This document shows positions 1 through 64,000 of a stretch of DNA of 64,000 nucleotides, in pieces. Origin of the DNA: Gemmatimonadota bacterium (GTDB lineage Bacteria; 4572-55; J002); assembly GCA_003697105.1 (NCBI GenBank), contig RFFQ01000146.1, positions 10,565 through 74,564 of the forward strand. The letters run 5' to 3'. Positions within the stretch are counted from its first letter, which is position 1. Every line of letters starts with the position of its first letter. Below the pieces are notes generated by a model, which saw only the letters and a program-made list of their open reading frames with translations, had not been told where the DNA came from and did no database searches. The translations under genes and the position numbers were made by a program.

Positions 1-655
1 CGGGTAACCCAAAAAGGCGCTCGGTTGCGGGATTCACCAAACGGTACGCTAAATTCTGATCTTTAATAAAAATGGCATCTTTTGCCGTATCCACAATGGC
101 AGTCAGTTGTTCTTCCGTGCGCTTGCGGGCTTCTTCCGCTAGCCGGTGTTCGGTAATATCCCGCGCAATACCGCAGATACCGATAATTTTCCCGTAGGCA
201 TCGCGGAGCGGGTTTTTAACGGTATGAAACGTTGCCGTGAACCCCCGCACTTCGGATTGATGCTCTTCTTCTATGGTTCGTCCTGCCAGTACCCCTTGTT
301 CCACACGGCGACTCAACCGCGCATTTTCATCGTCACCAAAAATTTCTTCGTCAGTTCGACCCAGTATTTCATCACTGGTTTTTCCCAGCAACTTTTCCAT
401 GGCGGGATTTACCAAAGCGTACCGTAGCTGATGATCTTTGATGAAAATGGCATCCGGAGCGGTGTTGATGATTGCCATCAGTTGGTCATTTTGTTGCTTA
501 AACTGCTCAAAATAACGCTGGTAACGCTGGATTTCTGCCTGTCGCTCCCGATTGGCATTGCTCAACATTTCTTCGATCTGTTTCAATCGAGCCACTTCTT
601 GTTGGAGGTGCTCGATTTTGTCTTGTAGCGAACTGGTATTGGTGTCGGTGATCAT
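1..655 (-). CDS. Multi-PAS sensor protein, N-terminal part (runs off the left edge)
   Basis: Not in ORF track; manual translation from ATG at 655: MITDTNTSSLQDKIEHLQQEV... then two PAS starts (IINTAPDAIFIKDHQLRYALVNPA; IVDTAKDAIFIKDQNLAYRLVNPA) and a PAC motif (PLRDAYGKIIGICGIARDIT). Confidence 0.85.
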   Translation of the reverse strand, partial: MITDTNTSSLQDKIEHLQQEVARLKQIEEMLSNANRERQAEIQRYQRYFEQFKQQNDQLMAIINTAPDAIFIKDHQLRYALVNPAMEKLLGKTSDEILGRTDEEIFGDDENARLSRRVEQGVLAGRTIEEEHQSEVRGFTATFHTVKNPLRDAYGKIIGICGIARDITEHRLAEEARKRTEEQLTAIVDTAKDAIFIKDQNLAYRLVNPATERLFGLP

Positions 656-730
656 ATCCTTGTACGCCTCTTTCCTTCAGTTATCCCTTCATCATTTTTG
701 TTTGGGAAGGATGAAACCTGAGGTCTCCAT

Positions 731-1129
731 TTATTTATCCTGCGTGGCAATCATTACTTTTTCGGCTCCGGCAGTTTTAGCCGCGTCAATGAGTTCTACA
801 GCACTTTGCAAACTGACCTCTGCATCGGCTTTGACGATCACAACCTGGTCCGGTTTGGCGCTAATCAGCCATTCCAAATAGTTGACCAATTCGCTTTTAA
901 CGACCGGTTTGTCGTTCACATAAATGGTACGGTCTTGTGTCAAAGTGATTGTGATTGACTGATCGATATTATCCGCCTCGGTCGCGGCTTCTGGAAGATT
1001 TACTTTAATGCCCGGTTGCATCACGAATGAGGCGGAGAGGAGGAAAAAAATCAACAGTAAAAAGATAATGTCCGTCAGGGCAATACCGCCAACGGTGGAA
1101 AGTTGTTTTTGATGGGTTTCAAATTTCAT
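731..1129 (-). CDS. exbD: Biopolymer transporter ExbD/TolR family protein
   Basis: LTDIIFLLLIFFLLS TM with conserved Asp, VNLP, VIVKADAEV; ATG at 1129 preceded by GGAGA. Confidence 0.9.
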   Translation of the reverse strand: MKFETHQKQLSTVGGIALTDIIFLLLIFFLLSASFVMQPGIKVNLPEAATEADNIDQSITITLTQDRTIYVNDKPVVKSELVNYLEWLISAKPDQVVIVKADAEVSLQSAVELIDAAKTAGAEKVMIATQDK

Positions 1130-2507
1130 TGAGATTCTCCTGGCGTTGGTTGAACCGGTTTCGAGCTGTGTGGGCAAGGCTTAAAATGGATTGGGCAAAT
1201 TCCGTTGTGGATTGGTGTAAGGGTTGGGGGATGTTATCCGCATAAACCACGGTTAACCCGCGTTCGATGCCGATCCGTGTAACGACATCAATGGCGGCGG
1301 CTTTGACCTCCACCAGCAGAGTATCGATGGTTTCTTGTGCCAAAAGGCGATCCATTTCCATTCGTAATTTGGGTCGATTGGACAGTGAATGAGACCGCCC
1401 CACCACCTGACAGTTATAGGTTTCTTCCAGATAATTCGAGAGGATGGCTCCCATCTTTTCGGGGGCGGTGGTGGCGTATAAAACACGTTTATTTTCAATT
1501 GGTTGCAAAGGTCGGGGTCGAAAGATGGTTTGGAGGAGGGTTGCTTGTGGATTAAGCCGGCGGATATATGTTGTCATGTTGGCAATCATTTCGGGAGTTG
1601 CCACCGGTTCTTCACACAACGTCAACACAATGGCGTCTGCCTTGCGGACGCGGTAGGGTCCCATGTAACCGCTAACGTACTCCAATGGTTGGTGAGCACC
1701 GACACAAAGTAACCACGCATCGACTCGAATCGGGGGTATAGAAGCCCCGCTACCCTCAAAAATGACAAAATTATGATCCAGTTGATTGGCGATTTCCGTA
1801 CCTTGGGGGACGGTAGAAGTGTAAACGACACCAGCAAACCCGCCACCACAGCGCCGGCAACCGATAGTGGTCAACCGGGATAAAAGTGCATCTTCATAAT
1901 GATCGGAGGCGGCGTGTTTACCCTGTTTTGCGGCGTGGTAGAAAAATTCCGGGGTCATTTGCAAGGTTTCCCCATGCAGAACTTCTGGTACTGCCGGACC
2001 CCCTCGTCCCATAGTGACAATGCAGGGATGAAAATCCGTTTCAAAACCTTCCTGCCCGCTGATCAAACGCCCGGTATATGCCCCGAAGGCAGTTTTACCG
2101 ATGCGCTTGCCGGTACCCACAATTGAGAGGGCAGGTTTCTGGCAGTTATTGACAAATTCCGGTGGTGTAAAACAAAAATCGGCTCCTTCGTAGATCACAT
2201 CTGCTGCTAAAATCAAGTTTGCCATCTCAAAGCGCTCGTGGTAGCCGGCAACCGGTTCATCGCTCAGATCAACCATGGTGTCGGGGTGGTAAAGCTCTAT
2301 TGCGTTTTGGATGGCATTCAGCGGCTTTTCGGCATAGACCACCGGAACCCCTAAGTCGTTCAGGTCATCCATCGTGCCGATTTTTTCCGTACCGCCAATA
2401 AATACGGTAGCGACGACGTCGTAATGTTTCACGGTGCGGAGGTGTTCCAGAGCGGCTTTGTTGACGGGAAGATAATGTTCGCCATCGATGAGGGCGATCG
2501 CTCTCAT
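1119..2507 (-). CDS. cpgS: Cyclic 2,3-diphosphoglycerate synthetase
   Basis: Family motifs LIDGEHY, GGTEK, DLSDEP, GTGKRIGKT, MGRGGP, HAASDHYED, GCRRCGGG, EGSGA; start at 2507 with GGAGA SD; adjacent to 2-phosphoglycerate kinase. Confidence 0.92.
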   Translation of the reverse strand: MRAIALIDGEHYLPVNKAALEHLRTVKHYDVVATVFIGGTEKIGTMDDLNDLGVPVVYAEKPLNAIQNAIELYHPDTMVDLSDEPVAGYHERFEMANLILAADVIYEGADFCFTPPEFVNNCQKPALSIVGTGKRIGKTAFGAYTGRLISGQEGFETDFHPCIVTMGRGGPAVPEVLHGETLQMTPEFFYHAAKQGKHAASDHYEDALLSRLTTIGCRRCGGGFAGVVYTSTVPQGTEIANQLDHNFVIFEGSGASIPPIRVDAWLLCVGAHQPLEYVSGYMGPYRVRKADAIVLTLCEEPVATPEMIANMTTYIRRLNPQATLLQTIFRPRPLQPIENKRVLYATTAPEKMGAILSNYLEETYNCQVVGRSHSLSNRPKLRMEMDRLLAQETIDTLLVEVKAAAIDVVTRIGIERGLTVVYADNIPQPLHQSTTEFAQSILSLAHTARNRFNQRQENLNEI

Positions 2508-2533
2508 ACGGTCTCCGGTACTAAAATTTGAGA

Positions 2534-3730
2534 TCATGTGCTTTTTTCCTGGGTAATTTGGGCTAAATGATCCATCACCAGATGGGTGGCTTGGCGAATC
2601 GCCTCGTCCAAATTTTCATTATCCACTAACGGAACATCATACTTTTTGGCTTGGTTGATCAAATACTGCTGAATCTGGCGGATACTTCCCAGATTTTTCA
2701 GATAGGTCTCGGCACGGCGCTGGCGGGCTTCGTTTTCGCGATGGATAAAATGGCTACGGTGTGCCGTTTCATCTTGGGTAATTACCGCGAACGAAAAGAC
2801 ATTGGGGTGATGGATATACTTCCGGTCGAGCATTCCCGGTACCACATGGACACCCTCTACAATAATGTCCAGATTTTCGCGCAAAGCGCGTTCTACCAGC
2901 GCATTGATCCCGACCATCACTTGGCGGGCTTGCTCCCGAAATGCTGTAATTATTTTTTCCGGGACCGTGTCTCCCGGAGTCGGTACCTCCCGGTATGCCA
3001 CATAAGATGAATGGTGGAGGTACGGGGCGATTTTGTCGGTGAAAATGGTACGCATGACCTCCCGAATAATATCTGTGGAGACGAAACGACCGATTTCAAA
3101 ACGGGATGCCAATTTTCGGGCAAGCGTGGATTTTCCGGAACCGGTTGCGCCGCCAATCAGGAGAATAATTGGCGATGTATTTGTTTTAACCTCCTGATAG
3201 TCCATGTATTGTTTGGAATACGTGTACCCAAATGAATGTGCCAAATAGGTAGAGACAAATTCTTGCAATTGTTTCTGGGTAATGTCAGTAAAGCCTTGAT
3301 TCAGCAGGCTTTGTTCGATGTCTCTTGCCGTTGTGATGGCGTCTGTGGGTTCTAAACCGATATTTTTAAGTCCTTGTGCCAATATCCAGCGGGAATAAGG
3401 GACACTCGAGTTGCCCGTCCGAACCATCACCCGCCGTTTGGGTATGCTGGTGTGTAAGTGGTAGTACTCTGCAACATCGTGCAAGCCTTCTTCACGCAGG
3501 ACATGATAAACCATTTGCTTGAGGTCGGCAAGTTGGAGGTATGGTTGCTCTTTTTTCCTCAACTGGGTACCGACAATCCGGGCAACTTCATAAGCGGCTT
3601 CAATCTCTAATCCGTTATTTGTGAGGGATTTCGCTAAAATGCCTTTGGAAAAGGGGAAGTACGAAATGCCGTCAAAAATGTAAATAATTCGTTCCTGACG
3701 TTTTTCGTATTCGTGGTTTATCTCGGTCAT
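2534..3730 (-). CDS. pgk2: 2-phosphoglycerate kinase with two N-terminal ATP-cone-like domains
   Basis: [17 protein letters not shown]-loop, [27 protein letters not shown]; N-terminal repeats [11 protein letters not shown] and [11 protein letters not shown]. Confidence 0.88.
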
Positions 3731-4596
3731 GCCGCAACCTGTTGTTGGTATCCCACATACGCACGTGCCACTTTACGGGCAAGGTTGCGTACTCGTCCAA
3801 TAAAGCGTACTCGTTCTGTCACACTAATGGCACCCCGTGCATCTAATAAATTAAAGAGATGAGAGCATTTCATGGTCATTTCATAAGCCGGATGTATCAG
3901 CGGATGCTCCTGCTCTAACGCAAGCAAGCGCTGGGTTTCGCGCTCATACATATCAAACAGGTTGAAGAGCATTGCCGTGTCGGCTACTTCAAAATTATAA
4001 GTGGAGTGTTCGTATTCTGGATCGAAATACACATCACCGTAGGTGAAATTACCGACCCACTTAATCTTTTTGAAATCGTCCACATTTTGGATGTACATCG
4101 CAATTCGTTCCAGACCGTAGGTCAATTCGACGGAAATCGGATTGAGGTCAAACCCGGCAACTTGCTGAAAATAAGTAAACTGGGAGATCTCGATCCCATC
4201 AAGCCAAACCTGCCACCCAAGCCCCCAAGCTCCGAGTGTCGGAGATTCCCAATCATCCTCAATGAAGCGGACATCATGTTTATCCACCTCGACCCCTAAC
4301 TCCCGCAAGCTGTTGAGGTACAAGTCTTGAATATCATCTGGGGAGGGTTTTAACAGCACTTGGTACTGAAAAAAGTGTTGCATCCGGTTGGGATTTTCGC
4401 CGTACCGACCGTCTTTGGGGCGGCGGGAGGGCTGAACATAAGCGGTTTTCCACTCTTTTTCACCGAGTGCCCACAGAAATGTGGCTGGGTGAAACGTACC
4501 GGCGCCCATTTCCAGATCATACGGCTGGCGGATGATACAACCATAATCTGCCCAATATTGTTGTAAGTTGAAAATGATTGATTGAAAGTCCATCAA
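3727..4596 (-). CDS. glyQ: Glycine--tRNA ligase alpha subunit
   Basis: [52 protein letters not shown]. Confidence 0.97.
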
Positions 4597-4633
4597 AAAT
4601 GCTCCTTATTTTATATGTACACGGTACTAAAAT

Positions 4634-7069
4634 TTACATCCGGTATAATTCGATATATTTCCAATAATTATTCATCACGATTTTGACATAATTCCGAGTT
4701 TCACTGAATTTAATATCTTCCACAAATTCATCAATATCGCCACTCGTGTTACTACTCAGCCAGTGTGCGGCGTTCCCCGGACCCCCATTGTATGCCGCCA
4801 AAGCCACTTCGGGTTGGTTGTCAAAGCGGTGTAATTGCTGGCTAAAATAGTATGTCCCAAAATGGATACTATTTTCCGGCAGGTACAAGTCCTCGATCTC
4901 AAATTGTGGAATATCCAATTCGCGGACAATCTGGCGGGCGGTGGGAGGGATGATTTGCATCAAACCACGGGCGTTCGCCGGACTGGTCGCTCGTGGGTTA
5001 TAGGCGCTTTCCTGCCGGATCAACGCACAAATTAACAACGGGTCCACCTTACGCAATCGAGCTTCTCGTTGCACAATGGGAGCGTAACATATCGGCAGAC
5101 GTAGCCGTTCGATTCCCCGGGGAATATCCCGTTTAAGCTGGCGGGCAATATCCTCTGCACAGCGCCGGGCGTGGTCATGAAACTGAATCTCATCATAAGC
5201 TTTGGCTAAAGCATACAAAAAGTGGAGGTTATTGCCGGATTCATCCTCCACGGTTTGGAATTCGGTATATGCTTCTTCGTACAAACCTAAATCCAGTAAA
5301 AGTTCCCCTTTTTGCAGATGCACATTGGACGCCCGAATCTCATCTATCCTGAGAACAGGTGAAATAAGGGATAACCGCTCTTGTGTTGTGCTGTCTTCCG
5401 CAGTTTTTGCTTGTTCATCCAGATACGGTATTTCCATATCTACAAATTGGTTCCAATCCACTTGACCCAGTTGGGCTTGTGCCCGCCGGGCGTAATACGT
5501 ATCGGGATAATCCTCGATAACCTTTTGAAATGCCTCACTGGCAGCAAATTGATTCCCCATTTTTTGGTAATTTTTGCCGATCCAGTATGTTGCCTGTGCC
5601 GCGTAATTTTCGCCCCGATAGTTGCGAATCATCCGTTGGCAGGCTTGGATGGAGTTTGCATAATCTCCCAATTTGTAGTAACCCATGACCATGCGCCACA
5701 ACGCTAACGAACCGTACTTTCGTCCGGGATTACGTTTATAGAGGGTTTCATAGGTGCGGATTGCCGGTTTCAACTGGTGTTGCCGCTCGTAAATTCGTCC
5801 GATCTCATAATAGGCGTCGTTCACATTCCGCCAATGCCCCGGATGATTTTTGATGAAGTGTTGGTAATGTTCTAGGGCAAGATCATCCTCACCCATTTTC
5901 CGGTAACATTCGCAGATTCGTTTTTCGGCATAGGGGCGCCACTTACTGCGGGGGTGTTGCCGGATCAATTCACGATAAACCGTGATTGCGCTGGCTTCTA
6001 AGTCCATTCGTTCATAGGTGCGACCGATCTGGTAGTAAATTTTGTCATTTTCGGGATGGTGGGGATTTTCGGCTAAAAGATGTTCATAGATGGCAATCGC
6101 CTGTTTCCAAAAGCCTTGATTGGAGATGATTTCCGCCCGTAACAGTTGATCGGTGTATGTTTCGGTCACGTTTAGTTTTTGCAACCGCTGGGTGGCGCGA
6201 TAGGCGGCGGTGGTTTGGGGGTAACGTTTCGCAATTAATTGGTAGTTTTTGATGGCGCGGGAGGTGTTGCCTTGCTGTTCGTAAATTTCACTGATGCGAT
6301 AGTGGTATTCTGCTTTACGGTATTTGTCTTTTTCAGCGTTGAGTAACCGGCGATATTGGGTTAATGCCGGATCATAGGCTTCCATTTGGTAGTAACATTC
6401 TGCTAGTTGTTCCCGGACCTGCCAGTTGAGCACGCTCTCGGGATACATTTCGTCGATATGTTTCAGATGCGTTTCGGCATGTTCATATTCTCCCCGGGCG
6501 ATTTGGCACTGGGCGATGAAGAACTCGATGTAATCCACAAGGAGGGGAAGATGTGGCTGTGCCCGGCGATAATACGTCACGGCGCGCTCATACAATTTTA
6601 ATTGCTGACAAGCATAGCCCAGTTGGAACAGGCTGACCGGCGTTCGTGGGTCTTCGGGGAATTGCGTAATGACATATTGTAATTTATCGACGGCGTGCCC
6701 GTATTTTTTTGCCCGAAACAGTGCATTTGCCAACCGAAAATGCACGTTTTGAGAAAGCACAAAATTTTGGTAGGAGGTCACCAGGGTGTTCAACTTATCC
6801 GACGCTTGATCATAATCTCCCAGATATTCATAGCAGCCGGCAATTTGGGACAATCCCCACACCGCGACCGCCGCATTGTCAATTCGTTGCAAAATATAAT
6901 TGTACTGCTCTATTGCCTCCGAATACCGCCCCTCTAAATAGAGTTGATCGGCGAGAGCCAATTCGTCTTCCGGGAAATAGTCCCCGGAGACCGATTCGCT
7001 CACGAAGATCGACTCCAGATGAATTACGGTGATAAGGATCAACAATATCGGAACGAATGGTGGGCGCAT
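4634..7069 (-). CDS. TPR-repeat soluble lytic murein transglycosylase (Slt family)
   Basis: Signal-like N-terminus, many TPR repeats, C-terminal SLT motifs IRQES, ARGLMQI, AAYNGG, ETRNYV. Confidence 0.9.
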   Translation of the reverse strand: MRPPFVPILLILITVIHLESIFVSESVSGDYFPEDELALADQLYLEGRYSEAIEQYNYILQRIDNAAVAVWGLSQIAGCYEYLGDYDQASDKLNTLVTSYQNFVLSQNVHFRLANALFRAKKYGHAVDKLQYVITQFPEDPRTPVSLFQLGYACQQLKLYERAVTYYRRAQPHLPLLVDYIEFFIAQCQIARGEYEHAETHLKHIDEMYPESVLNWQVREQLAECYYQMEAYDPALTQYRRLLNAEKDKYRKAEYHYRISEIYEQQGNTSRAIKNYQLIAKRYPQTTAAYRATQRLQKLNVTETYTDQLLRAEIISNQGFWKQAIAIYEHLLAENPHHPENDKIYYQIGRTYERMDLEASAITVYRELIRQHPRSKWRPYAEKRICECYRKMGEDDLALEHYQHFIKNHPGHWRNVNDAYYEIGRIYERQHQLKPAIRTYETLYKRNPGRKYGSLALWRMVMGYYKLGDYANSIQACQRMIRNYRGENYAAQATYWIGKNYQKMGNQFAASEAFQKVIEDYPDTYYARRAQAQLGQVDWNQFVDMEIPYLDEQAKTAEDSTTQERLSLISPVLRIDEIRASNVHLQKGELLLDLGLYEEAYTEFQTVEDESGNNLHFLYALAKAYDEIQFHDHARRCAEDIARQLKRDIPRGIERLRLPICYAPIVQREARLRKVDPLLICALIRQESAYNPRATSPANARGLMQIIPPTARQIVRELDIPQFEIEDLYLPENSIHFGTYYFSQQLHRFDNQPEVALAAYNGGPGNAAHWLSSNTSGDIDEFVEDIKFSETRNYVKIVMNNYWKYIELYRM

Positions 7070-7106
7070 ATCGTTTTCTCCGACATAAGATGAGGTTACA
7101 AGTGAA

Positions 7107-8465
7107 TTATGTTCGCCAAGCTACTGCATTTTGAATGCCATCGTACCGGGATTTCCACGGGGAATGGTATGTGCCGAGCACTTGCTGGCACATTCGTTCC
7201 ATATCTTTTTCCCCTAACTGGACTTCCGTGCGGGCTTTCTGTTGAAATGCCTCCAAAGAAATATTGTCCAAAAAGAGTCCATCATGGTTCACGACGTTTG
7301 CCGGTAATAGGATGAGGTCTCCCGGTGGAGACGCTTTAACGGCGTTCAGAATATCGCGGGCGATCAATAGTCCGCTCACGGTGACATCCTCACCCCAAAA
7401 TTCATTTTCCACAACGACCATCTGAACTGACAAATTTTCAATCCGGTTAAAGCATTGAACCACATCCGCGATGAACGTTGCCGGCATCACGGCGGTGACA
7501 AAGGTCACTTGACGCGGGGATTCAATCCGGGAAGGCAAGGTATGCTGAACGGCAGCAAAATCATCGATAAAGAGCCGTGCCATGCCCACACCATCCTCGA
7601 TCTGGCTTAGATCATCGTAATAGTCACTTTCGGGGAAGGGCTGGCCGGCTTTCAGGAAAAATTCATCCGCCAGATAGATAAATCCGGTGCCGAATTCCTT
7701 CCGAAACCGCTGTTGCCAGGCGAACCCTTGCGTGATGAGCTGTTGGGCAAATTCTGGAGTGACGGGGTTGATCTTCCGCAAGCGTCGTTCGTGACGGTAT
7801 TTGGTGAGTCCGACCGGCACGACTGCTATCGAGCTTACATGGGGATAAAATCGGGCTAAATCTTCTACCGTTTTTTCCAGATGCTCTCCGTCGTTGATAC
7901 CCGGACAAAGAACGATCTGGGTATGCATTTCAATCCGGTTTTCGGCGAAAAATTGCAGATGCTCCAAAATCTTATCCGCATCCCGGTGAGCAATCATGCG
8001 CCGCCGCAGTTTAGGGTTTGTGGTATGGACGGAAATATAGATGGGGCTGAGGCGTTGCTCAACAATCCGCTCAAAATCCGCCGGTGTCATATTGGTCAGC
8101 GTGATATAATTGCCGTGCGAGAAGGACAGTCGGTAGTCATCGTCCTCAAAATAGAGTTCGGGGCGCATTCCGGCGGGCTGCTGGTGCACAAAGCAGAAGA
8201 CACATTTATTTTTGCACTGTTCGTAAGTGGGTTCGACAAAATCCACTCCGAGGGGTTCGTCATACTCTTTTTCGAGGACGTATTCGATGTGCTGTCCGGT
8301 TGCTTTCTGGCGCACCAAAAGGGTGATCTCTTCATCGGTGAACCAAAATTGGAAATCCAACGGATCCCGAATCAGTCGTCCGTTCACTTGTAAGATGGCA
8401 TCACCGGGGGCAAGTTCGAGTTCTTCACCAAGACTATTCGGGTGAACTTGTTTGATTTCCAGCAT
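7107..8465 (-). CDS. PDZ / radical-SAM DUF512 family Fe-S protein
   Basis: N-terminal PDZ-like segment, CKNKCVFC, DDDYRLSF.HGNYITLTN, LSPIYISVH, VVPVGLTKYR. Confidence 0.9.
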   Translation of the reverse strand: MLEIKQVHPNSLGEELELAPGDAILQVNGRLIRDPLDFQFWFTDEEITLLVRQKATGQHIEYVLEKEYDEPLGVDFVEPTYEQCKNKCVFCFVHQQPAGMRPELYFEDDDYRLSFSHGNYITLTNMTPADFERIVEQRLSPIYISVHTTNPKLRRRMIAHRDADKILEHLQFFAENRIEMHTQIVLCPGINDGEHLEKTVEDLARFYPHVSSIAVVPVGLTKYRHERRLRKINPVTPEFAQQLITQGFAWQQRFRKEFGTGFIYLADEFFLKAGQPFPESDYYDDLSQIEDGVGMARLFIDDFAAVQHTLPSRIESPRQVTFVTAVMPATFIADVVQCFNRIENLSVQMVVVENEFWGEDVTVSGLLIARDILNAVKASPPGDLILLPANVVNHDGLFLDNISLEAFQQKARTEVQLGEKDMERMCQQVLGTYHSPWKSRYDGIQNAVAWRT

Positions 8466-8524
8466 TGATGTTGTGCTCTTGTGGATGATAAAAATGGAAG
8501 AAAATACCGTTGCGGAGTGTCCGA

Positions 8525-8553
8525 ATGATAGCCGATAACCCAGATTGTGTCAA
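8525..8553 (-). promoter_or_regulatory. Sigma70-type promoter for the leftward DUF512-slt-glyQ-pgk2-cpgS-exbD run
   Basis: Minus strand TTGACA-17 nt-TATCAT, 60 nt upstream of the DUF512 start. Confidence 0.7.
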
Positions 8554-8649
8554 GCATTATTCAGGGTGACACTGTTCGGGCATAAAAGATGCAATTTAGC
8601 GGAGGTACAGCACTGAAAAGAAAAATTATTTATCTACAGGGGGTTTACA

Positions 8650-9030
8650 ATGGCTTTTGAAGGTAAAATTCTTGTCGCGGATGATGACCCGATGGTGCGG
8701 TCGCTTGCCGGTAAGGTTCTGAAACAAGAAGGATTTGATGTGGTTTTTGCTGAAGATGGACAACAGGCGGTAGAAGCCGCCCGGGACCCCATGATTAAAC
8801 TAATTGTCATGGATGCGATGATGCCCAACTTGGATGGGCTTCGTGCGAGCGAACAGATCAAAGGGACAATCAATCCCGATGTGTTAATCCTTTTGCTAAC
8901 GGCGGTGTACCGCATGACACCATTAAAATACCGCAAAAAAGGACATGAGGTAGTGGATTCGTTTATGGCAAAACCCTTTGATCTCTTTAGTTTTTTGACC
9001 GAAATCAAACGGATGTTGAACGTCAGCTAA
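8650..9030 (+). CDS. Single-domain response regulator receiver
   Basis: ILVADDD, MDAMMPNLDG, LLTA, KPF. Confidence 0.9.
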   Translation: MAFEGKILVADDDPMVRSLAGKVLKQEGFDVVFAEDGQQAVEAARDPMIKLIVMDAMMPNLDGLRASEQIKGTINPDVLILLLTAVYRMTPLKYRKKGHEVVDSFMAKPFDLFSFLTEIKRMLNVS

Positions 9031-9070
9031 ACGGTCTTCCGCCTTGATGGTGTCACCTTAATTTTAATGG

Positions 9071-9100
9071 AAAACCCGATCCGAACCGGATCGGGTTTTT
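9071..9100. terminator. Bidirectional intrinsic terminator
   Basis: AAAACCCGATCCG-AAC-CGGATCGGGTTTTT perfect hairpin between convergent genes. Confidence 0.85.
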
Positions 9101-9123
9101 CTGTTCATAGCGGCGAGTGGCGA

Positions 9124-10179
9124 TCACCCCACCGCCCAGTGATACGGATCCGGGTAATTAAGATATTTCTTTTGACCCAGTTGATGTGCCGCATGAATCG
9201 CCCAGTAGGGGTCGCGTAACATCTCTCGCCCTAATAGAACGAGGTCTGCCTGACCCAAGCGAATGATCTGATCCGCTTGGCGGGGTTCGGTGATAATGCC
9301 CACAGCGGCAGTCGGTATCGCCGCTTCCCGCCGAATTCGTTCCGCAAATGGGACTTGAAATCCAGACCCCACCGGATAGTGGGCATCGATCACGGCGCCC
9401 CCGGAGCTACAATCGATTAGGTCTATCCCTTCCCTTTTCAATATGTGGGAAAGCTCGACAGATTCTTCAATGGTCCAGCCACCTTCCACCCAATCCGTAC
9501 AGGAAAGACGGACGGTAAAAGGCTTATTTTCGGGCCAGACCTCACGCATCAGCCGGACGGTTTCAATGGTAAACCGAATCCGATTCTCAAAACTGCCCCC
9601 ATAAGCATCTGTACGGTGGTTGGATAAAGGGGAGTGGAAACTATGTACCAAGTAGCCATGGGCACCATGGAGTTCCAACCAGTCGTAGCCGGCATCCACT
9701 GCCCGGCGGGTTGCTTCCCGAAAGGCGTGTTGTACAGTCTGAATATCATCGCGGGTCATCTCTTGTGGAATCCAACTGGCATTGCCACCAAAAGCAATCG
9801 GGCTGGGGGCAATCTGTTGCCAATCGCCCCATACCCCATTCCAGCGGCGGGGTGTACCGGCTTTTCGCCCGGCGTGCCCCAACTGGATACCCGGTACTGC
9901 CCCCCACCTCTTGATAAAACGGGTGATGGGGATCATGGGTTCAATCTGATCATCATTCCAAAGTCCCACATCGTTGGGGGAAATTTGTCCGCGATATTCT
10001 ACGGCGGTCGCTTCTGCGATGACCAGCGCGGCACCACCAACTGCCCGTGACCCCAAATGCACCAGATGCCAGTCGTTCATCATTCCCCCTTCACTACTGT
10101 ATTGGCACATGGGCGATACCCCAATCCGGTTACGAAGCGTGACCGCTTTTATCCTAAATTCATCAAATAAATGTGACAT
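9124..10179 (-). CDS. NADH:flavin oxidoreductase / old yellow enzyme (YqjM/NamA type)
   Basis: RNRIGVSPMCQYSS, QLGHAGRK, ELHGAHGYL, NHRTDAYGGSFENR, GREMLRDPYW; ATG 10179 with GAGGA SD. Confidence 0.93.
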   Translation of the reverse strand: MSHLFDEFRIKAVTLRNRIGVSPMCQYSSEGGMMNDWHLVHLGSRAVGGAALVIAEATAVEYRGQISPNDVGLWNDDQIEPMIPITRFIKRWGAVPGIQLGHAGRKAGTPRRWNGVWGDWQQIAPSPIAFGGNASWIPQEMTRDDIQTVQHAFREATRRAVDAGYDWLELHGAHGYLVHSFHSPLSNHRTDAYGGSFENRIRFTIETVRLMREVWPENKPFTVRLSCTDWVEGGWTIEESVELSHILKREGIDLIDCSSGGAVIDAHYPVGSGFQVPFAERIRREAAIPTAAVGIITEPRQADQIIRLGQADLVLLGREMLRDPYWAIHAAHQLGQKKYLNYPDPYHWAVG

Positions 10180-10272
10180 GATTCCTCTTTCCAAAAAATG
10201 AACATGAGTGTGCTTTCTTGAGGGACGCGGATTGAATACACAATTCTGCCACGATTGTCAAAGGGTTATTGT

Positions 10273-10301
10273 TTGCCTGAATGCGGCGTTTGTGTTATAT
10301 T
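10273..10301 (+). promoter_or_regulatory. Candidate sigma70 promoter with extended -10
   Basis: TTGCCT-17 nt-TATATT with TG upstream of -10. Confidence 0.45.
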
Positions 10302-10352
10302 CTGCGCAGTCCAAATGTATCGAATTTTTACAACCACTTGCTTATAATGAGG

Positions 10353-10630
10353 ATGTTGCTTGTGACTTTTGAAAAAAGGTTCGTATTCACTCTACCGACC
10401 CCGATCTGGAGTCGATCAACGGCGAGTTGGGGGTGATTCTCGGAATGGGCACGGATGCCGAACCGGTTGTATATGGTGTATTCATTTACCGTGATGAAAC
10501 GGTTTGGTCGTTAGAGGCAGTACACTTGCCATCTACTGGTGAATTTGCTCGCTGGGAACATCTTTATGAGGATGCCACCGTGATTCGAGTGCAAGTAGAT
10601 GAAAGTGGGCGCGGTATTTTAGCCGAATAA
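10353..10630 (+). pseudogene. Imm31-like polymorphic-toxin immunity protein, apparently frameshifted near its start
   Basis: The 10427 ORF frame extends upstream as KVRIHSTDPDLESINGELGVILG...VFIYRDETVWSL...STGEFAR...IRVQVDESGRG to a TGA at 10370; the ATG at 10353 (MLLVTFEK) is in another frame across an A6 run. Family call from remembered similarity. Confidence 0.55.
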
Positions 10631-10704
10631 GAGAGTCCTTGTCCCGTTCCGAATGGATGCCCTGTCTGACCTTCATACCCCCATCCCCACAGCGGGTCAA
10701 TCAC

Positions 10705-11454
10705 ATGATTCCTACCTGGCAAAATAGTTTGCACAGTGATGGTACATCGCTATTTTTATCGCCCAACTATCCCCAGTTGGGGGAGGATGTCACCGTCAAA
10801 CTCCGGGTGTTTAAAACAAACCCGATCTGGAGGATTTGGGTGCGAACGATCCCCGATGGCGAACCGCTCTTTTACGACATGACGTGTCTAGCAACAGATG
10901 CTATTTTTGAATGGTGGCAAACCGAGATACGCCTCGATGCTCCCCTTGTGAACTACCGGTTTTTGCTGGAAGATGACCAACACCAGCGTTGGCACTACAA
11001 TCAAGCGGGCTGTTGGGCACACGAACCTCCCGATGATGCCGATTTTAAGATTATCGCCGGTTACCATCCACCGGCGTGGCTTCACGACCGAATTTTTTAC
11101 CAGATTTTTCCGGATCGGTTCTGTGATGGTGACCCGGCGAAGAACGTCCGGGAGGGGGAATATACCTATTTGGGTTACACGACCTCTACCCGAAACTGGG
11201 GTGACCCTCCCCCAAAATGGGCAACTCACGGAAATTTGGACTTTTTCGGAGGTGACCTCGCGGGGATTCAACAGCAGATTTGCTATTTGCAGGAGTTAGG
11301 GGTCAATGCACTCTATCTCAATCCCATTTTTGAAGCGCGGAGCAACCATAAATATGACCCTGTGGATTATTTCAAAATTGATGCGCACTTCGGGACAAAT
11401 GCAGGCTTTGCCCGTCTGATTTACAGGTATTCTTTGCCTGAAGGTTTCGTTTAG
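10705..11454 (+). pseudogene. Truncated GH13 maltodextrin glucosidase/neopullulanase-like gene
   Basis: FYQIFPDRF, FFGGDLAGI, LGVNALYLNPIF, SNHKYD, IDAHFG, then abrupt stop before the catalytic conserved regions. Confidence 0.8.
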
Positions 11455-11525
11455 AAAATCATTTGACATCTGTCTTGTTTCACCCTACTTTCTGTGCCGA
11501 AATCAGCGTCGATTCGGGTTTTTTG

Positions 11526-11555
11526 TTGACGTAAACGTGAAAGTTCAGCTATAAT
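11526..11555 (+). promoter_or_regulatory. Sigma70 promoter upstream of the GT2 gene
   Basis: TTGACG-18 nt-TATAAT; a second TTGACA-17-TACTTT lies at 11463-11491. Confidence 0.65.
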
Positions 11556-11566
11556 TACTAGGATTC

Positions 11567-12460
11567 GTGATGATGTCTGTACCGCGTACGGTCATGGTTT
11601 CCGCATCGATTGTGACGTGGAATAGTGCCGCTTACATTCGGGATTGTTTACGCTCTTTACTGGATTCTGGACCTCGCATTCAATTGGAGATCACGGTTGT
11701 TGATAATGCCTCATCTGATGAGACGGTGAGCGTGATTCAGCGTGAGTTTCCTCATATCCGGCTTATTCAAAATGAGACAAATCTGGGTTATACGCGGGCG
11801 ATGAATCAAGGTATTGCTGGTGCGCAGGGGGATTTTATTTTGCAACTCAATCCCGACACCATCTTGTTTCCGGGGGCACTGGAGACGATGGTTGATTTTT
11901 TGCAGATGCACCCAGAAGTAGGCTTGGTGGGACCGCAATTACTTGACCCCGATGGAACGGTACAACCCTCCTGTCGCGAATTCCCAACATTTCGGACGCT
12001 TGTGTATGAAATGTTCGGTTTATCATGGCTTTTTCCGCGCAGTCCCCGATTTGGACATTGGCGAATGGGGTATTTTGATCACCTCACGTCACGAGTTGTT
12101 GACCAGCCGATGGGCGCTTGTGTGTTGATCCGCAAGGATGTGATGGCGCAGATCGGGCAGTTGGATGAGCGATTTTTCATGTTTTACAGTGATGTGGATT
12201 TGTGCGTACAAGTTCAGCGTTTGGGTTATCAAAATTATTTTTTAGTGGATGCACAAGTAACCCATTATAAAGGGGTTAGTGTTAAGCGTCGCCGTCCGGC
12301 GATGATTTACTCTGCCCACCAAAGCATGTATGCCTTTTTGAAGAAATATTACGCAAATCAGCCGTTGAAACTTGCTTTAAGCAAAGCGATATTATTTATC
12401 GGTAGCGGGTTGCGTATCAGTTGGGATTATTCAACCGTATGGCTTCACGCAAAATCTTAA
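11567..12460 (+). CDS. GT2 family glycosyltransferase (WbbL-like)
   Basis: VVDNASSD, NLGY..AMNQG, LNPDT, GACVLIR, DERFFMFYSDVDLC. Confidence 0.9.
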   Translation: MMMSVPRTVMVSASIVTWNSAAYIRDCLRSLLDSGPRIQLEITVVDNASSDETVSVIQREFPHIRLIQNETNLGYTRAMNQGIAGAQGDFILQLNPDTILFPGALETMVDFLQMHPEVGLVGPQLLDPDGTVQPSCREFPTFRTLVYEMFGLSWLFPRSPRFGHWRMGYFDHLTSRVVDQPMGACVLIRKDVMAQIGQLDERFFMFYSDVDLCVQVQRLGYQNYFLVDAQVTHYKGVSVKRRRPAMIYSAHQSMYAFLKKYYANQPLKLALSKAILFIGSGLRISWDYSTVWLHAKS

Positions 12461-13500
12461 CCGTCGCTTTAATGACCTTGATCTTGATTAGCAGTTTCCC
12501 GGTAATGAGCCGGGGACAGGTGACCGCTTTTCGGGAAACGCCCCGTGCCGGAGGAATGGGTCGCGCCTTCATTGCCGTTGCCGAAGGGGTCGATGCCGTC
12601 TTCCATAACCCATCTGGGTTGGCACGAAATACGCGATTTCCCAAAATTTTCTATAGCGGTATTGACGAATTCAGTTATGATTGGACACGGGAAGGTCTCT
12701 CGCAGAAATTTCAGGATCGAGGGGGATATTTCACGACAGTTGAATATTCGGCATCACTCACCGGACGAATGCGGCAGGTGACCGGACTTCCGCCGGATAA
12801 CATAAGTGATGAATCGTGGTCATATCGCGAATATCATCTTGAAATTTCCTCTGCCGAGCCTACTTCCGAGCAGTTGTTGGTTGGGCTTAGCGGTTATTAC
12901 ACCTACCAAACCAGCGCGGATTGGAAATTTTCCCGGCAACATAGTTTTGGAGGAGACCTCTCGCTCTTATTCAGCCCCCAAAAATATGTGCAACTGGGGT
13001 TGGTCACCCATAACTTGCTAAAAACAAAATCGAATACCGTTTATTTTGATTACTTTGGACGCGGGATTGTGACCCGCGATGCCCCGCGTGACTTCAGTGT
13101 GGGGGTTTGTTTCCGCTTAGGCAGAGGGTTTTTGCTCGCCGGCGATATTCATAACGTGTTGGAACGGACAATCCATACCGCCACATTTGAAAATGAGATT
13201 GAACTCCGCCGGAGCTACCATCTCGGTCTGGAAATAGACCTGTTCCAAACCATTCAAGTCCGAAGCGGTGTGAGTACGTCCTATCAGATTGTCGATTTTT
13301 ACGATGAAACCGATGACGGTGATTTTAGTTACACCGCTACAAGTAGTTTTTCCGTTGGACTGGGAGCGCGCTATCGTCACATGAGTATGGATACCGCATT
13401 TATTTTAGATAAGCGCCGGGATAAAATGAAAAATTTTGAAGATGTTACCATCAAACGGGACCCGTATCACCTGATGTTTTCGTTGGTATGGGCATTATAA
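12439..13500 (+). CDS. Outer-membrane beta-barrel, PorV/FadL-like
   Basis: Signal peptide followed by PRAGGMGRAFIAVAEGVDAVFHNPSGLA; amphipathic strands. Confidence 0.7.
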   Translation: MASRKILTVALMTLILISSFPVMSRGQVTAFRETPRAGGMGRAFIAVAEGVDAVFHNPSGLARNTRFPKIFYSGIDEFSYDWTREGLSQKFQDRGGYFTTVEYSASLTGRMRQVTGLPPDNISDESWSYREYHLEISSAEPTSEQLLVGLSGYYTYQTSADWKFSRQHSFGGDLSLLFSPQKYVQLGLVTHNLLKTKSNTVYFDYFGRGIVTRDAPRDFSVGVCFRLGRGFLLAGDIHNVLERTIHTATFENEIELRRSYHLGLEIDLFQTIQVRSGVSTSYQIVDFYDETDDGDFSYTATSSFSVGLGARYRHMSMDTAFILDKRRDKMKNFEDVTIKRDPYHLMFSLVWAL

Positions 13501-13587
13501 GTGGATTAAGTATGCCCCATTTCCGTCATCAATGCGCCCGTTGGTGATGATTACCGTTCTGTTTTTTGATCCAAGCAGGAGAGACCT

Positions 13588-14769
13588 ATGAATCGTCCTT
13601 CCGATGGCACCATGCCGGATTTGCCATTGCTGATCATCACCCTCATCTTAGTGGGAATCGGCACCGTGATGGTATATAGCTCCAGTGTTGCGGTTGCCGC
13701 ACGTGAGTTTGGGGGTGCGGAGTTTTTTCTTAAGCGACAAATTGCCCGGGCAGTGATTGCCGTCATTATTATGACACTCTTTTTGATGTTTGATTACCGC
13801 CTTTACCAGCAGATGGCTAAAGTGCTTTTTGCTGTTTGCTTAGGGTTATTGTTGATTGTGCTTTTGCCGCAGGTCGGGGGGCGTGTCGTTGCGGAAACCA
13901 ACGTTCGCCGTTGGCTCTCATTTGGTTCGCTTACGTTTCAGCCGGTGGAGTTTGTCAAAATTGGGTTAATTATTTATCTTGCGGCGGCCTTAGTGCGCAA
14001 GCGCGAGGTGATCACCTCCTTCACCCAAGGGTATCTCCCCTTACTGCTGGTGGTTGCCATCACCTTCACCTTAATTGTCTCCCAGCCGGCATTTGGCTAT
14101 GCGTTGCTGATTGGGATGATTTCCATGGTGATGCTGTTTGTCGGGGGAGTCAAAATCTCGCATCTGGTTTTAACGGCGATTTCCGCACTGCCATTTTTAT
14201 ACCTGATTGTCCTGCGTGCCGATTACCGGTTACAACGGGTGCTGACCTTTTTAAACCCGGAAAGCGACCCGTTAGATAAAGGATACCAACTGCATCAGTC
14301 TTTAATTGCCATTGGTTCGGGGCAGATTATGGGCGTCGGGTTGGGGCAAGGACGCCAAAAGTTCGGTTTTTTGCCGGAAGCCTCAACCGACTTTATTTTT
14401 TCCATTATTGGGGAAGAAACCGGTTTTATCGGGGCTGTGATTGTTATCAGCCTGTTTTTAGCGATTGTCTGGCGCGGGGTGCAGATCGCTCGTCACGCAT
14501 CTGACCTGTTTGGATTCTATCTGGCAATCGGTATCACGGCGATGATTTTCCTTTCGGCTTGTATTAATATGGCAATGGTCACGGGATTGATTCCGATTAC
14601 GGGATTACCGTTACCATTCATCAGTTACGGCGGGTCGTCCTTGGTGTTTACCCTTGGGGCTGTCGGCATCTTGCTCAACATTTCGCGCTATGCCTCCCCA
14701 GAGCGAAAGAAAGGGTTAGTCACCAAACATCCCTCGTTTATGGACAAAATGCGCTATGCCCAAAATTAA
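13588..14769 (+). CDS. ftsW: SEDS peptidoglycan polymerase FtsW
   Basis: GTVMVYSSS, RRWL..FQPVE, GYQLHQSLIAIGSG, FLPEASTDFIF, PFISYGGSS; upstream of murG. Confidence 0.95.
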   Translation: MNRPSDGTMPDLPLLIITLILVGIGTVMVYSSSVAVAAREFGGAEFFLKRQIARAVIAVIIMTLFLMFDYRLYQQMAKVLFAVCLGLLLIVLLPQVGGRVVAETNVRRWLSFGSLTFQPVEFVKIGLIIYLAAALVRKREVITSFTQGYLPLLLVVAITFTLIVSQPAFGYALLIGMISMVMLFVGGVKISHLVLTAISALPFLYLIVLRADYRLQRVLTFLNPESDPLDKGYQLHQSLIAIGSGQIMGVGLGQGRQKFGFLPEASTDFIFSIIGEETGFIGAVIVISLFLAIVWRGVQIARHASDLFGFYLAIGITAMIFLSACINMAMVTGLIPITGLPLPFISYGGSSLVFTLGAVGILLNISRYASPERKKGLVTKHPSFMDKMRYAQN

Positions 14770-15853
14770 GATTGTGATTGCGGGAGGTGGGACTGGCGGG
14801 CATGTCTATCCGGGCATTGCAATTGCGCAGGAATTAAAACGGCTGCAACCGGATTGCGAAATCACCTTTGTCGGGACAAAACACCGGATTGAAAGCCGGA
14901 TTGTACCGAAAGAGGGTTTTCCGTTTAAGTCTATTTGGGTTCTCCCCTTTTCACGACGCTTCCACTGGCGCACGGTGCTGTTTGTTCCTGTTTTGTTGGT
15001 GGGTATCATTCAATCCTTTTTTTTTCTACGGCGCTACCGCCCGGCGGTCGTGGTTGGCACCGGTGGCTTTGTGAGTGGCCCGGTGTTGGTGGCGGCTCAT
15101 GGACTCGGTATCCCGACACTGATTCAAGAGCAGAATAGTTTACCCGGCATTACCAACAAGCTGTTTGCCAAATATGCGAGTGAAATTCATGTCAGTTTTG
15201 AGCAATCCCGGCGTTATTTTAAGCGGGCGGGTGTTTTTATGACCGGAAATCCGGTACGAAGTGCTCCCCCCAACATGACACCGGTACGGGCAAAAACCAT
15301 TTTCCAACTAGACCCGCAACGTCCCGTGCTGTTAGTGGTGGGAGGGAGTCAGGGTGCTCATGCGATTAATCAGGTTGTCGGGCAGGCATTAGCGCATCTT
15401 GACCCGAATCTTCAACTGATTTGGCAGACGGGTCGTGCTGATTACGAGTGGGTACGCTCCGTTGCGGAACCGTTTGCCGGACGGGTTATCGTGCGCGACT
15501 TTATCTACAATATGGAAGAAGCTTATCTGGCGGCGGATGTCGCACTTTGCCGGGCAGGTGCCACGACCATCGCAGAATTGATGTTGTATGGCTGCCCAGC
15601 GATTTTAGTACCGTTTCCTCAAGCGGCGGAAAATCATCAGGAACTTAATGCCCAAAGTTTGGTTGAAGAAGGCGCGGCGGTGCTTTTGCGCCAATCGGAA
15701 CTGACACCGGAAACCTTACTCTCTCAATTACAACACTTACTGGATCATCCCCGTCAATTGGAGGAGATGTCTTTTCATCTCCGGCATCTCAGCCGACCTG
15801 ATGCCGCTAACCAGATTGCCAAGCGCATTTTGTACTATGCCGGGGAATTTTAA
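14756..15853 (+). CDS. murG: Lipid II GlcNAc transferase MurG
   Basis: GGGTGGHVYP, GTGGFVSGP, EQNSLPG, GNPVR, GGSQGA, RAGATT, HQELNA. Confidence 0.97.
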   Translation: MPKIKIVIAGGGTGGHVYPGIAIAQELKRLQPDCEITFVGTKHRIESRIVPKEGFPFKSIWVLPFSRRFHWRTVLFVPVLLVGIIQSFFFLRRYRPAVVVGTGGFVSGPVLVAAHGLGIPTLIQEQNSLPGITNKLFAKYASEIHVSFEQSRRYFKRAGVFMTGNPVRSAPPNMTPVRAKTIFQLDPQRPVLLVVGGSQGAHAINQVVGQALAHLDPNLQLIWQTGRADYEWVRSVAEPFAGRVIVRDFIYNMEEAYLAADVALCRAGATTIAELMLYGCPAILVPFPQAAENHQELNAQSLVEEGAAVLLRQSELTPETLLSQLQHLLDHPRQLEEMSFHLRHLSRPDAANQIAKRILYYAGEF

Positions 15854-15868
15854 GGAGATTCTCCCTTT

Positions 15869-16681
15869 ATGTTAGAACAATTCTGGGGCTTGTCCTCTAA
15901 ACCGTTTTTGAATACCCCTTCGTTGGATTTTCTGTTTGAATCGTCCGAATTTTCAGAATCTTACGCGCGGTTGTGGTACAATATGCAGGATTTACGGGGG
16001 GGTATCTGTGTCGTGACCGGTGAGATCGGCACGGGTAAAACCATGCTTAGCCGGGCATTATTGAACAAATTGAATGGAGATGACCGGTTTTCCACCGCAT
16101 TGGTATTGAACCCCCAATTAACCCCCAATCAGTTGATCAAGCTGATTCTGACTGAGTTTGGGGCAGTCAAAAAGCCCGCACGTTCAAAATATCAATTGCT
16201 GGAACAACTCAATGGTTTTTTGCTGGAAGAATATGAGCAGGGGCGAACACCAGTTGTGCTGATTGACGAAGCCCAAATGCTGAAAAAACCGCTCTTGGAA
16301 GAATTGCGGCTGATGACCAATTTTGAGACCAACACCACCAAGCTGATTCAGGTGGTGTTGTTCGGACAACCGGAGTTGAATAAGATCATTAACCGGATTC
16401 CACAATTTAAGCAACGGATTGCGATCCGGTATCATATTGAACCGCTTGATCTCGACGAGACGACGGCGTATATTAAGCACCGCTTACAGTGTGCCGGTGT
16501 ATCGCTTGAGAGCGTTTTCTCCGCGGATTCTCTCGAAAAAGTGTTTCAATATACCGGGGGTATTCCTCGTGTTATTAACACGTTATGTATGAATGCGTTG
16601 ATGGCTGGATTTATTCGCCACACCCGCCCTATTACCGCTGAACTGGTTCAGGATGTATGGGCGGATTTAGAAGGACGCTAA
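15869..16681 (+). CDS. ExeA/GspA-family AAA+ ATPase (no PG-binding domain)
   Basis: FWGLSSKPF..TP, Walker A GEIGTGKT, Walker B VLIDEAQ, LFGQPEL, GGIPRVIN. Confidence 0.9.
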   Translation: MLEQFWGLSSKPFLNTPSLDFLFESSEFSESYARLWYNMQDLRGGICVVTGEIGTGKTMLSRALLNKLNGDDRFSTALVLNPQLTPNQLIKLILTEFGAVKKPARSKYQLLEQLNGFLLEEYEQGRTPVVLIDEAQMLKKPLLEELRLMTNFETNTTKLIQVVLFGQPELNKIINRIPQFKQRIAIRYHIEPLDLDETTAYIKHRLQCAGVSLESVFSADSLEKVFQYTGGIPRVINTLCMNALMAGFIRHTRPITAELVQDVWADLEGR

Positions 16682-16684
16682 CTT

Positions 16685-17470
16685 ATGGCAAAAAAGAAAA
16701 TTAGTTACGCCAAATTGCTGGATTCGGAAAAACCGGTGAACCCGAAAGAACCGGTCGCCAATGTTCCACTATCAACACCGGAAGCCAAACCCAAACCGGA
16801 GGTGAACCCGAAAACGGCATCCAAACCGGCAGGAGTTCCGCCCCCACCACCGGAGAAACCACTCTCCAAACCCCCGGTGAAGCCAGACCGAACTCCGCCT
16901 GCTCCAGAAGGTAAATTGCACCCATCAGTGGAACACGTGCTCCAAAATTCACCTCCAACGGAAGCGCCGCCCCCTCCAGCAACACCTCAAGAGGAGGCAG
17001 ACCTTTCCGGCAAAATATATGGGCAGATGATCTGTTTCCGGCTAGGAGATGAAGAATTTTGTATCCCGATTACACAGGTCAAAGAGATTCATCCGTCAGT
17101 CGATATTATCACCTTGCCCAATCTACCCGAGTTTATCGCCGGGATTATCCGCCTACGGGATATGGTTATTCCGGTAGTGGATTTGGGACAACGATTCCAG
17201 TTTCGCAATAAACTGTTGCCGGGTTACGGTACACTGATTGTATCCGCGCTGAAAAATAATGAAGTGCTCGGCTTGCTGGTTGATTCGATTTCCAATGTGG
17301 AATATGCCACCCAAGAGAACGTCAAACCCTTACCTCCCATGTTTGACCCTGTGGAAAGTGAATATATGCCGGGAGTAATCAAGCTGGATACCCGCCTGAT
17401 CGTGATTTTAGATATTGATAATCTTCTAAAAAATGAAGAAGTTGAAGAGCTTTCCGGAATGGGTCATTGA
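16685..17470 (+). CDS. CheW-domain protein with Pro-rich N-terminal extension
   Basis: FRLGDEEFCIPITQVKEI, GIIRLRDMVIPVVDL, GLLVDSI, LIVILDID; ~100-aa Pro-rich leader. Confidence 0.88.
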   Translation: MAKKKISYAKLLDSEKPVNPKEPVANVPLSTPEAKPKPEVNPKTASKPAGVPPPPPEKPLSKPPVKPDRTPPAPEGKLHPSVEHVLQNSPPTEAPPPPATPQEEADLSGKIYGQMICFRLGDEEFCIPITQVKEIHPSVDIITLPNLPEFIAGIIRLRDMVIPVVDLGQRFQFRNKLLPGYGTLIVSALKNNEVLGLLVDSISNVEYATQENVKPLPPMFDPVESEYMPGVIKLDTRLIVILDIDNLLKNEEVEELSGMGH

Positions 17471-18498
17471 TGCACATCTCTGATTTTGATTATCATCTGC
17501 CGGAAGACCGGATTGCGCAAGAGCCTCTCCCCGAACGGGATGCTTGCCGGTTGTTGGTCTGCGACCGCGCCCGCCAGCGGTTTGAAGACCGGATTTTTCG
17601 GGATGTGGGTGATTATCTGCATCCCGGGGATGTGCTCGTGCTGAATGAAACGCGGGTAATTCCGGCGCGGCTCTTCGGCCGCCTCGCTACCGGCCGGGAG
17701 ATAGAAGTATTTTTGGTACATGAAGTCGAACCGGATCAATGGCACGTGTTGCTGAAACCCGCTTTGAAAGCGAAAATCGGTAAAACAATCACATTTGATA
17801 AGGTCCCTCTCACCGCCACGGTGACCGATTATGCCGGACGGGGGCAACGCATCTTGAAATTTGAGTATGAGGGTGATTTTAAAACATTGATCGAGTCGAT
17901 TGGAAATGTACCGTTGCCTCCCTACATTCATCGTCCGCCGGTTGCTCAGGATCGGGAACAGTATCAAACGGTGTATGCCCGCCAAGATGGTGCTGTAGCG
18001 GCACCTACGGCGGGATTGCATTTTACCCCGCACTTGTTAGACCGGTTAAAACAAAAAGGGGTCATCATCACCTCACTGGTGTTGCATGTGGGCATCGGTA
18101 CGTTTCGTCCGGTAACCGTGACCGACCCGCGAGAACATCAGATGGATAAAGAGTGGTACTCCATTGGAACCGACGCGGCGGAGACGATCAACACCGCCAG
18201 AGCGAATGGGGGACGGATTATCGCCGTAGGCACGACGGTAGTACGAACGTTGGAATCAGTGGCGGATGCAGGGGGCGTCGTTCAGGCACAAACGGGCTGG
18301 ACGGATATCTTTATCTATCCTCCGTACCGCTTCAAATGTGTTGACGGCTTGATCACAAACTTCCATTTACCCAAATCAACATTGTTGATGCTCGTATCGG
18401 CGTTTGCCGGTCATGAATTCACGGTAAAAGCCTATCACCATGCCGTAAATCAGCAATACCGGTTTTACAGCTATGGTGATGCCATGCTAATTTTCTAA
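17470..18498 (+). CDS. queA: SAM:tRNA ribosyltransferase-isomerase
   Basis: FDYHLPEDRIAQEP, PLPPYI, YQTVYA..GAVAAPTAGLHFT, TNFHLPKSTL, YRFYSYGDAM. Confidence 0.97.
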   Translation: MHISDFDYHLPEDRIAQEPLPERDACRLLVCDRARQRFEDRIFRDVGDYLHPGDVLVLNETRVIPARLFGRLATGREIEVFLVHEVEPDQWHVLLKPALKAKIGKTITFDKVPLTATVTDYAGRGQRILKFEYEGDFKTLIESIGNVPLPPYIHRPPVAQDREQYQTVYARQDGAVAAPTAGLHFTPHLLDRLKQKGVIITSLVLHVGIGTFRPVTVTDPREHQMDKEWYSIGTDAAETINTARANGGRIIAVGTTVVRTLESVADAGGVVQAQTGWTDIFIYPPYRFKCVDGLITNFHLPKSTLLMLVSAFAGHEFTVKAYHHAVNQQYRFYSYGDAMLIF

Positions 18499-18511
18499 CG
18501 TAGGTACAGCC

Positions 18512-19936
18512 ATGACGGATTACAGCGGTTCCAAAATTTTGATAGTTGATGATGAGCAGAGCATCTGCGAATTTATGTCGATTATGCTGCGTAAAGAGGG
18601 CTATGAGGTCGTTGATACCACGAGTTCGGTAAAGGCGATTGATTTGATTGAATCGGAGCCGTTTGATGTGGTGATAACGGATATCAAGATGCCTGAAAAA
18701 TCCGGAATTGAGGTATTACGGGTAGCAAAACAGGTAAATCCGCAGATGCCGGTGATCATTATGACTGCTTATGCCACATTGGATACGGCAATTGAAGCGG
18801 TTAATCAGGGCGCATTTTATTATTTGATCAAAAAAGCACGAAACGAAGAGATCAAGCAGATCGTGCGGAATGCGTTAGAGGTCAACCGGTTACGGGCAGA
18901 AAACCGGCGGCTAAAGCGGGAATTAAAATCCCGTTCTGAGTGGAGCGGGATTATCGGCGATAGCCCCGCGATTCAAGACGTTTTGGAATTGGTGCGCAAA
19001 GTAGCGGCTTCGGAAAGCACGGTGCTGATCCGGGGTGAAAGTGGCACCGGTAAAGAACTCATTGCACAAGCAATCCATTACAACAGTGCTCGCGCCGACG
19101 GTCCCTTTGTGACGATCAATTGTGCCGCACTGCCGGAAACCTTGCTCGAAAGTGAACTGTTTGGGCATGTAAAAGGCTCGTTTACCGGTGCGATTCGGGA
19201 CAAAGAAGGGTTGTTTAGTGTTGCCCGAAATGGCACTTTTTTTCTTGATGAAATTGGGGATACACCGCCGTCAATTCAGGTGAAGTTGTTGCGGGTTTTG
19301 CAAGAGCGGGAAATTGTGCCGGTGGGGGGCACCAAGCCCCTCAAAGTGGATGTTCGGGTCATTGCCGCGACAAATGTCGATCTGGAAGAAGAGGTGCGGC
19401 GGGGTAGCTTTCGGGCAGACCTCTTTTATCGCTTGAATGTCATTCCCATCCACATTCCGCCCCTCCGGCATCGCCGCGGGGACATCAGAGCATTGGCAGA
19501 ATATTTCCTGCGGAAATACTGCAATGACAATCAGTTAGAGCCTAAAAAGATTGCAAAAGACGCCATGACGGCATTGGAAAATTACAGGTGGCCCGGCAAT
19601 GTGCGCGAATTACAGAACATCATTGAACGGGCGGTAATTTTGCAAAAAGGGAGTGTTATTCAGAAGTCCGATTTACCACCACAAATACGGGGTGACCTGA
19701 CAGAAGATGAGGAAACCATGTTAACCATTGATGAACGTCCCACATTGGAGGATTTGGAGCGTGAATATATCCTGCGGGTACTGACTGAGACCGATTGGAA
19801 GCTCAAAGATACCGCGGAAATATTGAAAATTGACCCGTCCACGCTCCACCGGAAGATTAAAAAGTACGATCTGAAAAAGCAATCATCGCTCATTGATCTG
19901 CTCTCCAGCCGGATCAAGCGGCAAAAGGGAAAATAA
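18512..19936 (+). CDS. Sigma54-dependent response regulator (NtrC/PilR family)
   Basis: REC domain, GESGTGKE, ESELFGHVKGSFTGA, WPGNVREL, C-terminal HTH. Confidence 0.95.
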   Translation: MTDYSGSKILIVDDEQSICEFMSIMLRKEGYEVVDTTSSVKAIDLIESEPFDVVITDIKMPEKSGIEVLRVAKQVNPQMPVIIMTAYATLDTAIEAVNQGAFYYLIKKARNEEIKQIVRNALEVNRLRAENRRLKRELKSRSEWSGIIGDSPAIQDVLELVRKVAASESTVLIRGESGTGKELIAQAIHYNSARADGPFVTINCAALPETLLESELFGHVKGSFTGAIRDKEGLFSVARNGTFFLDEIGDTPPSIQVKLLRVLQEREIVPVGGTKPLKVDVRVIAATNVDLEEEVRRGSFRADLFYRLNVIPIHIPPLRHRRGDIRALAEYFLRKYCNDNQLEPKKIAKDAMTALENYRWPGNVRELQNIIERAVILQKGSVIQKSDLPPQIRGDLTEDEETMLTIDERPTLEDLEREYILRVLTETDWKLKDTAEILKIDPSTLHRKIKKYDLKKQSSLIDLLSSRIKRQKGK

Positions 19937-19971
19937 TCTACTACTTAAACATTATGAAGGAGAAGGTTTCA

Positions 19972-22725
19972 ATGGAGTATAAACAGACCATCAATCTACC
20001 CAAGACATCGTTCGGGATGAAAGCGAATTTACCCCAGCGCGAACCCGAACGGTTGAAAAAGTGGGATGAGATGAAAATTTACGAAGCTATTCTGGAAAAT
20101 CGGAAAGGTGCCCCCAAATATATCTTGCATGATGGACCCCCCTATGCCAATGGCAACATCCATTTGGGGCATGCGCTGAACAAAATCTTGAAAGATTTTG
20201 TCGTCAAATACAAGGCAATGTCTGGGTTTTATGCGCCCTATGTACCCGGTTGGGATTGTCATGGTTTGCCTATCGAGCATGAGGTCAGTAAAAAGTTGGG
20301 CAAAGAAAAACTGGCACAGATGGAAAAAATTCACGTCCGGCAGGAATGCCGCCGGTACGCGAATAAGTTTATCGACAAACAACGAAAAAGCTTTATCCGG
20401 TTGGGAGTATTTGGGGATTGGTTCAACCCGTACGTGACCATGAGCAACATCTATGAAGCTCGGATTGTACAGGCATTTGCGGAATTTGTCCGTAAGGGTT
20501 TGGTTTACAAGGGGTTGCGTCCGGTACATTGGTGTCCGCACTGCCGTACCGCGTTGGCAGATGCCGAAGTTGAATATCAGAAACATACTTCACCTTCCGT
20601 GTTTGTCAAGTTTCCGGTGGTGAATCAGGATTATTCCATGTTGATCTGGACGACCACTCCGTGGACCCTGCCGGCAAATGTAGCGGTCTGCCTTCATCCC
20701 GATTTCAACTATCGCTTTGTAAAGGTGGGGGATGAAAAATATCTTCTTTCGGAAGACCGTATTGAGGGAGCAATGGAAGAGTTGGGCATCACGGATTACG
20801 AAATTGTCGGCGAACCGGTGCGCGGTGCCGAATTTGAACATTTAGTGTGTGAACACCCCTTTAAATATCGTCATTCAAAAGTGATTTTGGGTACTCACGT
20901 AACCAATGAGGCGGGTACAGGTTGTGTTCATACCGCTCCTGGACACGGTGCGGAGGACTTCCACATTGGACAACACTACGGTTTACCGGTGGTCAATCCG
21001 GTGGATGATGCCGGCTGTTTTATGGTCGAAGTGGCAGAATTCCAGGGACAATATGTGCAAGATGCAAATCGCGGGATTGTGGATAAATTGGTCCGCGAGG
21101 GTGTGATTATTCACCATACCTCGTTTGAGCATTCTTACCCCCATTGCTGGCGCTGCCATACACCGGTTATTTTTCGGGCAACGGAGCAATGGTTTATCCG
21201 GGTGAGCGAAAAAGCATTTCTGAATACCGTCTTGGAAGAGATCAAAGCGACAGAGTGGGTGCCCAAATGGGGTGAAGAGCGCATCCGGTTGATGGTTCAA
21301 GACCGTCCCGATTGGTGTGTGTCGCGCCAACGGTCGTGGGGAGTTCCCATTCCGGTAGTGAATTGCCAGCAATGTGGCGAAGCCCATCTGGATGTGCGCG
21401 TGATCGATAAATTTGCCGAGCTCTCATTGGAAGAAGGGAATGATTGCTGGTTCTCCCATCCGGTGGAAGACTTTCTACCCGAAGGATTTGCCTGTGCCTG
21501 TGGTTCGACGGATTTCAGTGCCGGACAAGATATTCTGGATGTCTGGTTTGATAGTGGTGTCAGCCATTATGCCGTGCTGGAGACCCGCGAGGATCATCAT
21601 TGGCCCGCCGATATGTATCTGGAAGGTCAAGACCAATACCGGGGATGGTTCCAAACCTCCTTGTTAGCCGCGGTAGGTCTTCGCAATTCTGCCCCTTACA
21701 AAACGGTGTTAACTCATGGCTTTACAGTCGATGAGTTTGGACGTGCCATGTCAAAATCAAAGGAGAACGGTGTCGATCCCCAAGACATTATCAAACAATA
21801 CGGCGCCGATATTTTGCGCATGTGGGTTGCCTCCACCGATTATCGTACAGAGATGGTGTTCTCTGAGGGTATTCTCAAGCAAAATATTGATGTGTACCGG
21901 CGTATCCGCAATACCGCACGTTTCCTGTTAGGGAATTTGTCCGATTTTGACCCCCAACAGCACTGGGTGGATTATGCCGACCTGACTGAAATCGATCAAT
22001 GGGCACTTGCCCGCTTGCAATGGCTGATTGCCCGTATCGATAAAGCGTACGAAACCTATGAATTTCACCGCGTATATCACACCTTGCATAATTACTGTGC
22101 CAATGATTTGGGTGGATTTTATCTGGATGTGATGAAAGACCGGCTTTATTGTGATGGCACGGATTGGCAGACGCGGCGGGGCACACAAACGGTGCTCTAT
22201 GAAATTGTCACCGTGTTGGCACGCCTGATGGCGCCGATTTTGGTCTTTACCGCAGAGGAAATTTGGGAGAACATCCCCAATCGGGACGATTCGTCCGCAA
22301 GTGTGCATCTGACCCGTTTGCCGGAACCGAATGATGAAATGTATGATAACGCGCTACTGGATCGCTGGTCTGAAGTGATGAAAATCCGTTCCGAAGTGCT
22401 CAAACCGCTGGAAAAACTACGGCAGGAAAAGACCATCGGCTCCAGCTTGGAGGCGAATGTCACGCTTTATGTAGGTAGTGAACGTCTGCGTAACCTGTTG
22501 GCTGATTTGGATTTGAATCAATTGTTGATCGTCTCTCATGCCGCGGTTGAACCGTTTGACGCCCAAGATGGTATCTGGCTGAGTGAGGAAATCAATGATT
22601 TTGGTGTCCAGATCACCAAAGCTACCGGTGAAAAGTGCGAACGTTGCTGGAATTATCGTGATTCTGTCGGGCAGAGTGAAGCACACCCCACATTGTGTGA
22701 CCGTTGTGAAAAAGCTGTGAGTTGA
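19972..22725 (+). CDS. ileS: Isoleucine--tRNA ligase type 1
   Basis: HDGPPYANGNIHLGH, WTTTPWTLP, GTGCVHTAPGHG, AMSKS, C-terminal CERCW..CDRC; AGGAG SD before ATG 19972. Confidence 0.97.
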   Translation: MEYKQTINLPKTSFGMKANLPQREPERLKKWDEMKIYEAILENRKGAPKYILHDGPPYANGNIHLGHALNKILKDFVVKYKAMSGFYAPYVPGWDCHGLPIEHEVSKKLGKEKLAQMEKIHVRQECRRYANKFIDKQRKSFIRLGVFGDWFNPYVTMSNIYEARIVQAFAEFVRKGLVYKGLRPVHWCPHCRTALADAEVEYQKHTSPSVFVKFPVVNQDYSMLIWTTTPWTLPANVAVCLHPDFNYRFVKVGDEKYLLSEDRIEGAMEELGITDYEIVGEPVRGAEFEHLVCEHPFKYRHSKVILGTHVTNEAGTGCVHTAPGHGAEDFHIGQHYGLPVVNPVDDAGCFMVEVAEFQGQYVQDANRGIVDKLVREGVIIHHTSFEHSYPHCWRCHTPVIFRATEQWFIRVSEKAFLNTVLEEIKATEWVPKWGEERIRLMVQDRPDWCVSRQRSWGVPIPVVNCQQCGEAHLDVRVIDKFAELSLEEGNDCWFSHPVEDFLPEGFACACGSTDFSAGQDILDVWFDSGVSHYAVLETREDHHWPADMYLEGQDQYRGWFQTSLLAAVGLRNSAPYKTVLTHGFTVDEFGRAMSKSKENGVDPQDIIKQYGADILRMWVASTDYRTEMVFSEGILKQNIDVYRRIRNTARFLLGNLSDFDPQQHWVDYADLTEIDQWALARLQWLIARIDKAYETYEFHRVYHTLHNYCANDLGGFYLDVMKDRLYCDGTDWQTRRGTQTVLYEIVTVLARLMAPILVFTAEEIWENIPNRDDSSASVHLTRLPEPNDEMYDNALLDRWSEVMKIRSEVLKPLEKLRQEKTIGSSLEANVTLYVGSERLRNLLADLDLNQLLIVSHAAVEPFDAQDGIWLSEEINDFGVQITKATGEKCERCWNYRDSVGQSEAHPTLCDRCEKAVS

Positions 22726-22740
22726 TCGATCTTCCGTTCC

Positions 22741-22768
22741 GAAGGCGAGGATTCAAATCCTCGCCTTC
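22741..22768. repeat. Perfect palindromic hairpin (REP-like or terminator)
   Basis: GAAGGCGAGGAT-TCAA-ATCCTCGCCTTC, 12-bp stem, no U-tract. Confidence 0.6.
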
Positions 22769-22824
22769 CATGTTCGTATTTTCGGCGATTTTCAGGGTAG
22801 CTCTGCGGGCAACGCGCTCTTTGA

Positions 22825-22975
22825 GACAAACTGGAGGTGTACGCCAAAAGCCGCATCCCGGAAATTTGGATTGTGAAGCCCAAAGATAAAAGCACCCCGA
22901 AATTTATACTCACCGCTAGCATTATCAAGGTTACAATAACGCCGTTTAATCTCCAGCATTCCCAGATGTGAACCG
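22825..22975 (+). pseudogene. Degenerate Uma2 (DUF820) endonuclease remnant
   Basis: Reads DKLEVYAKSRIPEIWIVKPKDKS (Uma2 K..Y...GIPEYWIVD motif), followed out of frame by EIYTH and AFPDV-like pieces. Confidence 0.55.
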
Positions 22976-22993
22976 AACCCTAAAAGCAAATCC

Positions 22994-23743
22994 TTGGTTA
23001 ATTTTTCTGCTATTCCCCATCTGAAATGTGCATTTTCGACCCGGAGCGATGGTAATTTATCTCCTTTAAGAGGTGCTGACCGTAGCACGGCGTTGCCACG
23101 GGCACGTTTATTTTTGCAACGCCACCAAATTGATCCCCACCGGACGGTCAAATGCCGTTTATCGCATGGGACAAGGATCACTCCGGTATCGCTATCTGAT
23201 GGCGGTCGGGGGATCATTGAGGGTCGTGAACCGATTGATGCTACGGATGGGCTAATTACGTCTCATCCGGGTCTGTTTTTGTATCTGATCACGGCGGATT
23301 GCCTACCGGTTTTGGTGGTGGACCCGGTTCAAAGGGTTGTCGGGATCGCCCATGCCGGCTGGCGAGGTACGGCGGCGGATATTGCCGGGAAGTTGATTCG
23401 CCAGATGCAGATGGCTTATCACGTTGACCCGGCGCATATCCACGTGCTTATCGGTCCCGCGATTTGCAGTCAATGTTACGAAGTCGGGCAAGATGTACGA
23501 GATGTGTTTCAACAGCAATTTGCGTTCGATCCGAAGTTGATTTTTAGCTCCAAACTCAATGGTAAATTTGATTTGGATTTAATCCGGGCAAACCGGTTAC
23601 AGTTGCAGGCGGCGGGGGTTCCGGCGGCTCAGATTTTTGAGACCGGCATCTGCACTAAAGAATATTCTGACCGGTATTATAGTGTCCGAGCGGAAGGCTT
23701 GGAAACCGGGCGGTTTGCTAGTGTGATTGGCTTCACCGCTTGA
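22994..23743 (+). CDS. pgeF: PgeF/YfiH laccase-domain protein
   Basis: HG, DGLIT, TADCLPV, HAGWRG, GPAI..CYEVG, CT...YYSVR; start codon uncertain. Confidence 0.9.
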   Translation: MVNFSAIPHLKCAFSTRSDGNLSPLRGADRSTALPRARLFLQRHQIDPHRTVKCRLSHGTRITPVSLSDGGRGIIEGREPIDATDGLITSHPGLFLYLITADCLPVLVVDPVQRVVGIAHAGWRGTAADIAGKLIRQMQMAYHVDPAHIHVLIGPAICSQCYEVGQDVRDVFQQQFAFDPKLIFSSKLNGKFDLDLIRANRLQLQAAGVPAAQIFETGICTKEYSDRYYSVRAEGLETGRFASVIGFTA

Positions 23744-23840
23744 GTTTGGTATTGACTTCATTTGATAAATCATGTATATACAGCCGGAATTTGTGCGGCA
23801 ACATTCCCTTAATTTTCTTCAGCGTAGGAGGTGCTAACTC

Positions 23841-24134
23841 ATGGCATATATCATTACAGAACCGTGTGTCGGTGTGAAAGATAAAGCGTGTGTAGCGGTC
23901 TGTCCGGTGGATTGTATTTATGAAATTGAGGATATGCTTTTTATCCATACTGATGAATGCGTGGATTGCTCTGCCTGTGAGCCGGAATGTCCGGTGGAAG
24001 CTATTTTTGAAGAAGATGAAGTCCCGGAAAAATGGGCGGCATATACAAAGTTAAATTATGATTTATCAGCGATGCAAGATGAAGGAAATACGGATATGGC
24101 AACCGTAAAAGGTATGGATTTGCTGGGTAAATAA
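23841..24134 (+). CDS. 7Fe ferredoxin (FdxA type)
   Basis: CVGVKDKACVAVCPVDC and CVDCSACEPECP; GGAGG SD. Confidence 0.93.
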   Translation: MAYIITEPCVGVKDKACVAVCPVDCIYEIEDMLFIHTDECVDCSACEPECPVEAIFEEDEVPEKWAAYTKLNYDLSAMQDEGNTDMATVKGMDLLGK

Positions 24135-24155
24135 TATCGGTTAGCATTTCATTAC

Positions 24156-24198
24156 AAAAAAACCGCACCGGTTACTCCCAAAGCCGGTGCGGTTTTTT
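24156..24198. terminator. Bidirectional intrinsic terminator
   Basis: A7-CCGCACCGG...CCGGTGCGG-T6 between convergent genes. Confidence 0.85.
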
Positions 24199-24220
24199 GT
24201 ATGTGGCGGCATTTTTCGGG

Positions 24221-27200
24221 TTATTCACGTTTACGCAAATCGATAATCGGTTGGGCGTTTGCCGTTACTTGTAAGGTATCCATTTGTTTGTTGCAGAGGG
24301 TACCGGTGTCATCTTCTACGGTTAATGTAACGGTGTACACCCCCGGTTTTTCATACTCATGGGTTACTTCCACGCCTTTGCCTGTATGGCCGTCCCCAAA
24401 ATTCCAATAATAACTTAGATTGTCCCCATCAATATCGTAAGATTGGCTGCCATCAAAGGTCAGAGCACAGTTTGCGGTTTTCACACACGTGACCCGATCG
24501 TCACCGGCAATAGCAACCGGTGGGGTATTGGCTTTAATCGTTTTTGTGACGATGGTGGTGTTACATGCGCCGGTGGTGTTATCCGTCACACGCAAGGTCA
24601 CAGTATAATGCCCTGCTTTGGCGAAAGTATGGGTCGCGGTTTTGCCTGAAACTTCCGGCGATCCATCCCCAAAATCCCAAAAGTAGCCGGTGATTTGCCC
24701 GTCGGAATCGGTGGAGGCGGCGGCATTCACTTCAAACGAGCTACCCGGACAGACGGAGGAAGGTGCGTCAATCTTCGCCAATGGCGGATTGTTGATGGAG
24801 ACCTGCTTGACGTCTGTTGCCCGTCCAGAAGACAAGCCCGAATTATCGGTAACGGTCAAAATCACTTGATATACCCCCGGTTGCTTATAGGTATGCGTTG
24901 GTGCTACACCGGTTTGAGTCGGTGACCCGTCCCCAAAATTCCATTCGTATAAAATGATTGTCCCGTCGGGATCCACCGACTGGGAGCCGTCAAATTGCAC
25001 CGTCAAATCGCAGAGGCCATCAATATCCGGACCCGCATCCGCGACGGGTGGGGCATTGACTGTCACGGTGAGTTGATCGATTGCCATGCTGCAATCCAGA
25101 CCGGAATTATCTTCAACGGAAAGTGTTACCGTGTATCGCCCCGGTTCGCCATATTTATGGGTCGTACTTACCCCTTCGACCGGTTTGGAGCCATCCCCGA
25201 AATCCCAGCGGTACACCTTGATGTACCCGTCCCTATCAAAAGATTGCCCGCCGTTGACCGCAATTTCCTGATTCGGATTGACCAATTTATCATCTCCGGC
25301 AACAGCAACGGGTAAATCATTGACCAGAACAGTCTTAGAGATGTTACTCTTCGAGCAGGGCAACCCTCGTCCATCATCCACGGTGACAATGACTTTATAA
25401 CGTCCCGGGGATTGGTAAATATGGGTCGTGGATAAGCCGGTACCCGTGTTTCCGTCGCCAAAATCCCATGTAGCTGTTAGGGGATCACCATCTGCATCAG
25501 TGGAGGCGGTGGCATCAAAGGAAGTGATTGCACCCACGCAAGTGTACTGCAACCGTTCGCCAATGTTCGGCGTGGGGGGTGCATTGATGGTTACTTGAGT
25601 TTTTGCAAAGGATTGGTTCATTTTTGTGTCGGAATTATCGGTAACGATCAGCGTTACGTCATATGTGCCGGGTTGTTCATACAAATGGACGACTTTTGCA
25701 CCTTTGCCGGTTTGCCCGTCGCCGAAATCCCACTGATAATCCATGATCATGCCGTCAGGGTCACTGGACCCGGAGGCGTTCAATTCTACCCGCCCGCTAC
25801 AGACTACCTGTGACGGGTTCACCTTAGCCACCGGTGGATAGTTGATTACCACGAGCATTGTATCCCGGTCAAACCCTTCCGGTAGCCCGCTATCATCTCG
25901 CACGGTTAAAATTGCCTGATATTGCCCGGATTCTGCATACGGGTGGGTGACGATTTTCCCCGTTTCCACCGGTGAGCCATCCCCAAAATCCCACTCGTAA
26001 CTCACGATGTTGCCATCTCGATCCGAGGAAGAGGAGCCATCAAACGTGATCTCTTGTCCGACGTGTCCGATTTGCATTCCTTCGGTCAGGGCTTCCGGGG
26101 GATAGTTGACGGTCACTGTGAGTTCGTCGGTGTCGTTACTGCACGGACCTAACGCCGTATTTTTTACGGAAAGTGTGACCTGATATTGCCCCGGTTTGCG
26201 ATAGATGTGTGTTGCTGTCATGCCTTCCACCGGATCGGAAAGGTCGCCAAATGTCCATTTGTAGGTCAATGGGTATTGATTCGGGTCTTGAGACCGTTCA
26301 CCGCTAAAATGAACTTCTTGTCCTACACTGACCAAGCGGTCTTCACCGGCATCGGCGGTGGGGGCGCTCTCTACGGTGATCGTTGCGGTATCGGTATCAA
26401 TGGCGCAAGGTGTTTCGGAATTATCTTGAACCGTCAACACCACGTGGTAAACGCCGGGCGCAGCATAGGTGTAGGTGGGTGAAAGTTCTTCCACGGGCGC
26501 TGTTCCATCGCCGAAATCCCAAATATAGTTGAAGAGTTCCCCGTCTGGGTCAAAAGAGCCGCTGGCATCAAAAAAGATAGATTGACCAAGGCAGACCGTT
26601 CGATCCGGACCGGCTTCTGCCACGGGGGAGGAATTGATCCCGACGGTAATCTCCGCAAAATGGGTATTGCATTCGGACGGCGAATCATCCAACACCACCA
26701 GTTTGACCTTATAAACACCGGGTTGTTCATAGGTGTGTGTGGGTTGGGGTCCTTTACCGACGGCACCATCGCCAAAATACCAGAGATACTCCATGATGAC
26801 TCCGTCTGGATCGATTGATTGGCGCCCGTCAAATCGAACGGTTTTCTCACAAGAGACGATATTTTCACCGGCGTTGGCTACCGGCGGTTCGTTGACAAAC
26901 ACGACCATGCCATCAGTATTGGTGTTACATTCGGTATCGGAATTATCGGTAACAACTAGCCGTACATTATACGAGCCGGATTTTTCATAAGTATGTTCCA
27001 CAATCGCACCTTCTGCCGAGTTTCCATCACCAAAATACCACATGTATTGGGTGATAGTGCCATCGCGGTCATAGGACTTCGTGCCGTCAAAGCGGATCGT
27101 TTCGCCGACGCAGGAATAACGGGATGTACCGGCTTCGGCGACAGGTGGCTCATTGATGATGATGGTCAAGGCGTCGGTGTCGGTATCATTTGCCGCACCG

Positions 27201-28747
27201 GAATTATCTTGCACGGAAACCGTCACGACATAGGAACCGGGTTCGCGGTAGGTGTGTACCACGCGCGCACCTTGGAGCTGTGTTCCATCGCCCATATCCC
27301 AGAAGAAACTAAGCAGATTGCCGTCGGGGTCCTGGGAGCGGGAGGCATCCAGTACCACCGTATTGCAAAAGGGGAGCACATCCTCGCCGGGAACAAGCCC
27401 TTCATAAACTTGGCTACCATGAACTAACAACGTTTCATCCGGCAACACCGACCCCGCTTTGAGAGTCAAATCTTCTCGTAAGATGAGCGCTTCCTCCAAT
27501 GTGACATCCCGATCCAAAACCGTCTGTGCTGGGATACGTTCTCCACCTCGCACCCGAATATCCTGTGGAATTTCGGTGCCCTTGGCGAGGGTTGTCCCTT
27601 TGGGTAAGACGGAACCCGCCCGAAGTTCCACATCAGACTGCACCACATGGCTTTGGTCGAATAAAATATCTTCGTCCAGCTCAAATAATTCGGGAGAAAA
27701 GGTCTCGTCTTGTAGCGTGAGGGGCTTGCCAGAACGAGGCTGGACGGTGGAATACATGGGAAGGGGTTGGTAGTTCTGGTCGGTGACATAGATCACCACA
27801 TCATTATTACGGAAGGTTCCTTTTTGAATTTCAAACGTCCAGGGCGACTCGTAATCTTCTTCTAAAATATTATACGTGGTAGAAAACCACCGTTTGACAT
27901 CATCTTGGGGGGGAATCGGCGGATGTTCATCATCCACACCGAGATCATATTTGGTCACTGCCCAGACGTTATTTCCGGCGGTGTAGGCGGGTATTCCGGG
28001 TCGCGTTGGTGTGTTAAGATACATCACGCTATCATTATCAAAGTCCCAAATATGGTGAATGAGGTAAGTGACATCTCGCATAACCATAAACGGGAATGTA
28101 TGCAATACCACCCCTTTTTCATTGGGCATCCGGAACGACCATTCATAGGCAAAGACTTGAATCTCGGTTGGGGTGGTTGGTCGATCGGGGAAAATGGAGC
28201 AATCTACGCGGTATAGATTCCCGTCATCGCCCTGAATGCCTTCTACAATTAGTTTGAAGATAAAATCCCCGTCGGCATATTCCCCTTGCGCCGGATTCAC
28301 GGTGGCAAGCACAATCCATTTTCCATCCGTTTCGAGCTGCTCGGCAAATGTTGTGTCCGCCAAAAGAGTCCCCGAGCGGTAATCTCCGGTAGGATTGACG
28401 CCGCGGGCATCAGCAACTGTATAGGCACCTTCTCCTCCGTAAAGCGAAAATCGTGTTTGGGTGTCCCACATCCCTTGTGGCTCATCAACTTGGCCGCCCG
28501 CTTCCGGATCATAAATACGGATATATAATGAATCCACAATTTCTTCCGGAATAGCGAAAAAGACGGTCTGTGAAAAATCGTCATCACCCCAATCTGGGGC
28601 ACTTTGATTACCAAACGTACACAAATAGGGAATATTTAAACTGGGATGGGGGACTTCATCCGCTTCTTGGTAGGATGGTGTTCCGATGATAAAAAGGATT
28701 CCCAAAAACAGGGTTACGAGGACGTTACGGAACATCGGTGTAAACAT
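24221..28747 (-). CDS. Large exported protein with 12 tandem PKD domains
   Basis: N-terminal signal/TM, unknown N-terminal domain, 12 W(D/Y/N/T)(F/M)GD motifs with H.Y..PG.Y.V.L.V.D; ATG 28747 with GGAGG SD. Confidence 0.9.
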   Translation of the reverse strand: MFTPMFRNVLVTLFLGILFIIGTPSYQEADEVPHPSLNIPYLCTFGNQSAPDWGDDDFSQTVFFAIPEEIVDSLYIRIYDPEAGGQVDEPQGMWDTQTRFSLYGGEGAYTVADARGVNPTGDYRSGTLLADTTFAEQLETDGKWIVLATVNPAQGEYADGDFIFKLIVEGIQGDDGNLYRVDCSIFPDRPTTPTEIQVFAYEWSFRMPNEKGVVLHTFPFMVMRDVTYLIHHIWDFDNDSVMYLNTPTRPGIPAYTAGNNVWAVTKYDLGVDDEHPPIPPQDDVKRWFSTTYNILEEDYESPWTFEIQKGTFRNNDVVIYVTDQNYQPLPMYSTVQPRSGKPLTLQDETFSPELFELDEDILFDQSHVVQSDVELRAGSVLPKGTTLAKGTEIPQDIRVRGGERIPAQTVLDRDVTLEEALILREDLTLKAGSVLPDETLLVHGSQVYEGLVPGEDVLPFCNTVVLDASRSQDPDGNLLSFFWDMGDGTQLQGARVVHTYREPGSYVVTVSVQDNSGAANDTDTDALTIIINEPPVAEAGTSRYSCVGETIRFDGTKSYDRDGTITQYMWYFGDGNSAEGAIVEHTYEKSGSYNVRLVVTDNSDTECNTNTDGMVVFVNEPPVANAGENIVSCEKTVRFDGRQSIDPDGVIMEYLWYFGDGAVGKGPQPTHTYEQPGVYKVKLVVLDDSPSECNTHFAEITVGINSSPVAEAGPDRTVCLGQSIFFDASGSFDPDGELFNYIWDFGDGTAPVEELSPTYTYAAPGVYHVVLTVQDNSETPCAIDTDTATITVESAPTADAGEDRLVSVGQEVHFSGERSQDPNQYPLTYKWTFGDLSDPVEGMTATHIYRKPGQYQVTLSVKNTALGPCSNDTDELTVTVNYPPEALTEGMQIGHVGQEITFDGSSSSDRDGNIVSYEWDFGDGSPVETGKIVTHPYAESGQYQAILTVRDDSGLPEGFDRDTMLVVINYPPVAKVNPSQVVCSGRVELNASGSSDPDGMIMDYQWDFGDGQTGKGAKVVHLYEQPGTYDVTLIVTDNSDTKMNQSFAKTQVTINAPPTPNIGERLQYTCVGAITSFDATASTDADGDPLTATWDFGDGNTGTGLSTTHIYQSPGRYKVIVTVDDGRGLPCSKSNISKTVLVNDLPVAVAGDDKLVNPNQEIAVNGGQSFDRDGYIKVYRWDFGDGSKPVEGVSTTHKYGEPGRYTVTLSVEDNSGLDCSMAIDQLTVTVNAPPVADAGPDIDGLCDLTVQFDGSQSVDPDGTIILYEWNFGDGSPTQTGVAPTHTYKQPGVYQVILTVTDNSGLSSGRATDVKQVSINNPPLAKIDAPSSVCPGSSFEVNAAASTDSDGQITGYFWDFGDGSPEVSGKTATHTFAKAGHYTVTLRVTDNTTGACNTTIVTKTIKANTPPVAIAGDDRVTCVKTANCALTFDGSQSYDIDGDNLSYYWNFGDGHTGKGVEVTHEYEKPGVYTVTLTVEDDTGTLCNKQMDTLQVTANAQPIIDLRKRE

Positions 28748-28843
28748 TGGGATTGATCCTTCCTCCTTAAAATTTTGCTTGAAATATGCGCGGGCATGGT
28801 CTATAATTAGAAACAATTGCGGATTGTTGTACAGATTCCGTCC

Positions 28844-28872
28844 AGCTTAACATAATCTCCCCCGATTGTCAA
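28844..28872 (-). promoter_or_regulatory. Sigma70 promoter for the PKD gene
   Basis: Minus strand TTGACA-17 nt-TAAGCT with TG extension. Confidence 0.55.
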
Positions 28873-28981
28873 TAATTTTTCGGGATGATTTACTCCGGTT
28901 TATCATCCGGTGTAACTTGTTGATAATTAAATAGTTGTGGATGGCATTGATACCTTATTTAGCTCTAGAAAAGCGAAACGT

Positions 28982-31900
28982 ATGACCACCTATAACCCGT
29001 ACCTTTCTGAGGCTGTTGACACGCCTTCTTTTTTTTATGGGCGCTCGGAAACAATTCGTTTTATACTCAACCAACTGCAAGAACCTCAGGCTCACCCGAT
29101 CATCTTGTTTGGACAGCGGAAAGCGGGTAAAACCGCCGTTTTTCGCCATCTACTGCACCTCAAACCGGAGGGGTTTGTGTGGGTCTATTTTGATTTGCAA
29201 GGGTATGTACATGCGCCGTTAGCGGAAACCCTGTTCCATTTGGCAGAAGCCATTGCGCACCAACTGGATATTGCCATTCCCACCAAAAAAACCTTTTTGA
29301 AAGATGACCATTTCTTTGAAACCAAATTTCTGAATCAAATTCGGAGTGCACTCAAAGACCGTCACCCGGATCAGCCTCCGGCAATGGTGTTGTTGCTGGA
29401 TGAATTTCATCTACCGCGCGGAGCAGATGTTGCCCGCGACGACACTATTGTGACCTTTTTTCCCTTCCTCTACCAGTTATTACAAAAGGATGCACCGCTA
29501 CGGCTGGTGCTCACTTTTGGACCGGAATTAGCCATTTCCTACCGGAACAATCCACAGGCATATCAATTATTGACCCAAATTTTATCATCTCCACTGCTCC
29601 ACGAGGGCGTGTCACATCATGTTACCTCTCTTTCCGTTGAAGACGCCCTAAAACTGATCAAAGAACCGGTTGGAAATCAATTGGTGTACAACCCGGAAGC
29701 CCTAGACCGCATTTTGAGCCTTGCTAGTACGTGTCCCTTTTTGATCCGCCAACTCTGCGGTCTTATCTATGAGAAAAAACAACCGGCTGACTCCGAACCG
29801 GTGGCGATCTATTCCACAGATGTGGAAGCGGTGAAAACCGAATTTATCCGCCGCTTGCACTCCCATTTTGATGCCCTCTGGGACGATCTGCCCCTCGTGC
29901 AAAAAGTGATTTTCTGGCTTATTGCCAAACACCGGGATTCTCAGGGTGCCGTTCCCCGGCAGAAATTGGTTTCTCTATTGGAACGCCAGCATATCAAATT
30001 GCCCAAAGGTTTATTCCAAAACCACGAGTTAGTAGCAGAAGAGAACCATGTTGTCCGGTTTCGCATCGGCGGTTTTGGGGATTGGCTGGTGGATCAGGAT
30101 GTCGAAAATGATTTGATGATCGATTTTGGGCATGCCGAGAACTCCAACAAAGATGGGAGTAGTGCCCATTTTGCCGGTGAATTTGAACGGGCGCTGGAGT
30201 ATTACCGGGAGGCGGTGGCTATCAATCCTTACCACCTAGATGCCCAGCTTGGTATCGCCGAAGTCCTGAGCCAATTGGGACGCACCGAAGAAAGCATTGA
30301 GGAGTACGAAAAAGCGTACCAATTAGACCCGTTTTTTGTGGCAGATGATCTGGTCAATGCCCGCTTAAAGTATGCCGGAGAATTGGAACAAGCCGGCGAT
30401 AAAAATGGCGCCATTCTGCAATACAGCCGTATCTTGGAAATCTCACCCAACCATATGCGAGCCCAAGAGCTGTGGGCGGAGTTGGTACTGGAAAAAGGAC
30501 AAAACTTGTGTGAACAGGAAAATTGGGACGACGCGATCTATTGGTACCAGCAACTCTTGAACGTGGCACCAGCCTTGACCGTGGCACGATGTGCCCTCGC
30601 CGAAGTATATCTGCGGAAGGGAGAGTACGAAGCGGCGGTGAATGAATATGAAAAAGCCCACAATATCGACCGCAGTGAATCTGTGGCACACGGTTTGGCA
30701 AAGGCACGCCTCAAATGGGGTGAAGAACTCAAAGAAGAGGGGATGACCCCAGAAGCAATTGCCAATTATAAGCGAGTTCTTCTCACCGAACCGGATGAGG
30801 AAACCCGGGAAACGACCATCGCCAATTTGGTTAAATTGATGCTCCGCCGGGCGGATCAAAGTGCTCAAGCCGGTGACCTGTTAAAAGCTCGGGAGGAATA
30901 TCGCCGCGTGATCGAGATGGACGGTAATTGCTTAGAAGCCATGATCAAAGAAGCCGGTGTTGTCTATGCCATGGGTGATTATGACGAAGCGATTCGCCTG
31001 TTTGAAGCCGCCTGTGAAATCAATGAGGACATCGCTAAACCCGCCATGATTGCCACTCAACTCAATTATGCCGATCGATTAGCCACAAATGGCGCTTGGG
31101 ACACCGCCATGGAGGTGTGCGACACCGTTCTTGCGCTCGACCCGGAAAATGTGTTGGCACAGGATAAACGCCGGCAATTTGAAGACCGCCGGAATCAGAC
31201 TCCACCGGTGGCAGATGCCGGCACCACTGGTGAACCGGTTTCGACCGCTGATCCAGACCCCGTTACCGCGGATTCCGAGCAGGATACTGTTGACCTCGAC
31301 CGGGAATACCAGCAGGCGATGGCATATCTGGAAAATAAACAGTGGGATGAGGCGTTGGAATCCCTCAATCATATTTTTGAACAGGACCCAGACTACCGGG
31401 ATGCGGATCAAACCCCGATACCGGTCTGGATTAGCCGTGCCTTTTTGGCCCGTGTCGGGCTTGCCGAAGACCTCCTGCCCCAACGCATACAGCAGTTGGA
31501 AGCGGAACTTGCTGCCCTAAAAGACGCTCATGCGGTGGAATTAGAAACCTTGCGCACGGCGGAAACTGAGGCAAGTTGGCAGTTAGAGTCGCTGGAAACC
31601 GAACGAGACCAGTTGCAGATAGAACTGAAAACCGTCCAGCGCCAATTAGCGGATGCCGAGGCAAAAGTCAAACAGATGGAGGCAGAAAACCTGATCCGGA
31701 ATGCAGAAGTGGCTGCCCATTCACAAGACCTTTCGGTACACGTCACATCTGCCGACCAAACTATCGATGAAATGAACGACTTGATCGCGCAACTGAATTT
31801 AGAAAAACAAGCCCTTAAACATGAAGTGGCGCAGTTGCGAGACCAATTACTGGAACAAGCCGATCTGTTTGACCACTCGGAGGATACTCCCCAAGAGACC

Positions 31901-34879
31901 CTCTTGGCAGAGACGGAACAACTCCAGCACGAAAACGACCAACTCCGTAAAACGAACGAGATGCTTGCCGCCCAACTCCAACGCTTACAAGAGGAAATAG
32001 AAGCCTCCGCCCCACCGGCTGAAACCGGAGCACCTGCGGCGGATCGCATTGCGGAACTTGAAGCCCAGCTTGCCACGCTAAAAACAGAACGTAATGAGTT
32101 ACAAACCGTACTGGATCAGGTACAGTCCGATGCGGCGGAGCTTAAACAGGAATTCACAAGCCTACGCGAACAGCACCAGCATGACGCCGAGACCGTTAAA
32201 GCGCTGGAACAAGCAAATCGACAACTCCAAGAAGAAATCGTTGCCTTGGAACAGGATGCGATTGACCCGCAGGAATTGAAACAAGCGGAAGAAACCATTG
32301 CCCAATTGACCCGTGAACGAGATCAATTGCAACTGGATTTGCAGGTCGCAAATGAAAAACTGAAAACCTTACAAAATTCGATCCAAAATACGCCGGATCG
32401 ATCCGCTGAAATTAGGGCATTGGAAAACGAAATTGACATCCTCACAGAACGTTTAGAACACGCCACCGGTAAGGAAAACAAGCTGATCCAGAAAAACGTC
32501 AAGATGATGGACATCAACACCCGGTTGCTCAAACAGATTTCCGAATTGCAGACCGAAGTAGAGAATGCCCAATCCCGGCTAAATGAAACAACTCAGCGTT
32601 ATGAAAAGACCGAAATTCCCGCCTACAGGCTCAAACTTGAAAATCTGAAACGGGAGTTGGAACAGCAGACGGCGGATTATGACCAATTACACGCTGAAGT
32701 GGAGCATCTTCGGGCAGAAAATCAGCAATTACACGATCAGATTGCGCAACTGGAAGACCGAACCTCTGAACTCGACCTCAACCTGAAAAGTTATGAAACA
32801 GACCAACTGCGACCGTTGGAACAGGAGGCGAATACACTCCGCCAACAATTGCACGAACGGGATCAGCAGATAAATGAACTCCAGAAAACCATTACCCGCT
32901 TGGAAACTCAATTGGACAACTTGAAGGCGGATTTGGCAGAGCAACAACGTCGCTATGAGGAAGTTGAAATCCCAAAACGAGAAGATGCCATCCGGGCATT
33001 GGAAGCCCAACAGCAAGAACAGACGGCGGCTCAGACTGCACTGGAGGAACAACTCCAACGCACACAAGCCGAGCTAGATGACGCACGCCAACAATGGCGA
33101 GATATTGAGCACGATTATAAAACACTTCAAACGACGAACCAAGACCTCCAGCACCGAGTTGAAGACCTGCAACACCAATTGGAGACCATTCAACACGAAC
33201 GAGACCAACTCCAACAAGAAATCACCGGTTTGCAGCAGAAATTAGAAGCAGAACAATTCCGACATCAGGAAGAACGAAAGTCGTTAAAAAGCGAAATTGA
33301 AACGTTAGCCACGGAAGCCGAACAGTACGCCCTCCAGACGGATGAACTGCGACAATTGCTCACCCAGCAACAAGCCACCGCCGAGAAACTGCGGGCAGAA
33401 TATGACCACTTAGAAGAGCAATACGAACAGGTGCGCCTGCCAGAGCTAAACGAAAAAATTCAGACATTGCAAGAGAACGTCACTCATCTGGAAGCGCGAC
33501 AGGTAGAACTGGAAAATCTGCTGGATAAAGCCGAACGCGATTTAGCCTACCGTCAGGAACGGCTGAACCAATTACAGCAACGATATGATACGGAAACGGC
33601 ATCCTTGCGGCGACAAATTGAGAACCTCTCCCAAGCGCTCGAGGCAAAATCCGACAATGAACAAAATCTATTGGAAAACAACACGGCGCTGACGCGTGCC
33701 AATACGGATTTGTTGCGACAGTTGTCGCAGTTAAAAGATGAACTGAATGAGGCTCAAAGACAACAAGCCCAATTTGAACAGATCGAACGCCTCCAGTTAC
33801 AAAATGAAATCGATAAACTCAAGCGAACCTTAGCCACCGAGGAACACCAGCGAGAACACTTGGAAAGCGAACTGGAAACGGCGACGCAGGCGCTGGAAGA
33901 TGCGCATCAACGGGCAATAACTCTACAACAGGATTATGAAGAAAATGTGATTGCCCCCCTCCAACAAGAGGTGGATGACTTGCGCCGGACCGTGAATGAA
34001 GCTAAAACACATGAAGAGATTTTACAACGCCGGTTGCGTGAAATGGAGCAGGAAAATCATCAATTGGTACGTGATCTGGAAGCATTGCGCGAAGAATATC
34101 AAACCGAACGCTTGCCCCAATTAGAGCGACAACTCAAAGACCAACAGGAAGAAACGGCGGCTAAAGCCAACCGCATTCGTGAACTGGAGACCCAACTCCA
34201 CATTAAGGACCAAGAGATGGCGGCGTTGCGGACAGAACTTCAGCAGATGCAAACACACTATGAACAGGAACGCTTGGCTCCGTTAGAGCAGCGTCTGGCA
34301 CAACTGGAAACGCAACTGTTTGAAGCCGAAGGTAACCTCAGTGATGCCCGGGCACATGCCACCTCCCTGCAAGACCAAATTGATGATTTACAGCAACAGT
34401 TGGAAGAACAACAAATTCGGTATGAAGTTCAGCAGATTAAGCCGCTGCAACACCAGATCGACCTTCTTCAACAAAAAGTAACCGCCGCGGAACGTACCGA
34501 AAATCAATTGAAGGCAAAAGCGGAAGATGCTGAATCCGCCCACCAGTATGCGTTGCAACAGATTGAAGTTTTGCAGGATGAAATCGATCTCCTGCGGGAA
34601 AAAGCCGATCACGTTCGCCAACAGTACGAACACGAGCGCATTCCCGCCTTGCAACGAAAGATCGAGCGCCTCACCCAATCCAACCATGAAAAAAGTGAAA
34701 ATATTGAACGGCTGAACCGGCTTCTTGCCGAAAAATTGGAAGAAGAAGAAGAATTGCTCCGCCACAATACGGAAATGAGTGATAGCAATACCCGTTTGTT
34801 AAAGAAAATCAATGAGTTGCAGCGAGAAATTGTCTCATTACGCCAACCGTTACCCAACGCTGATACGGAAGAGTCATGA
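28982..34879 (+). CDS. Giant STAND-like P-loop ATPase - TPR - long coiled-coil protein
   Basis: NPY..FYGR, Walker A GQRKAGKT, Walker B LLLDEF, TPR array, then ~1100 aa of E/Q/L-rich heptads with periodic Y-E-x3-(I/L)-P motifs. Confidence 0.85.
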   Translation: MTTYNPYLSEAVDTPSFFYGRSETIRFILNQLQEPQAHPIILFGQRKAGKTAVFRHLLHLKPEGFVWVYFDLQGYVHAPLAETLFHLAEAIAHQLDIAIPTKKTFLKDDHFFETKFLNQIRSALKDRHPDQPPAMVLLLDEFHLPRGADVARDDTIVTFFPFLYQLLQKDAPLRLVLTFGPELAISYRNNPQAYQLLTQILSSPLLHEGVSHHVTSLSVEDALKLIKEPVGNQLVYNPEALDRILSLASTCPFLIRQLCGLIYEKKQPADSEPVAIYSTDVEAVKTEFIRRLHSHFDALWDDLPLVQKVIFWLIAKHRDSQGAVPRQKLVSLLERQHIKLPKGLFQNHELVAEENHVVRFRIGGFGDWLVDQDVENDLMIDFGHAENSNKDGSSAHFAGEFERALEYYREAVAINPYHLDAQLGIAEVLSQLGRTEESIEEYEKAYQLDPFFVADDLVNARLKYAGELEQAGDKNGAILQYSRILEISPNHMRAQELWAELVLEKGQNLCEQENWDDAIYWYQQLLNVAPALTVARCALAEVYLRKGEYEAAVNEYEKAHNIDRSESVAHGLAKARLKWGEELKEEGMTPEAIANYKRVLLTEPDEETRETTIANLVKLMLRRADQSAQAGDLLKAREEYRRVIEMDGNCLEAMIKEAGVVYAMGDYDEAIRLFEAACEINEDIAKPAMIATQLNYADRLATNGAWDTAMEVCDTVLALDPENVLAQDKRRQFEDRRNQTPPVADAGTTGEPVSTADPDPVTADSEQDTVDLDREYQQAMAYLENKQWDEALESLNHIFEQDPDYRDADQTPIPVWISRAFLARVGLAEDLLPQRIQQLEAELAALKDAHAVELETLRTAETEASWQLESLETERDQLQIELKTVQRQLADAEAKVKQMEAENLIRNAEVAAHSQDLSVHVTSADQTIDEMNDLIAQLNLEKQALKHEVAQLRDQLLEQADLFDHSEDTPQETLLAETEQLQHENDQLRKTNEMLAAQLQRLQEEIEASAPPAETGAPAADRIAELEAQLATLKTERNELQTVLDQVQSDAAELKQEFTSLREQHQHDAETVKALEQANRQLQEEIVALEQDAIDPQELKQAEETIAQLTRERDQLQLDLQVANEKLKTLQNSIQNTPDRSAEIRALENEIDILTERLEHATGKENKLIQKNVKMMDINTRLLKQISELQTEVENAQSRLNETTQRYEKTEIPAYRLKLENLKRELEQQTADYDQLHAEVEHLRAENQQLHDQIAQLEDRTSELDLNLKSYETDQLRPLEQEANTLRQQLHERDQQINELQKTITRLETQLDNLKADLAEQQRRYEEVEIPKREDAIRALEAQQQEQTAAQTALEEQLQRTQAELDDARQQWRDIEHDYKTLQTTNQDLQHRVEDLQHQLETIQHERDQLQQEITGLQQKLEAEQFRHQEERKSLKSEIETLATEAEQYALQTDELRQLLTQQQATAEKLRAEYDHLEEQYEQVRLPELNEKIQTLQENVTHLEARQVELENLLDKAERDLAYRQERLNQLQQRYDTETASLRRQIENLSQALEAKSDNEQNLLENNTALTRANTDLLRQLSQLKDELNEAQRQQAQFEQIERLQLQNEIDKLKRTLATEEHQREHLESELETATQALEDAHQRAITLQQDYEENVIAPLQQEVDDLRRTVNEAKTHEEILQRRLREMEQENHQLVRDLEALREEYQTERLPQLERQLKDQQEETAAKANRIRELETQLHIKDQEMAALRTELQQMQTHYEQERLAPLEQRLAQLETQLFEAEGNLSDARAHATSLQDQIDDLQQQLEEQQIRYEVQQIKPLQHQIDLLQQKVTAAERTENQLKAKAEDAESAHQYALQQIEVLQDEIDLLREKADHVRQQYEHERIPALQRKIERLTQSNHEKSENIERLNRLLAEKLEEEEELLRHNTEMSDSNTRLLKKINELQREIVSLRQPLPNADTEES

Positions 34880-37800
34880 TGGACAAAAACCGGTACGAAC
34901 AGGAGATTGAGGATTTACGGCGCGAGATTGATAGCCTAAATCGTGTTTTGCGGGAAAAATCCGCCTACGAAGACCGTCTGCAAACCAAAAATAAACGGTT
35001 GATGGAACGCAACAACCAACTGTTTAAGCAGGTTGCCGAATTGCAAGGAGACGTCGCCCGTCTGCACCAGCAGGTGTTCGCGCTCAATAAATCACCGGAA
35101 AGCTACCAAACGGCGGTCTTGCAGGCTGAATTAGACCAGTTGCAATCGGTGGTGAACGAGTTGCAATCTCGTGAAACATCGCTCCTCGCCGAGAATCAGC
35201 GCTTAAAAACGGATTTGAATCATTGGCGATCTGCCACGGCGCAGGATTCGCATGAGACGGTGCGTAAAACGGCTGAAATAGAGCAACTCAAACGGGCACG
35301 GCAAGAGGCCGAAGAACGCCTTTCCCGCAAAACCGCCGAATTTCTGGAACTGAGCGAACGCATTGGAGAACTGGATCGCATCTACGAAAAAACCATTGCG
35401 GAAGTCAAACGGTTACGCGAACAATTGACCGCGACGAAAGCGGAAAATCAGGACAAAACAGCCCGGCTGGCAAAGCTCCATGCTGAACAAGAAGACTTAC
35501 AAGCACAATTGGTATCCCAGCAGTCCCGTGCGGCGGAGATGCAGGCGCAGTTGGCAGAGACTCGCTCTAAATTGAATCTGGCAGAGAAAAATATCCAACA
35601 GTTGACCGAAACTCTGCAAAAATATGAGCATCACCAAATACCGGTATTGCGCTCCCAACTGGATGATCTGAACCGCCAAATATCTGAAAAAGATAAAGAA
35701 ATAAATATCTTACGCAAAAAAAATGAAGCCTTGGGGTCGGCAACCTCCGGTGCGGAGGCCTCCGCGGATGATGATGACACACGCCACCGGGAACTTCAAC
35801 AGGAGGTGGAGCGTCTCAACAACGTGATCTCCCAAAAAGAGCGGGAACTGGAAATTTTAGCGCAGGATAAGCAAAAACTGGTCGATCAACAACTTCATTT
35901 TCAGCAAAGTTTGCAAGCGGAACTTGCCGCGAAAATTGAACTGGAATTTCAACAGCGTGAACTCAACACCAAACTGGCCGCCGCCCAGCAAGAAATCGAG
36001 ACGTTAAGAGCAGAACTTGCCGCTCGACCCGAACTGGCTACTGGCACGGATGGGCTTGAAACCGACCTCCAAAACTTGCAGGCACTGCTGGAGGAGCGGG
36101 ATGCGACCATCGCCTCATTGAATGCCCAACTTTCTGAGATGGCAGACCCACTCGTCGCGGCTAAAGCTGAAAGTTTGCAACAGGAGTTGGATACCGCCCG
36201 GCGAAAAATTTCCGATTTGCGCACGGAAAATTCGTCTTTACAGCAGCAGTTGAACGACTTGAAAACCGCATTGGAGCATCGTCACTCCATCGAAGCAGAG
36301 ATTACCAGTCTATCTGCCACCATTGACCGGCTTAACCAATCGTTGGAAGCATCTGCGGCGGAAAAAGCCGATTTGAAGCGTGCCTATGATTCTCTGCGGC
36401 ACGAGTGGGCAACACTTTACGAGCGTTTAAACCAACCCGAACCTGTGTCTTCCAAAAAGAAATATCCGGCGTTTTGGTTGTGGTCGGTCTTCTTTTTACT
36501 TCTGGCGGTGCTGTTGCTCTTTTTACCGGAAACCCTTGACCAAACCAAATCGGTGTTTCCCCTCTCCAACCCACCGGTTATAACCCGTTTGGGTGCTCCT
36601 GACTCGATGACCTCCAATGTCACCCCGGCACCTCCGGTTCCGAGTGCAGATTCAACAACGGTAATCGCGGAAATGCCGCCGGAAAGCTCATCTCCGGCAG
36701 CTATAACCCCCGGCATCACTCCGGCTTCTGATTCAACAACGGTAATCGCGGAAATGCCGCCGGAAAGCTCATCTCCGGCAGCTATAACCCCGCCTGCATC
36801 CGCACCGGAATCTGGAACGGTGGGTGCTGAACCGGCGCCGGAAACCGCTCCCCGCATGACGGTAGAACCCGAAACGACACCGGTTGCCGGCACGCCCGCT
36901 TCCGCATCATCCCCGACGTTTACCTTACCGGCTACCGTTGATTTGAGTGTGGATGTCAGTGGTGGAGAAGCTCCCTTAAAAACCACGTTCCACGCCCCGT
37001 TGCCAGAACCCACACCGGATAATCTCAACTTTTTGTGGGATTTTGGGGATGGGGTAACCAGCCGTCAGGCATCCCCCACCCATACCTATGTCCAGCCGGG
37101 TATTTACACCACCCGTCTGAACTTGCAATACGGTCAGGATTCCAAAACGGTTGGACAAGTCACGATTCAAGTGGATGCCCCCCCGCCCCCGCCAATTGCA
37201 GAAGCCTCGCTCGGCGAAGGGGATGCTAACCAAGGAAAACTCAAAACTGCTCCGCTGGCAACCCCAACCCCTAAACCCCGGTTGCAAGTCTCTACTACCG
37301 AAGGACGCGCCCCATTGGAAGTCCGTTTTTCATTAAGCGGGCTTGAAGGGATGCCGCATCTCTCCTATTTGTGGGATTTTGGGGATGGCAGTACCAGCAG
37401 TACCCAAGCGAATCCAACCCATATCTACCAAATGGCAGGAAATTATCGGGCTGTGGGTGTTGTCAAGCAGGGGAATCAAATTGTGGCGGAAGTCTCGCAG
37501 ACGATTCGCGTGGTGCCGGATCAGCGCAATGTACGGATTCAACAGTTGCATGCCATAGAAGAGATGGTTTTGATTCCGGCTGGAAATTTCCACATGGGTG
37601 ATTTTCGAGGTGAACCGGATGCACAACCGCAAATTATTGTCTTCTTAGATACCTATTATATTGATAAATACGAAGTTACCAATGCCCAATATGCGGAGTT
37701 TCTGAATCGTATCAATTATACACCAACAGATGATAAATTCATTGAAATTTCGCACCCGGATTGTAAAATTTACTACGACTCGGATCAGGGATTTAAAGTT

Positions 37801-38277
37801 GAACCGGGTTATGAGTATTATCCCGTGGTTTGTGTCAGTTGGTACGGGGCAGATGCGTATGCCAAGGCACTGAATAAGCGATTACCCACCGAAGCGGAGT
37901 GGGAAAAAGCGGCACGGGGCGAACAAGATGTGCGCAGTTACCCTTGGGGAAATCAGTGGATCCCCAATATTGCCAACACCCGGGAACTCTCTTTGGGCAG
38001 TGGACCAACCAAAGTGGGGCGATTTCCTGCCGGTGAAAGCCCTTACGGGGTGGTTGATCTCATCGGGAATGTCTCTGAATGGTGTGCCGATTGGTATCAA
38101 GAAGATTTTTATCAGCGGCATTCTGGTAAGAATCCGGCGGGTCCCGTTTCGGGTACGATGCGCGTTTATCGCGGCGGGTCTTACAGCGATCTGGGTGCGC
38201 ATGCCCGCGTGTTTGATCGCGCCGCGGCAAGCCCAGATGCCAAGCATCCAACCCGAGGGTTTCGCTGTGCCCGGTAG
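34876..38277 (+). CDS. Coiled-coil - TM - Pro-rich - 2xPKD - FGE/SUMF1-like domain protein
   Basis: ~515-aa coiled coil, TM FWLWSVFFLLLAVLLLFL, two WDFGDG PKD domains, YEVTNAQY, RLPTEAEWEKAARG, GNVSEW, RGGS, GFRC; ATGA overlap with upstream gene. Confidence 0.88.
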   Translation: MMDKNRYEQEIEDLRREIDSLNRVLREKSAYEDRLQTKNKRLMERNNQLFKQVAELQGDVARLHQQVFALNKSPESYQTAVLQAELDQLQSVVNELQSRETSLLAENQRLKTDLNHWRSATAQDSHETVRKTAEIEQLKRARQEAEERLSRKTAEFLELSERIGELDRIYEKTIAEVKRLREQLTATKAENQDKTARLAKLHAEQEDLQAQLVSQQSRAAEMQAQLAETRSKLNLAEKNIQQLTETLQKYEHHQIPVLRSQLDDLNRQISEKDKEINILRKKNEALGSATSGAEASADDDDTRHRELQQEVERLNNVISQKERELEILAQDKQKLVDQQLHFQQSLQAELAAKIELEFQQRELNTKLAAAQQEIETLRAELAARPELATGTDGLETDLQNLQALLEERDATIASLNAQLSEMADPLVAAKAESLQQELDTARRKISDLRTENSSLQQQLNDLKTALEHRHSIEAEITSLSATIDRLNQSLEASAAEKADLKRAYDSLRHEWATLYERLNQPEPVSSKKKYPAFWLWSVFFLLLAVLLLFLPETLDQTKSVFPLSNPPVITRLGAPDSMTSNVTPAPPVPSADSTTVIAEMPPESSSPAAITPGITPASDSTTVIAEMPPESSSPAAITPPASAPESGTVGAEPAPETAPRMTVEPETTPVAGTPASASSPTFTLPATVDLSVDVSGGEAPLKTTFHAPLPEPTPDNLNFLWDFGDGVTSRQASPTHTYVQPGIYTTRLNLQYGQDSKTVGQVTIQVDAPPPPPIAEASLGEGDANQGKLKTAPLATPTPKPRLQVSTTEGRAPLEVRFSLSGLEGMPHLSYLWDFGDGSTSSTQANPTHIYQMAGNYRAVGVVKQGNQIVAEVSQTIRVVPDQRNVRIQQLHAIEEMVLIPAGNFHMGDFRGEPDAQPQIIVFLDTYYIDKYEVTNAQYAEFLNRINYTPTDDKFIEISHPDCKIYYDSDQGFKVEPGYEYYPVVCVSWYGADAYAKALNKRLPTEAEWEKAARGEQDVRSYPWGNQWIPNIANTRELSLGSGPTKVGRFPAGESPYGVVDLIGNVSEWCADWYQEDFYQRHSGKNPAGPVSGTMRVYRGGSYSDLGAHARVFDRAAASPDAKHPTRGFRCAR
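36649..36791 (+). repeat. Exact 62-bp intragenic direct repeat x2 (period 81 bp)
   Basis: 36649-36710 is identical to 36730-36791, encoding DSTTVIAEMPPESSSPAAITP. Confidence 0.95.
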
Positions 38278-38366
38278 CCTTTCGTGATTTAGGGCGAACG
38301 GGGTTAGCTGGGTGCATCCATTCTTCCTTTTTTGTCTTCACTTCACCCGCTCGTTAAAGAGGTAGC

Positions 38367-40442
38367 ATGACGGCAGTAACCACACCTAAATATACGGATT
38401 TGCACGATCCGAGTCTCTATTTCAATCGCGAACTCAGTTGGATTCAGTTTAACGAGCGCGTACTCCGGGAAGCTCTAGACCCCGATAATTGGCCCCTATT
38501 GGAGCGACTCAAATTTCTCTCCATTTTTAGCACCAATTTGGATGAATTTTTTATGATTCGGGTTGCCGGTCTTAAACAGCAGATCGGTGCGGAGATTCAC
38601 AAAAAATCTCCGGATGGCCTCACGCCAGAAGAGCAACTCAAATTAATTTCAGAGCAAGTTCACCGGCAAGTTGACGCCCAGATAACGTGCTTCATGGAGG
38701 ATATCTTGCCCAAACTGGAAACTGCCGGTATTTATTTTCATCACTACCGTGACTTAAATCCGGCGCATCGGAAATTCTTAGATAAACTCTTTAAAAAAGA
38801 TATTTTTCCGGTATTGACTCCGTTGGGCTTTGACCCCGGACGACCGTTTCCCCATTTGCTGAATATCAGTATTTACATTGCTTTTTTTGTTAGAGATGCG
38901 AATCAGCACGAGGAAGAACCCAAATTTGCCATTGTACAAATGCCCTCTACATTGCCTCGCTTAATTCCCCTCCCGTACAAGCGAGGCACACATTTTGCCC
39001 TGTTGGAAGATGTTATCAGTGCAAATGCGCATCGCCTTTTTTTGGGATATGATGTCCTCGAATGCTATCCTTTTCAGGTCACCCGAGATGCGGACTTGGA
39101 AATTGCCGAAGATGAAGCGGATGACCTGCTGGAAACGGTAGAACGCGAGGTCAATAAGCGGCGGTGGGGTAAAGCTGTTCGTCTGGCGATTGATCACTGT
39201 ATGCCGGATAAGATTCGGGGTATCCTCGCGGACTCCCTCAATTTGCACCCGCAGGATGTGTACGAAGTGAAGGGTCCCTTGAATCTCTCTGATTTTATGC
39301 AACTGTATAAACTGGATCGACCGGATTTGAAAGATAAGCCGTTCACGCCCCGTTCCGTCCCCGATGTGCAAGGTTATAATACCATTTTTGATGCGATTCA
39401 GGAGAAAGATATTCTCCTTCACCACCCGTATGAATCTTTTAATAGTGTCATTGATTTTGTGCGAACCGCCGCAGAAGACCCCAACGTACTTGCCATTAAA
39501 ATGACGCTTTACCGCACGGGAGTGGACTCGCCGATTCTGCGGGCACTCTCTACCGCCGTGGAAAATGGAAAACAAGTAGCGGTTCTGGTGGAGTTGAAAG
39601 CGCGGTTTGATGAAGAAAATAACATCGTTTGGGCACGGTTACTGGCAAAATCCGGGGTTCATGTGGTGTATGGCTTGTTAGGCTTAAAGACCCACTGTAA
39701 AGTTGCTTTAGTTGTCCGGCGTGAGGGTAATCTCATCCGGCGGTATGTTCACTTGGCTACCGGCAATTACAATCCCACAACGGCTAAAATCTACACCGAC
39801 TTGGGCTTGATGACGTGTCACCCAGATTTTGGCGAAGATGTATCCCACCTGTTTAATTATCTGACGGGTTATTCTCGCCGCCAAAAATGGCGAAAATTAC
39901 TGGTTTCACCCCTCAATTTACGGCAAGAATTGATTCGCTTGGTGCGGGATGAGATCATTATCCATGAAAAAAGCGGCAACGGCTGGATTATCCTCAAAAT
40001 GAATTCCTTGCTCGATGCCGAAATGATCCGCTATTTGTACCAAGCGTCACAAGCCGGTGTCCGGGTTGATCTGCTGATCCGGGGGATTTGCTCGTTGCGT
40101 CCCGGCGTGCCGGGGATTAGCGATAACATTCGGGTCAAGAGTATTGTGGGGCGGTTTTTGGAACACAGCCGGATTTTTTACTTTCGGAATGGTGGTGATG
40201 AACGTGTCTATTTAGGCAGTGCGGATTGGATGCCCCGCAACCTCGACCGGCGCGTAGAAACCGTTTTCCCTGTGGAAGACCCGCGCTTGAAGCGTCGCAT
40301 CACGGATGAGATTTTGATAACCACCTTGAAAGACAATGTGAAATCATACGAACTAAAAAGTGATGGTACGTATGAAAAGATTCCGCACTCCCCTGAAAAT
40401 GCAGTGAATTGCCAAGAAATATTTCTCAATGAATACGACTAA
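38367..40442 (+). CDS. ppk1: Polyphosphate kinase 1
   Basis: NRELSW, NLDEFFMIRVAGL, HHPYESF, ELKARFDEENN, KTHCK, GRFLEHSR, SADWMPRNLDRR. Confidence 0.97.
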   Translation: MTAVTTPKYTDLHDPSLYFNRELSWIQFNERVLREALDPDNWPLLERLKFLSIFSTNLDEFFMIRVAGLKQQIGAEIHKKSPDGLTPEEQLKLISEQVHRQVDAQITCFMEDILPKLETAGIYFHHYRDLNPAHRKFLDKLFKKDIFPVLTPLGFDPGRPFPHLLNISIYIAFFVRDANQHEEEPKFAIVQMPSTLPRLIPLPYKRGTHFALLEDVISANAHRLFLGYDVLECYPFQVTRDADLEIAEDEADDLLETVEREVNKRRWGKAVRLAIDHCMPDKIRGILADSLNLHPQDVYEVKGPLNLSDFMQLYKLDRPDLKDKPFTPRSVPDVQGYNTIFDAIQEKDILLHHPYESFNSVIDFVRTAAEDPNVLAIKMTLYRTGVDSPILRALSTAVENGKQVAVLVELKARFDEENNIVWARLLAKSGVHVVYGLLGLKTHCKVALVVRREGNLIRRYVHLATGNYNPTTAKIYTDLGLMTCHPDFGEDVSHLFNYLTGYSRRQKWRKLLVSPLNLRQELIRLVRDEIIIHEKSGNGWIILKMNSLLDAEMIRYLYQASQAGVRVDLLIRGICSLRPGVPGISDNIRVKSIVGRFLEHSRIFYFRNGGDERVYLGSADWMPRNLDRRVETVFPVEDPRLKRRITDEILITTLKDNVKSYELKSDGTYEKIPHSPENAVNCQEIFLNEYD

Positions 40443-42387
40443 AACGATTCTTCTAATTGATGATGACCCCCATATTCGTCACCTGATTGGGTTGTTTTTA
40501 CGGCGGACGGATTACCACCTGATTAGTGCCGGTGATGGGGAATCCGGTTTACGCTTGATCCGAGAAAAAAAACCGGCGGCGATTCTGCTAGACCGGATGT
40601 TACCGGGACTCTCCGGTGACGAGGTTCTGCGCCGGTTGCGGCATGACCCAGCCTACCGGGAAGTCGCCCAGACACCGGTGATTGTGCTAACCGCACTTTC
40701 CGGGCGGGAAGTTCGTCAAAAAACACTCGAATTAGGCGCCAACGCTTATCTCACCAAGCCCGTCACCTTTGATATGTTGACCAACCAATTGGAAAGTGTC
40801 CTTTACCACTATTCTCTAGCTCTTCCAGCGGAGCCGTCCCTTACCAGTGATATTTACGAATTGTTGGTGGAAAATATCCATGATCTGGTTTTTGTTCTCT
40901 CGGCTTCGGGACAGGTGATGTATATCAATCCCCGCGTGCAGGATATGCTCGGCTACCCCCAAACGGAGATGTCCCAACGGTATTTCTCTGATTTTGTTTA
41001 TCCCGATGATGTGGCCGTGGTTCAAGGCGTACTTAGCCACATTGTGGAAACCGGCGAACTGCATCAATTGGAAATCCGAATGCTCCACAAGGATAACAGC
41101 TTGCGGTATATGGAATTGACCGGAAAGCGGGTTGCTCGGAAAGATCAATACTTGATCATGGGTTCGGCGCGGGATGTGACGGTTGAGAATGACCTGCGGC
41201 AATCCGTGCGGCATTATGCCGAAAATTTGCAAGAGATGGTCGAACGCCGGACGTACGAATTAGAGTTGGCAAAAAGTGAGATTACCTATCTGTTTCAGAC
41301 CATCTCTCAGGTAATTGCACAATCGTCGATTGCGCGTAAAATCGAGGTGATTTGTGAGGCACTCGTCCGGGATCGATTTTACCAACAAGTGGTGATTGAA
41401 ATTTACAACACCGATAATGTGCTTACGCACCGCACAGAACGGGGTCACATTGATGCGAATATCAGCCCGCAGCGCTATCGCTACCCGTTTTACCGGCAGG
41501 ATGAAACTGTTTTGGGGTATCTGGAGGTGTACAACCCGCTGATTGAACTCTCGGACGAAGTGCAACGCATGATCAATTTATTTGTCAATGTCATTGCTCT
41601 TTCCATTGAGCGAGCCGAATTAGAGAGCGAAAATGAGGCAATCCATAAAGAATTGGTGGTGAAGAAGCTGGAGGCGGATGAACTGAGTATCCTCAAGTCG
41701 GAATTTATGAATAATGTCGGGCATGAATTTCGAACCCCGCTGGCAATTATTATCGGCTATCTGGATGTATTAACTCGGGGTATTGGGGGCAAGTTAAACG
41801 CGCGACAAGCCCAAATGGTGCAAGTCATGCGGGAAAATGCGGATAAACTCCATCGATTAATTCAAGATATTCTGGATTTTTCACAGATTCAACTGAATGG
41901 GTTATCGGTTGCTTACGAACCCTGTGCCGTTCCCCAACTGATCCTTTCTGCCACCGCCCGGGTGACCAATATGGCTAAGCAAAAAAATATTGCGCTCACC
42001 TATGTGTATCCGCATGATTTACCGGAAATTTTGCTTGACCCAAGCAAAACGGCACGTATTCTCCATGTGTTATTGGATAATGCCGTGAAATTTACGGACC
42101 CCGGTGGGACGGTGACGCTGGAAGCTGTGCATAACCAACATGAGATTCGGTTTCGGGTCAAAGATAGCGGTCATGGCATTGCCGAAGCAGACCGGGAGAA
42201 GATTTTTGAACCGTTCCGCCAAGGGGATGGCTCAACGATTCGGGAACATGGCGGCACCGGGTTAGGGTTGAGTTTTGCCAAACATCTAACCGAATTATTG
42301 GAGGGGGAATTATCTTTCACCAGTGTGGTGGGGCAGGGTACAACGTTTGAAGTGGCGTTTCCCTTACGCTATGCGGAATGTTCGTAG
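40429..42387 (+). CDS. Hybrid sensor kinase (REC-PAS-HisKA-HATPase)
   Basis: Receiver, PAS (ENIHDLVFVL..YINP), GHEFRTPL, DNAVKFT, DSGHGI, GGTGLGL. Confidence 0.92.
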   Translation: MNTTKTILLIDDDPHIRHLIGLFLRRTDYHLISAGDGESGLRLIREKKPAAILLDRMLPGLSGDEVLRRLRHDPAYREVAQTPVIVLTALSGREVRQKTLELGANAYLTKPVTFDMLTNQLESVLYHYSLALPAEPSLTSDIYELLVENIHDLVFVLSASGQVMYINPRVQDMLGYPQTEMSQRYFSDFVYPDDVAVVQGVLSHIVETGELHQLEIRMLHKDNSLRYMELTGKRVARKDQYLIMGSARDVTVENDLRQSVRHYAENLQEMVERRTYELELAKSEITYLFQTISQVIAQSSIARKIEVICEALVRDRFYQQVVIEIYNTDNVLTHRTERGHIDANISPQRYRYPFYRQDETVLGYLEVYNPLIELSDEVQRMINLFVNVIALSIERAELESENEAIHKELVVKKLEADELSILKSEFMNNVGHEFRTPLAIIIGYLDVLTRGIGGKLNARQAQMVQVMRENADKLHRLIQDILDFSQIQLNGLSVAYEPCAVPQLILSATARVTNMAKQKNIALTYVYPHDLPEILLDPSKTARILHVLLDNAVKFTDPGGTVTLEAVHNQHEIRFRVKDSGHGIAEADREKIFEPFRQGDGSTIREHGGTGLGLSFAKHLTELLEGELSFTSVVGQGTTFEVAFPLRYAECS

Positions 42388-42419
42388 GGGATTCCCCAAA
42401 AGTGCCTTTCGATCACGCC

Positions 42420-43142
42420 TCACGTTAACCGGCGCAATGCCATATACGTCAAACCCACCACAATTAGGACGATACTCGTGAGGAATACCCCCCAGTGATA
42501 ATCAACCATACCATATAGGACAAAAGACCCGATAAGAATCCCACCGAGAAGCATTCGGGCTTGCCGCGTCGTTTTGGCGAGTGCCGAAATCGAGATTGCC
42601 CCTAAGCCGAACAGGGTGGGTATGACCCAGATTACAAGCCCCCAGACCAACACATCCCCCCACGAAACCCCTCCCAGAAAAAAGACCACCGCAAAAAACG
42701 GAAGTGCCAATAGTGCCAACATCATAACACTCACCAGAGAGCCGTACAATTTGCCAAAAAGTAACTCCCGGGGGTTAAGGGGAGTTAACGCTAAGGCATC
42801 GAAGGTCTGTTTTTCCCGTTCACCGGCAATCTCCATCAGATTCACCCCAATGCTGTTGATACTCAAAAAAAACGTGAGCAATCCAGCCAAACTTTGAAAA
42901 AAATGACGCCCGACTTGGGATAAATTCGATTGGGCAACACCGGCACTCAACCATACTCCCAGAAAAAAAAGTGTCATGACCAGCATGGTGAGTAAAAATA
43001 CAAATTGATTCCGAAATACTCGCTTTGCCCGGATGTAACGGCGCCAGTTGCTCCGGGTGAGGGGGTTGATTTCGTATTGCCCGTCACTCATGGGTGTTGT
43101 GAGGCTGACAAACGTGAATATATAGGCAACGATCGGGGGCAT
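42420..43142 (-). CDS. ABC-2 type permease-like membrane protein
   Basis: Multiple TMs and IAGEREKQTFDALALTPL..RELLFGKL motif. Confidence 0.75.
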   Translation of the reverse strand: MPPIVAYIFTFVSLTTPMSDGQYEINPLTRSNWRRYIRAKRVFRNQFVFLLTMLVMTLFFLGVWLSAGVAQSNLSQVGRHFFQSLAGLLTFFLSINSIGVNLMEIAGEREKQTFDALALTPLNPRELLFGKLYGSLVSVMMLALLALPFFAVVFFLGGVSWGDVLVWGLVIWVIPTLFGLGAISISALAKTTRQARMLLGGILIGSFVLYGMVDYHWGVFLTSIVLIVVGLTYMALRRLT

Positions 43143-43175
43143 GAATCCCTCTAACTGGGGTACAGGTGAATTGTC

Positions 43176-43210
43176 AAAAAAACCTCGTTCAAGCGATGCC
43201 TGAACGAGGT
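43176..43210 (-). terminator. Intrinsic terminator of the S8 protease gene
   Basis: Minus strand ACCTCGTTCA-9 nt-TGAACGAGGT followed by a T run. Confidence 0.75.
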
Positions 43211-43269
43211 GTATTTGGTGCGGTGAACGCCAAAAGTCAAGTTTTTATTTTGGGTTGGGAAAATTTTCC

Positions 43270-46053
43270 TTATTTGAGGAGCACCATACTTCGGGTGTGT
43301 TCATAATCGCCAGCGACCAACCGGTAGTAATAAATTCCACTAAAGGCACGCTCCCCGTTTTCGAGCCGGCCGTCCCACTCAATGGCATATGATCCGGCAG
43401 GTTGTTCTTGAGCTACTAAGGTGCGAACTAATTGCCCCTGATTGGTGTAGATTGCCAGCGAAACCGTGCTTGCTACGGGTAATTCATAGCGGATTGTGGT
43501 TTTTGGATTGAATGGGTTGGGGTAATTTGGATTCAACCGGTAGTGTGCTGGTGTGTGTATTGACGTATTCACCCGATCATCTTCAACCGAAATATAAAAA
43601 TCCGTTGCCCCATAGATGGCAAAATTATCAAAGAACCAACCGGGGTCTGAATTGTTGGTGGAGCCAAACCGGAATCGGAATTTTACCCGTTGGTTAAGAT
43701 AATCCAATAGAGGAAATTCCACGCGTTGCCAGCCCTCACTTTCGCCGGTAAAGCCGGGTTGTCCGCCGAGACCGACGATGGAATTATCGGGATAGCCTCC
43801 CTCTGGGGGCAATATGAGCCACGTTTCGCCATTATCCGTAGAAATCTGCACCAGGCCGCCATCCCACCCCTCGTCCATGTCATACCACGTATAAAAGACC
43901 AATCGTGGGTCTTCGGTAATACCGATATTGAACGAGCGGGTTTCAAGGGAGTACCGGCGGTTGGGTTCGTACATGCCGTCTAAATCAGTGCCCCACACAT
44001 GGTCTCCACTGTAGGCAAAGGCGGGTCCATAACCGGCTTGAGGTGTTCCCCATTCCCACTCATTAAACCCGCTTGCCGGTATAAAATCTCCATTGTTCTC
44101 TTCAAAACTTTGAACAAAGGTCAAGGTGAGGTTCATTTCGGTTTCCTCACCGGCAGGGATGTCTAAACTCACTTCTTGCGGGTCGTGATGGGGGGCATCT
44201 ACCCAGAAGGTATATGTATAATCTCCCGCCAAATCGATTGAAAATTGGCCGTCTTCACCGGTATAAAATGGGTCGACCGGCACACCGAGCGGTGTAATTT
44301 CGGCGTTTGCCAGCCCGTAACCGTGCGAACTGGCAATCATCCCGCTCAAGTGACCCTGAGGCCGGGCTTCTAACTCAATATCCACGACGAGCGTTTCTTG
44401 CGAGGCGATGGTATATTCTGCTTCGGAAACAAAATCATAATATCCGAAACGGGTTGCCTGAAGGGTGTATGTTCCCGGTTGGGCAGAAAGATGATAAAAT
44501 CCATTTTCATCGGAAAGCGTTTCAAAGCGGGTATTGGCGATGAACACGCGGGTTTCACGCAAGACTTCCCCACTTCCGGCATCGGTTACAGTTCCCTGAA
44601 AAGCGGACATGCGGGCGTAAACTTCCATTACGGCGGCGTAGGCATCGATGAACCCATGCCCGTAATCATTATCTTCGCCGGCGGGTCCCAGATCAATGGC
44701 GGTAAGCATCAGAATTTCTTTAATTTCATTGACCTCAATATTGGGGTCTGCTTGCCGCATCAGCGCCACCACGCCGGCGACGTGCGGCGCCGACATTGAC
44801 GTGCCGCTGAGTTCTGAGTAACTACTGCCGTATGCGGAGCGGACATCCACCCCTGGGGCGCTCACTTCCGGCTTGATTTCCAGTCCCGGCTCGGCTTCGC
44901 AATCGGTGGGACCGCCCAAACTGAAGCTGGCAATGGTGAAGGGCGGTGTTGTGGTTGTGGCGCCAACACAAAAGCCGGTGAAGGGTGTTTCCGCCCGGTC
45001 TTTGGGTTGGGGGACAATGGTAATTCCACTGCGGGCATTGCCGGATGACCAAACGAGTACGACACCGGCGGCTTCGCAAATATCCATCGCCTCATAATAG
45101 GGGAATCCGGCGGGGCAGTTCCCGGCGTACAAGCTCCATGAATTATTGGAGACATCCGGAACATCATCAATGGTCTCGGGGTTACCATCTGGATCGGCGA
45201 TCCATTCGAGGGCAGGAATCGCCGAGCTACTTTCCGCTGCAATCCACAGGGCGGCGGGGGCAACCCCGATGGTGTCCGCCGTTGCCGGATCAAGACCGCA
45301 GATCGTTCCCATGGTATGGGTACCGTGCCCATTATTATCAGAGGGGGTGCTGCCGGCACCATACCAGCATTCATTTGCTGGATGTCCAAAATTGCCACGC
45401 CAGCGGGCATTTAGTGCCGGATGGTTCAAATTCACACCGGTATCCACATTGCTTACCAGCCGTCCTTCGCCCCGCAGACCGAGTTCATTCCAGACCCGGG
45501 GCGCATTGATGCCCCGTAATCCGGGTTCGGTGCCGCCAGGAGTCCGCAGATGGGAGGCTGGGCGGATACTGACCGGTTCATCGGGCACAATTTCCGGCTG
45601 ATTCCATAATATCCCCACGCCGGGTTGTGCGGCTAAATCTGCGATGGATTGCTTCTGAATTTCGACGTAAATCGCGTTGGTAATCCAATAACTTTCATAG
45701 GTTGCTACGACGCCTTGCGCCTGCAAATCTGCCAGATAAGCACGTAGGGGGGGTTGAGTTCGTTCTGCCAATTCCTGAGCGGCTGTGATGACCACGCGAT
45801 GGCGTTCCGCTCGCGTTGCGCGTTGGGCAGTTAATTCATCACTAAGATATTGCACATCCAAACGCTCTTGCATACTGACCAACACCGGCACAAAATCATC
45901 ATCTGCAAAACCGGGTAAAATCTCTTGTAAACCGGTGGAAATTTCCCCAGCGAAAAGTATGCGGCACGGAATAAGCACGATCCATAAACTTAAACTTATT
46001 CCAAGTTGTTGACGTATAGTCATTGAAAAATGCTCCTTATTTGAGAGATACAT
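43270..46053 (-). CDS. Secreted S8 serine protease (bacillopeptidase F-like) with carboxypeptidase-regulatory-like domains and C-terminal FlgD-Ig/T9SS-like sorting domain
   Basis: Triad motifs VDTG, HGTHTMG, GTSMSAPHVAG; C-terminal NYPNPFNPKTTIRYELP...WDG...SGIYYYRL. Confidence 0.92.
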   Translation of the reverse strand: MYLSNKEHFSMTIRQQLGISLSLWIVLIPCRILFAGEISTGLQEILPGFADDDFVPVLVSMQERLDVQYLSDELTAQRATRAERHRVVITAAQELAERTQPPLRAYLADLQAQGVVATYESYWITNAIYVEIQKQSIADLAAQPGVGILWNQPEIVPDEPVSIRPASHLRTPGGTEPGLRGINAPRVWNELGLRGEGRLVSNVDTGVNLNHPALNARWRGNFGHPANECWYGAGSTPSDNNGHGTHTMGTICGLDPATADTIGVAPAALWIAAESSSAIPALEWIADPDGNPETIDDVPDVSNNSWSLYAGNCPAGFPYYEAMDICEAAGVVLVWSSGNARSGITIVPQPKDRAETPFTGFCVGATTTTPPFTIASFSLGGPTDCEAEPGLEIKPEVSAPGVDVRSAYGSSYSELSGTSMSAPHVAGVVALMRQADPNIEVNEIKEILMLTAIDLGPAGEDNDYGHGFIDAYAAVMEVYARMSAFQGTVTDAGSGEVLRETRVFIANTRFETLSDENGFYHLSAQPGTYTLQATRFGYYDFVSEAEYTIASQETLVVDIELEARPQGHLSGMIASSHGYGLANAEITPLGVPVDPFYTGEDGQFSIDLAGDYTYTFWVDAPHHDPQEVSLDIPAGEETEMNLTLTFVQSFEENNGDFIPASGFNEWEWGTPQAGYGPAFAYSGDHVWGTDLDGMYEPNRRYSLETRSFNIGITEDPRLVFYTWYDMDEGWDGGLVQISTDNGETWLILPPEGGYPDNSIVGLGGQPGFTGESEGWQRVEFPLLDYLNQRVKFRFRFGSTNNSDPGWFFDNFAIYGATDFYISVEDDRVNTSIHTPAHYRLNPNYPNPFNPKTTIRYELPVASTVSLAIYTNQGQLVRTLVAQEQPAGSYAIEWDGRLENGERAFSGIYYYRLVAGDYEHTRSMVLLK

Positions 46054-46135
46054 ATTTGGGAGATATACATTAAGGGAATTGAAATGTAGCCGGAAATTGG
46101 GGAAAACGGGGTGGGGTTTCCTTTACGTTTGTTGG

Positions 46136-46164
46136 AAATTAAAGCTCTACGGATGTTTGGTCAA
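46136..46164 (-). promoter_or_regulatory. Sigma70 promoter for the S8 protease gene
   Basis: Minus strand TTGACC-17 nt-TAATTT. Confidence 0.45.
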
Positions 46165-46221
46165 TATTTTTGTCTCATTCCAGGGTTGACTTTTTAGGGG
46201 TTTTCATCTAAATAGCGACTT

Positions 46222-47652
46222 ATGCTCCGATTGAAAGAGGATACCGCCGTAAAATCACCAGAGTTTTCGCCCTTATTGGATCATCGTGCGTTGCTGGTCT
46301 ATTTGGGGTTGGGTGCCATGATTTTGGCATTACTCTTCATGCTGTTGACCAACCTTTTGGTGCGCGAGCTCGACACCGAAAACCGCAAAATCTCAGAAGC
46401 CTTAACGCGCTTTTTGCTCCATTTGCCAACGACACTCGATGAAAATACCACGCGTCTTGTCAGCCAGATCGTCATGGACGATATTGTGAAACATCTGACG
46501 TTCCCCTATATTCTGACCGATGCCGAAGGCAATCCCCAAATTTGGGTGCGCTTGACTCCCCAACAGACGGTTGAAGTATGGGTGCGTGTCAGGCAAAAAG
46601 AGGCGTTTCAGGAATTAGAAGGGTATGCTGCCCTCACGGATTCCATCTTTTGGGTGCGAAATAATGCGGTTATTTTAGACCACACGGAGGAGATTCAGCA
46701 CGAATTGGAACGGGCGATTCGGAAGATGGATAGCCATTATCCGCCTTTACCCATCTATCTCAATTTTGAGTTAGAGGATATTCAGTTTCGCCAACGGAAA
46801 ACGGAAGATGAAATTTTACTAGGGTATTTGCATTATGGGGAAACCCCCGTTATGCAAAAGCTCCGCTGGATGCCTATTGTTCAAACCCTTATTTTTCTGC
46901 TGTTTATGTTGTCTGGCTTGATTGGCTACCGTATGCTAAAGGCATCGGAGCAACGCTCTATTTGGGCAGGTATGGCAAAAGAGACGGCTCACCAGTTGGG
47001 TACACCGATCACCAGCTTGATGGGTTGGTTGGAACTACTCACCGACCCTGATTTTGTCGATACGCCCGAATTAAACCGGCAGATGATCGTCGAATCCATG
47101 CGGAAAGATATTGAACGCCTCGATAAAGTGGCTTCCCGGTTTGGTAAAATTGGTTCTATGCCGGATTTAGCCCCGTTAGACCTCAATGAGGTGGTGCAGG
47201 GTATTGTCGATTACTACCGCCAACGGTTGCCACAAGTGGGGCGTAAATGTGTCATCCGGGTGCAAACTCAGCCGGTGCCGGTGGTTTACGCCAATCGGGA
47301 ATTATTGGAATGGGTCATCGAAAATTTAATTAAAAATGCCCTCGATGCGCTCGAAAAAGGGAATAGTTTTATCGACGTACAAACCCGTCTGGATGCCGCA
47401 CATGGGATGGTAGAAATTATCGTAGGGGATAATGGCAAAGGTATCCCATTGAACCTTCAGTCATCTATTTTTTTGCCGGGGTTTACTACCAAAAAGCGGG
47501 GTTGGGGGTTGGGGTTAACCCTCGCCCGCCGGATTATGGAAGATTACCACCGCGGCAAAATCCGCTTAATTCGCAGTTCACCGGGGGAAGGAAGTTGGTT
47601 TAGTGTGATGTTACCCGTGGCTCGTGTAAATGATTCGCATCTAACGAATTAG
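46222..47652 (+). CDS. Membrane-bound sensor histidine kinase
   Basis: Two TMs, AKETAHQLGTP, ENLIKNALDA, DNGKG, GFTTKKRGWGLGL. Confidence 0.93.
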   Translation: MLRLKEDTAVKSPEFSPLLDHRALLVYLGLGAMILALLFMLLTNLLVRELDTENRKISEALTRFLLHLPTTLDENTTRLVSQIVMDDIVKHLTFPYILTDAEGNPQIWVRLTPQQTVEVWVRVRQKEAFQELEGYAALTDSIFWVRNNAVILDHTEEIQHELERAIRKMDSHYPPLPIYLNFELEDIQFRQRKTEDEILLGYLHYGETPVMQKLRWMPIVQTLIFLLFMLSGLIGYRMLKASEQRSIWAGMAKETAHQLGTPITSLMGWLELLTDPDFVDTPELNRQMIVESMRKDIERLDKVASRFGKIGSMPDLAPLDLNEVVQGIVDYYRQRLPQVGRKCVIRVQTQPVPVVYANRELLEWVIENLIKNALDALEKGNSFIDVQTRLDAAHGMVEIIVGDNGKGIPLNLQSSIFLPGFTTKKRGWGLGLTLARRIMEDYHRGKIRLIRSSPGEGSWFSVMLPVARVNDSHLTN

Positions 47653-47763
47653 ATTAGAATTCCAATTAAAAATAGCTTGACTTTTGTCATCAGGTGTGAT
47701 ACCGTTGAAGATGATTTGAACCGATTTACCTGATTTTCAAGGCGTTTAAGGAGCCTTTGGTTT

Positions 47764-49551
47764 ATGTCCGAAACCGCTAAAAAACGAACTGTTTTGCTTG
47801 TTGATGATGATGCTTTTATCCGCGATTTTCTCAAGATGCTCTTGGAGTATCTGGAGTTTGAAGTGGAAATGGCGGAAAACGGTCAAGAAGGGGTGGATAA
47901 AGCCCAAAAAACGCCGTTTGATCTGATCGTCTCGGATATTGATATGCCCGTGATGAATGGCTTGGAACTGATCTCTGCGATCCGGCGTTTCAATGAAGAT
48001 GTGCCCATTGTGATCCTCACCGGCAATGATGATGTCTCCACGGCAATTGAGGCGATGCGGAAAGGTGCTTTTGATTACATATTTAAAGATGATAACATTC
48101 AGGAAGCGTTGCCGATTGCCGTCGATAAAGCACTGGAAAAGCGACGGTTAGAGGAAGAAAATAAACGATTACTCATCGACCTGCAGCAGAAAAACGCCGA
48201 TCTAGAAGAGACCAATCGGATGAACGTCCAGTTGTTAGAACGGATTCAGGCATTTAATGAAGAGTTGCAAGAGAAAATTGCGGCGGCAACTTCGGAATTA
48301 CGAGTGACAAACCAACTGCTAAACTTGAAAGTAGAAGAGCTTAATGCGTTACATGCCGTGGGGCAAGCGATCAGTTCCATCGTGCCGATGGATAAACTGC
48401 TCAATTTGATTATGGAGCGCAGTAAATTTTTGATGAAAGCAGAAGCAAGTTCACTGGCGATTATCAACCCTGACACCAATGAGTTGGAATTCCAAGTGGC
48501 GCAGGGCGATGCGGGTGACATCATGCGGAAAATTCGAGTGCCGGTTGATGAGAATAGCATTGCCGGCTGGGTGGCAAAACATCAAAAACCTTTAGTGATA
48601 GAAGACGCTTACACTGACAAACGGTTTAACCCAGAATACGATAAAAAAACCGGTTTTCGCACCAAATCAATCATGTGCGTACCCCTGTTAGCCAAAAATA
48701 AAGTGATCGGCATTGTGCAGGTTATCAATAAGTTGAATGATTCCACGTTCAATGAGGTGGATTTAGAAGTATTTGATACCTTCTCGCACCAAGCATCCAT
48801 CGCCATTGAAAATGCCCGTCTCTATGAAGCCTTGGAAAAAAAGGCGAATGAATTACGGGAAACACTTGAGCGCGAGCGCCGGATCGCCATCGAAAAAGAG
48901 AAAATGGGGAAATTTATTCCGAAAACGGTACTGGATGAAATCCGTAAGAGCCGGGAGGAACATCTTGCGCTTGGTGGACGGCCGGTCACGGCTACCGTAC
49001 TATTTTCCGACATCGCCGGCTTTACCCGTATCTCGGAAACACAGAAACCGGAAGTGATTGTCTCCTATCTGAATCATTACATGACCGCCATGACCCATAT
49101 TATTGAATCCCATCAAGGAATTGTCGATAAATTCATGGGTGATGGTATCATGGCGGTATTCTCTCCAACAGATGGGGATGACCATCATGCCGATCATGCC
49201 GTGCAAGCCAGTATTGAAATGCAACAGGCCTCCCGCCAACTTTCCAAAGAATGGGTGAAATCCGGGTTGGGAGCGCTATCGATGCGAATTGGGTTGAATA
49301 CGGGCAACATGGTTGCCGGGAATATCGGCTCAGAAACCCGTATGGATTATACTGTGATCGGGGATAATGTCAATTTGGCATCCCGGCTGGAAACCGCTTG
49401 CCCTCCGGGAGGCGTGCTGATGAGTGAAACCACATTTGCGCATCTAACCCAGACGTTCCCGACGAAAAAAATCGATCCCATTCATGTTAAAAATCGAGTG
49501 CAACCGGTGCAACCGTATTTGATCCCAAGCGAAACGATTGAGAGTTTGTAG
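47764..49551 (+). CDS. REC-GAF class III adenylate cyclase
   Basis: Receiver, GAF (DAYTDKRFN..DKKTGFRTKS), FSDIAGFT, DKFMGDG, DYTVIGDNVNLASRLE. Confidence 0.92.
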   Translation: MSETAKKRTVLLVDDDAFIRDFLKMLLEYLEFEVEMAENGQEGVDKAQKTPFDLIVSDIDMPVMNGLELISAIRRFNEDVPIVILTGNDDVSTAIEAMRKGAFDYIFKDDNIQEALPIAVDKALEKRRLEEENKRLLIDLQQKNADLEETNRMNVQLLERIQAFNEELQEKIAAATSELRVTNQLLNLKVEELNALHAVGQAISSIVPMDKLLNLIMERSKFLMKAEASSLAIINPDTNELEFQVAQGDAGDIMRKIRVPVDENSIAGWVAKHQKPLVIEDAYTDKRFNPEYDKKTGFRTKSIMCVPLLAKNKVIGIVQVINKLNDSTFNEVDLEVFDTFSHQASIAIENARLYEALEKKANELRETLERERRIAIEKEKMGKFIPKTVLDEIRKSREEHLALGGRPVTATVLFSDIAGFTRISETQKPEVIVSYLNHYMTAMTHIIESHQGIVDKFMGDGIMAVFSPTDGDDHHADHAVQASIEMQQASRQLSKEWVKSGLGALSMRIGLNTGNMVAGNIGSETRMDYTVIGDNVNLASRLETACPPGGVLMSETTFAHLTQTFPTKKIDPIHVKNRVQPVQPYLIPSETIESL

Positions 49552-49555
49552 TGAT

Positions 49556-50557
49556 ATGCCCTCGCCTGCTGCCGGAATCCGTCTTGATGCCAAAAATATC
49601 AGTTGGAAAGCGGGATCAACCCTCATTTTATCCCATATTTCGCTCTCCTTTTTCCCCGCGGAATGTGTCGGGTTGCTCGGTCCCAGTGGGGCGGGCAAAT
49701 CGACCTTGCTCAAGACCCTCTGCGGGATTCTCACGCCGTCCGAAGGTCAAGTACGGGTTAATGGTGATGACTTCCGCCATCATCGAGACCGGTTGCGGTA
49801 TTTTTTGGGGTATGTGCCACAAGATGATATTGTTCACCGCACCTTAACAGTTTACAACGCGTTGCATTATGCCGCCCTACTCCGTTTCCCCCCCGGTACA
49901 CCTTCTGCTACGATAACCTCCAAAGTTGATACGTTGATCCGCCAATTGGGGCTAGCTGAACGCCGCCGCACTCGAATTTCCCGGCTTAGCGGCGGACAAC
50001 GAAAGCGGGTGAGTGTGGGTGTGGAACTGCTAACAGAGCCGTGGCTCCTCTTTTTGGATGAACCCACCTCTGGACTCGACCCCGGAACGGAAGAAAAAAT
50101 GATGAAACTATTCCGGGGCTTGGCAGATGAAGGACGTACCGTGATTTTAACCACACATGTGATGGAATCCCTCCATCTCCTGGATTTGGTGGTGATTTTG
50201 GTGAAAGGGGTGCTGGCATTTTGTGGCCCCCCAGCCGCCGCGTTGCCCTATTTTCGGGTTGATGATTTTGCCGATATTTATAAGGCTCTTGATAAACAAT
50301 CTCCGCGCGCCTGGGCAGACCGGTTTCGCCGTTCGGATTTGTATCAGGAGTACGTTGCCGACCGGCTACAACAGCCATGCTCACTCCCCTTACCGGAAAT
50401 CCCGCAAGTCCCGGCAGTGACAACTTCCGCCAGGAAACCGCCGCGAACCGTGCAAGAACCAGCAACCCCGTCGTCTTCTCCACAACCACCCTCAACCGGA
50501 ATCTCGTCGGTTGAGAGCGAGTTGGAACGGCTCAAACGCGAATTAGGTCAGAAGTAA
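49556..50557 (+). CDS. ABC ATP-binding protein (ABCG/Rv1747-like NBD, no TM domain)
   Basis: GPSGAGKST, YVPQDD, LSGGQRKR, FLDEPTSGLDP, TTH; Pro-rich tail. Confidence 0.9.
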   Translation: MPSPAAGIRLDAKNISWKAGSTLILSHISLSFFPAECVGLLGPSGAGKSTLLKTLCGILTPSEGQVRVNGDDFRHHRDRLRYFLGYVPQDDIVHRTLTVYNALHYAALLRFPPGTPSATITSKVDTLIRQLGLAERRRTRISRLSGGQRKRVSVGVELLTEPWLLFLDEPTSGLDPGTEEKMMKLFRGLADEGRTVILTTHVMESLHLLDLVVILVKGVLAFCGPPAAALPYFRVDDFADIYKALDKQSPRAWADRFRRSDLYQEYVADRLQQPCSLPLPEIPQVPAVTTSARKPPRTVQEPATPSSSPQPPSTGISSVESELERLKRELGQK

Positions 50558-50571
50558 AATGAGGTGTATTC

Positions 50572-51534
50572 ATGACAACTGAACGTGGAAAAGCGATTTT
50601 AGGTGCTACCGGTATTCATCTCGTCCTATTGGTGATTATTTTCTTCCAGACGATTTCGATAGAACAACCCCCCCCCAAGCTGATCGAAGTTGATCTGGCA
50701 ATGGCAGGTGTGTTGGAGGGTACGAGTCCCAAACCGGACGAACCGGTAGCTTCTCCGTTGGAATCGATGCCGCCAGAAGCGTCACCGGAAACCCCAGCGG
50801 AAACTCCACCCACCGACCCCACACCGGAACCGGTTGTTCCGCCGTCACCGGAACGGGTGTCTCCGCCGCCCTCCAAAACCGAGCCCCCGGCGCCTTCCGT
50901 GGAATCTATACCCGATGATCCGGTCACATCCGAGGTAGAAACCCCTGTGCCGGATTCCCCCGCACCCGTTTTACCCCAACGGCGCGGGGTTATCGACCCC
51001 AACCGTCCGAAAGTGCCGCAACGAAATTCGGCTTCCAAATTACCGGTATTTGATCTGCCCACTTCAGATGTACCGGAGGTTATCAATCCCAGTGATAACT
51101 ACGTGCCGCCACCTCCGCCACCCTCGCCACCAACTTATACTGATACGATTGGTATCCCCGAACGAACGGTGAGCGAGAAGGTTACTGGGGCAAATACACC
51201 GCCAAAAGGCCGCCCGGAGGGTGAGACCACAGAAACCACCCGTGAAGAAGGCGTAACCTTCTCGCTGGAAGGGGTAATTCTCAGGCGAAACGTACTCAAA
51301 CACGTTATCCCCGATTATCCATCGGGCGCCGCCGGAAGTCCCGACATCAAATTGAAATTTGAAGTCACCCCGGATGGAGCCGTGACAAATATTATTCCGC
51401 TGAGTAAAGGCGGGGATAGCCGGTTTGAGCGGGTGGCGATTACCGCGCTTCGCCAATGGCGGTTTGGGGCGCTTCAGCACGATTCCGGCGAAAATCAGAC
51501 CGGGATGATTACCTTTAAATTTCGTACCCGTTAG
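50572..51534 (+). CDS. TonB family energy transducer
   Basis: N-terminal TM with His, long Pro-rich linker, PDYP..FEVTPDGAV..ALRQWRF. Confidence 0.85.
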   Translation: MTTERGKAILGATGIHLVLLVIIFFQTISIEQPPPKLIEVDLAMAGVLEGTSPKPDEPVASPLESMPPEASPETPAETPPTDPTPEPVVPPSPERVSPPPSKTEPPAPSVESIPDDPVTSEVETPVPDSPAPVLPQRRGVIDPNRPKVPQRNSASKLPVFDLPTSDVPEVINPSDNYVPPPPPPSPPTYTDTIGIPERTVSEKVTGANTPPKGRPEGETTETTREEGVTFSLEGVILRRNVLKHVIPDYPSGAAGSPDIKLKFEVTPDGAVTNIIPLSKGGDSRFERVAITALRQWRFGALQHDSGENQTGMITFKFRTR

Positions 51535-51660
51535 CGCTATTGAAACTTGGATTACCACTACCTGCGCCCAACATGCGGGGACCGCAATAGTCATTATCTT
51601 AGGGAGTAACGATGTGGTAAGGTAGTGGTCGTAAATCCCTTTTAATTTTGAGGTCTTTCG

Positions 51661-53019
51661 ATGAAACAACTATGGCTTCTTTTGCTGTGTATGGGCTTCC
51701 CAACTGTGGGGCAAAGTGAGACCCTGAGTTTAGCCCAATGTGTAGAGTTCGCGTTGCACCAAAATACCACCATCCAAACGGCTCAGGATAATGTGACAAC
51801 CGGGCAGTTACAGGTACGAGAAAATCGGGCAACTATTTATTTTCCAACCCTTTCCTTTTCAAGCAGTGCTCGTTACAGTCAAAATCAGGATGAGACGACC
51901 TCTGAATTTGAGCAGGAAATACCGGTTGGGGATACAACCCGTATTCAAACATTCAAAGAGACCCGCCAAACCGATGGGAACCGGTTTGGTGCAGATGCCA
52001 GTTTGACGTTGTCCTACCCGTTGTATAATGGAGGTGCAAATCGTGCCCTTTTTTCTCAGGCAAAAGCAGACCGTCGTTTGGCGGAAGTTCGCTATACCTT
52101 AGCAGAACAAAACTTGATATATACTGTTAAGCAACGTTATTTTGACCTGCTTCGGGCACAGCGTTTAGCGCAAGTGCGTGCAGAACAAGTTGACCAAAAT
52201 GAACGGTATTTGGACCGGGCACAAACCCAATTTGAGCTAGGTTCCGTGACCCAAGGCGATGTTTTCAAGGCAAAAGTGGGTCTGGCAAATGCTCAAATGG
52301 ATTTTATTAGTGCCCAAAATGCCGTTCGTATTGCAAAAGCAAACTTAGCACATACCATCGGTTTACCGCTCTCTCACGATTTTGAGGTCATTGACATCGT
52401 CGAATCCCAACCGTTGGAGGTCGATTTGGAACAGGTGACTCAAATCGCCCTCGCACAGCGTCCGGAACTCTCGGAAAATGAGGCGTTGATTGAACGATCT
52501 GAAACGGGGGTGGCGTTGGCGCGCAGTAACCACTGGAGCCGTCCTCGAATCAACCTCAATAGCAGTTATTTTTACAACCAGAGTGAAAGTTTTGTGCTGG
52601 GAACAAATCAGGAATCTACTTCATGGGGTTGGAGTATTGGGGCATCGGCTAATCTCACCTTGTTTGATGGCGGCGCCACGCGGGCGGCAGTTCAACAGGC
52701 GAAAATCAATCACCGCATTGCTGAACGAGATTATGAACAAAAAAAACGAGATATTGCGTTGGAAGTGCAAGAAGCGTATCTTAACTTGATAGAAGCTCGG
52801 GAACGGATTCGAGTGAGCACCGAAGCCGTCCGTTCCGCTGAGGAAGACCTGCGGCTGGCAGAAGAAAAATATGATTTGGGTGCCGGAACATTTATTGAAG
52901 TGACCGATGCACAAGTTGCTGTTACCGATGCCAAACGCTCACAGGTCAATGCGATTTATGACTATGAACTGGCTAAAGCCGCCCTCGAAAAAGCGATGGG
53001 CACGATTGATTCACCATAA
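51661..53019 (+). CDS. TolC family outer-membrane efflux protein
   Basis: Signal peptide, LSLAQCVEFAL..N, duplicated OEP halves, LFDGG, EKYDLG, LEKAMG. Confidence 0.9.
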   Translation: MKQLWLLLLCMGFPTVGQSETLSLAQCVEFALHQNTTIQTAQDNVTTGQLQVRENRATIYFPTLSFSSSARYSQNQDETTSEFEQEIPVGDTTRIQTFKETRQTDGNRFGADASLTLSYPLYNGGANRALFSQAKADRRLAEVRYTLAEQNLIYTVKQRYFDLLRAQRLAQVRAEQVDQNERYLDRAQTQFELGSVTQGDVFKAKVGLANAQMDFISAQNAVRIAKANLAHTIGLPLSHDFEVIDIVESQPLEVDLEQVTQIALAQRPELSENEALIERSETGVALARSNHWSRPRINLNSSYFYNQSESFVLGTNQESTSWGWSIGASANLTLFDGGATRAAVQQAKINHRIAERDYEQKKRDIALEVQEAYLNLIEARERIRVSTEAVRSAEEDLRLAEEKYDLGAGTFIEVTDAQVAVTDAKRSQVNAIYDYELAKAALEKAMGTIDSP

Positions 53020-53033
53020 GGAGAAGTACACCG

Positions 53034-53717
53034 ATGAACGAAGAATTCCAACACACAACGGATGCCATCCACCTAGAAACGGCGAAAAAACAACGTAAAC
53101 CCAAAAGTAAATTTCGGGAGTATGTGGAGGCGATTCTCATTGCCGTAATTGTTGCCACGTTGATCCGCACGAGCGTCGTTGAAGCTTACCGGATCCCTTC
53201 TGGGTCCATGGAAGATACCTTGCTGGTGGGCGATTTTCTGTTTGTCAATAAATTTATTTACGGCGCGCGGCTACCCTTTATCGATAAACCCATTTTACCA
53301 GCAATCCGCGACCCCCAACCGGGGGATATTCTGGTGTTTAAATATCCAGAAGACCTCAAACGGAATTTCATTAAACGGTGTATTGCCGTGGAAGGGCAGA
53401 CGGTAGAAATTCGCAATAAAGTGGTTTATGTGGATGGCCAACCCCTTGAAGAACCCTATACCAAATTTCTTTATCCTCACCAAACTCACGGCGTACCGCG
53501 TGATAATTTTGGTCCCGTTACGATCCCTAAAGGGCAGTTGTTCATGATGGGTGATAATCGGGATAATAGTCAGGATAGCCGGTATTGGGGGTTGCTAGAC
53601 CGCGATCTGGTCAAAGGTGAAGCGTTTATGGTCTATTGGTCATTCAATTATGATGTGCCTTTGTGGGACATCGGGCACAAGATTCGGTGGGACCGGATCG
53701 GGCATCTCATCCAATAA
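53034..53717 (+). CDS. lepB: Signal peptidase I
   Basis: IPSGSMEDTL..GD, FIKRC, MGDNRDNSQDSRYWG. Confidence 0.96.
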   Translation: MNEEFQHTTDAIHLETAKKQRKPKSKFREYVEAILIAVIVATLIRTSVVEAYRIPSGSMEDTLLVGDFLFVNKFIYGARLPFIDKPILPAIRDPQPGDILVFKYPEDLKRNFIKRCIAVEGQTVEIRNKVVYVDGQPLEEPYTKFLYPHQTHGVPRDNFGPVTIPKGQLFMMGDNRDNSQDSRYWGLLDRDLVKGEAFMVYWSFNYDVPLWDIGHKIRWDRIGHLIQ

Positions 53718-53777
53718 CGGCTTTTCACCGTGGGGTGTTTGAGTGCCCCGCGTGACTGAACAATGCCACGTGTTCTT

Positions 53778-53808
53778 AACCCTTAGGGATTCCAAGACCC
53801 TAAGGGTT
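53778..53808. repeat. Inverted repeat (REP-like / bidirectional terminator)
   Basis: AACCCTTAGGG-9 nt-CCCTAAGGGTT between convergent genes. Confidence 0.65.
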
Positions 53809-53814
53809 TTATGT

Positions 53815-55050
53815 TTAGCGAAACCGTTTTTTGATGTATTCCAACGCCTCTTTGGTATTTAATTTTTGTGTGTTGTTACCGGTTCGGACGAAAAAGGCTT
53901 GATTGAGACTATCCACAAACACCGGTTTATCCCCCCGTTGAATGTGAATCGCGCAGACATCCTGATCTTCTACCGAAATAAATGAAATGTCCACGTACCG
54001 GAACGAATCTTTGCCTAAATAATGTGAAATAAGGGATGTTAGGTGAAGTTCGTAGCCATCTAGGTTTTGTTTACGCACCGTTTTGTAATCCTGCTGGATT
54101 CCTACCACATTTTGGTGATCATCGACCCCGATAAAAAGAATTCCACCTTCGGCATTCATAAAACCGGCGATAGTTTTGATGACCGCCATTTCTAAATCTT
54201 TGTTGATTCGCTTATTCTCTCGATCCCACCGGGCGGAGGATTTAAATTCTACGTGTTGGCTTTCGGCACGTGACATTAGGCTTTTGGTCAATGTCAGTTT
54301 TGCTTTCATCTTCAGTATATCTTCTTCATGGAGGAATGTCCGAATGGTAGAGCGGATGTTTGCCGCCCGGTACAAACAGGCAACTCCCCCAAATAAAAGA
54401 TATTGCGCCAAATACCACGCCGATAAAAATTGCCAGTGAAATTTCCGGTTCTTAACATGTTGAATATGCTGATCGAACCATTCCAACCCCATGATATCCT
54501 TAAAAATATGTTGTAGATAGTGGTAGCCCTCAGGACTCTTGATAAAGAAGGGCCATAATCCGGTAAAAAGCAGCCCGCAATACGCCCCTAAGATCAGCGA
54601 GACATACGGTGGAAACGGCATGAACACCATACCGAAAAAGACAAGAATAATGTACACCACCCCATACCGGTTAAAATCGATGCAAAAATTAATCACATCT
54701 TTTGAAACTCCCCAGGTGGCTATGGCAAAAATCGTAATCAAGAGGAGGTAATAATCGTATTGGGTTGTTTTAGACCCCCACCGAAACAGAGCCACGCCCC
54801 CGATAAAGACCAACAACACCAGCACACTTTTAATCAAATTCAACATATCAATGTTAGAAAAGGGGCTGATCACTACGATAAACAAGCTGATTAAGCTTGT
54901 TAGCGTGAGGAGTAAGAGCAAGGCAGGGGTAGCTTGATTGCGGAGGGCATTATGGAGTTTGGGATCAAGCTTTTGGAGATTGGGAAATAGGAAGGCTTTG
55001 ATTTCTGTTGCAGTCCATTGTGCGGGAAAACGACCCGACTGATTTCGCAT
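53815..55050 (-). CDS. Multi-TM protein with C-terminal Schlafen/AlbA_2 domain
   Basis: About 6 hydrophobic helices, then ESQHVEFKSS, KTIAGFMNAEGGILFIGVDD, FFVRTGN. Confidence 0.85.
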   Translation of the reverse strand: MRNQSGRFPAQWTATEIKAFLFPNLQKLDPKLHNALRNQATPALLLLLTLTSLISLFIVVISPFSNIDMLNLIKSVLVLLVFIGGVALFRWGSKTTQYDYYLLLITIFAIATWGVSKDVINFCIDFNRYGVVYIILVFFGMVFMPFPPYVSLILGAYCGLLFTGLWPFFIKSPEGYHYLQHIFKDIMGLEWFDQHIQHVKNRKFHWQFLSAWYLAQYLLFGGVACLYRAANIRSTIRTFLHEEDILKMKAKLTLTKSLMSRAESQHVEFKSSARWDRENKRINKDLEMAVIKTIAGFMNAEGGILFIGVDDHQNVVGIQQDYKTVRKQNLDGYELHLTSLISHYLGKDSFRYVDISFISVEDQDVCAIHIQRGDKPVFVDSLNQAFFVRTGNNTQKLNTKEALEYIKKRFR

Positions 55051-55079
55051 AAGAATTCATCACCTCTAGCAATTAGGAC

Positions 55080-55739
55080 TCACCTCGGGTGAATATTTAC
55101 AAAAATGTGATTCATCACCGTGTTACCGAGCGAGTGTTCCACGCCGTCAACTTCCACCACCATGGGGCCTTCAAAGGGTGCCCGAGATTTGATCTGGATT
55201 TCTGTATGGGGGACAAGACCTATGGATTCTAAATACCGTAGCAATTCTGGGTTGGTGTCGCTGACACGCACGATCCGTGCCGATTGTCCGGGCTGGGCAT
55301 GTGCTAGCAACCGTCCATGTTGGTCTTCAATGGTACCATCCGCCGTTGGAATTGGGTCACCATGCGGGTCTATTCGGGGATAGCCCAGCAATTTATCAAG
55401 CCGTTGCACCAATTCTGTGGAGGGCAAATGCTCCAAATCTTCGGCTTCTTCGTGGACCTGATGCAACGGAAAATCCAAGTATTCAACCAAAAACACTTCC
55501 CACAGCCGGTGTTTACGGAGGACATTCAGCGCCAATCCCCGCCCTTCTGGGGTGAGTTCCACACCGCGATACGGGGTATAGTGCAGGTAGCCACGCTCGG
55601 AAAGTTTTTTGATCATATCGGTGACGGACGCGGCAGAAACGTCCATCCGCTGGGCAATGGCGGAAGTGGTCACCTGATCCGTATGTTCCTGCAATTGGTA
55701 GATATGTTTCAGATAATCTTCGATTGTTTTGGTGGACAT
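55080..55739 (-). CDS. DtxR/MntR-family metal-dependent repressor with FeoA-like domain
   Basis: EDYLKHIY, SVTDMIKKL, RKHRLWEVFL, HEEAEDLEH, DPHGDPIP. Confidence 0.95.
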   Translation of the reverse strand: MSTKTIEDYLKHIYQLQEHTDQVTTSAIAQRMDVSAASVTDMIKKLSERGYLHYTPYRGVELTPEGRGLALNVLRKHRLWEVFLVEYLDFPLHQVHEEAEDLEHLPSTELVQRLDKLLGYPRIDPHGDPIPTADGTIEDQHGRLLAHAQPGQSARIVRVSDTNPELLRYLESIGLVPHTEIQIKSRAPFEGPMVVEVDGVEHSLGNTVMNHIFVNIHPR

Positions 55740-55773
55740 GCGACACATATATTTAGTGTGGTAGGACTCAAGG

Positions 55774-55815
55774 TTTAGATGGGGCTAAAATATACTCGTG
55801 GGCAGAGCGAGTCAA
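55774..55815 (-). promoter_or_regulatory. Promoter overlapped by a DtxR/MntR-type palindrome (candidate autoregulation)
   Basis: TTTAG-N6-CTAAA at 55774-55789 overlapping minus-strand TTGACT-17-TATTTT. Confidence 0.6.
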
Positions 55816-55829
55816 GCGAAATAGATGTG

Positions 55830-57464
55830 TTATAACTCTTCACGCTTGACCTGAAAATTAAGTTGCTCGATTTCCTGTGCATAACGGCGCAGTTGTTGTA
55901 GCATCTCTTCTACAGAATCGCTGGTTTGCAACACGCTTTCATACACGTGGGTCAACTCCACATTGTTACGCAGGGTATCCTGAAACTGCCCAAAATCCAA
56001 CTGGACGGTGTCAAAAATATCATGTGCTTGTTCCACCACGGATCGTAAATCCTGTTCCGCACGTTTAATTTTTTGCAGAATATCTGCTGTGGAATTACTG
56101 ATTTTCACAATCGAATTGATCATGGAATCCAGCGCAATGCGAGCACTCCGGGAAATCTCACGAGCTACGGCGACCTTTTGCGCATTAAAATTCATGGCTT
56201 CAGAGAAGTCGCTAATTCGATCCCGGATTTCCCGAATCGCTTTTTCAACTTCATCTGCCGCGTTTCCGCTGGCGGTGGCTAATTTTTTCACTTCTTCCGC
56301 CACAACGGCAAAGCCACGTCCTTCTACACCGGCACGGGAGGCTTCAATAGAGGCATTTAAGGAGAGTAAAGCCGTTTTACGGGCTATTTTTTTTATAATA
56401 TTGACAAACTCATCAACATCACCCATCGAATCGATCAGCTCGGAAGACATATCCAGCGAAATCTCGACCGCTCCGGAAATATCCAGCAAATATTCGCTTG
56501 CTTTCGCCACTTCAGCCCTGTTTTGGTTGGCAATTTGGCTGGCAGTGCCGCCATCCTGAGCAATCGACTCTGAAATGGAGAGGATATGTTTCATGGATTC
56601 CACGGTCATATTGAGGGAGTGACTAATTTCCTGAATGTGGTTCGACTTTTCTTCGTTGGTCATGGTGAGCGCTACCATCCGCTGAGTAATCCGGGCGGTG
56701 TTTTCAGAGACTTCTTCGCTCATATACCGGATTTTTTGGAGTTCGGTAATCACTTGATCCACCTGATCAATCGTCGTATCGGCTAATTTGGCAATTTTTT
56801 TCGTCAATATCTGTTTTTCGCGTTCTTGTGCCTTCTGGTCTGCTGCACGGCGATTGAGATAAATCAGCAACTGGTGTACTGCAGTTGAAGCCAATGCCAC
56901 CACAATCAAACTACTAGCAACTACTGCCCCAGCAGAATGGGTCAAATATCCCGCATAGCCCGCTATGGAGACTGACACGCTCAACGTGATAAAAAAACTA
57001 CCCACTAAAATTGATTCCGTAGGTACCAAAGAAAGAAAATCGGTTGTCTCTCGATTTTGAATCCACCAAATCCGAATCCCACCCAACAACAGGATCAGGG
57101 GCAACCCAAAAAATATCACCGATGCCCACGGGTATGAGTGAATTTTCAGCCAATGTCCTAACCCGATCAGTGCCACTAACATCACCACGTTGATGCTAAA
57201 ACACGCATATTGATATTTCCAAAACCGGTCGGTTGTTATGCCTTTTGTGCTCAAAAATCGTCGTGTGAAGTGATAGTCAATAAGCCCATTTAAAACCAGC
57301 GCCACACTTCCCAACAGTGCCGAAGCAAACGTTATGGGAAATCGATCTTGAATCCAGATGGCGGAAACTATCGCACAGACGAGTGCTACCAGCGTTGTAC
57401 TCCAAATGGACAGATACGGTGCGACATAACGCCTCAAAAATAGTTGGGTATCGATAGATTTCAT
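55830..57464 (-). CDS. Methyl-accepting chemotaxis protein with multi-TM sensor region
   Basis: About 6 TMs; hairpin tip IARKTALLSLNASIEASRAGVEGRGFAVVAEEVKKLA; start at 57464 or 57482. Confidence 0.92.
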   Translation of the reverse strand: MKSIDTQLFLRRYVAPYLSIWSTTLVALVCAIVSAIWIQDRFPITFASALLGSVALVLNGLIDYHFTRRFLSTKGITTDRFWKYQYACFSINVVMLVALIGLGHWLKIHSYPWASVIFFGLPLILLLGGIRIWWIQNRETTDFLSLVPTESILVGSFFITLSVSVSIAGYAGYLTHSAGAVVASSLIVVALASTAVHQLLIYLNRRAADQKAQEREKQILTKKIAKLADTTIDQVDQVITELQKIRYMSEEVSENTARITQRMVALTMTNEEKSNHIQEISHSLNMTVESMKHILSISESIAQDGGTASQIANQNRAEVAKASEYLLDISGAVEISLDMSSELIDSMGDVDEFVNIIKKIARKTALLSLNASIEASRAGVEGRGFAVVAEEVKKLATASGNAADEVEKAIREIRDRISDFSEAMNFNAQKVAVAREISRSARIALDSMINSIVKISNSTADILQKIKRAEQDLRSVVEQAHDIFDTVQLDFGQFQDTLRNNVELTHVYESVLQTSDSVEEMLQQLRRYAQEIEQLNFQVKREEL

Positions 57465-57468
57465 CGGG

Positions 57469-59058
57469 TTATCGCTCCACAATCGTGTTGGTGATGCCCT
57501 CCCGGGTCAGGCGTTGGCTTAATGCCGCGCAGTCCAACGTATCTTCGAATGCGCCGACAAATACTCCGTATGTCGCTGTTCCCTGCTTGGGCTGGGTTTT
57601 CAGGACATACGGGGCATAATTTTCTGGAATCGACTGGCGAAACCGCTCCGCATCTGCTTTCGAGGTAAATCCTCCGAGCCAGAGAGCGTATGGCAACCGA
57701 ACATAAGAGGCATAATTATCAGGAGTTTGCCGCTTTAATTGTTCCGCTACGACTTTGGCAGAATCTTCCGTTGGGAAGCCACTTACCACCACGCGATACC
57801 AGATCGTATCCGAAACCTTCGCCGGGATGAAAAAGGCTTCGTAGCCGTTTTGGCGGAGTTGCTTGACATAATTGAGGGCAAGCTCACGTTGTTGAAAAGA
57901 CTCCGTGTGTACGGAATACGGATGGGTCGAGACAAAAGGGGATTCCACTGCCGGAAATTCCATTATCGTCGCATCTGAAGCGGTCTCTGGTTCAGAAGAT
58001 ATGCTTTCGGGAGTTTCTGGCGGCTCCGTTTCCGCCGGTTCCACACGAGGCGGTGGTGGCGGCGTTACCGCTGGGGCTTCTGTTGAGGGTTGGGTCCAAT
58101 TCGTGTATTGGTGTGCCACAAATTGAATCAATGGTTGGCGGAACCAACTCCCGACGGCGATCAGGAAAAACAACGTGAGTAGCGTGAATATTAAAGCCGC
58201 CGGAATATGCGGGAACCGCCATGAAGGCGAAGACGCCCGTCCGGTGAACGGCGTTTTTTTGAGGTCATCCAAATGGATAAAACGAGTGAATGATGTTATC
58301 GAGGTATTCTCCAGCATGTCTTCATTCACTCCATTTGCAATAACGCCAATCATAATAGGTTTGTCAATTTGGGTATATGTTTTAACCAATTGGGAAAACT
58401 CTTTTAACGAGGTCACATTCGGGTTGTAAACACAGAGCACTAAATCCACATTATCAATCAGTTTCAGAATGTCTTCAGCGAAATTTTCGCTGGCACACAT
58501 ATCAAAAATGATCATGTTGGCGCGTGATTCCAGCGTTTTTAGTACCCGTCCGGCATTAGACCGGCGAAACAGACTCGGTGGGTGAATGCAATTTGCACCG
58601 GCGGGGATTAAAAAAATTTTGTCAATGGGTGTTTTTTGCACAACGGTTTTGGGATCCGCATTATACATAATGACGTCCACGAATCCTTCTGTGTTGGGTA
58701 TATCAAAAAACAATTGAAGCTCGGGCTTGCGAACATCCCCATCAATGAGTAACACCCGTTGTCCTTGTTTCGCAAAGGCGAGGGAAAGTGCCGTACATAG
58801 GGTTGATTTGCCTTCGTTTGCATGAACGCTAGTGACCAATATTTTTTTAATTTTTTTATCTTTTAATCGAATTTGTTGGGCAATTTTGGTGGTGTCTTCG
58901 CGTAGGGCATGCTCAATCTGGGAAACGTTCGGCGGTGTGCCGTTGGTATGCAACTGCGTCTTATCCGTCAGCACCCCAAATACAGGAACGTCTTTGGGTA
59001 CACGTTGCTCAATTTCATGCACAATACGATGGGTGATGGATTCCGCAGGCTTGGGCAT
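57469..59058 (-). CDS. CpsD/CapB (BY-kinase/MinD)-like ATPase - TM - two SPOR domains
   Basis: VTSVHANEGKST, VLLIDGDVRKP, TM, Pro-rich linker, YSVHTESF..WYRVVVSGF, LGGF..YGVFVGAF. Confidence 0.8.
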   Translation of the reverse strand: MPKPAESITHRIVHEIEQRVPKDVPVFGVLTDKTQLHTNGTPPNVSQIEHALREDTTKIAQQIRLKDKKIKKILVTSVHANEGKSTLCTALSLAFAKQGQRVLLIDGDVRKPELQLFFDIPNTEGFVDVIMYNADPKTVVQKTPIDKIFLIPAGANCIHPPSLFRRSNAGRVLKTLESRANMIIFDMCASENFAEDILKLIDNVDLVLCVYNPNVTSLKEFSQLVKTYTQIDKPIMIGVIANGVNEDMLENTSITSFTRFIHLDDLKKTPFTGRASSPSWRFPHIPAALIFTLLTLFFLIAVGSWFRQPLIQFVAHQYTNWTQPSTEAPAVTPPPPPRVEPAETEPPETPESISSEPETASDATIMEFPAVESPFVSTHPYSVHTESFQQRELALNYVKQLRQNGYEAFFIPAKVSDTIWYRVVVSGFPTEDSAKVVAEQLKRQTPDNYASYVRLPYALWLGGFTSKADAERFRQSIPENYAPYVLKTQPKQGTATYGVFVGAFEDTLDCAALSQRLTREGITNTIVER

Positions 59059-59074
59059 AGGCTTCAAACTTAGC

Positions 59075-59103
59075 TTGACTTTTCAGGGAGGCTATGATAT
59101 TAT
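59075..59103 (+). promoter_or_regulatory. Sigma70 promoter with extended -10
   Basis: TTGACT-17 nt-TATTAT with TG. Confidence 0.55.
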
Positions 59104-59235
59104 CCTAAGCGTTTACTATCCTGAATCAGATGATGCAAAGACGGTTTAGACGCTTTATTTACAGGCGTTTCAAAAATGATACTAACATAAATTAAAAACC
59201 AACGCAAGTAAAAACTCTCTGACGGGAGACCAGCG

Positions 59236-60762
59236 ATGGCATCGAAAGATGATAACCTAGTTGGCAAATTTTTGGGCAAACTCAATAAGCCCTTATTTGA
59301 TAAAAAAGAGGAAAAAGTGCCGCCGGAAGCCCCTCCGGCCAAGGATGAAACCCCCGAGCCATCCTCTGCGGCAACACCCCCCCCCAACGCCGAACCTGCC
59401 CCTGTAGATTCAAATCCCGCCAATGAACACGAAACCGCTGTTACCGGCGCGGCAGAATTGTTGCTGGAATTTACCAATATGATCAACTCCTATCTTAATT
59501 ATGATGACCTCTTACAAGAAGCCCTTCGCCTTATGATCAAGTTGACCGGCGCCCGGCGCGGATTGATCATGACCTACGATTATAATGTCGGACGTCCTAA
59601 CTTTGAAGTCGCACAAGATAAACAGGGTAATTCCATTGCGGAGAAAGATTTTCGATTCAGCACTAGTGTTGTGGAGCGGGTGATTGAGTCCTATGAACCG
59701 GTAGTTATTACCGATATGGAAAAGGACGAAGAACTGGGGGGTGCGCATAGTGTCCGAATGCTTCAAATTCAGAGCGTGATGTGTGTACCGCTCAAAGCGG
59801 TCGTGGCAGATTCCGACAAACCGGAATTGCTGGGATTGGTCTATGTGGACAACAATTCGGTCACGAAAATTTTTGAGCAAAAAGATATGGAATTTTTGAT
59901 GGCATTGGCAAACCAAGCCGGTATTGCCCTCCACAACGCGCGGGTGTACAGCCAATTGAAAAAAGCACACCAAGAATTGTTGGAACTCGACCGGATGAAA
60001 AACGATTTTGTCACCATCACCACACACGAACTCCATACCCCCTTGACGGCGATTGTCGGATACTTGGATTTGATCGAAATGATCGATCTTTCCGCAGCAC
60101 CCAAAATTTTGCAGGAAGGGATTGAAATCATCAAAGAAAGTGTCAACACGCTTTCGGAAAAAATCCGGGAGATTACCCAGATTACCCAAATTGACTCCAA
60201 CCGGTTGGAACTCAAACTTCAACCCGTGCCTCTGAAAGATTTTATGCGCACCGTGTGCCGCCAACTTGCACCATTTGCCAAGCGCCGCCAGCAAAATTTT
60301 GTCCTCCAACTGCCAAAATCTTTACCCATTGTCCGCCTAGATCAGGATAAAATCACGATTGTTATCACCAACTTGGTGATGAATGCCATCCGGTTTACCC
60401 CGGACGAGGGGCAAATTACCGTCCGTGCCATGACCAATTCTCAAGATAGTGATGAAGTGGTGATCAGCATTTCGGATACCGGAATCGGCATTGCCGAGAA
60501 AGATTTTGACCGCATTTTTCAACCGTTTGTGGAATTGGGCGATGTCCTCAGCCATCGTTCCGGAACCATTGAATTTTTATCCAGTGGGCAAGGGTTAGGG
60601 TTGGCAATTGCCAAAGGAATTGTTGAGTCTCATCAGGGGCGAATCTGGGTGGAAAGCGAAGTTAAAAAAGGCAGTACCTTCTACTTCACACTCCCCATCA
60701 ACCCCGTAACCACCATGATTGATGCGAAATCAGTCCTTTATGGCTTAAGTCGTTCCGCCTAA
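59236..60762 (+). CDS. Cytoplasmic GAF sensor histidine kinase
   Basis: GAF (SVMCVPL..YVDN), THELHTPL, NAIRFTP, DTGIGI, GLGLAI. Confidence 0.93.
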   Translation: MASKDDNLVGKFLGKLNKPLFDKKEEKVPPEAPPAKDETPEPSSAATPPPNAEPAPVDSNPANEHETAVTGAAELLLEFTNMINSYLNYDDLLQEALRLMIKLTGARRGLIMTYDYNVGRPNFEVAQDKQGNSIAEKDFRFSTSVVERVIESYEPVVITDMEKDEELGGAHSVRMLQIQSVMCVPLKAVVADSDKPELLGLVYVDNNSVTKIFEQKDMEFLMALANQAGIALHNARVYSQLKKAHQELLELDRMKNDFVTITTHELHTPLTAIVGYLDLIEMIDLSAAPKILQEGIEIIKESVNTLSEKIREITQITQIDSNRLELKLQPVPLKDFMRTVCRQLAPFAKRRQQNFVLQLPKSLPIVRLDQDKITIVITNLVMNAIRFTPDEGQITVRAMTNSQDSDEVVISISDTGIGIAEKDFDRIFQPFVELGDVLSHRSGTIEFLSSGQGLGLAIAKGIVESHQGRIWVESEVKKGSTFYFTLPINPVTTMIDAKSVLYGLSRSA

Positions 60763-60890
60763 CCTCCCTTTTTCTCCCTCATGGGAATGAAAATTGCTTT
60801 ATTCCTTAGGTTTCGGGTAAAGACCCCCTTTACTGAAACCTGTGATCTTTGAATATATTCGACAGTCACCCTTAACTTTAGGAGGTGTAC

Positions 60891-62531
60891 ATGGATTTTA
60901 ATTATGAGAGATTGACTGAAACGCTCACGCCTTCAACGTTTGCACTTATACTTAAAAATTCATTTACAAAATCGGAAATTATAAATTATGCGCGAAAATG
61001 CGGGGTGAATTATCAAGGTCGGCGGATTAAATCGGTACCACTTCCGCAACTTATTGAAGACTTAAATGAAAATTTTCAAAATGATCCCAAATTTGCAAAA
61101 TCATTTATTCGATCTTTATCTAAAAAAAATGCAAATTATATCGACCGTTTCAAAGAGATGTCTCCTGCCGATATTCACGCCTATTTGGAGACCGAAAAAG
61201 CCAATTATGTTGCGCAAGATGCGGTTGGGAATATTCTATGTGCGTTATGGCTGGATACCCGTGATGATGTTCACCATCTTTACGACCAACTCCGGGATGA
61301 ATTGGTGGACTTGCTCAAACCAACCGCCCCAATCTCCCCCAAAAAGAATGGCGCCACCGTGACTCCCACAACTGAAACACCACCCGATAAATCGCCGGGA
61401 TCGATAACTGAAGCCGAAATTCATCACCCGCCCACAGACGAACTTCAGTTACTCAAAGAAGCGAATCAAAAGCTACAAAATGATCTTCGGACTGCCCAAC
61501 GTGAGATTCAACGACTTTCTGCGGCTTTAAAAGACCAGCAAGACGCCACAGAAGGTTTGCGAACGCGGCTCAAAACGCGGCGCACCGATGCCAAACAGTA
61601 TCAGGCAGAGCGGGATCAGTTGGAAAAAAAACTGAAAGCGGCACTGGAAGAAATCGAACATCTTAAAGCACAGTTAGCGCAACTCCAACCGCATACCGAC
61701 GTGATAGACGACCTCTACAGCCAAATCCGGCGTTTGGAACGGGAAAATCGTAAGTTGGAATACGATCTAAATAAAGCCAATCAAGATCGTCTGGAATGGC
61801 AATCCAAGCCAAACCCATTTTTTGAAGCGCTGGAAAAAGAGATGCGCTCTCAAAAAGAAGAATTGCGCCAATTACACTTGCTGGGTCAAGACCGGGATGA
61901 GAAGGTGTTGAGATTATTGAACTCAGTGATCCAGCAACAAGGACATACCCGCCGTGAGGTGGACCGGCTCCGTGAAATTTTGGAATCACAAGGTAAACGC
62001 CCACGAGGTAAAAGTGATTTGGAGCGCGTGGCGGTCTTTGTGGATGTCCAGAACATGTTTTATGGCGCGAAAAAGCAGTTCAATGCTCGCTTAGATTACG
62101 CCAAACTCCTAGATGCGGCGGTAGGCAAACGGCGGTTGATTCAAGCGACTGCTTACGTCGTGCAAACCCCGGAAATCGATCAGAGTGCGTTTGTATCTAT
62201 GCTCCAGCATCGAAATTACACCGTTAAAACTAAGGACTTACGGCTGCGGGCAGATGGATCCGCCAAAGGCGATTGGGACATGGGAATGGCGCTAGATATG
62301 CTCCGTATGGCGGAACGTGGCGTTGATGTGATCTCTTTGGTGAGTGGGGACGGCGATTTTGTCGATCTTGTCAACTTGATCAAAACCAAAGGGCCAAAAG
62401 TGGAAGTGTTTGCGTTTACGCAAAATATTGCGGTGGATTTGCGTGAAGCCGCCGACCACTTTTATGCGATTGGAACAGACCTGTTACTGGGGTTTGATAC
62501 CGTGAGTGAGGAAAAAGAAGCTGTTAGTTAA
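60891..62531 (+). CDS. Coiled-coil protein with C-terminal NYN (LabA/DUF88) domain
   Basis: AVFVDVQNM, KGDWDMGMALD, LVSGDGDF, GPKVEV, LREAADHF; central heptads; GGAGG SD. Confidence 0.88.
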   Translation: MDFNYERLTETLTPSTFALILKNSFTKSEIINYARKCGVNYQGRRIKSVPLPQLIEDLNENFQNDPKFAKSFIRSLSKKNANYIDRFKEMSPADIHAYLETEKANYVAQDAVGNILCALWLDTRDDVHHLYDQLRDELVDLLKPTAPISPKKNGATVTPTTETPPDKSPGSITEAEIHHPPTDELQLLKEANQKLQNDLRTAQREIQRLSAALKDQQDATEGLRTRLKTRRTDAKQYQAERDQLEKKLKAALEEIEHLKAQLAQLQPHTDVIDDLYSQIRRLERENRKLEYDLNKANQDRLEWQSKPNPFFEALEKEMRSQKEELRQLHLLGQDRDEKVLRLLNSVIQQQGHTRREVDRLREILESQGKRPRGKSDLERVAVFVDVQNMFYGAKKQFNARLDYAKLLDAAVGKRRLIQATAYVVQTPEIDQSAFVSMLQHRNYTVKTKDLRLRADGSAKGDWDMGMALDMLRMAERGVDVISLVSGDGDFVDLVNLIKTKGPKVEVFAFTQNIAVDLREAADHFYAIGTDLLLGFDTVSEEKEAVS

Positions 62532-62549
62532 ATACGATGGGGATTAACG

Positions 62550-64000
62550 ATGGCAACGCGGGAACGCCTCGGAAAACAACTCATCAAAGCCGGAAAACTC
62601 ACTGGAAAACAGTTAGACTATGCTTTAGCGCAACAAGCAAAAACCGCGCAGCGACTCGGCTCGATTTTGATTGAGCACCAACTGGCAACTCCGGCGGATG
62701 TCGGAACCGTGCTGGCAAACCAATTTCAACACCCGGCGATTGATCTGGCAACGGTGACACCCAGCAAAGAAGCCCTTGCCCGCATACCCCGAGTATTTGC
62801 GAAAGCACATCATGTGTTACCCTTGTGGTGTGACCACCACCAACTGGTGATCGCCGTTTGTGACCCTACCCACGCCAAACTCATTTCACGTTTGGCAGAT
62901 TTGACCGGAATGGTGATTGATACCCGGGTATGCCCTCAAATTTGTATTGATCGGGCGATTGAAATTTACTACACTCCGGCGGTATCCGGTCGTCGTCCGG
63001 CAACTGCCGCTGAAGGCTCTCCGAAGCGACCCGCCGTGGTTTGGAAAAATTCGCTTTTAATGGAGAAAATCCGGCAGGTAAAAGCACGTTCACCGCTCCC
63101 GCGCCGGATAAAACCGCCGATTTACACCGGATATTCATGGATATTACTTGTCTCAATATTGGCGCATTTTAGTTTTGGGTGGTGGATGTTTTCGATGCCA
63201 ATCGCACCCCATCGAATTGACATCCCGCCGAAACCGGAAGCGATTCGCATTGCTGGCTTTTTCCCCGAAAAACAGGAGTGGTTACCGGCTAAATTGGCAC
63301 CAGAACCGGCACCGGCAGTGAAAATCCCCCTGGCGGAACACGATGTTTCCGCACCGGATAATGCCCCTGCGCCGGAAATGGACCATCTACCGCGTGACCC
63401 CGAACCCACACCGGCACCGGTAGGTAAACCGGATGGCGAACCGTCGGGGACCTCCGCTCAGGAGGCTGTGGGCGGTGGAGATGGCAATCCTGCTCACGGT
63501 GTGGATGTCGGCTCACAAGGTGTTTTGAAATTTCTGACGGGGAAAGATGAATCCGGGAAGGCGTCTTCCCGTCGTGACGTGCAACAGGATGTGGATCGTG
63601 CCCTGCAACAGCGCGGTAAACTTACACGGGGGGGTCACGCTACCGGCTCGGAAACAGGTCGGGGTACTGGGCTAGAAGGGGAAGGTTATGCCCACACCGG
63701 TAGCCAGACAAGTGCTACCCAGTCCGTAAGATTGGGTAAAAACGGGACGGTTCACCCCAATGCGATTACGGCACTTCACGGTAGTGGTACCGGCGGTGCT
63801 AGCCGTAGCCGGACAGAAATTCAACAGCGGGTTGCCGCCTATCTGGTGGCAATCCGGAATTTGTATAATCAGGAGTTAAAAACATCACCCACGTTAGCTG
63901 GCCGGTTGGTCATTGAGTTTACCATTTTGGCAAATGGCACGTTGAGCGAGGTTCACATCCGCGAATCCACCTTGAACCATGACCGGTTTGAGCAGGATGT
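62550..64000 (+). CDS. MshEN/T2SSE_N - TM - Pro/Gly linker - AgmX/PglI (TonB-C-like) protein (runs off the right edge)
   Basis: Not in ORF track; manual translation open to the window end: RLGKQLIKAGKLTGKQLDYALAQQ, RLGSIL, VLPL..IAVCDP, TM VSILAH, RSRTEIQQRV..IRNLYNQELKTSPTLAGRLVIEFTILANG. Confidence 0.82.
   Translation, partial: MATRERLGKQLIKAGKLTGKQLDYALAQQAKTAQRLGSILIEHQLATPADVGTVLANQFQHPAIDLATVTPSKEALARIPRVFAKAHHVLPLWCDHHQLVIAVCDPTHAKLISRLADLTGMVIDTRVCPQICIDRAIEIYYTPAVSGRRPATAAEGSPKRPAVVWKNSLLMEKIRQVKARSPLPRRIKPPIYTGYSWILLVSILAHFSFGWWMFSMPIAPHRIDIPPKPEAIRIAGFFPEKQEWLPAKLAPEPAPAVKIPLAEHDVSAPDNAPAPEMDHLPRDPEPTPAPVGKPDGEPSGTSAQEAVGGGDGNPAHGVDVGSQGVLKFLTGKDESGKASSRRDVQQDVDRALQQRGKLTRGGHATGSETGRGTGLEGEGYAHTGSQTSATQSVRLGKNGTVHPNAITALHGSGTGGASRSRTEIQQRVAAYLVAIRNLYNQELKTSPTLAGRLVIEFTILANGTLSEVHIRESTLNHDRFEQD

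Follow-up and report, generated by a model that had tools for sequence, protein, structure and literature searches.

A gene pair with an ATGA overlap in a Gemmatimonadota bacterium as a candidate split, membrane-spanning STAND/ORC-like ATPase

Two adjacent genes of a Gemmatimonadota bacterium, here called A and B, are best explained as each encoding one half of a receptor-type STAND/ORC-like ATPase that spans the membrane and likely acts by induced proximity, a reading to which we assign a probability of about 0.55. The anatomy of both proteins, their membership of a large family, the split into two genes and the coiled-coil repeats that A and B share are established here. That A and B together represent a split family member follows from the relatives, in which ATPase-TPR, transmembrane (TM) helix and outside domain form one chain. 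STAND/NLR-type ATPases are understood as cytosolic sensors. In the family of A and B such a switch appears to be wired across the membrane to an outside binding domain, and the pair is the most extreme form of the family, split in two and with by far the longest linker seen. On a broader and much more speculative reading, transmembrane NLR-like receptors for the cell exterior would make up a large class, so far unstudied, with this family as its members.

Gene pair, junction and protein anatomy

The window, that is the whole stretch of DNA analysed, comprises 64,000 nucleotides. All features discussed below lie on its forward strand:

28779..28807, + strand: weak promoter-like site TTGAAA-17-TATAAT, agreeing with the hexamers at 11 of 12 positions, in the 120 nt between the divergent genes 5' of A
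28982..34879, + strand: gene A, 1965 aa from ATG 28982, in a frame open from GTG 28937
28982..30106, + strand: STAND/ORC-like ATPase module of A (nucleotide-binding domain, helical domain, winged helix), from AF2, Foldseek and Pfam
29111..29134, + strand: Walker A GQRKAGKT, with G44, R46, G49 and K50 invariant in 30 aligned family members
29390..29407, + strand: Walker B LLLDEF, with D140 and E141 invariant in 30 aligned family members
30149..31402, + strand: TPR array of A, residues ~405-822 (TPR_2 E 1.7e-29, TPR_1 1.9e-24, many related TPR models)
31460..34852, + strand: coiled-coil rod of A, ~1,130 aa, residues ~842-1972, from composition and periodicity
34876..34879, + strand: ATGA start/stop overlap of A and B, read directly in the junction DNA
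34876..38277, + strand: gene B, 1133 aa, ATG start
34876..36450, + strand: predicted cytoplasmic coiled coil of B, residues 1-525, homologous to the repeats of A
36463..36534, + strand: single TM helix of B (YPAFWLWSVFFLLLAVLLLFLPET), residues 530-553, with KKK on its N-terminal side
36553..36930, + strand: Pro/Thr/Ser/Ala-rich linker of B, with a 21-aa direct repeat at residues 592 and 619
36943..37509, + strand: two PKD domains of B (PKD_4 84 bits, PKD 67.1 bits, two stretches each)
37558..38274, + strand: FGE-sulfatase / C-type-lectin-like domain of B without the catalytic Cys pair, residues 895-1133

Open reading frame A (+ strand, 28937..34879) encodes 1980 aa if read from GTG 28937. The true start is likely ATG 28982, since the N-terminus is then M-T-T-Y-N-P-Y, in which the N5-P6-Y7 invariant in the family lines up with that of 29 relatives. 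Promoter and terminator scans of the locus did no better than shuffles, and the 11 promoter-like sites found in the intergenic region 5' of A compare with 9.4 expected from shuffles.

The initial annotation described two genes with an ATGA overlap, and both the ORFs and the junction DNA (...GAGTCATGATGGAC...) agree with it. The overlap is real, since the TGA stop of A occupies 34877-34879 and the ATG start of B 34876-34878; in the frame of B, a TGA stop at 34861-34863 lies just five codons 5' of this ATG. We regard it as very improbable that A and B are a single gene interrupted by a frameshift in the assembly, or else two independent genes that happen to abut. The assembly is of the metagenome type with 199 contigs, and one indel within ~13 nt 5' of the ATG of B would in principle fuse the frames. 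Against this, the overlap comprises exactly ATGA and there is a double ATG, the closest relative (L027, see below) is independently split at an ATGA, and the junction has the same sequence, free of indels, in contigs of the three runs X1, X2 and X3 from two studies, a comparison of contigs in which rare variants are invisible. On the junction sequence and the contigs of the three runs we reject the frameshift, single-gene version. Independence of A and B is made unlikely by a 54-aa repeat unit that is confined to them among the 8,779 ORFs of the genome. Together with the ATGA overlap, this supports the earlier proposal of a functional pair.

Protein A was initially described as an ATPase followed by a TPR array and about 1120 aa of coiled coil, with which Pfam, motifs and periodicity concur (~1,130 aa of coiled coil by our analysis). 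Residues 1-420, scanned alone, match AAA_16 (PF13191) at 43.8 bits (cut-off 32.6) and AAA_22 (PF13401) at 30.6 bits (cut-off 27); in a scan of full-length A, AAA_22 reaches only 25.1 bits, below its cut-off. The AF2 model of the module (pLDDT 89.1, pTM 0.84) and Foldseek matches at E 7e-10 to 1e-6 and TMq 0.36-0.54 give an NBD-HD-WHD fold, the best matches being 2qen (TMq 0.54), Cdc6/Orc1, 2fna, plant NLR resistosomes, CED-4 and MalT. Leipe et al. in 2004 reportedly found a GR(E) motif upstream of the P-loop to be conserved in STAND NTPases; A has FYGRSE, whose G20 and R21 do not vary across the aligned family members. Since all 19 family-invariant residues, Walker A and B included, are present in A and its fold is NBD-HD-WHD, the ATPase is likely active. 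The nSTAND2 model (PF20702) is matched by 9 of the 30 aligned family members and gave no match in A. There is no effector domain at the N-terminus of A, where the ATPase begins at residue 5, and no TM helix in the protein. Precomputed Pfam accessions for A and B are PF27583, PF23649, PF24161 and PF27605, any of which might already name the ATPase family of A; this family may also be among the 589 STAND clades in the supplementary tables of PMC13581612.

The rod of A consists of 54-aa, Pro-punctuated units with the motif YE.ER[LI]P.L, arranged in super-repeats of ~380 aa that begin near residues 1158, 1549 and 1923. By a composition filter 1,179 residues of A pass as coiled-coil-like, and the 3.5-residue hydrophobic periodicity of the rod has a median z of 3.35 (52 windows) as against ~0 in the ATPase and TPR controls. 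The AF2 monomer model of residues 1640-1980 shows two uninterrupted helices of 138 and 187 residues. In B, the periodicity of residues 1-525 reaches a median z of 6.7 (23 windows). B10-110 aligns to A1158-1265 with 34% identity (E 2.8e-7) and B6-293 to A1549-1872 (E 1.9e-6), and these alignments exceed the maximum of 20.4 bits from 20 shuffles. B starts at a repeat-unit boundary and has a copy of the 54-aa unit at B230-283. Taken together, the coiled coils of A and B amount to ~1,650 heptad-periodic residues, ~4 times the longest coiled-coil-like stretch (420 aa) in the best 149 of 2,886 family representatives and ~5 times the longest (325 aa) in 104 ORFs from family loci. A complex prediction for the fragments A 1640-1980 and B 1-340, run without controls, scored 0.00 against a mark of 0.34 and speaks neither for nor against binding. 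The 165 nm first given for the coiled coil of A is a maximum, which the rod would reach only if fully extended. The combined rod could reach ~240 nm, a length that is hard to square with ordinary receptor signalling and points to a structural role.

Scans likewise agree with the description of B as a coiled coil of ~515 aa (~525 found), one TM helix, a Pro-rich stalk, two PKD domains and an FGE-like domain. From the KKK on the N-terminal side of the single TM helix, the positive-inside rule predicts an N-in/C-out orientation, in line with the proposed topology from the cytoplasm to the outside. The linker (135 aa) contains 27 P, 20 T and 19 S. Residues 895-1133 match FGE-sulfatase (PF03781) at 190.4 bits (cut-off 23.3) and FGE structures in the PDB at E 3.5e-31, and they fall below the cut-offs of GldK/PorK, EgtB, SenA and PvdO. 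In the alignment to the Thermomonospora curvata FGE (6s07), ...GGSFLCHESYCNRYRV... is placed opposite ...GGSYSDLGAH---ARV... of B, with an Asp at the first catalytic Cys position and a gap at the second; the Cys pair is thus absent, as had been noted. The FGE domain of B most resembles that of C115, a paralog encoded in the same genome (171 bits), whereas FGE domains fused to family members score at most 123 bits. The outside module was therefore probably brought in by shuffling instead of descending from a fused ancestor, which counts against the receptor reading. In the whole genome, blastn with the last 330 nt of B returned only two short paralog matches with 77-80% identity and no DGR template repeat.

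Single-chain relatives and genomic context

At E<=1e-3, residues 1-420 of A match 2,886 cluster representatives; 1,057 remain at <=1e-10 and 18 at <=1e-30, the best with 35% identity over residues 3-418. Common to A and the family is an N-terminal ATPase, homologous over ~400 aa, followed by TPR. Among the best 149 of the 2,886 representatives, at least one TM helix is predicted downstream of the ATPase-TPR part in 105 and exactly one in 76, the tail after a single TM having a median of 271 aa; the calls come from a crude Kyte-Doolittle window, and stricter thresholds lower 105/149 to 100 and then 79. The module order within one polypeptide is ATPase-TPR-short coiled coil-TM-outside domain, and ~70% of these best 149 have ATPase-TPR, TM and outside domain. 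The outside tails of 33 scanned representatives carry WD40, PD40, Sortilin/BNR, periplasmic-binding-protein or FGE domains. A has no TM helix or ectodomain of its own, and only A and B together show the family feature. The initial view that the architecture lacks precedent therefore has to be given up, as the same module order occurs as a single polypeptide in a large, uncharacterised family. A search of the full-text literature found no experimental study of this ATPase-TPR-TM-ectodomain family, which by record titles is frequent in Chloroflexota and filamentous cyanobacteria.

An FGE-sulfatase C-terminus is present in five of the best 149 (of 2,886) representatives and in two of 104 family ORFs in genomic loci (P0019, P0056, P0072, P0121, P0135, L034 and L089). 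On the ATPase tree these seven rows turn up at five different positions, as would be expected if ATPase-TPR plus FGE is a recurrent combination. P0019 (982 aa), L089 (949 aa) and L034 (900 aa) have the order ATPase-TPR-(TM)-FGE-sulfatase in a single chain. Like A, they have an NPY...GR...GQRRxGKT...DEF ATPase, a winged helix and then TPR (27-35% identity to A); like A and B together, they have a coiled coil, though a short one, a TM helix (P0019 at 508, L089 at 626) and a C-terminal FGE-like domain. Unlike A and B they are one polypeptide with a linker coiled coil of 50-100 aa, and L034 has no TM by the filter used.

The nearest relatives of A form a four-row clade that includes A itself (SH-aLRT 97). 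The ATPase branch of A is very long (3.65; median 0.34), which makes its position among the others uncertain. To this clade belongs L027 from an Anaerolineae MAG (ORFs 1586-3181 and 3178-5547), which resembles A/B in having an ATPase-TPR gene (531 aa) joined by an ATGA overlap to a gene (789 aa) whose product has helical repeats and an ectodomain, with a TM helix close to residue 277. It differs from A/B in where the split falls (within the TPR-like region, not in the coiled coil), in its linker (~270 aa versus ~1,650 residues) and in its ectodomain (a PD40 propeller instead of PKD-FGE).

The pair had been put forward for a search of other genomes; no A+B ortholog was found in any collection searched. 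A search of 5.8 billion proteins (word-indexed, with matches limited to 0.55-1.75 times the query length) yielded one distant match to A 1-420 (P0003, 26%), only a coiled-coil match to B 1-680 and none to A 1150-1980. The scanned metagenome contigs held no close orthologs of A or B, 41 genomes (among them the only two of the same class) gave just weak ATPase matches with other architectures, and the ESM Atlas gave only generically named TPR/AAA clusters.

Downstream of A/B are ppk1 and a hybrid histidine kinase gene. As initially stated, no enzymatic effector is encoded at the locus. No partner ATPase or effector lies within the window; the want of a partner or effector there, and of an A+B ortholog, counts against a receptor, as does the same-genome paralog C67, an ATPase-TPR-coiled coil protein without a membrane partner. 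In favour of a receptor, the genome also encodes an nSTAND2-kinase protein (contig C40), and related loci hint at a possible route for its output. Of 11 ORFs tested downstream at such loci, 10 encode small STAND-type ATPases, two of them with EAD7 and one with an OmpR-type DNA-binding domain; the L023 locus additionally holds an ATPase-Ser/Thr-kinase gene, and 19 of 78 loci have at least two family ATPases. EAD7, kinase and tandem paralog arrays of this kind would suit a role in defence, in which A/B would be a surface-sensing NLR-like receptor for phage or non-kin cells that triggers a suicidal or immune response via adaptor-bearing paralogs. Passages in PMC7159879, PMC10907252 and PMC13581612 also assign STAND plus FGE/CLec architectures to putative conflict systems of multicellular bacteria. 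We nevertheless hold this role to be quite unlikely, for neither effector nor defence genes are nearby, A starts directly with its ATPase at residue 5, and the genome has no DGR template repeat for the C-terminus of B. PADLOC, moreover, returned only coiled-coil noise for A/B (LmuB, JetC and DruC, all inside the rods) and only weak PDC-S27 matches for the relatives (E ~1e-5).

Proposed working and a structural alternative

If one receptor is divided between A and B, its gene would have been split inside the linker in the A/B lineage, giving two translationally coupled genes, and the linker would have grown to ~1,650 residues via tandem duplication of the 54-residue, proline-punctuated coiled-coil unit. 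B would reside in the membrane, showing PKD-PKD and the non-catalytic FGE/lectin-like domain at the cell surface, and A would dock onto the cytoplasmic rod of B through the homologous coiled coils. Outside the cell, a glycan or protein presented by a neighbouring cell, the matrix or a phage could then act as a multivalent ligand, cluster B and so raise the local concentration of A heads, which would undergo ATP-dependent, STAND-type oligomerisation. The signal would be induced proximity, not a conformational change sent along the rod, and the TPR/ATPase platform would hand the output on to products of other loci, such as cytosolic ATPase paralogs with kinase or adaptor domains. These steps state what we infer on A-B binding, signalling direction, ligand and output. 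If A and B do assemble, they would offer a natural two-piece system for the coupling of a STAND switch to an extracellular signal, and a test of very long coiled coils as spacers versus signal conduits.

The rod also invites a structural explanation, which we consider unlikely and which takes up the ATPase-gated filament or tether proposed initially. Here the coiled coil would itself do the work: from a lectin/PKD module at the surface, A/B would extend into the cytoplasm as a long tether, a lattice or an element resembling a cytoskeleton. Oligomerisation of A heads, driven by ATP, would bundle the rods and so serve cell shape, adhesion between cells, filament cohesion or gliding. The heptad-periodic helix of ~1,650 residues with its long AF2 helices (138 and 187 residues), four to five times the longest coiled-coil-like stretch in the relatives examined, speaks for it, as do the locus without effector, the frequency of filamentous or gliding organisms in the record titles of the family (Anaerolineae, Calothrix, Nostoc, Moorena, Myxococcales, Parabeggiatoa) and the weak similarity of the FGE domain to the gliding/T9SS proteins GldK and GldJ. 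However, the GldK, GldJ and PorK scores lie far below the cut-offs (90.7 versus 350), as the Filament and Tropomyosin Pfam matches lie below theirs, and thousands of proteins combine the ATPase-TPR module with linkers that are merely short, so that the rod is a lineage-specific elaboration and not the core function of the family. Were the rod structural, a receptor family would have been recruited to build a cytoskeletal element. As a long shot, the coiled coil might be a rigid spacer of up to ~0.2 µm that holds an oligomerising STAND-type ATPase/TPR hub deep in the cytoplasm while the partner grips the surface, ATP-driven rings of A heads gathering B-anchored rods into a membrane-to-interior aster or lattice; if true, an NLR-like receptor would have given rise to a new kind of cytoskeletal or mechanical-coupling element in bacteria.

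Comparison with known systems

Several identities were rejected: SMC, Rad50, JetC and LmuB match only in the coiled coil and far below cut-off (SMC 103.9 versus 567), and the SMC/Rad50 matches, like the weak ones to intermediate filaments and tropomyosin (Filament and Tropomyosin in Pfam), are compositional. B has the FGE-sulfatase fold in common with the T9SS ring lipoprotein PorK/GldK and with true formylglycine-generating enzymes. It differs from the former (TIGR03525, 90.7 bits versus a cut-off of 350) in lacking a lipoprotein signal and in its N-terminal coiled coil of 525 aa, and from the latter in lacking the catalytic Cys pair. The model of A 1-420 shares ATPase, helical lid and winged helix with PABY2304 (PDB 2qen), SSO1545 (2fna) and Cdc6/Orc1, which are only 12-16% identical to it; none of these soluble, stand-alone proteins has a TPR, a rod or a membrane partner.

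Two-gene nSTAND2 operons, for which hetero-multimers are proposed in part of PMC8195603 (Kaur et al. 2021), belong to a related ATPase superfamily, as the PF20702 matches in 9 of 30 family members indicate, and like loci related to A/B they pair two STAND-type ATPase genes. A/B differ from the operons described there in that A has no nSTAND2 match, B is no ATPase and a GT4 or HEPN effector is lacking. STAND NTPases with FGE/CLec sensors, some predicted to be periplasmic, are proposed as antigen sensors in passages of PMC10907252 and PMC13581612; they, too, count against the initial view of an architecture without precedent. The nSTAND1/NACHT-CLec DGR targets and Avs-like clades (parts of PMC10907252, PMC13581612 and PMC7159879) resemble A/B in joining a STAND ATPase to an FGE-like lectin fold as the proposed sensor, and as described there their N-terminus usually carries an effector or EAD, and many are diversified by a DGR. 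A/B, by contrast, have no N-terminal effector and no DGR template repeat, and carry the sensor on a separate polypeptide.

The A/B gene pair and its shared coiled coil

The pair comprises A, an ATPase-TPR-coiled coil protein, and B, in which a coiled coil is followed by a transmembrane segment (TM), PKD domains, and a domain of the formylglycine-generating-enzyme (FGE) fold. Their main features are as follows:

28937..34879, + strand: open reading frame (ORF) of A, 1980 aa counted from GTG
34876..38277, + strand: ORF of B, 1133 aa
TGA of A at 34877-34879 over ATG of B at 34876-34878, + strand: A/B overlap, read from the junction DNA
A residues 405-822: TPR array, from TPR model matches
B residues 530-553: single TM, directly after KKK
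B, C-terminal to the TM: P/T/S/A-rich extracytoplasmic linker, 135 aa
B, between this linker and the FGE-sulfatase domain: two PKD domains

The ATG at 28982 is the likely true start of A, since the N-P-Y that is invariant in its family then falls at residues 5-7. The reading frame of B has a stop five codons 5' of its ATG. The junction recurs with zero differences and zero indels in contigs from three public sequencing runs belonging to two studies (X1, X2, and X3), of which X1 possibly is the source; because contigs were used, rare variants at the junction would stay hidden.

Scanned alone, A 1-420 matches the Pfam families AAA_16 (43.8 bits vs a cut-off of 32.6) and AAA_22 (30.6 vs 27), while ATPase_2 falls slightly under its cut-off (27.9 vs 33.2); both the Walker A motif (GQRKAGKT) and the Walker B motif (LLLDEF) are preserved. 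The AF2 model of the ATPase module, built from a 30-sequence alignment, has a pLDDT of 89.1 and a pTM of 0.84. Its first Foldseek match in the PDB is the Pyrococcus Walker-type ATPase 2qen (TMq 0.54), followed by Cdc6/Orc1, SSO1545, plant NLR resistosomes, CED-4, and MalT. As modelled, the N-terminal module of A is the arrangement of ATPase, helical domain, and winged helix found in STAND/ORC-type switches.

From about residue 842 to 1972, A is rich in E, Q, and L, with 18 prolines and 5 glycines in some 1,140 residues. This rod has a hydrophobic periodicity of 3.5 residues (median z 3.35, 52 windows) vs a z of about 0 in the ATPase and TPR parts; B 1-525 is helix of the same kind (median z 6.7, 23 windows). 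Single-sequence AF2 of A 1640-1980 returned a pair of helices, 138 and 187 residues long (pLDDT 80, pTM 0.31). By a composition filter, A holds 1,179 coiled-coil-like residues and B 444, against maxima of 420 among the 149 best representatives of the family and 325 among its 104 locus ORFs. Protein database searches found no homologs of either rod. Fully extended at ca. 0.15 nm per residue, and ignoring possible kinks at proline motifs, the computed lengths are about 170 nm for A and 78 nm for B. The main rival to a receptor reading takes this rod itself as the function, as a tether or a lattice.

The coiled coil of both proteins is built from a 54-residue unit (motif YE.ER[LI]P.L), of which A has nine clear copies and B a single one. 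A profile of this unit, run against the genome's 8,779 ORFs of at least 80 aa, matches only A and B; as it was built from these two proteins, its informative part is the absence of a third match. Direct comparison aligns B 10-110 with A 1158-1265 (34% identity, E 2.8e-7) and B 6-293 with A 1549-1872 (E 1.9e-6), while 20 shuffles of B gave no match in 18 cases and 20.4 bits in two. Super-repeats of about 380 aa start in A near residues 1158, 1549, and 1923, and each start is matched by the first 60 residues of B, so that the gene boundary coincides with a repeat boundary within one duplicated array. Judged by their sequences, A and B belong together.

The ATPase-TPR-TM-ectodomain family

An exhaustive HMMER search with A 1-420 against 1.84 billion cluster representatives returned 2,886 matches at E<=1e-3, 1,057 at <=1e-10, and 18 at <=1e-30. 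Identity reaches 35% in the top matches, and the module is nearly always N-terminal in proteins of 500-2,600 aa; A keeps all 19 of the 19 columns that are invariant in the family alignment. Calling a TM from a hydrophobic 19-residue window downstream of the module (Kyte-Doolittle at least 1.8), we found at least one in 105 of the 149 best representatives (one only in 76, several in 29) and none in 44; stricter thresholds of 2.0 and 2.2 leave 100 and 79 TM-bearing proteins, respectively. The median tail past a single TM in this set is 271 aa. Pfam domains beyond the TM, from 33 representatives, are WD40, PD40 or Sortilin/BNR propellers, periplasmic binding protein, FGE-sulfatase, and SH3; kinases or additional STAND modules are present in some cytosolic variants.

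An FGE domain like that of B ends five of the 149 representatives, and PKD occurs in none; further ATPase-TPR-FGE fusions stand at two genomic loci (L089 and L034). When the ATPase module is placed in a tree of 60 rows, the seven rows with an FGE domain lie at five separate places, which suggests that the ATPase-FGE combination arose repeatedly. The FGE-sulfatase domain of B (190.4 bits) is under all NCBIfam equivalog cut-offs (GldK 90.7 vs 350; EgtB 73.9 vs 360), and alignment to a solved FGE shows that both catalytic cysteines are absent. It is closest to a paralog on contig C115 of its own genome (171 bits), the family-fused FGE domains reaching at most 123 bits; the outside module of B therefore probably was shuffled in locally. 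Within the linker of B, a 21-aa sequence is directly repeated, its two copies spaced by 27 aa (B 592-639, window 36649-36792).

Within the tree, A clusters with the representatives P0005 and P0006 and the locus L027 (a four-row set, SH-aLRT 97), a placement that is tentative because the end branch of A is very long (3.65 vs a median of 0.34). L027, from an Anaerolineae MAG, is also the top tblastn match (5e-50); of the 104 family ORFs at 78 loci, it alone is clearly split as well. Its first ORF (531 aa) is an ATPase-TPR protein without a TM, and overlaps by ATGA a second ORF of 789 aa; the latter combines TPR-like helices with a TM near residue 277, a linker rich in P and T, and a PD40 propeller.

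A and B are best read as one member of this family that has been split in two and whose linker has been inflated, in other words as a transmembrane STAND-like receptor in two pieces. The initial annotation is confirmed in its description of the two proteins and of their ATGA overlap, and its interpretation is partly upheld: the architecture, for which it recognised no named system, has a module order that recurs in a family of 2,886 matches, a few of the best of which end in an FGE domain.

Neighbouring genes, paralogs, and related loci

The genes around the pair, and its relatives elsewhere in the genome, are:

24221-28816, - strand: divergent 1531-aa protein upstream of A; N-terminal hydrophobic segment, about 500 aa without Pfam match, 12 PKD domains (PKD_4, 944 bits)
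38367-42387, + strand: ppk1 (polyphosphate kinase 1; 935 bits to TIGR03705) and a receiver-PAS-HisKA-HATPase hybrid kinase
43270-46053, - strand: S8 subtilase, 927 aa; CarboxypepD_reg, MAM-like, and FlgD-Ig domains; T9SS type A sorting tail (TIGR04183, 33.6 bits vs a cut-off of 23)
Contig C67, 24490-28932 (locus L095, 5491-9933): 1480-aa paralog of A; ATPase-TPR, then a coiled coil of about 230 aa
Contig C40 (locus L094, 996-8816), - strand: TPR protein (818 aa), TPR+ATPase protein (1081 aa), nSTAND2 ATPase-Ser/Thr kinase (671 aa)

The divergent protein and B have the same PKD domain type. The ppk1 and kinase genes, which overlap by 14 nt, begin 90 nt past B and share its strand; no convincing terminator separates B from ppk1. 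The sorting tail of the subtilase points to a type IX secretion system in the organism. As had been noted from the start, an enzymatic effector is lacking: no effector-like gene lies at the A/B locus, where the neighbours are the PKD protein, ppk1, and the histidine kinase. This absence speaks against a dedicated defence role, which is possible, as do the PADLOC results for A and B (noise only) and the absence of a link to a diversity-generating retroelement.

Three more family members occur in the genome, one on C67 and two on C40. The C67 paralog continues into a long acidic stretch of low complexity, in which FE/FD repeats occur, and ends in a domain of about 150 aa that matches no Pfam family; it has neither a TM nor a downstream membrane partner. 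The C40 cluster resembles the ATPase-kinase genes that adjoin TM-sensor ATPases at loci of Anaerolineae and Zixibacteria. Of the ORFs in this 4.18-Mb genome, 190 reach at least 900 aa; one, on C47, is 13,855 aa long, and several others have lengths of 2,700-3,500 aa.

At least two family ATPases are present in 19 of the 78 loci, and L028 has five. Downstream ORFs of related loci encode small STAND-type ATPases in ten of eleven tested, with EAD7 on two and an OmpR-type DNA-binding domain on one. L023, L026, and L028 (Anaerolineae, Zixibacteria, and Anaerolineales MAGs) have in common a three-gene array of a 1041-aa ATPase-TPR-TM-BNR/Sortilin sensor, an ATPase of about 698 aa (with a Ser/Thr kinase domain in L023, the one locus where this ORF was scanned), and an ATPase-only protein of about 296 aa (scanned in L023 and L026).

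Proposed mechanism and comparison with known systems

For the two-piece receptor, a conformational signal travelling along the A/B rod is unlikely, and we therefore favour induced proximity: a ligand outside would cluster B and so concentrate the A heads inside, which would oligomerise with ATP and could then recruit partners via their TPR/ATPase platform.

Going by the titles of their records, most of the 78 best loci belong to Chloroflexota/Anaerolineae and to the filamentous cyanobacteria Calothrix, Nostoc, Moorena, and Stigonema, with single loci in Myxococcales, Moduliflexus, Zixibacteria, Parabeggiatoa, Methylococcaceae, and Bryobacteraceae. The window's lineage is deep: just two of the 40 other genomes compared fall in its class, and the remaining ones have only the taxonomic domain in common with it.

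Full-text searches of openly accessible articles yielded no description of the membrane-spanning ATPase-TPR-TM-ectodomain family or of a giant coiled-coil variant. Parts of the architecture have precedents in published work: WD40 and FGE-sulfatase-like domains are named as STAND sensors (PMC13581612); the C-type lectin/FGE domains of STAND NTPases are regarded as putative antigen sensors, some predicted to be periplasmic (PMC10907252); the FGS domain is placed in conflict systems of multicellular bacteria (PMC7159879); and two-gene nSTAND2 operons are proposed to form hetero-multimers (PMC8195603).
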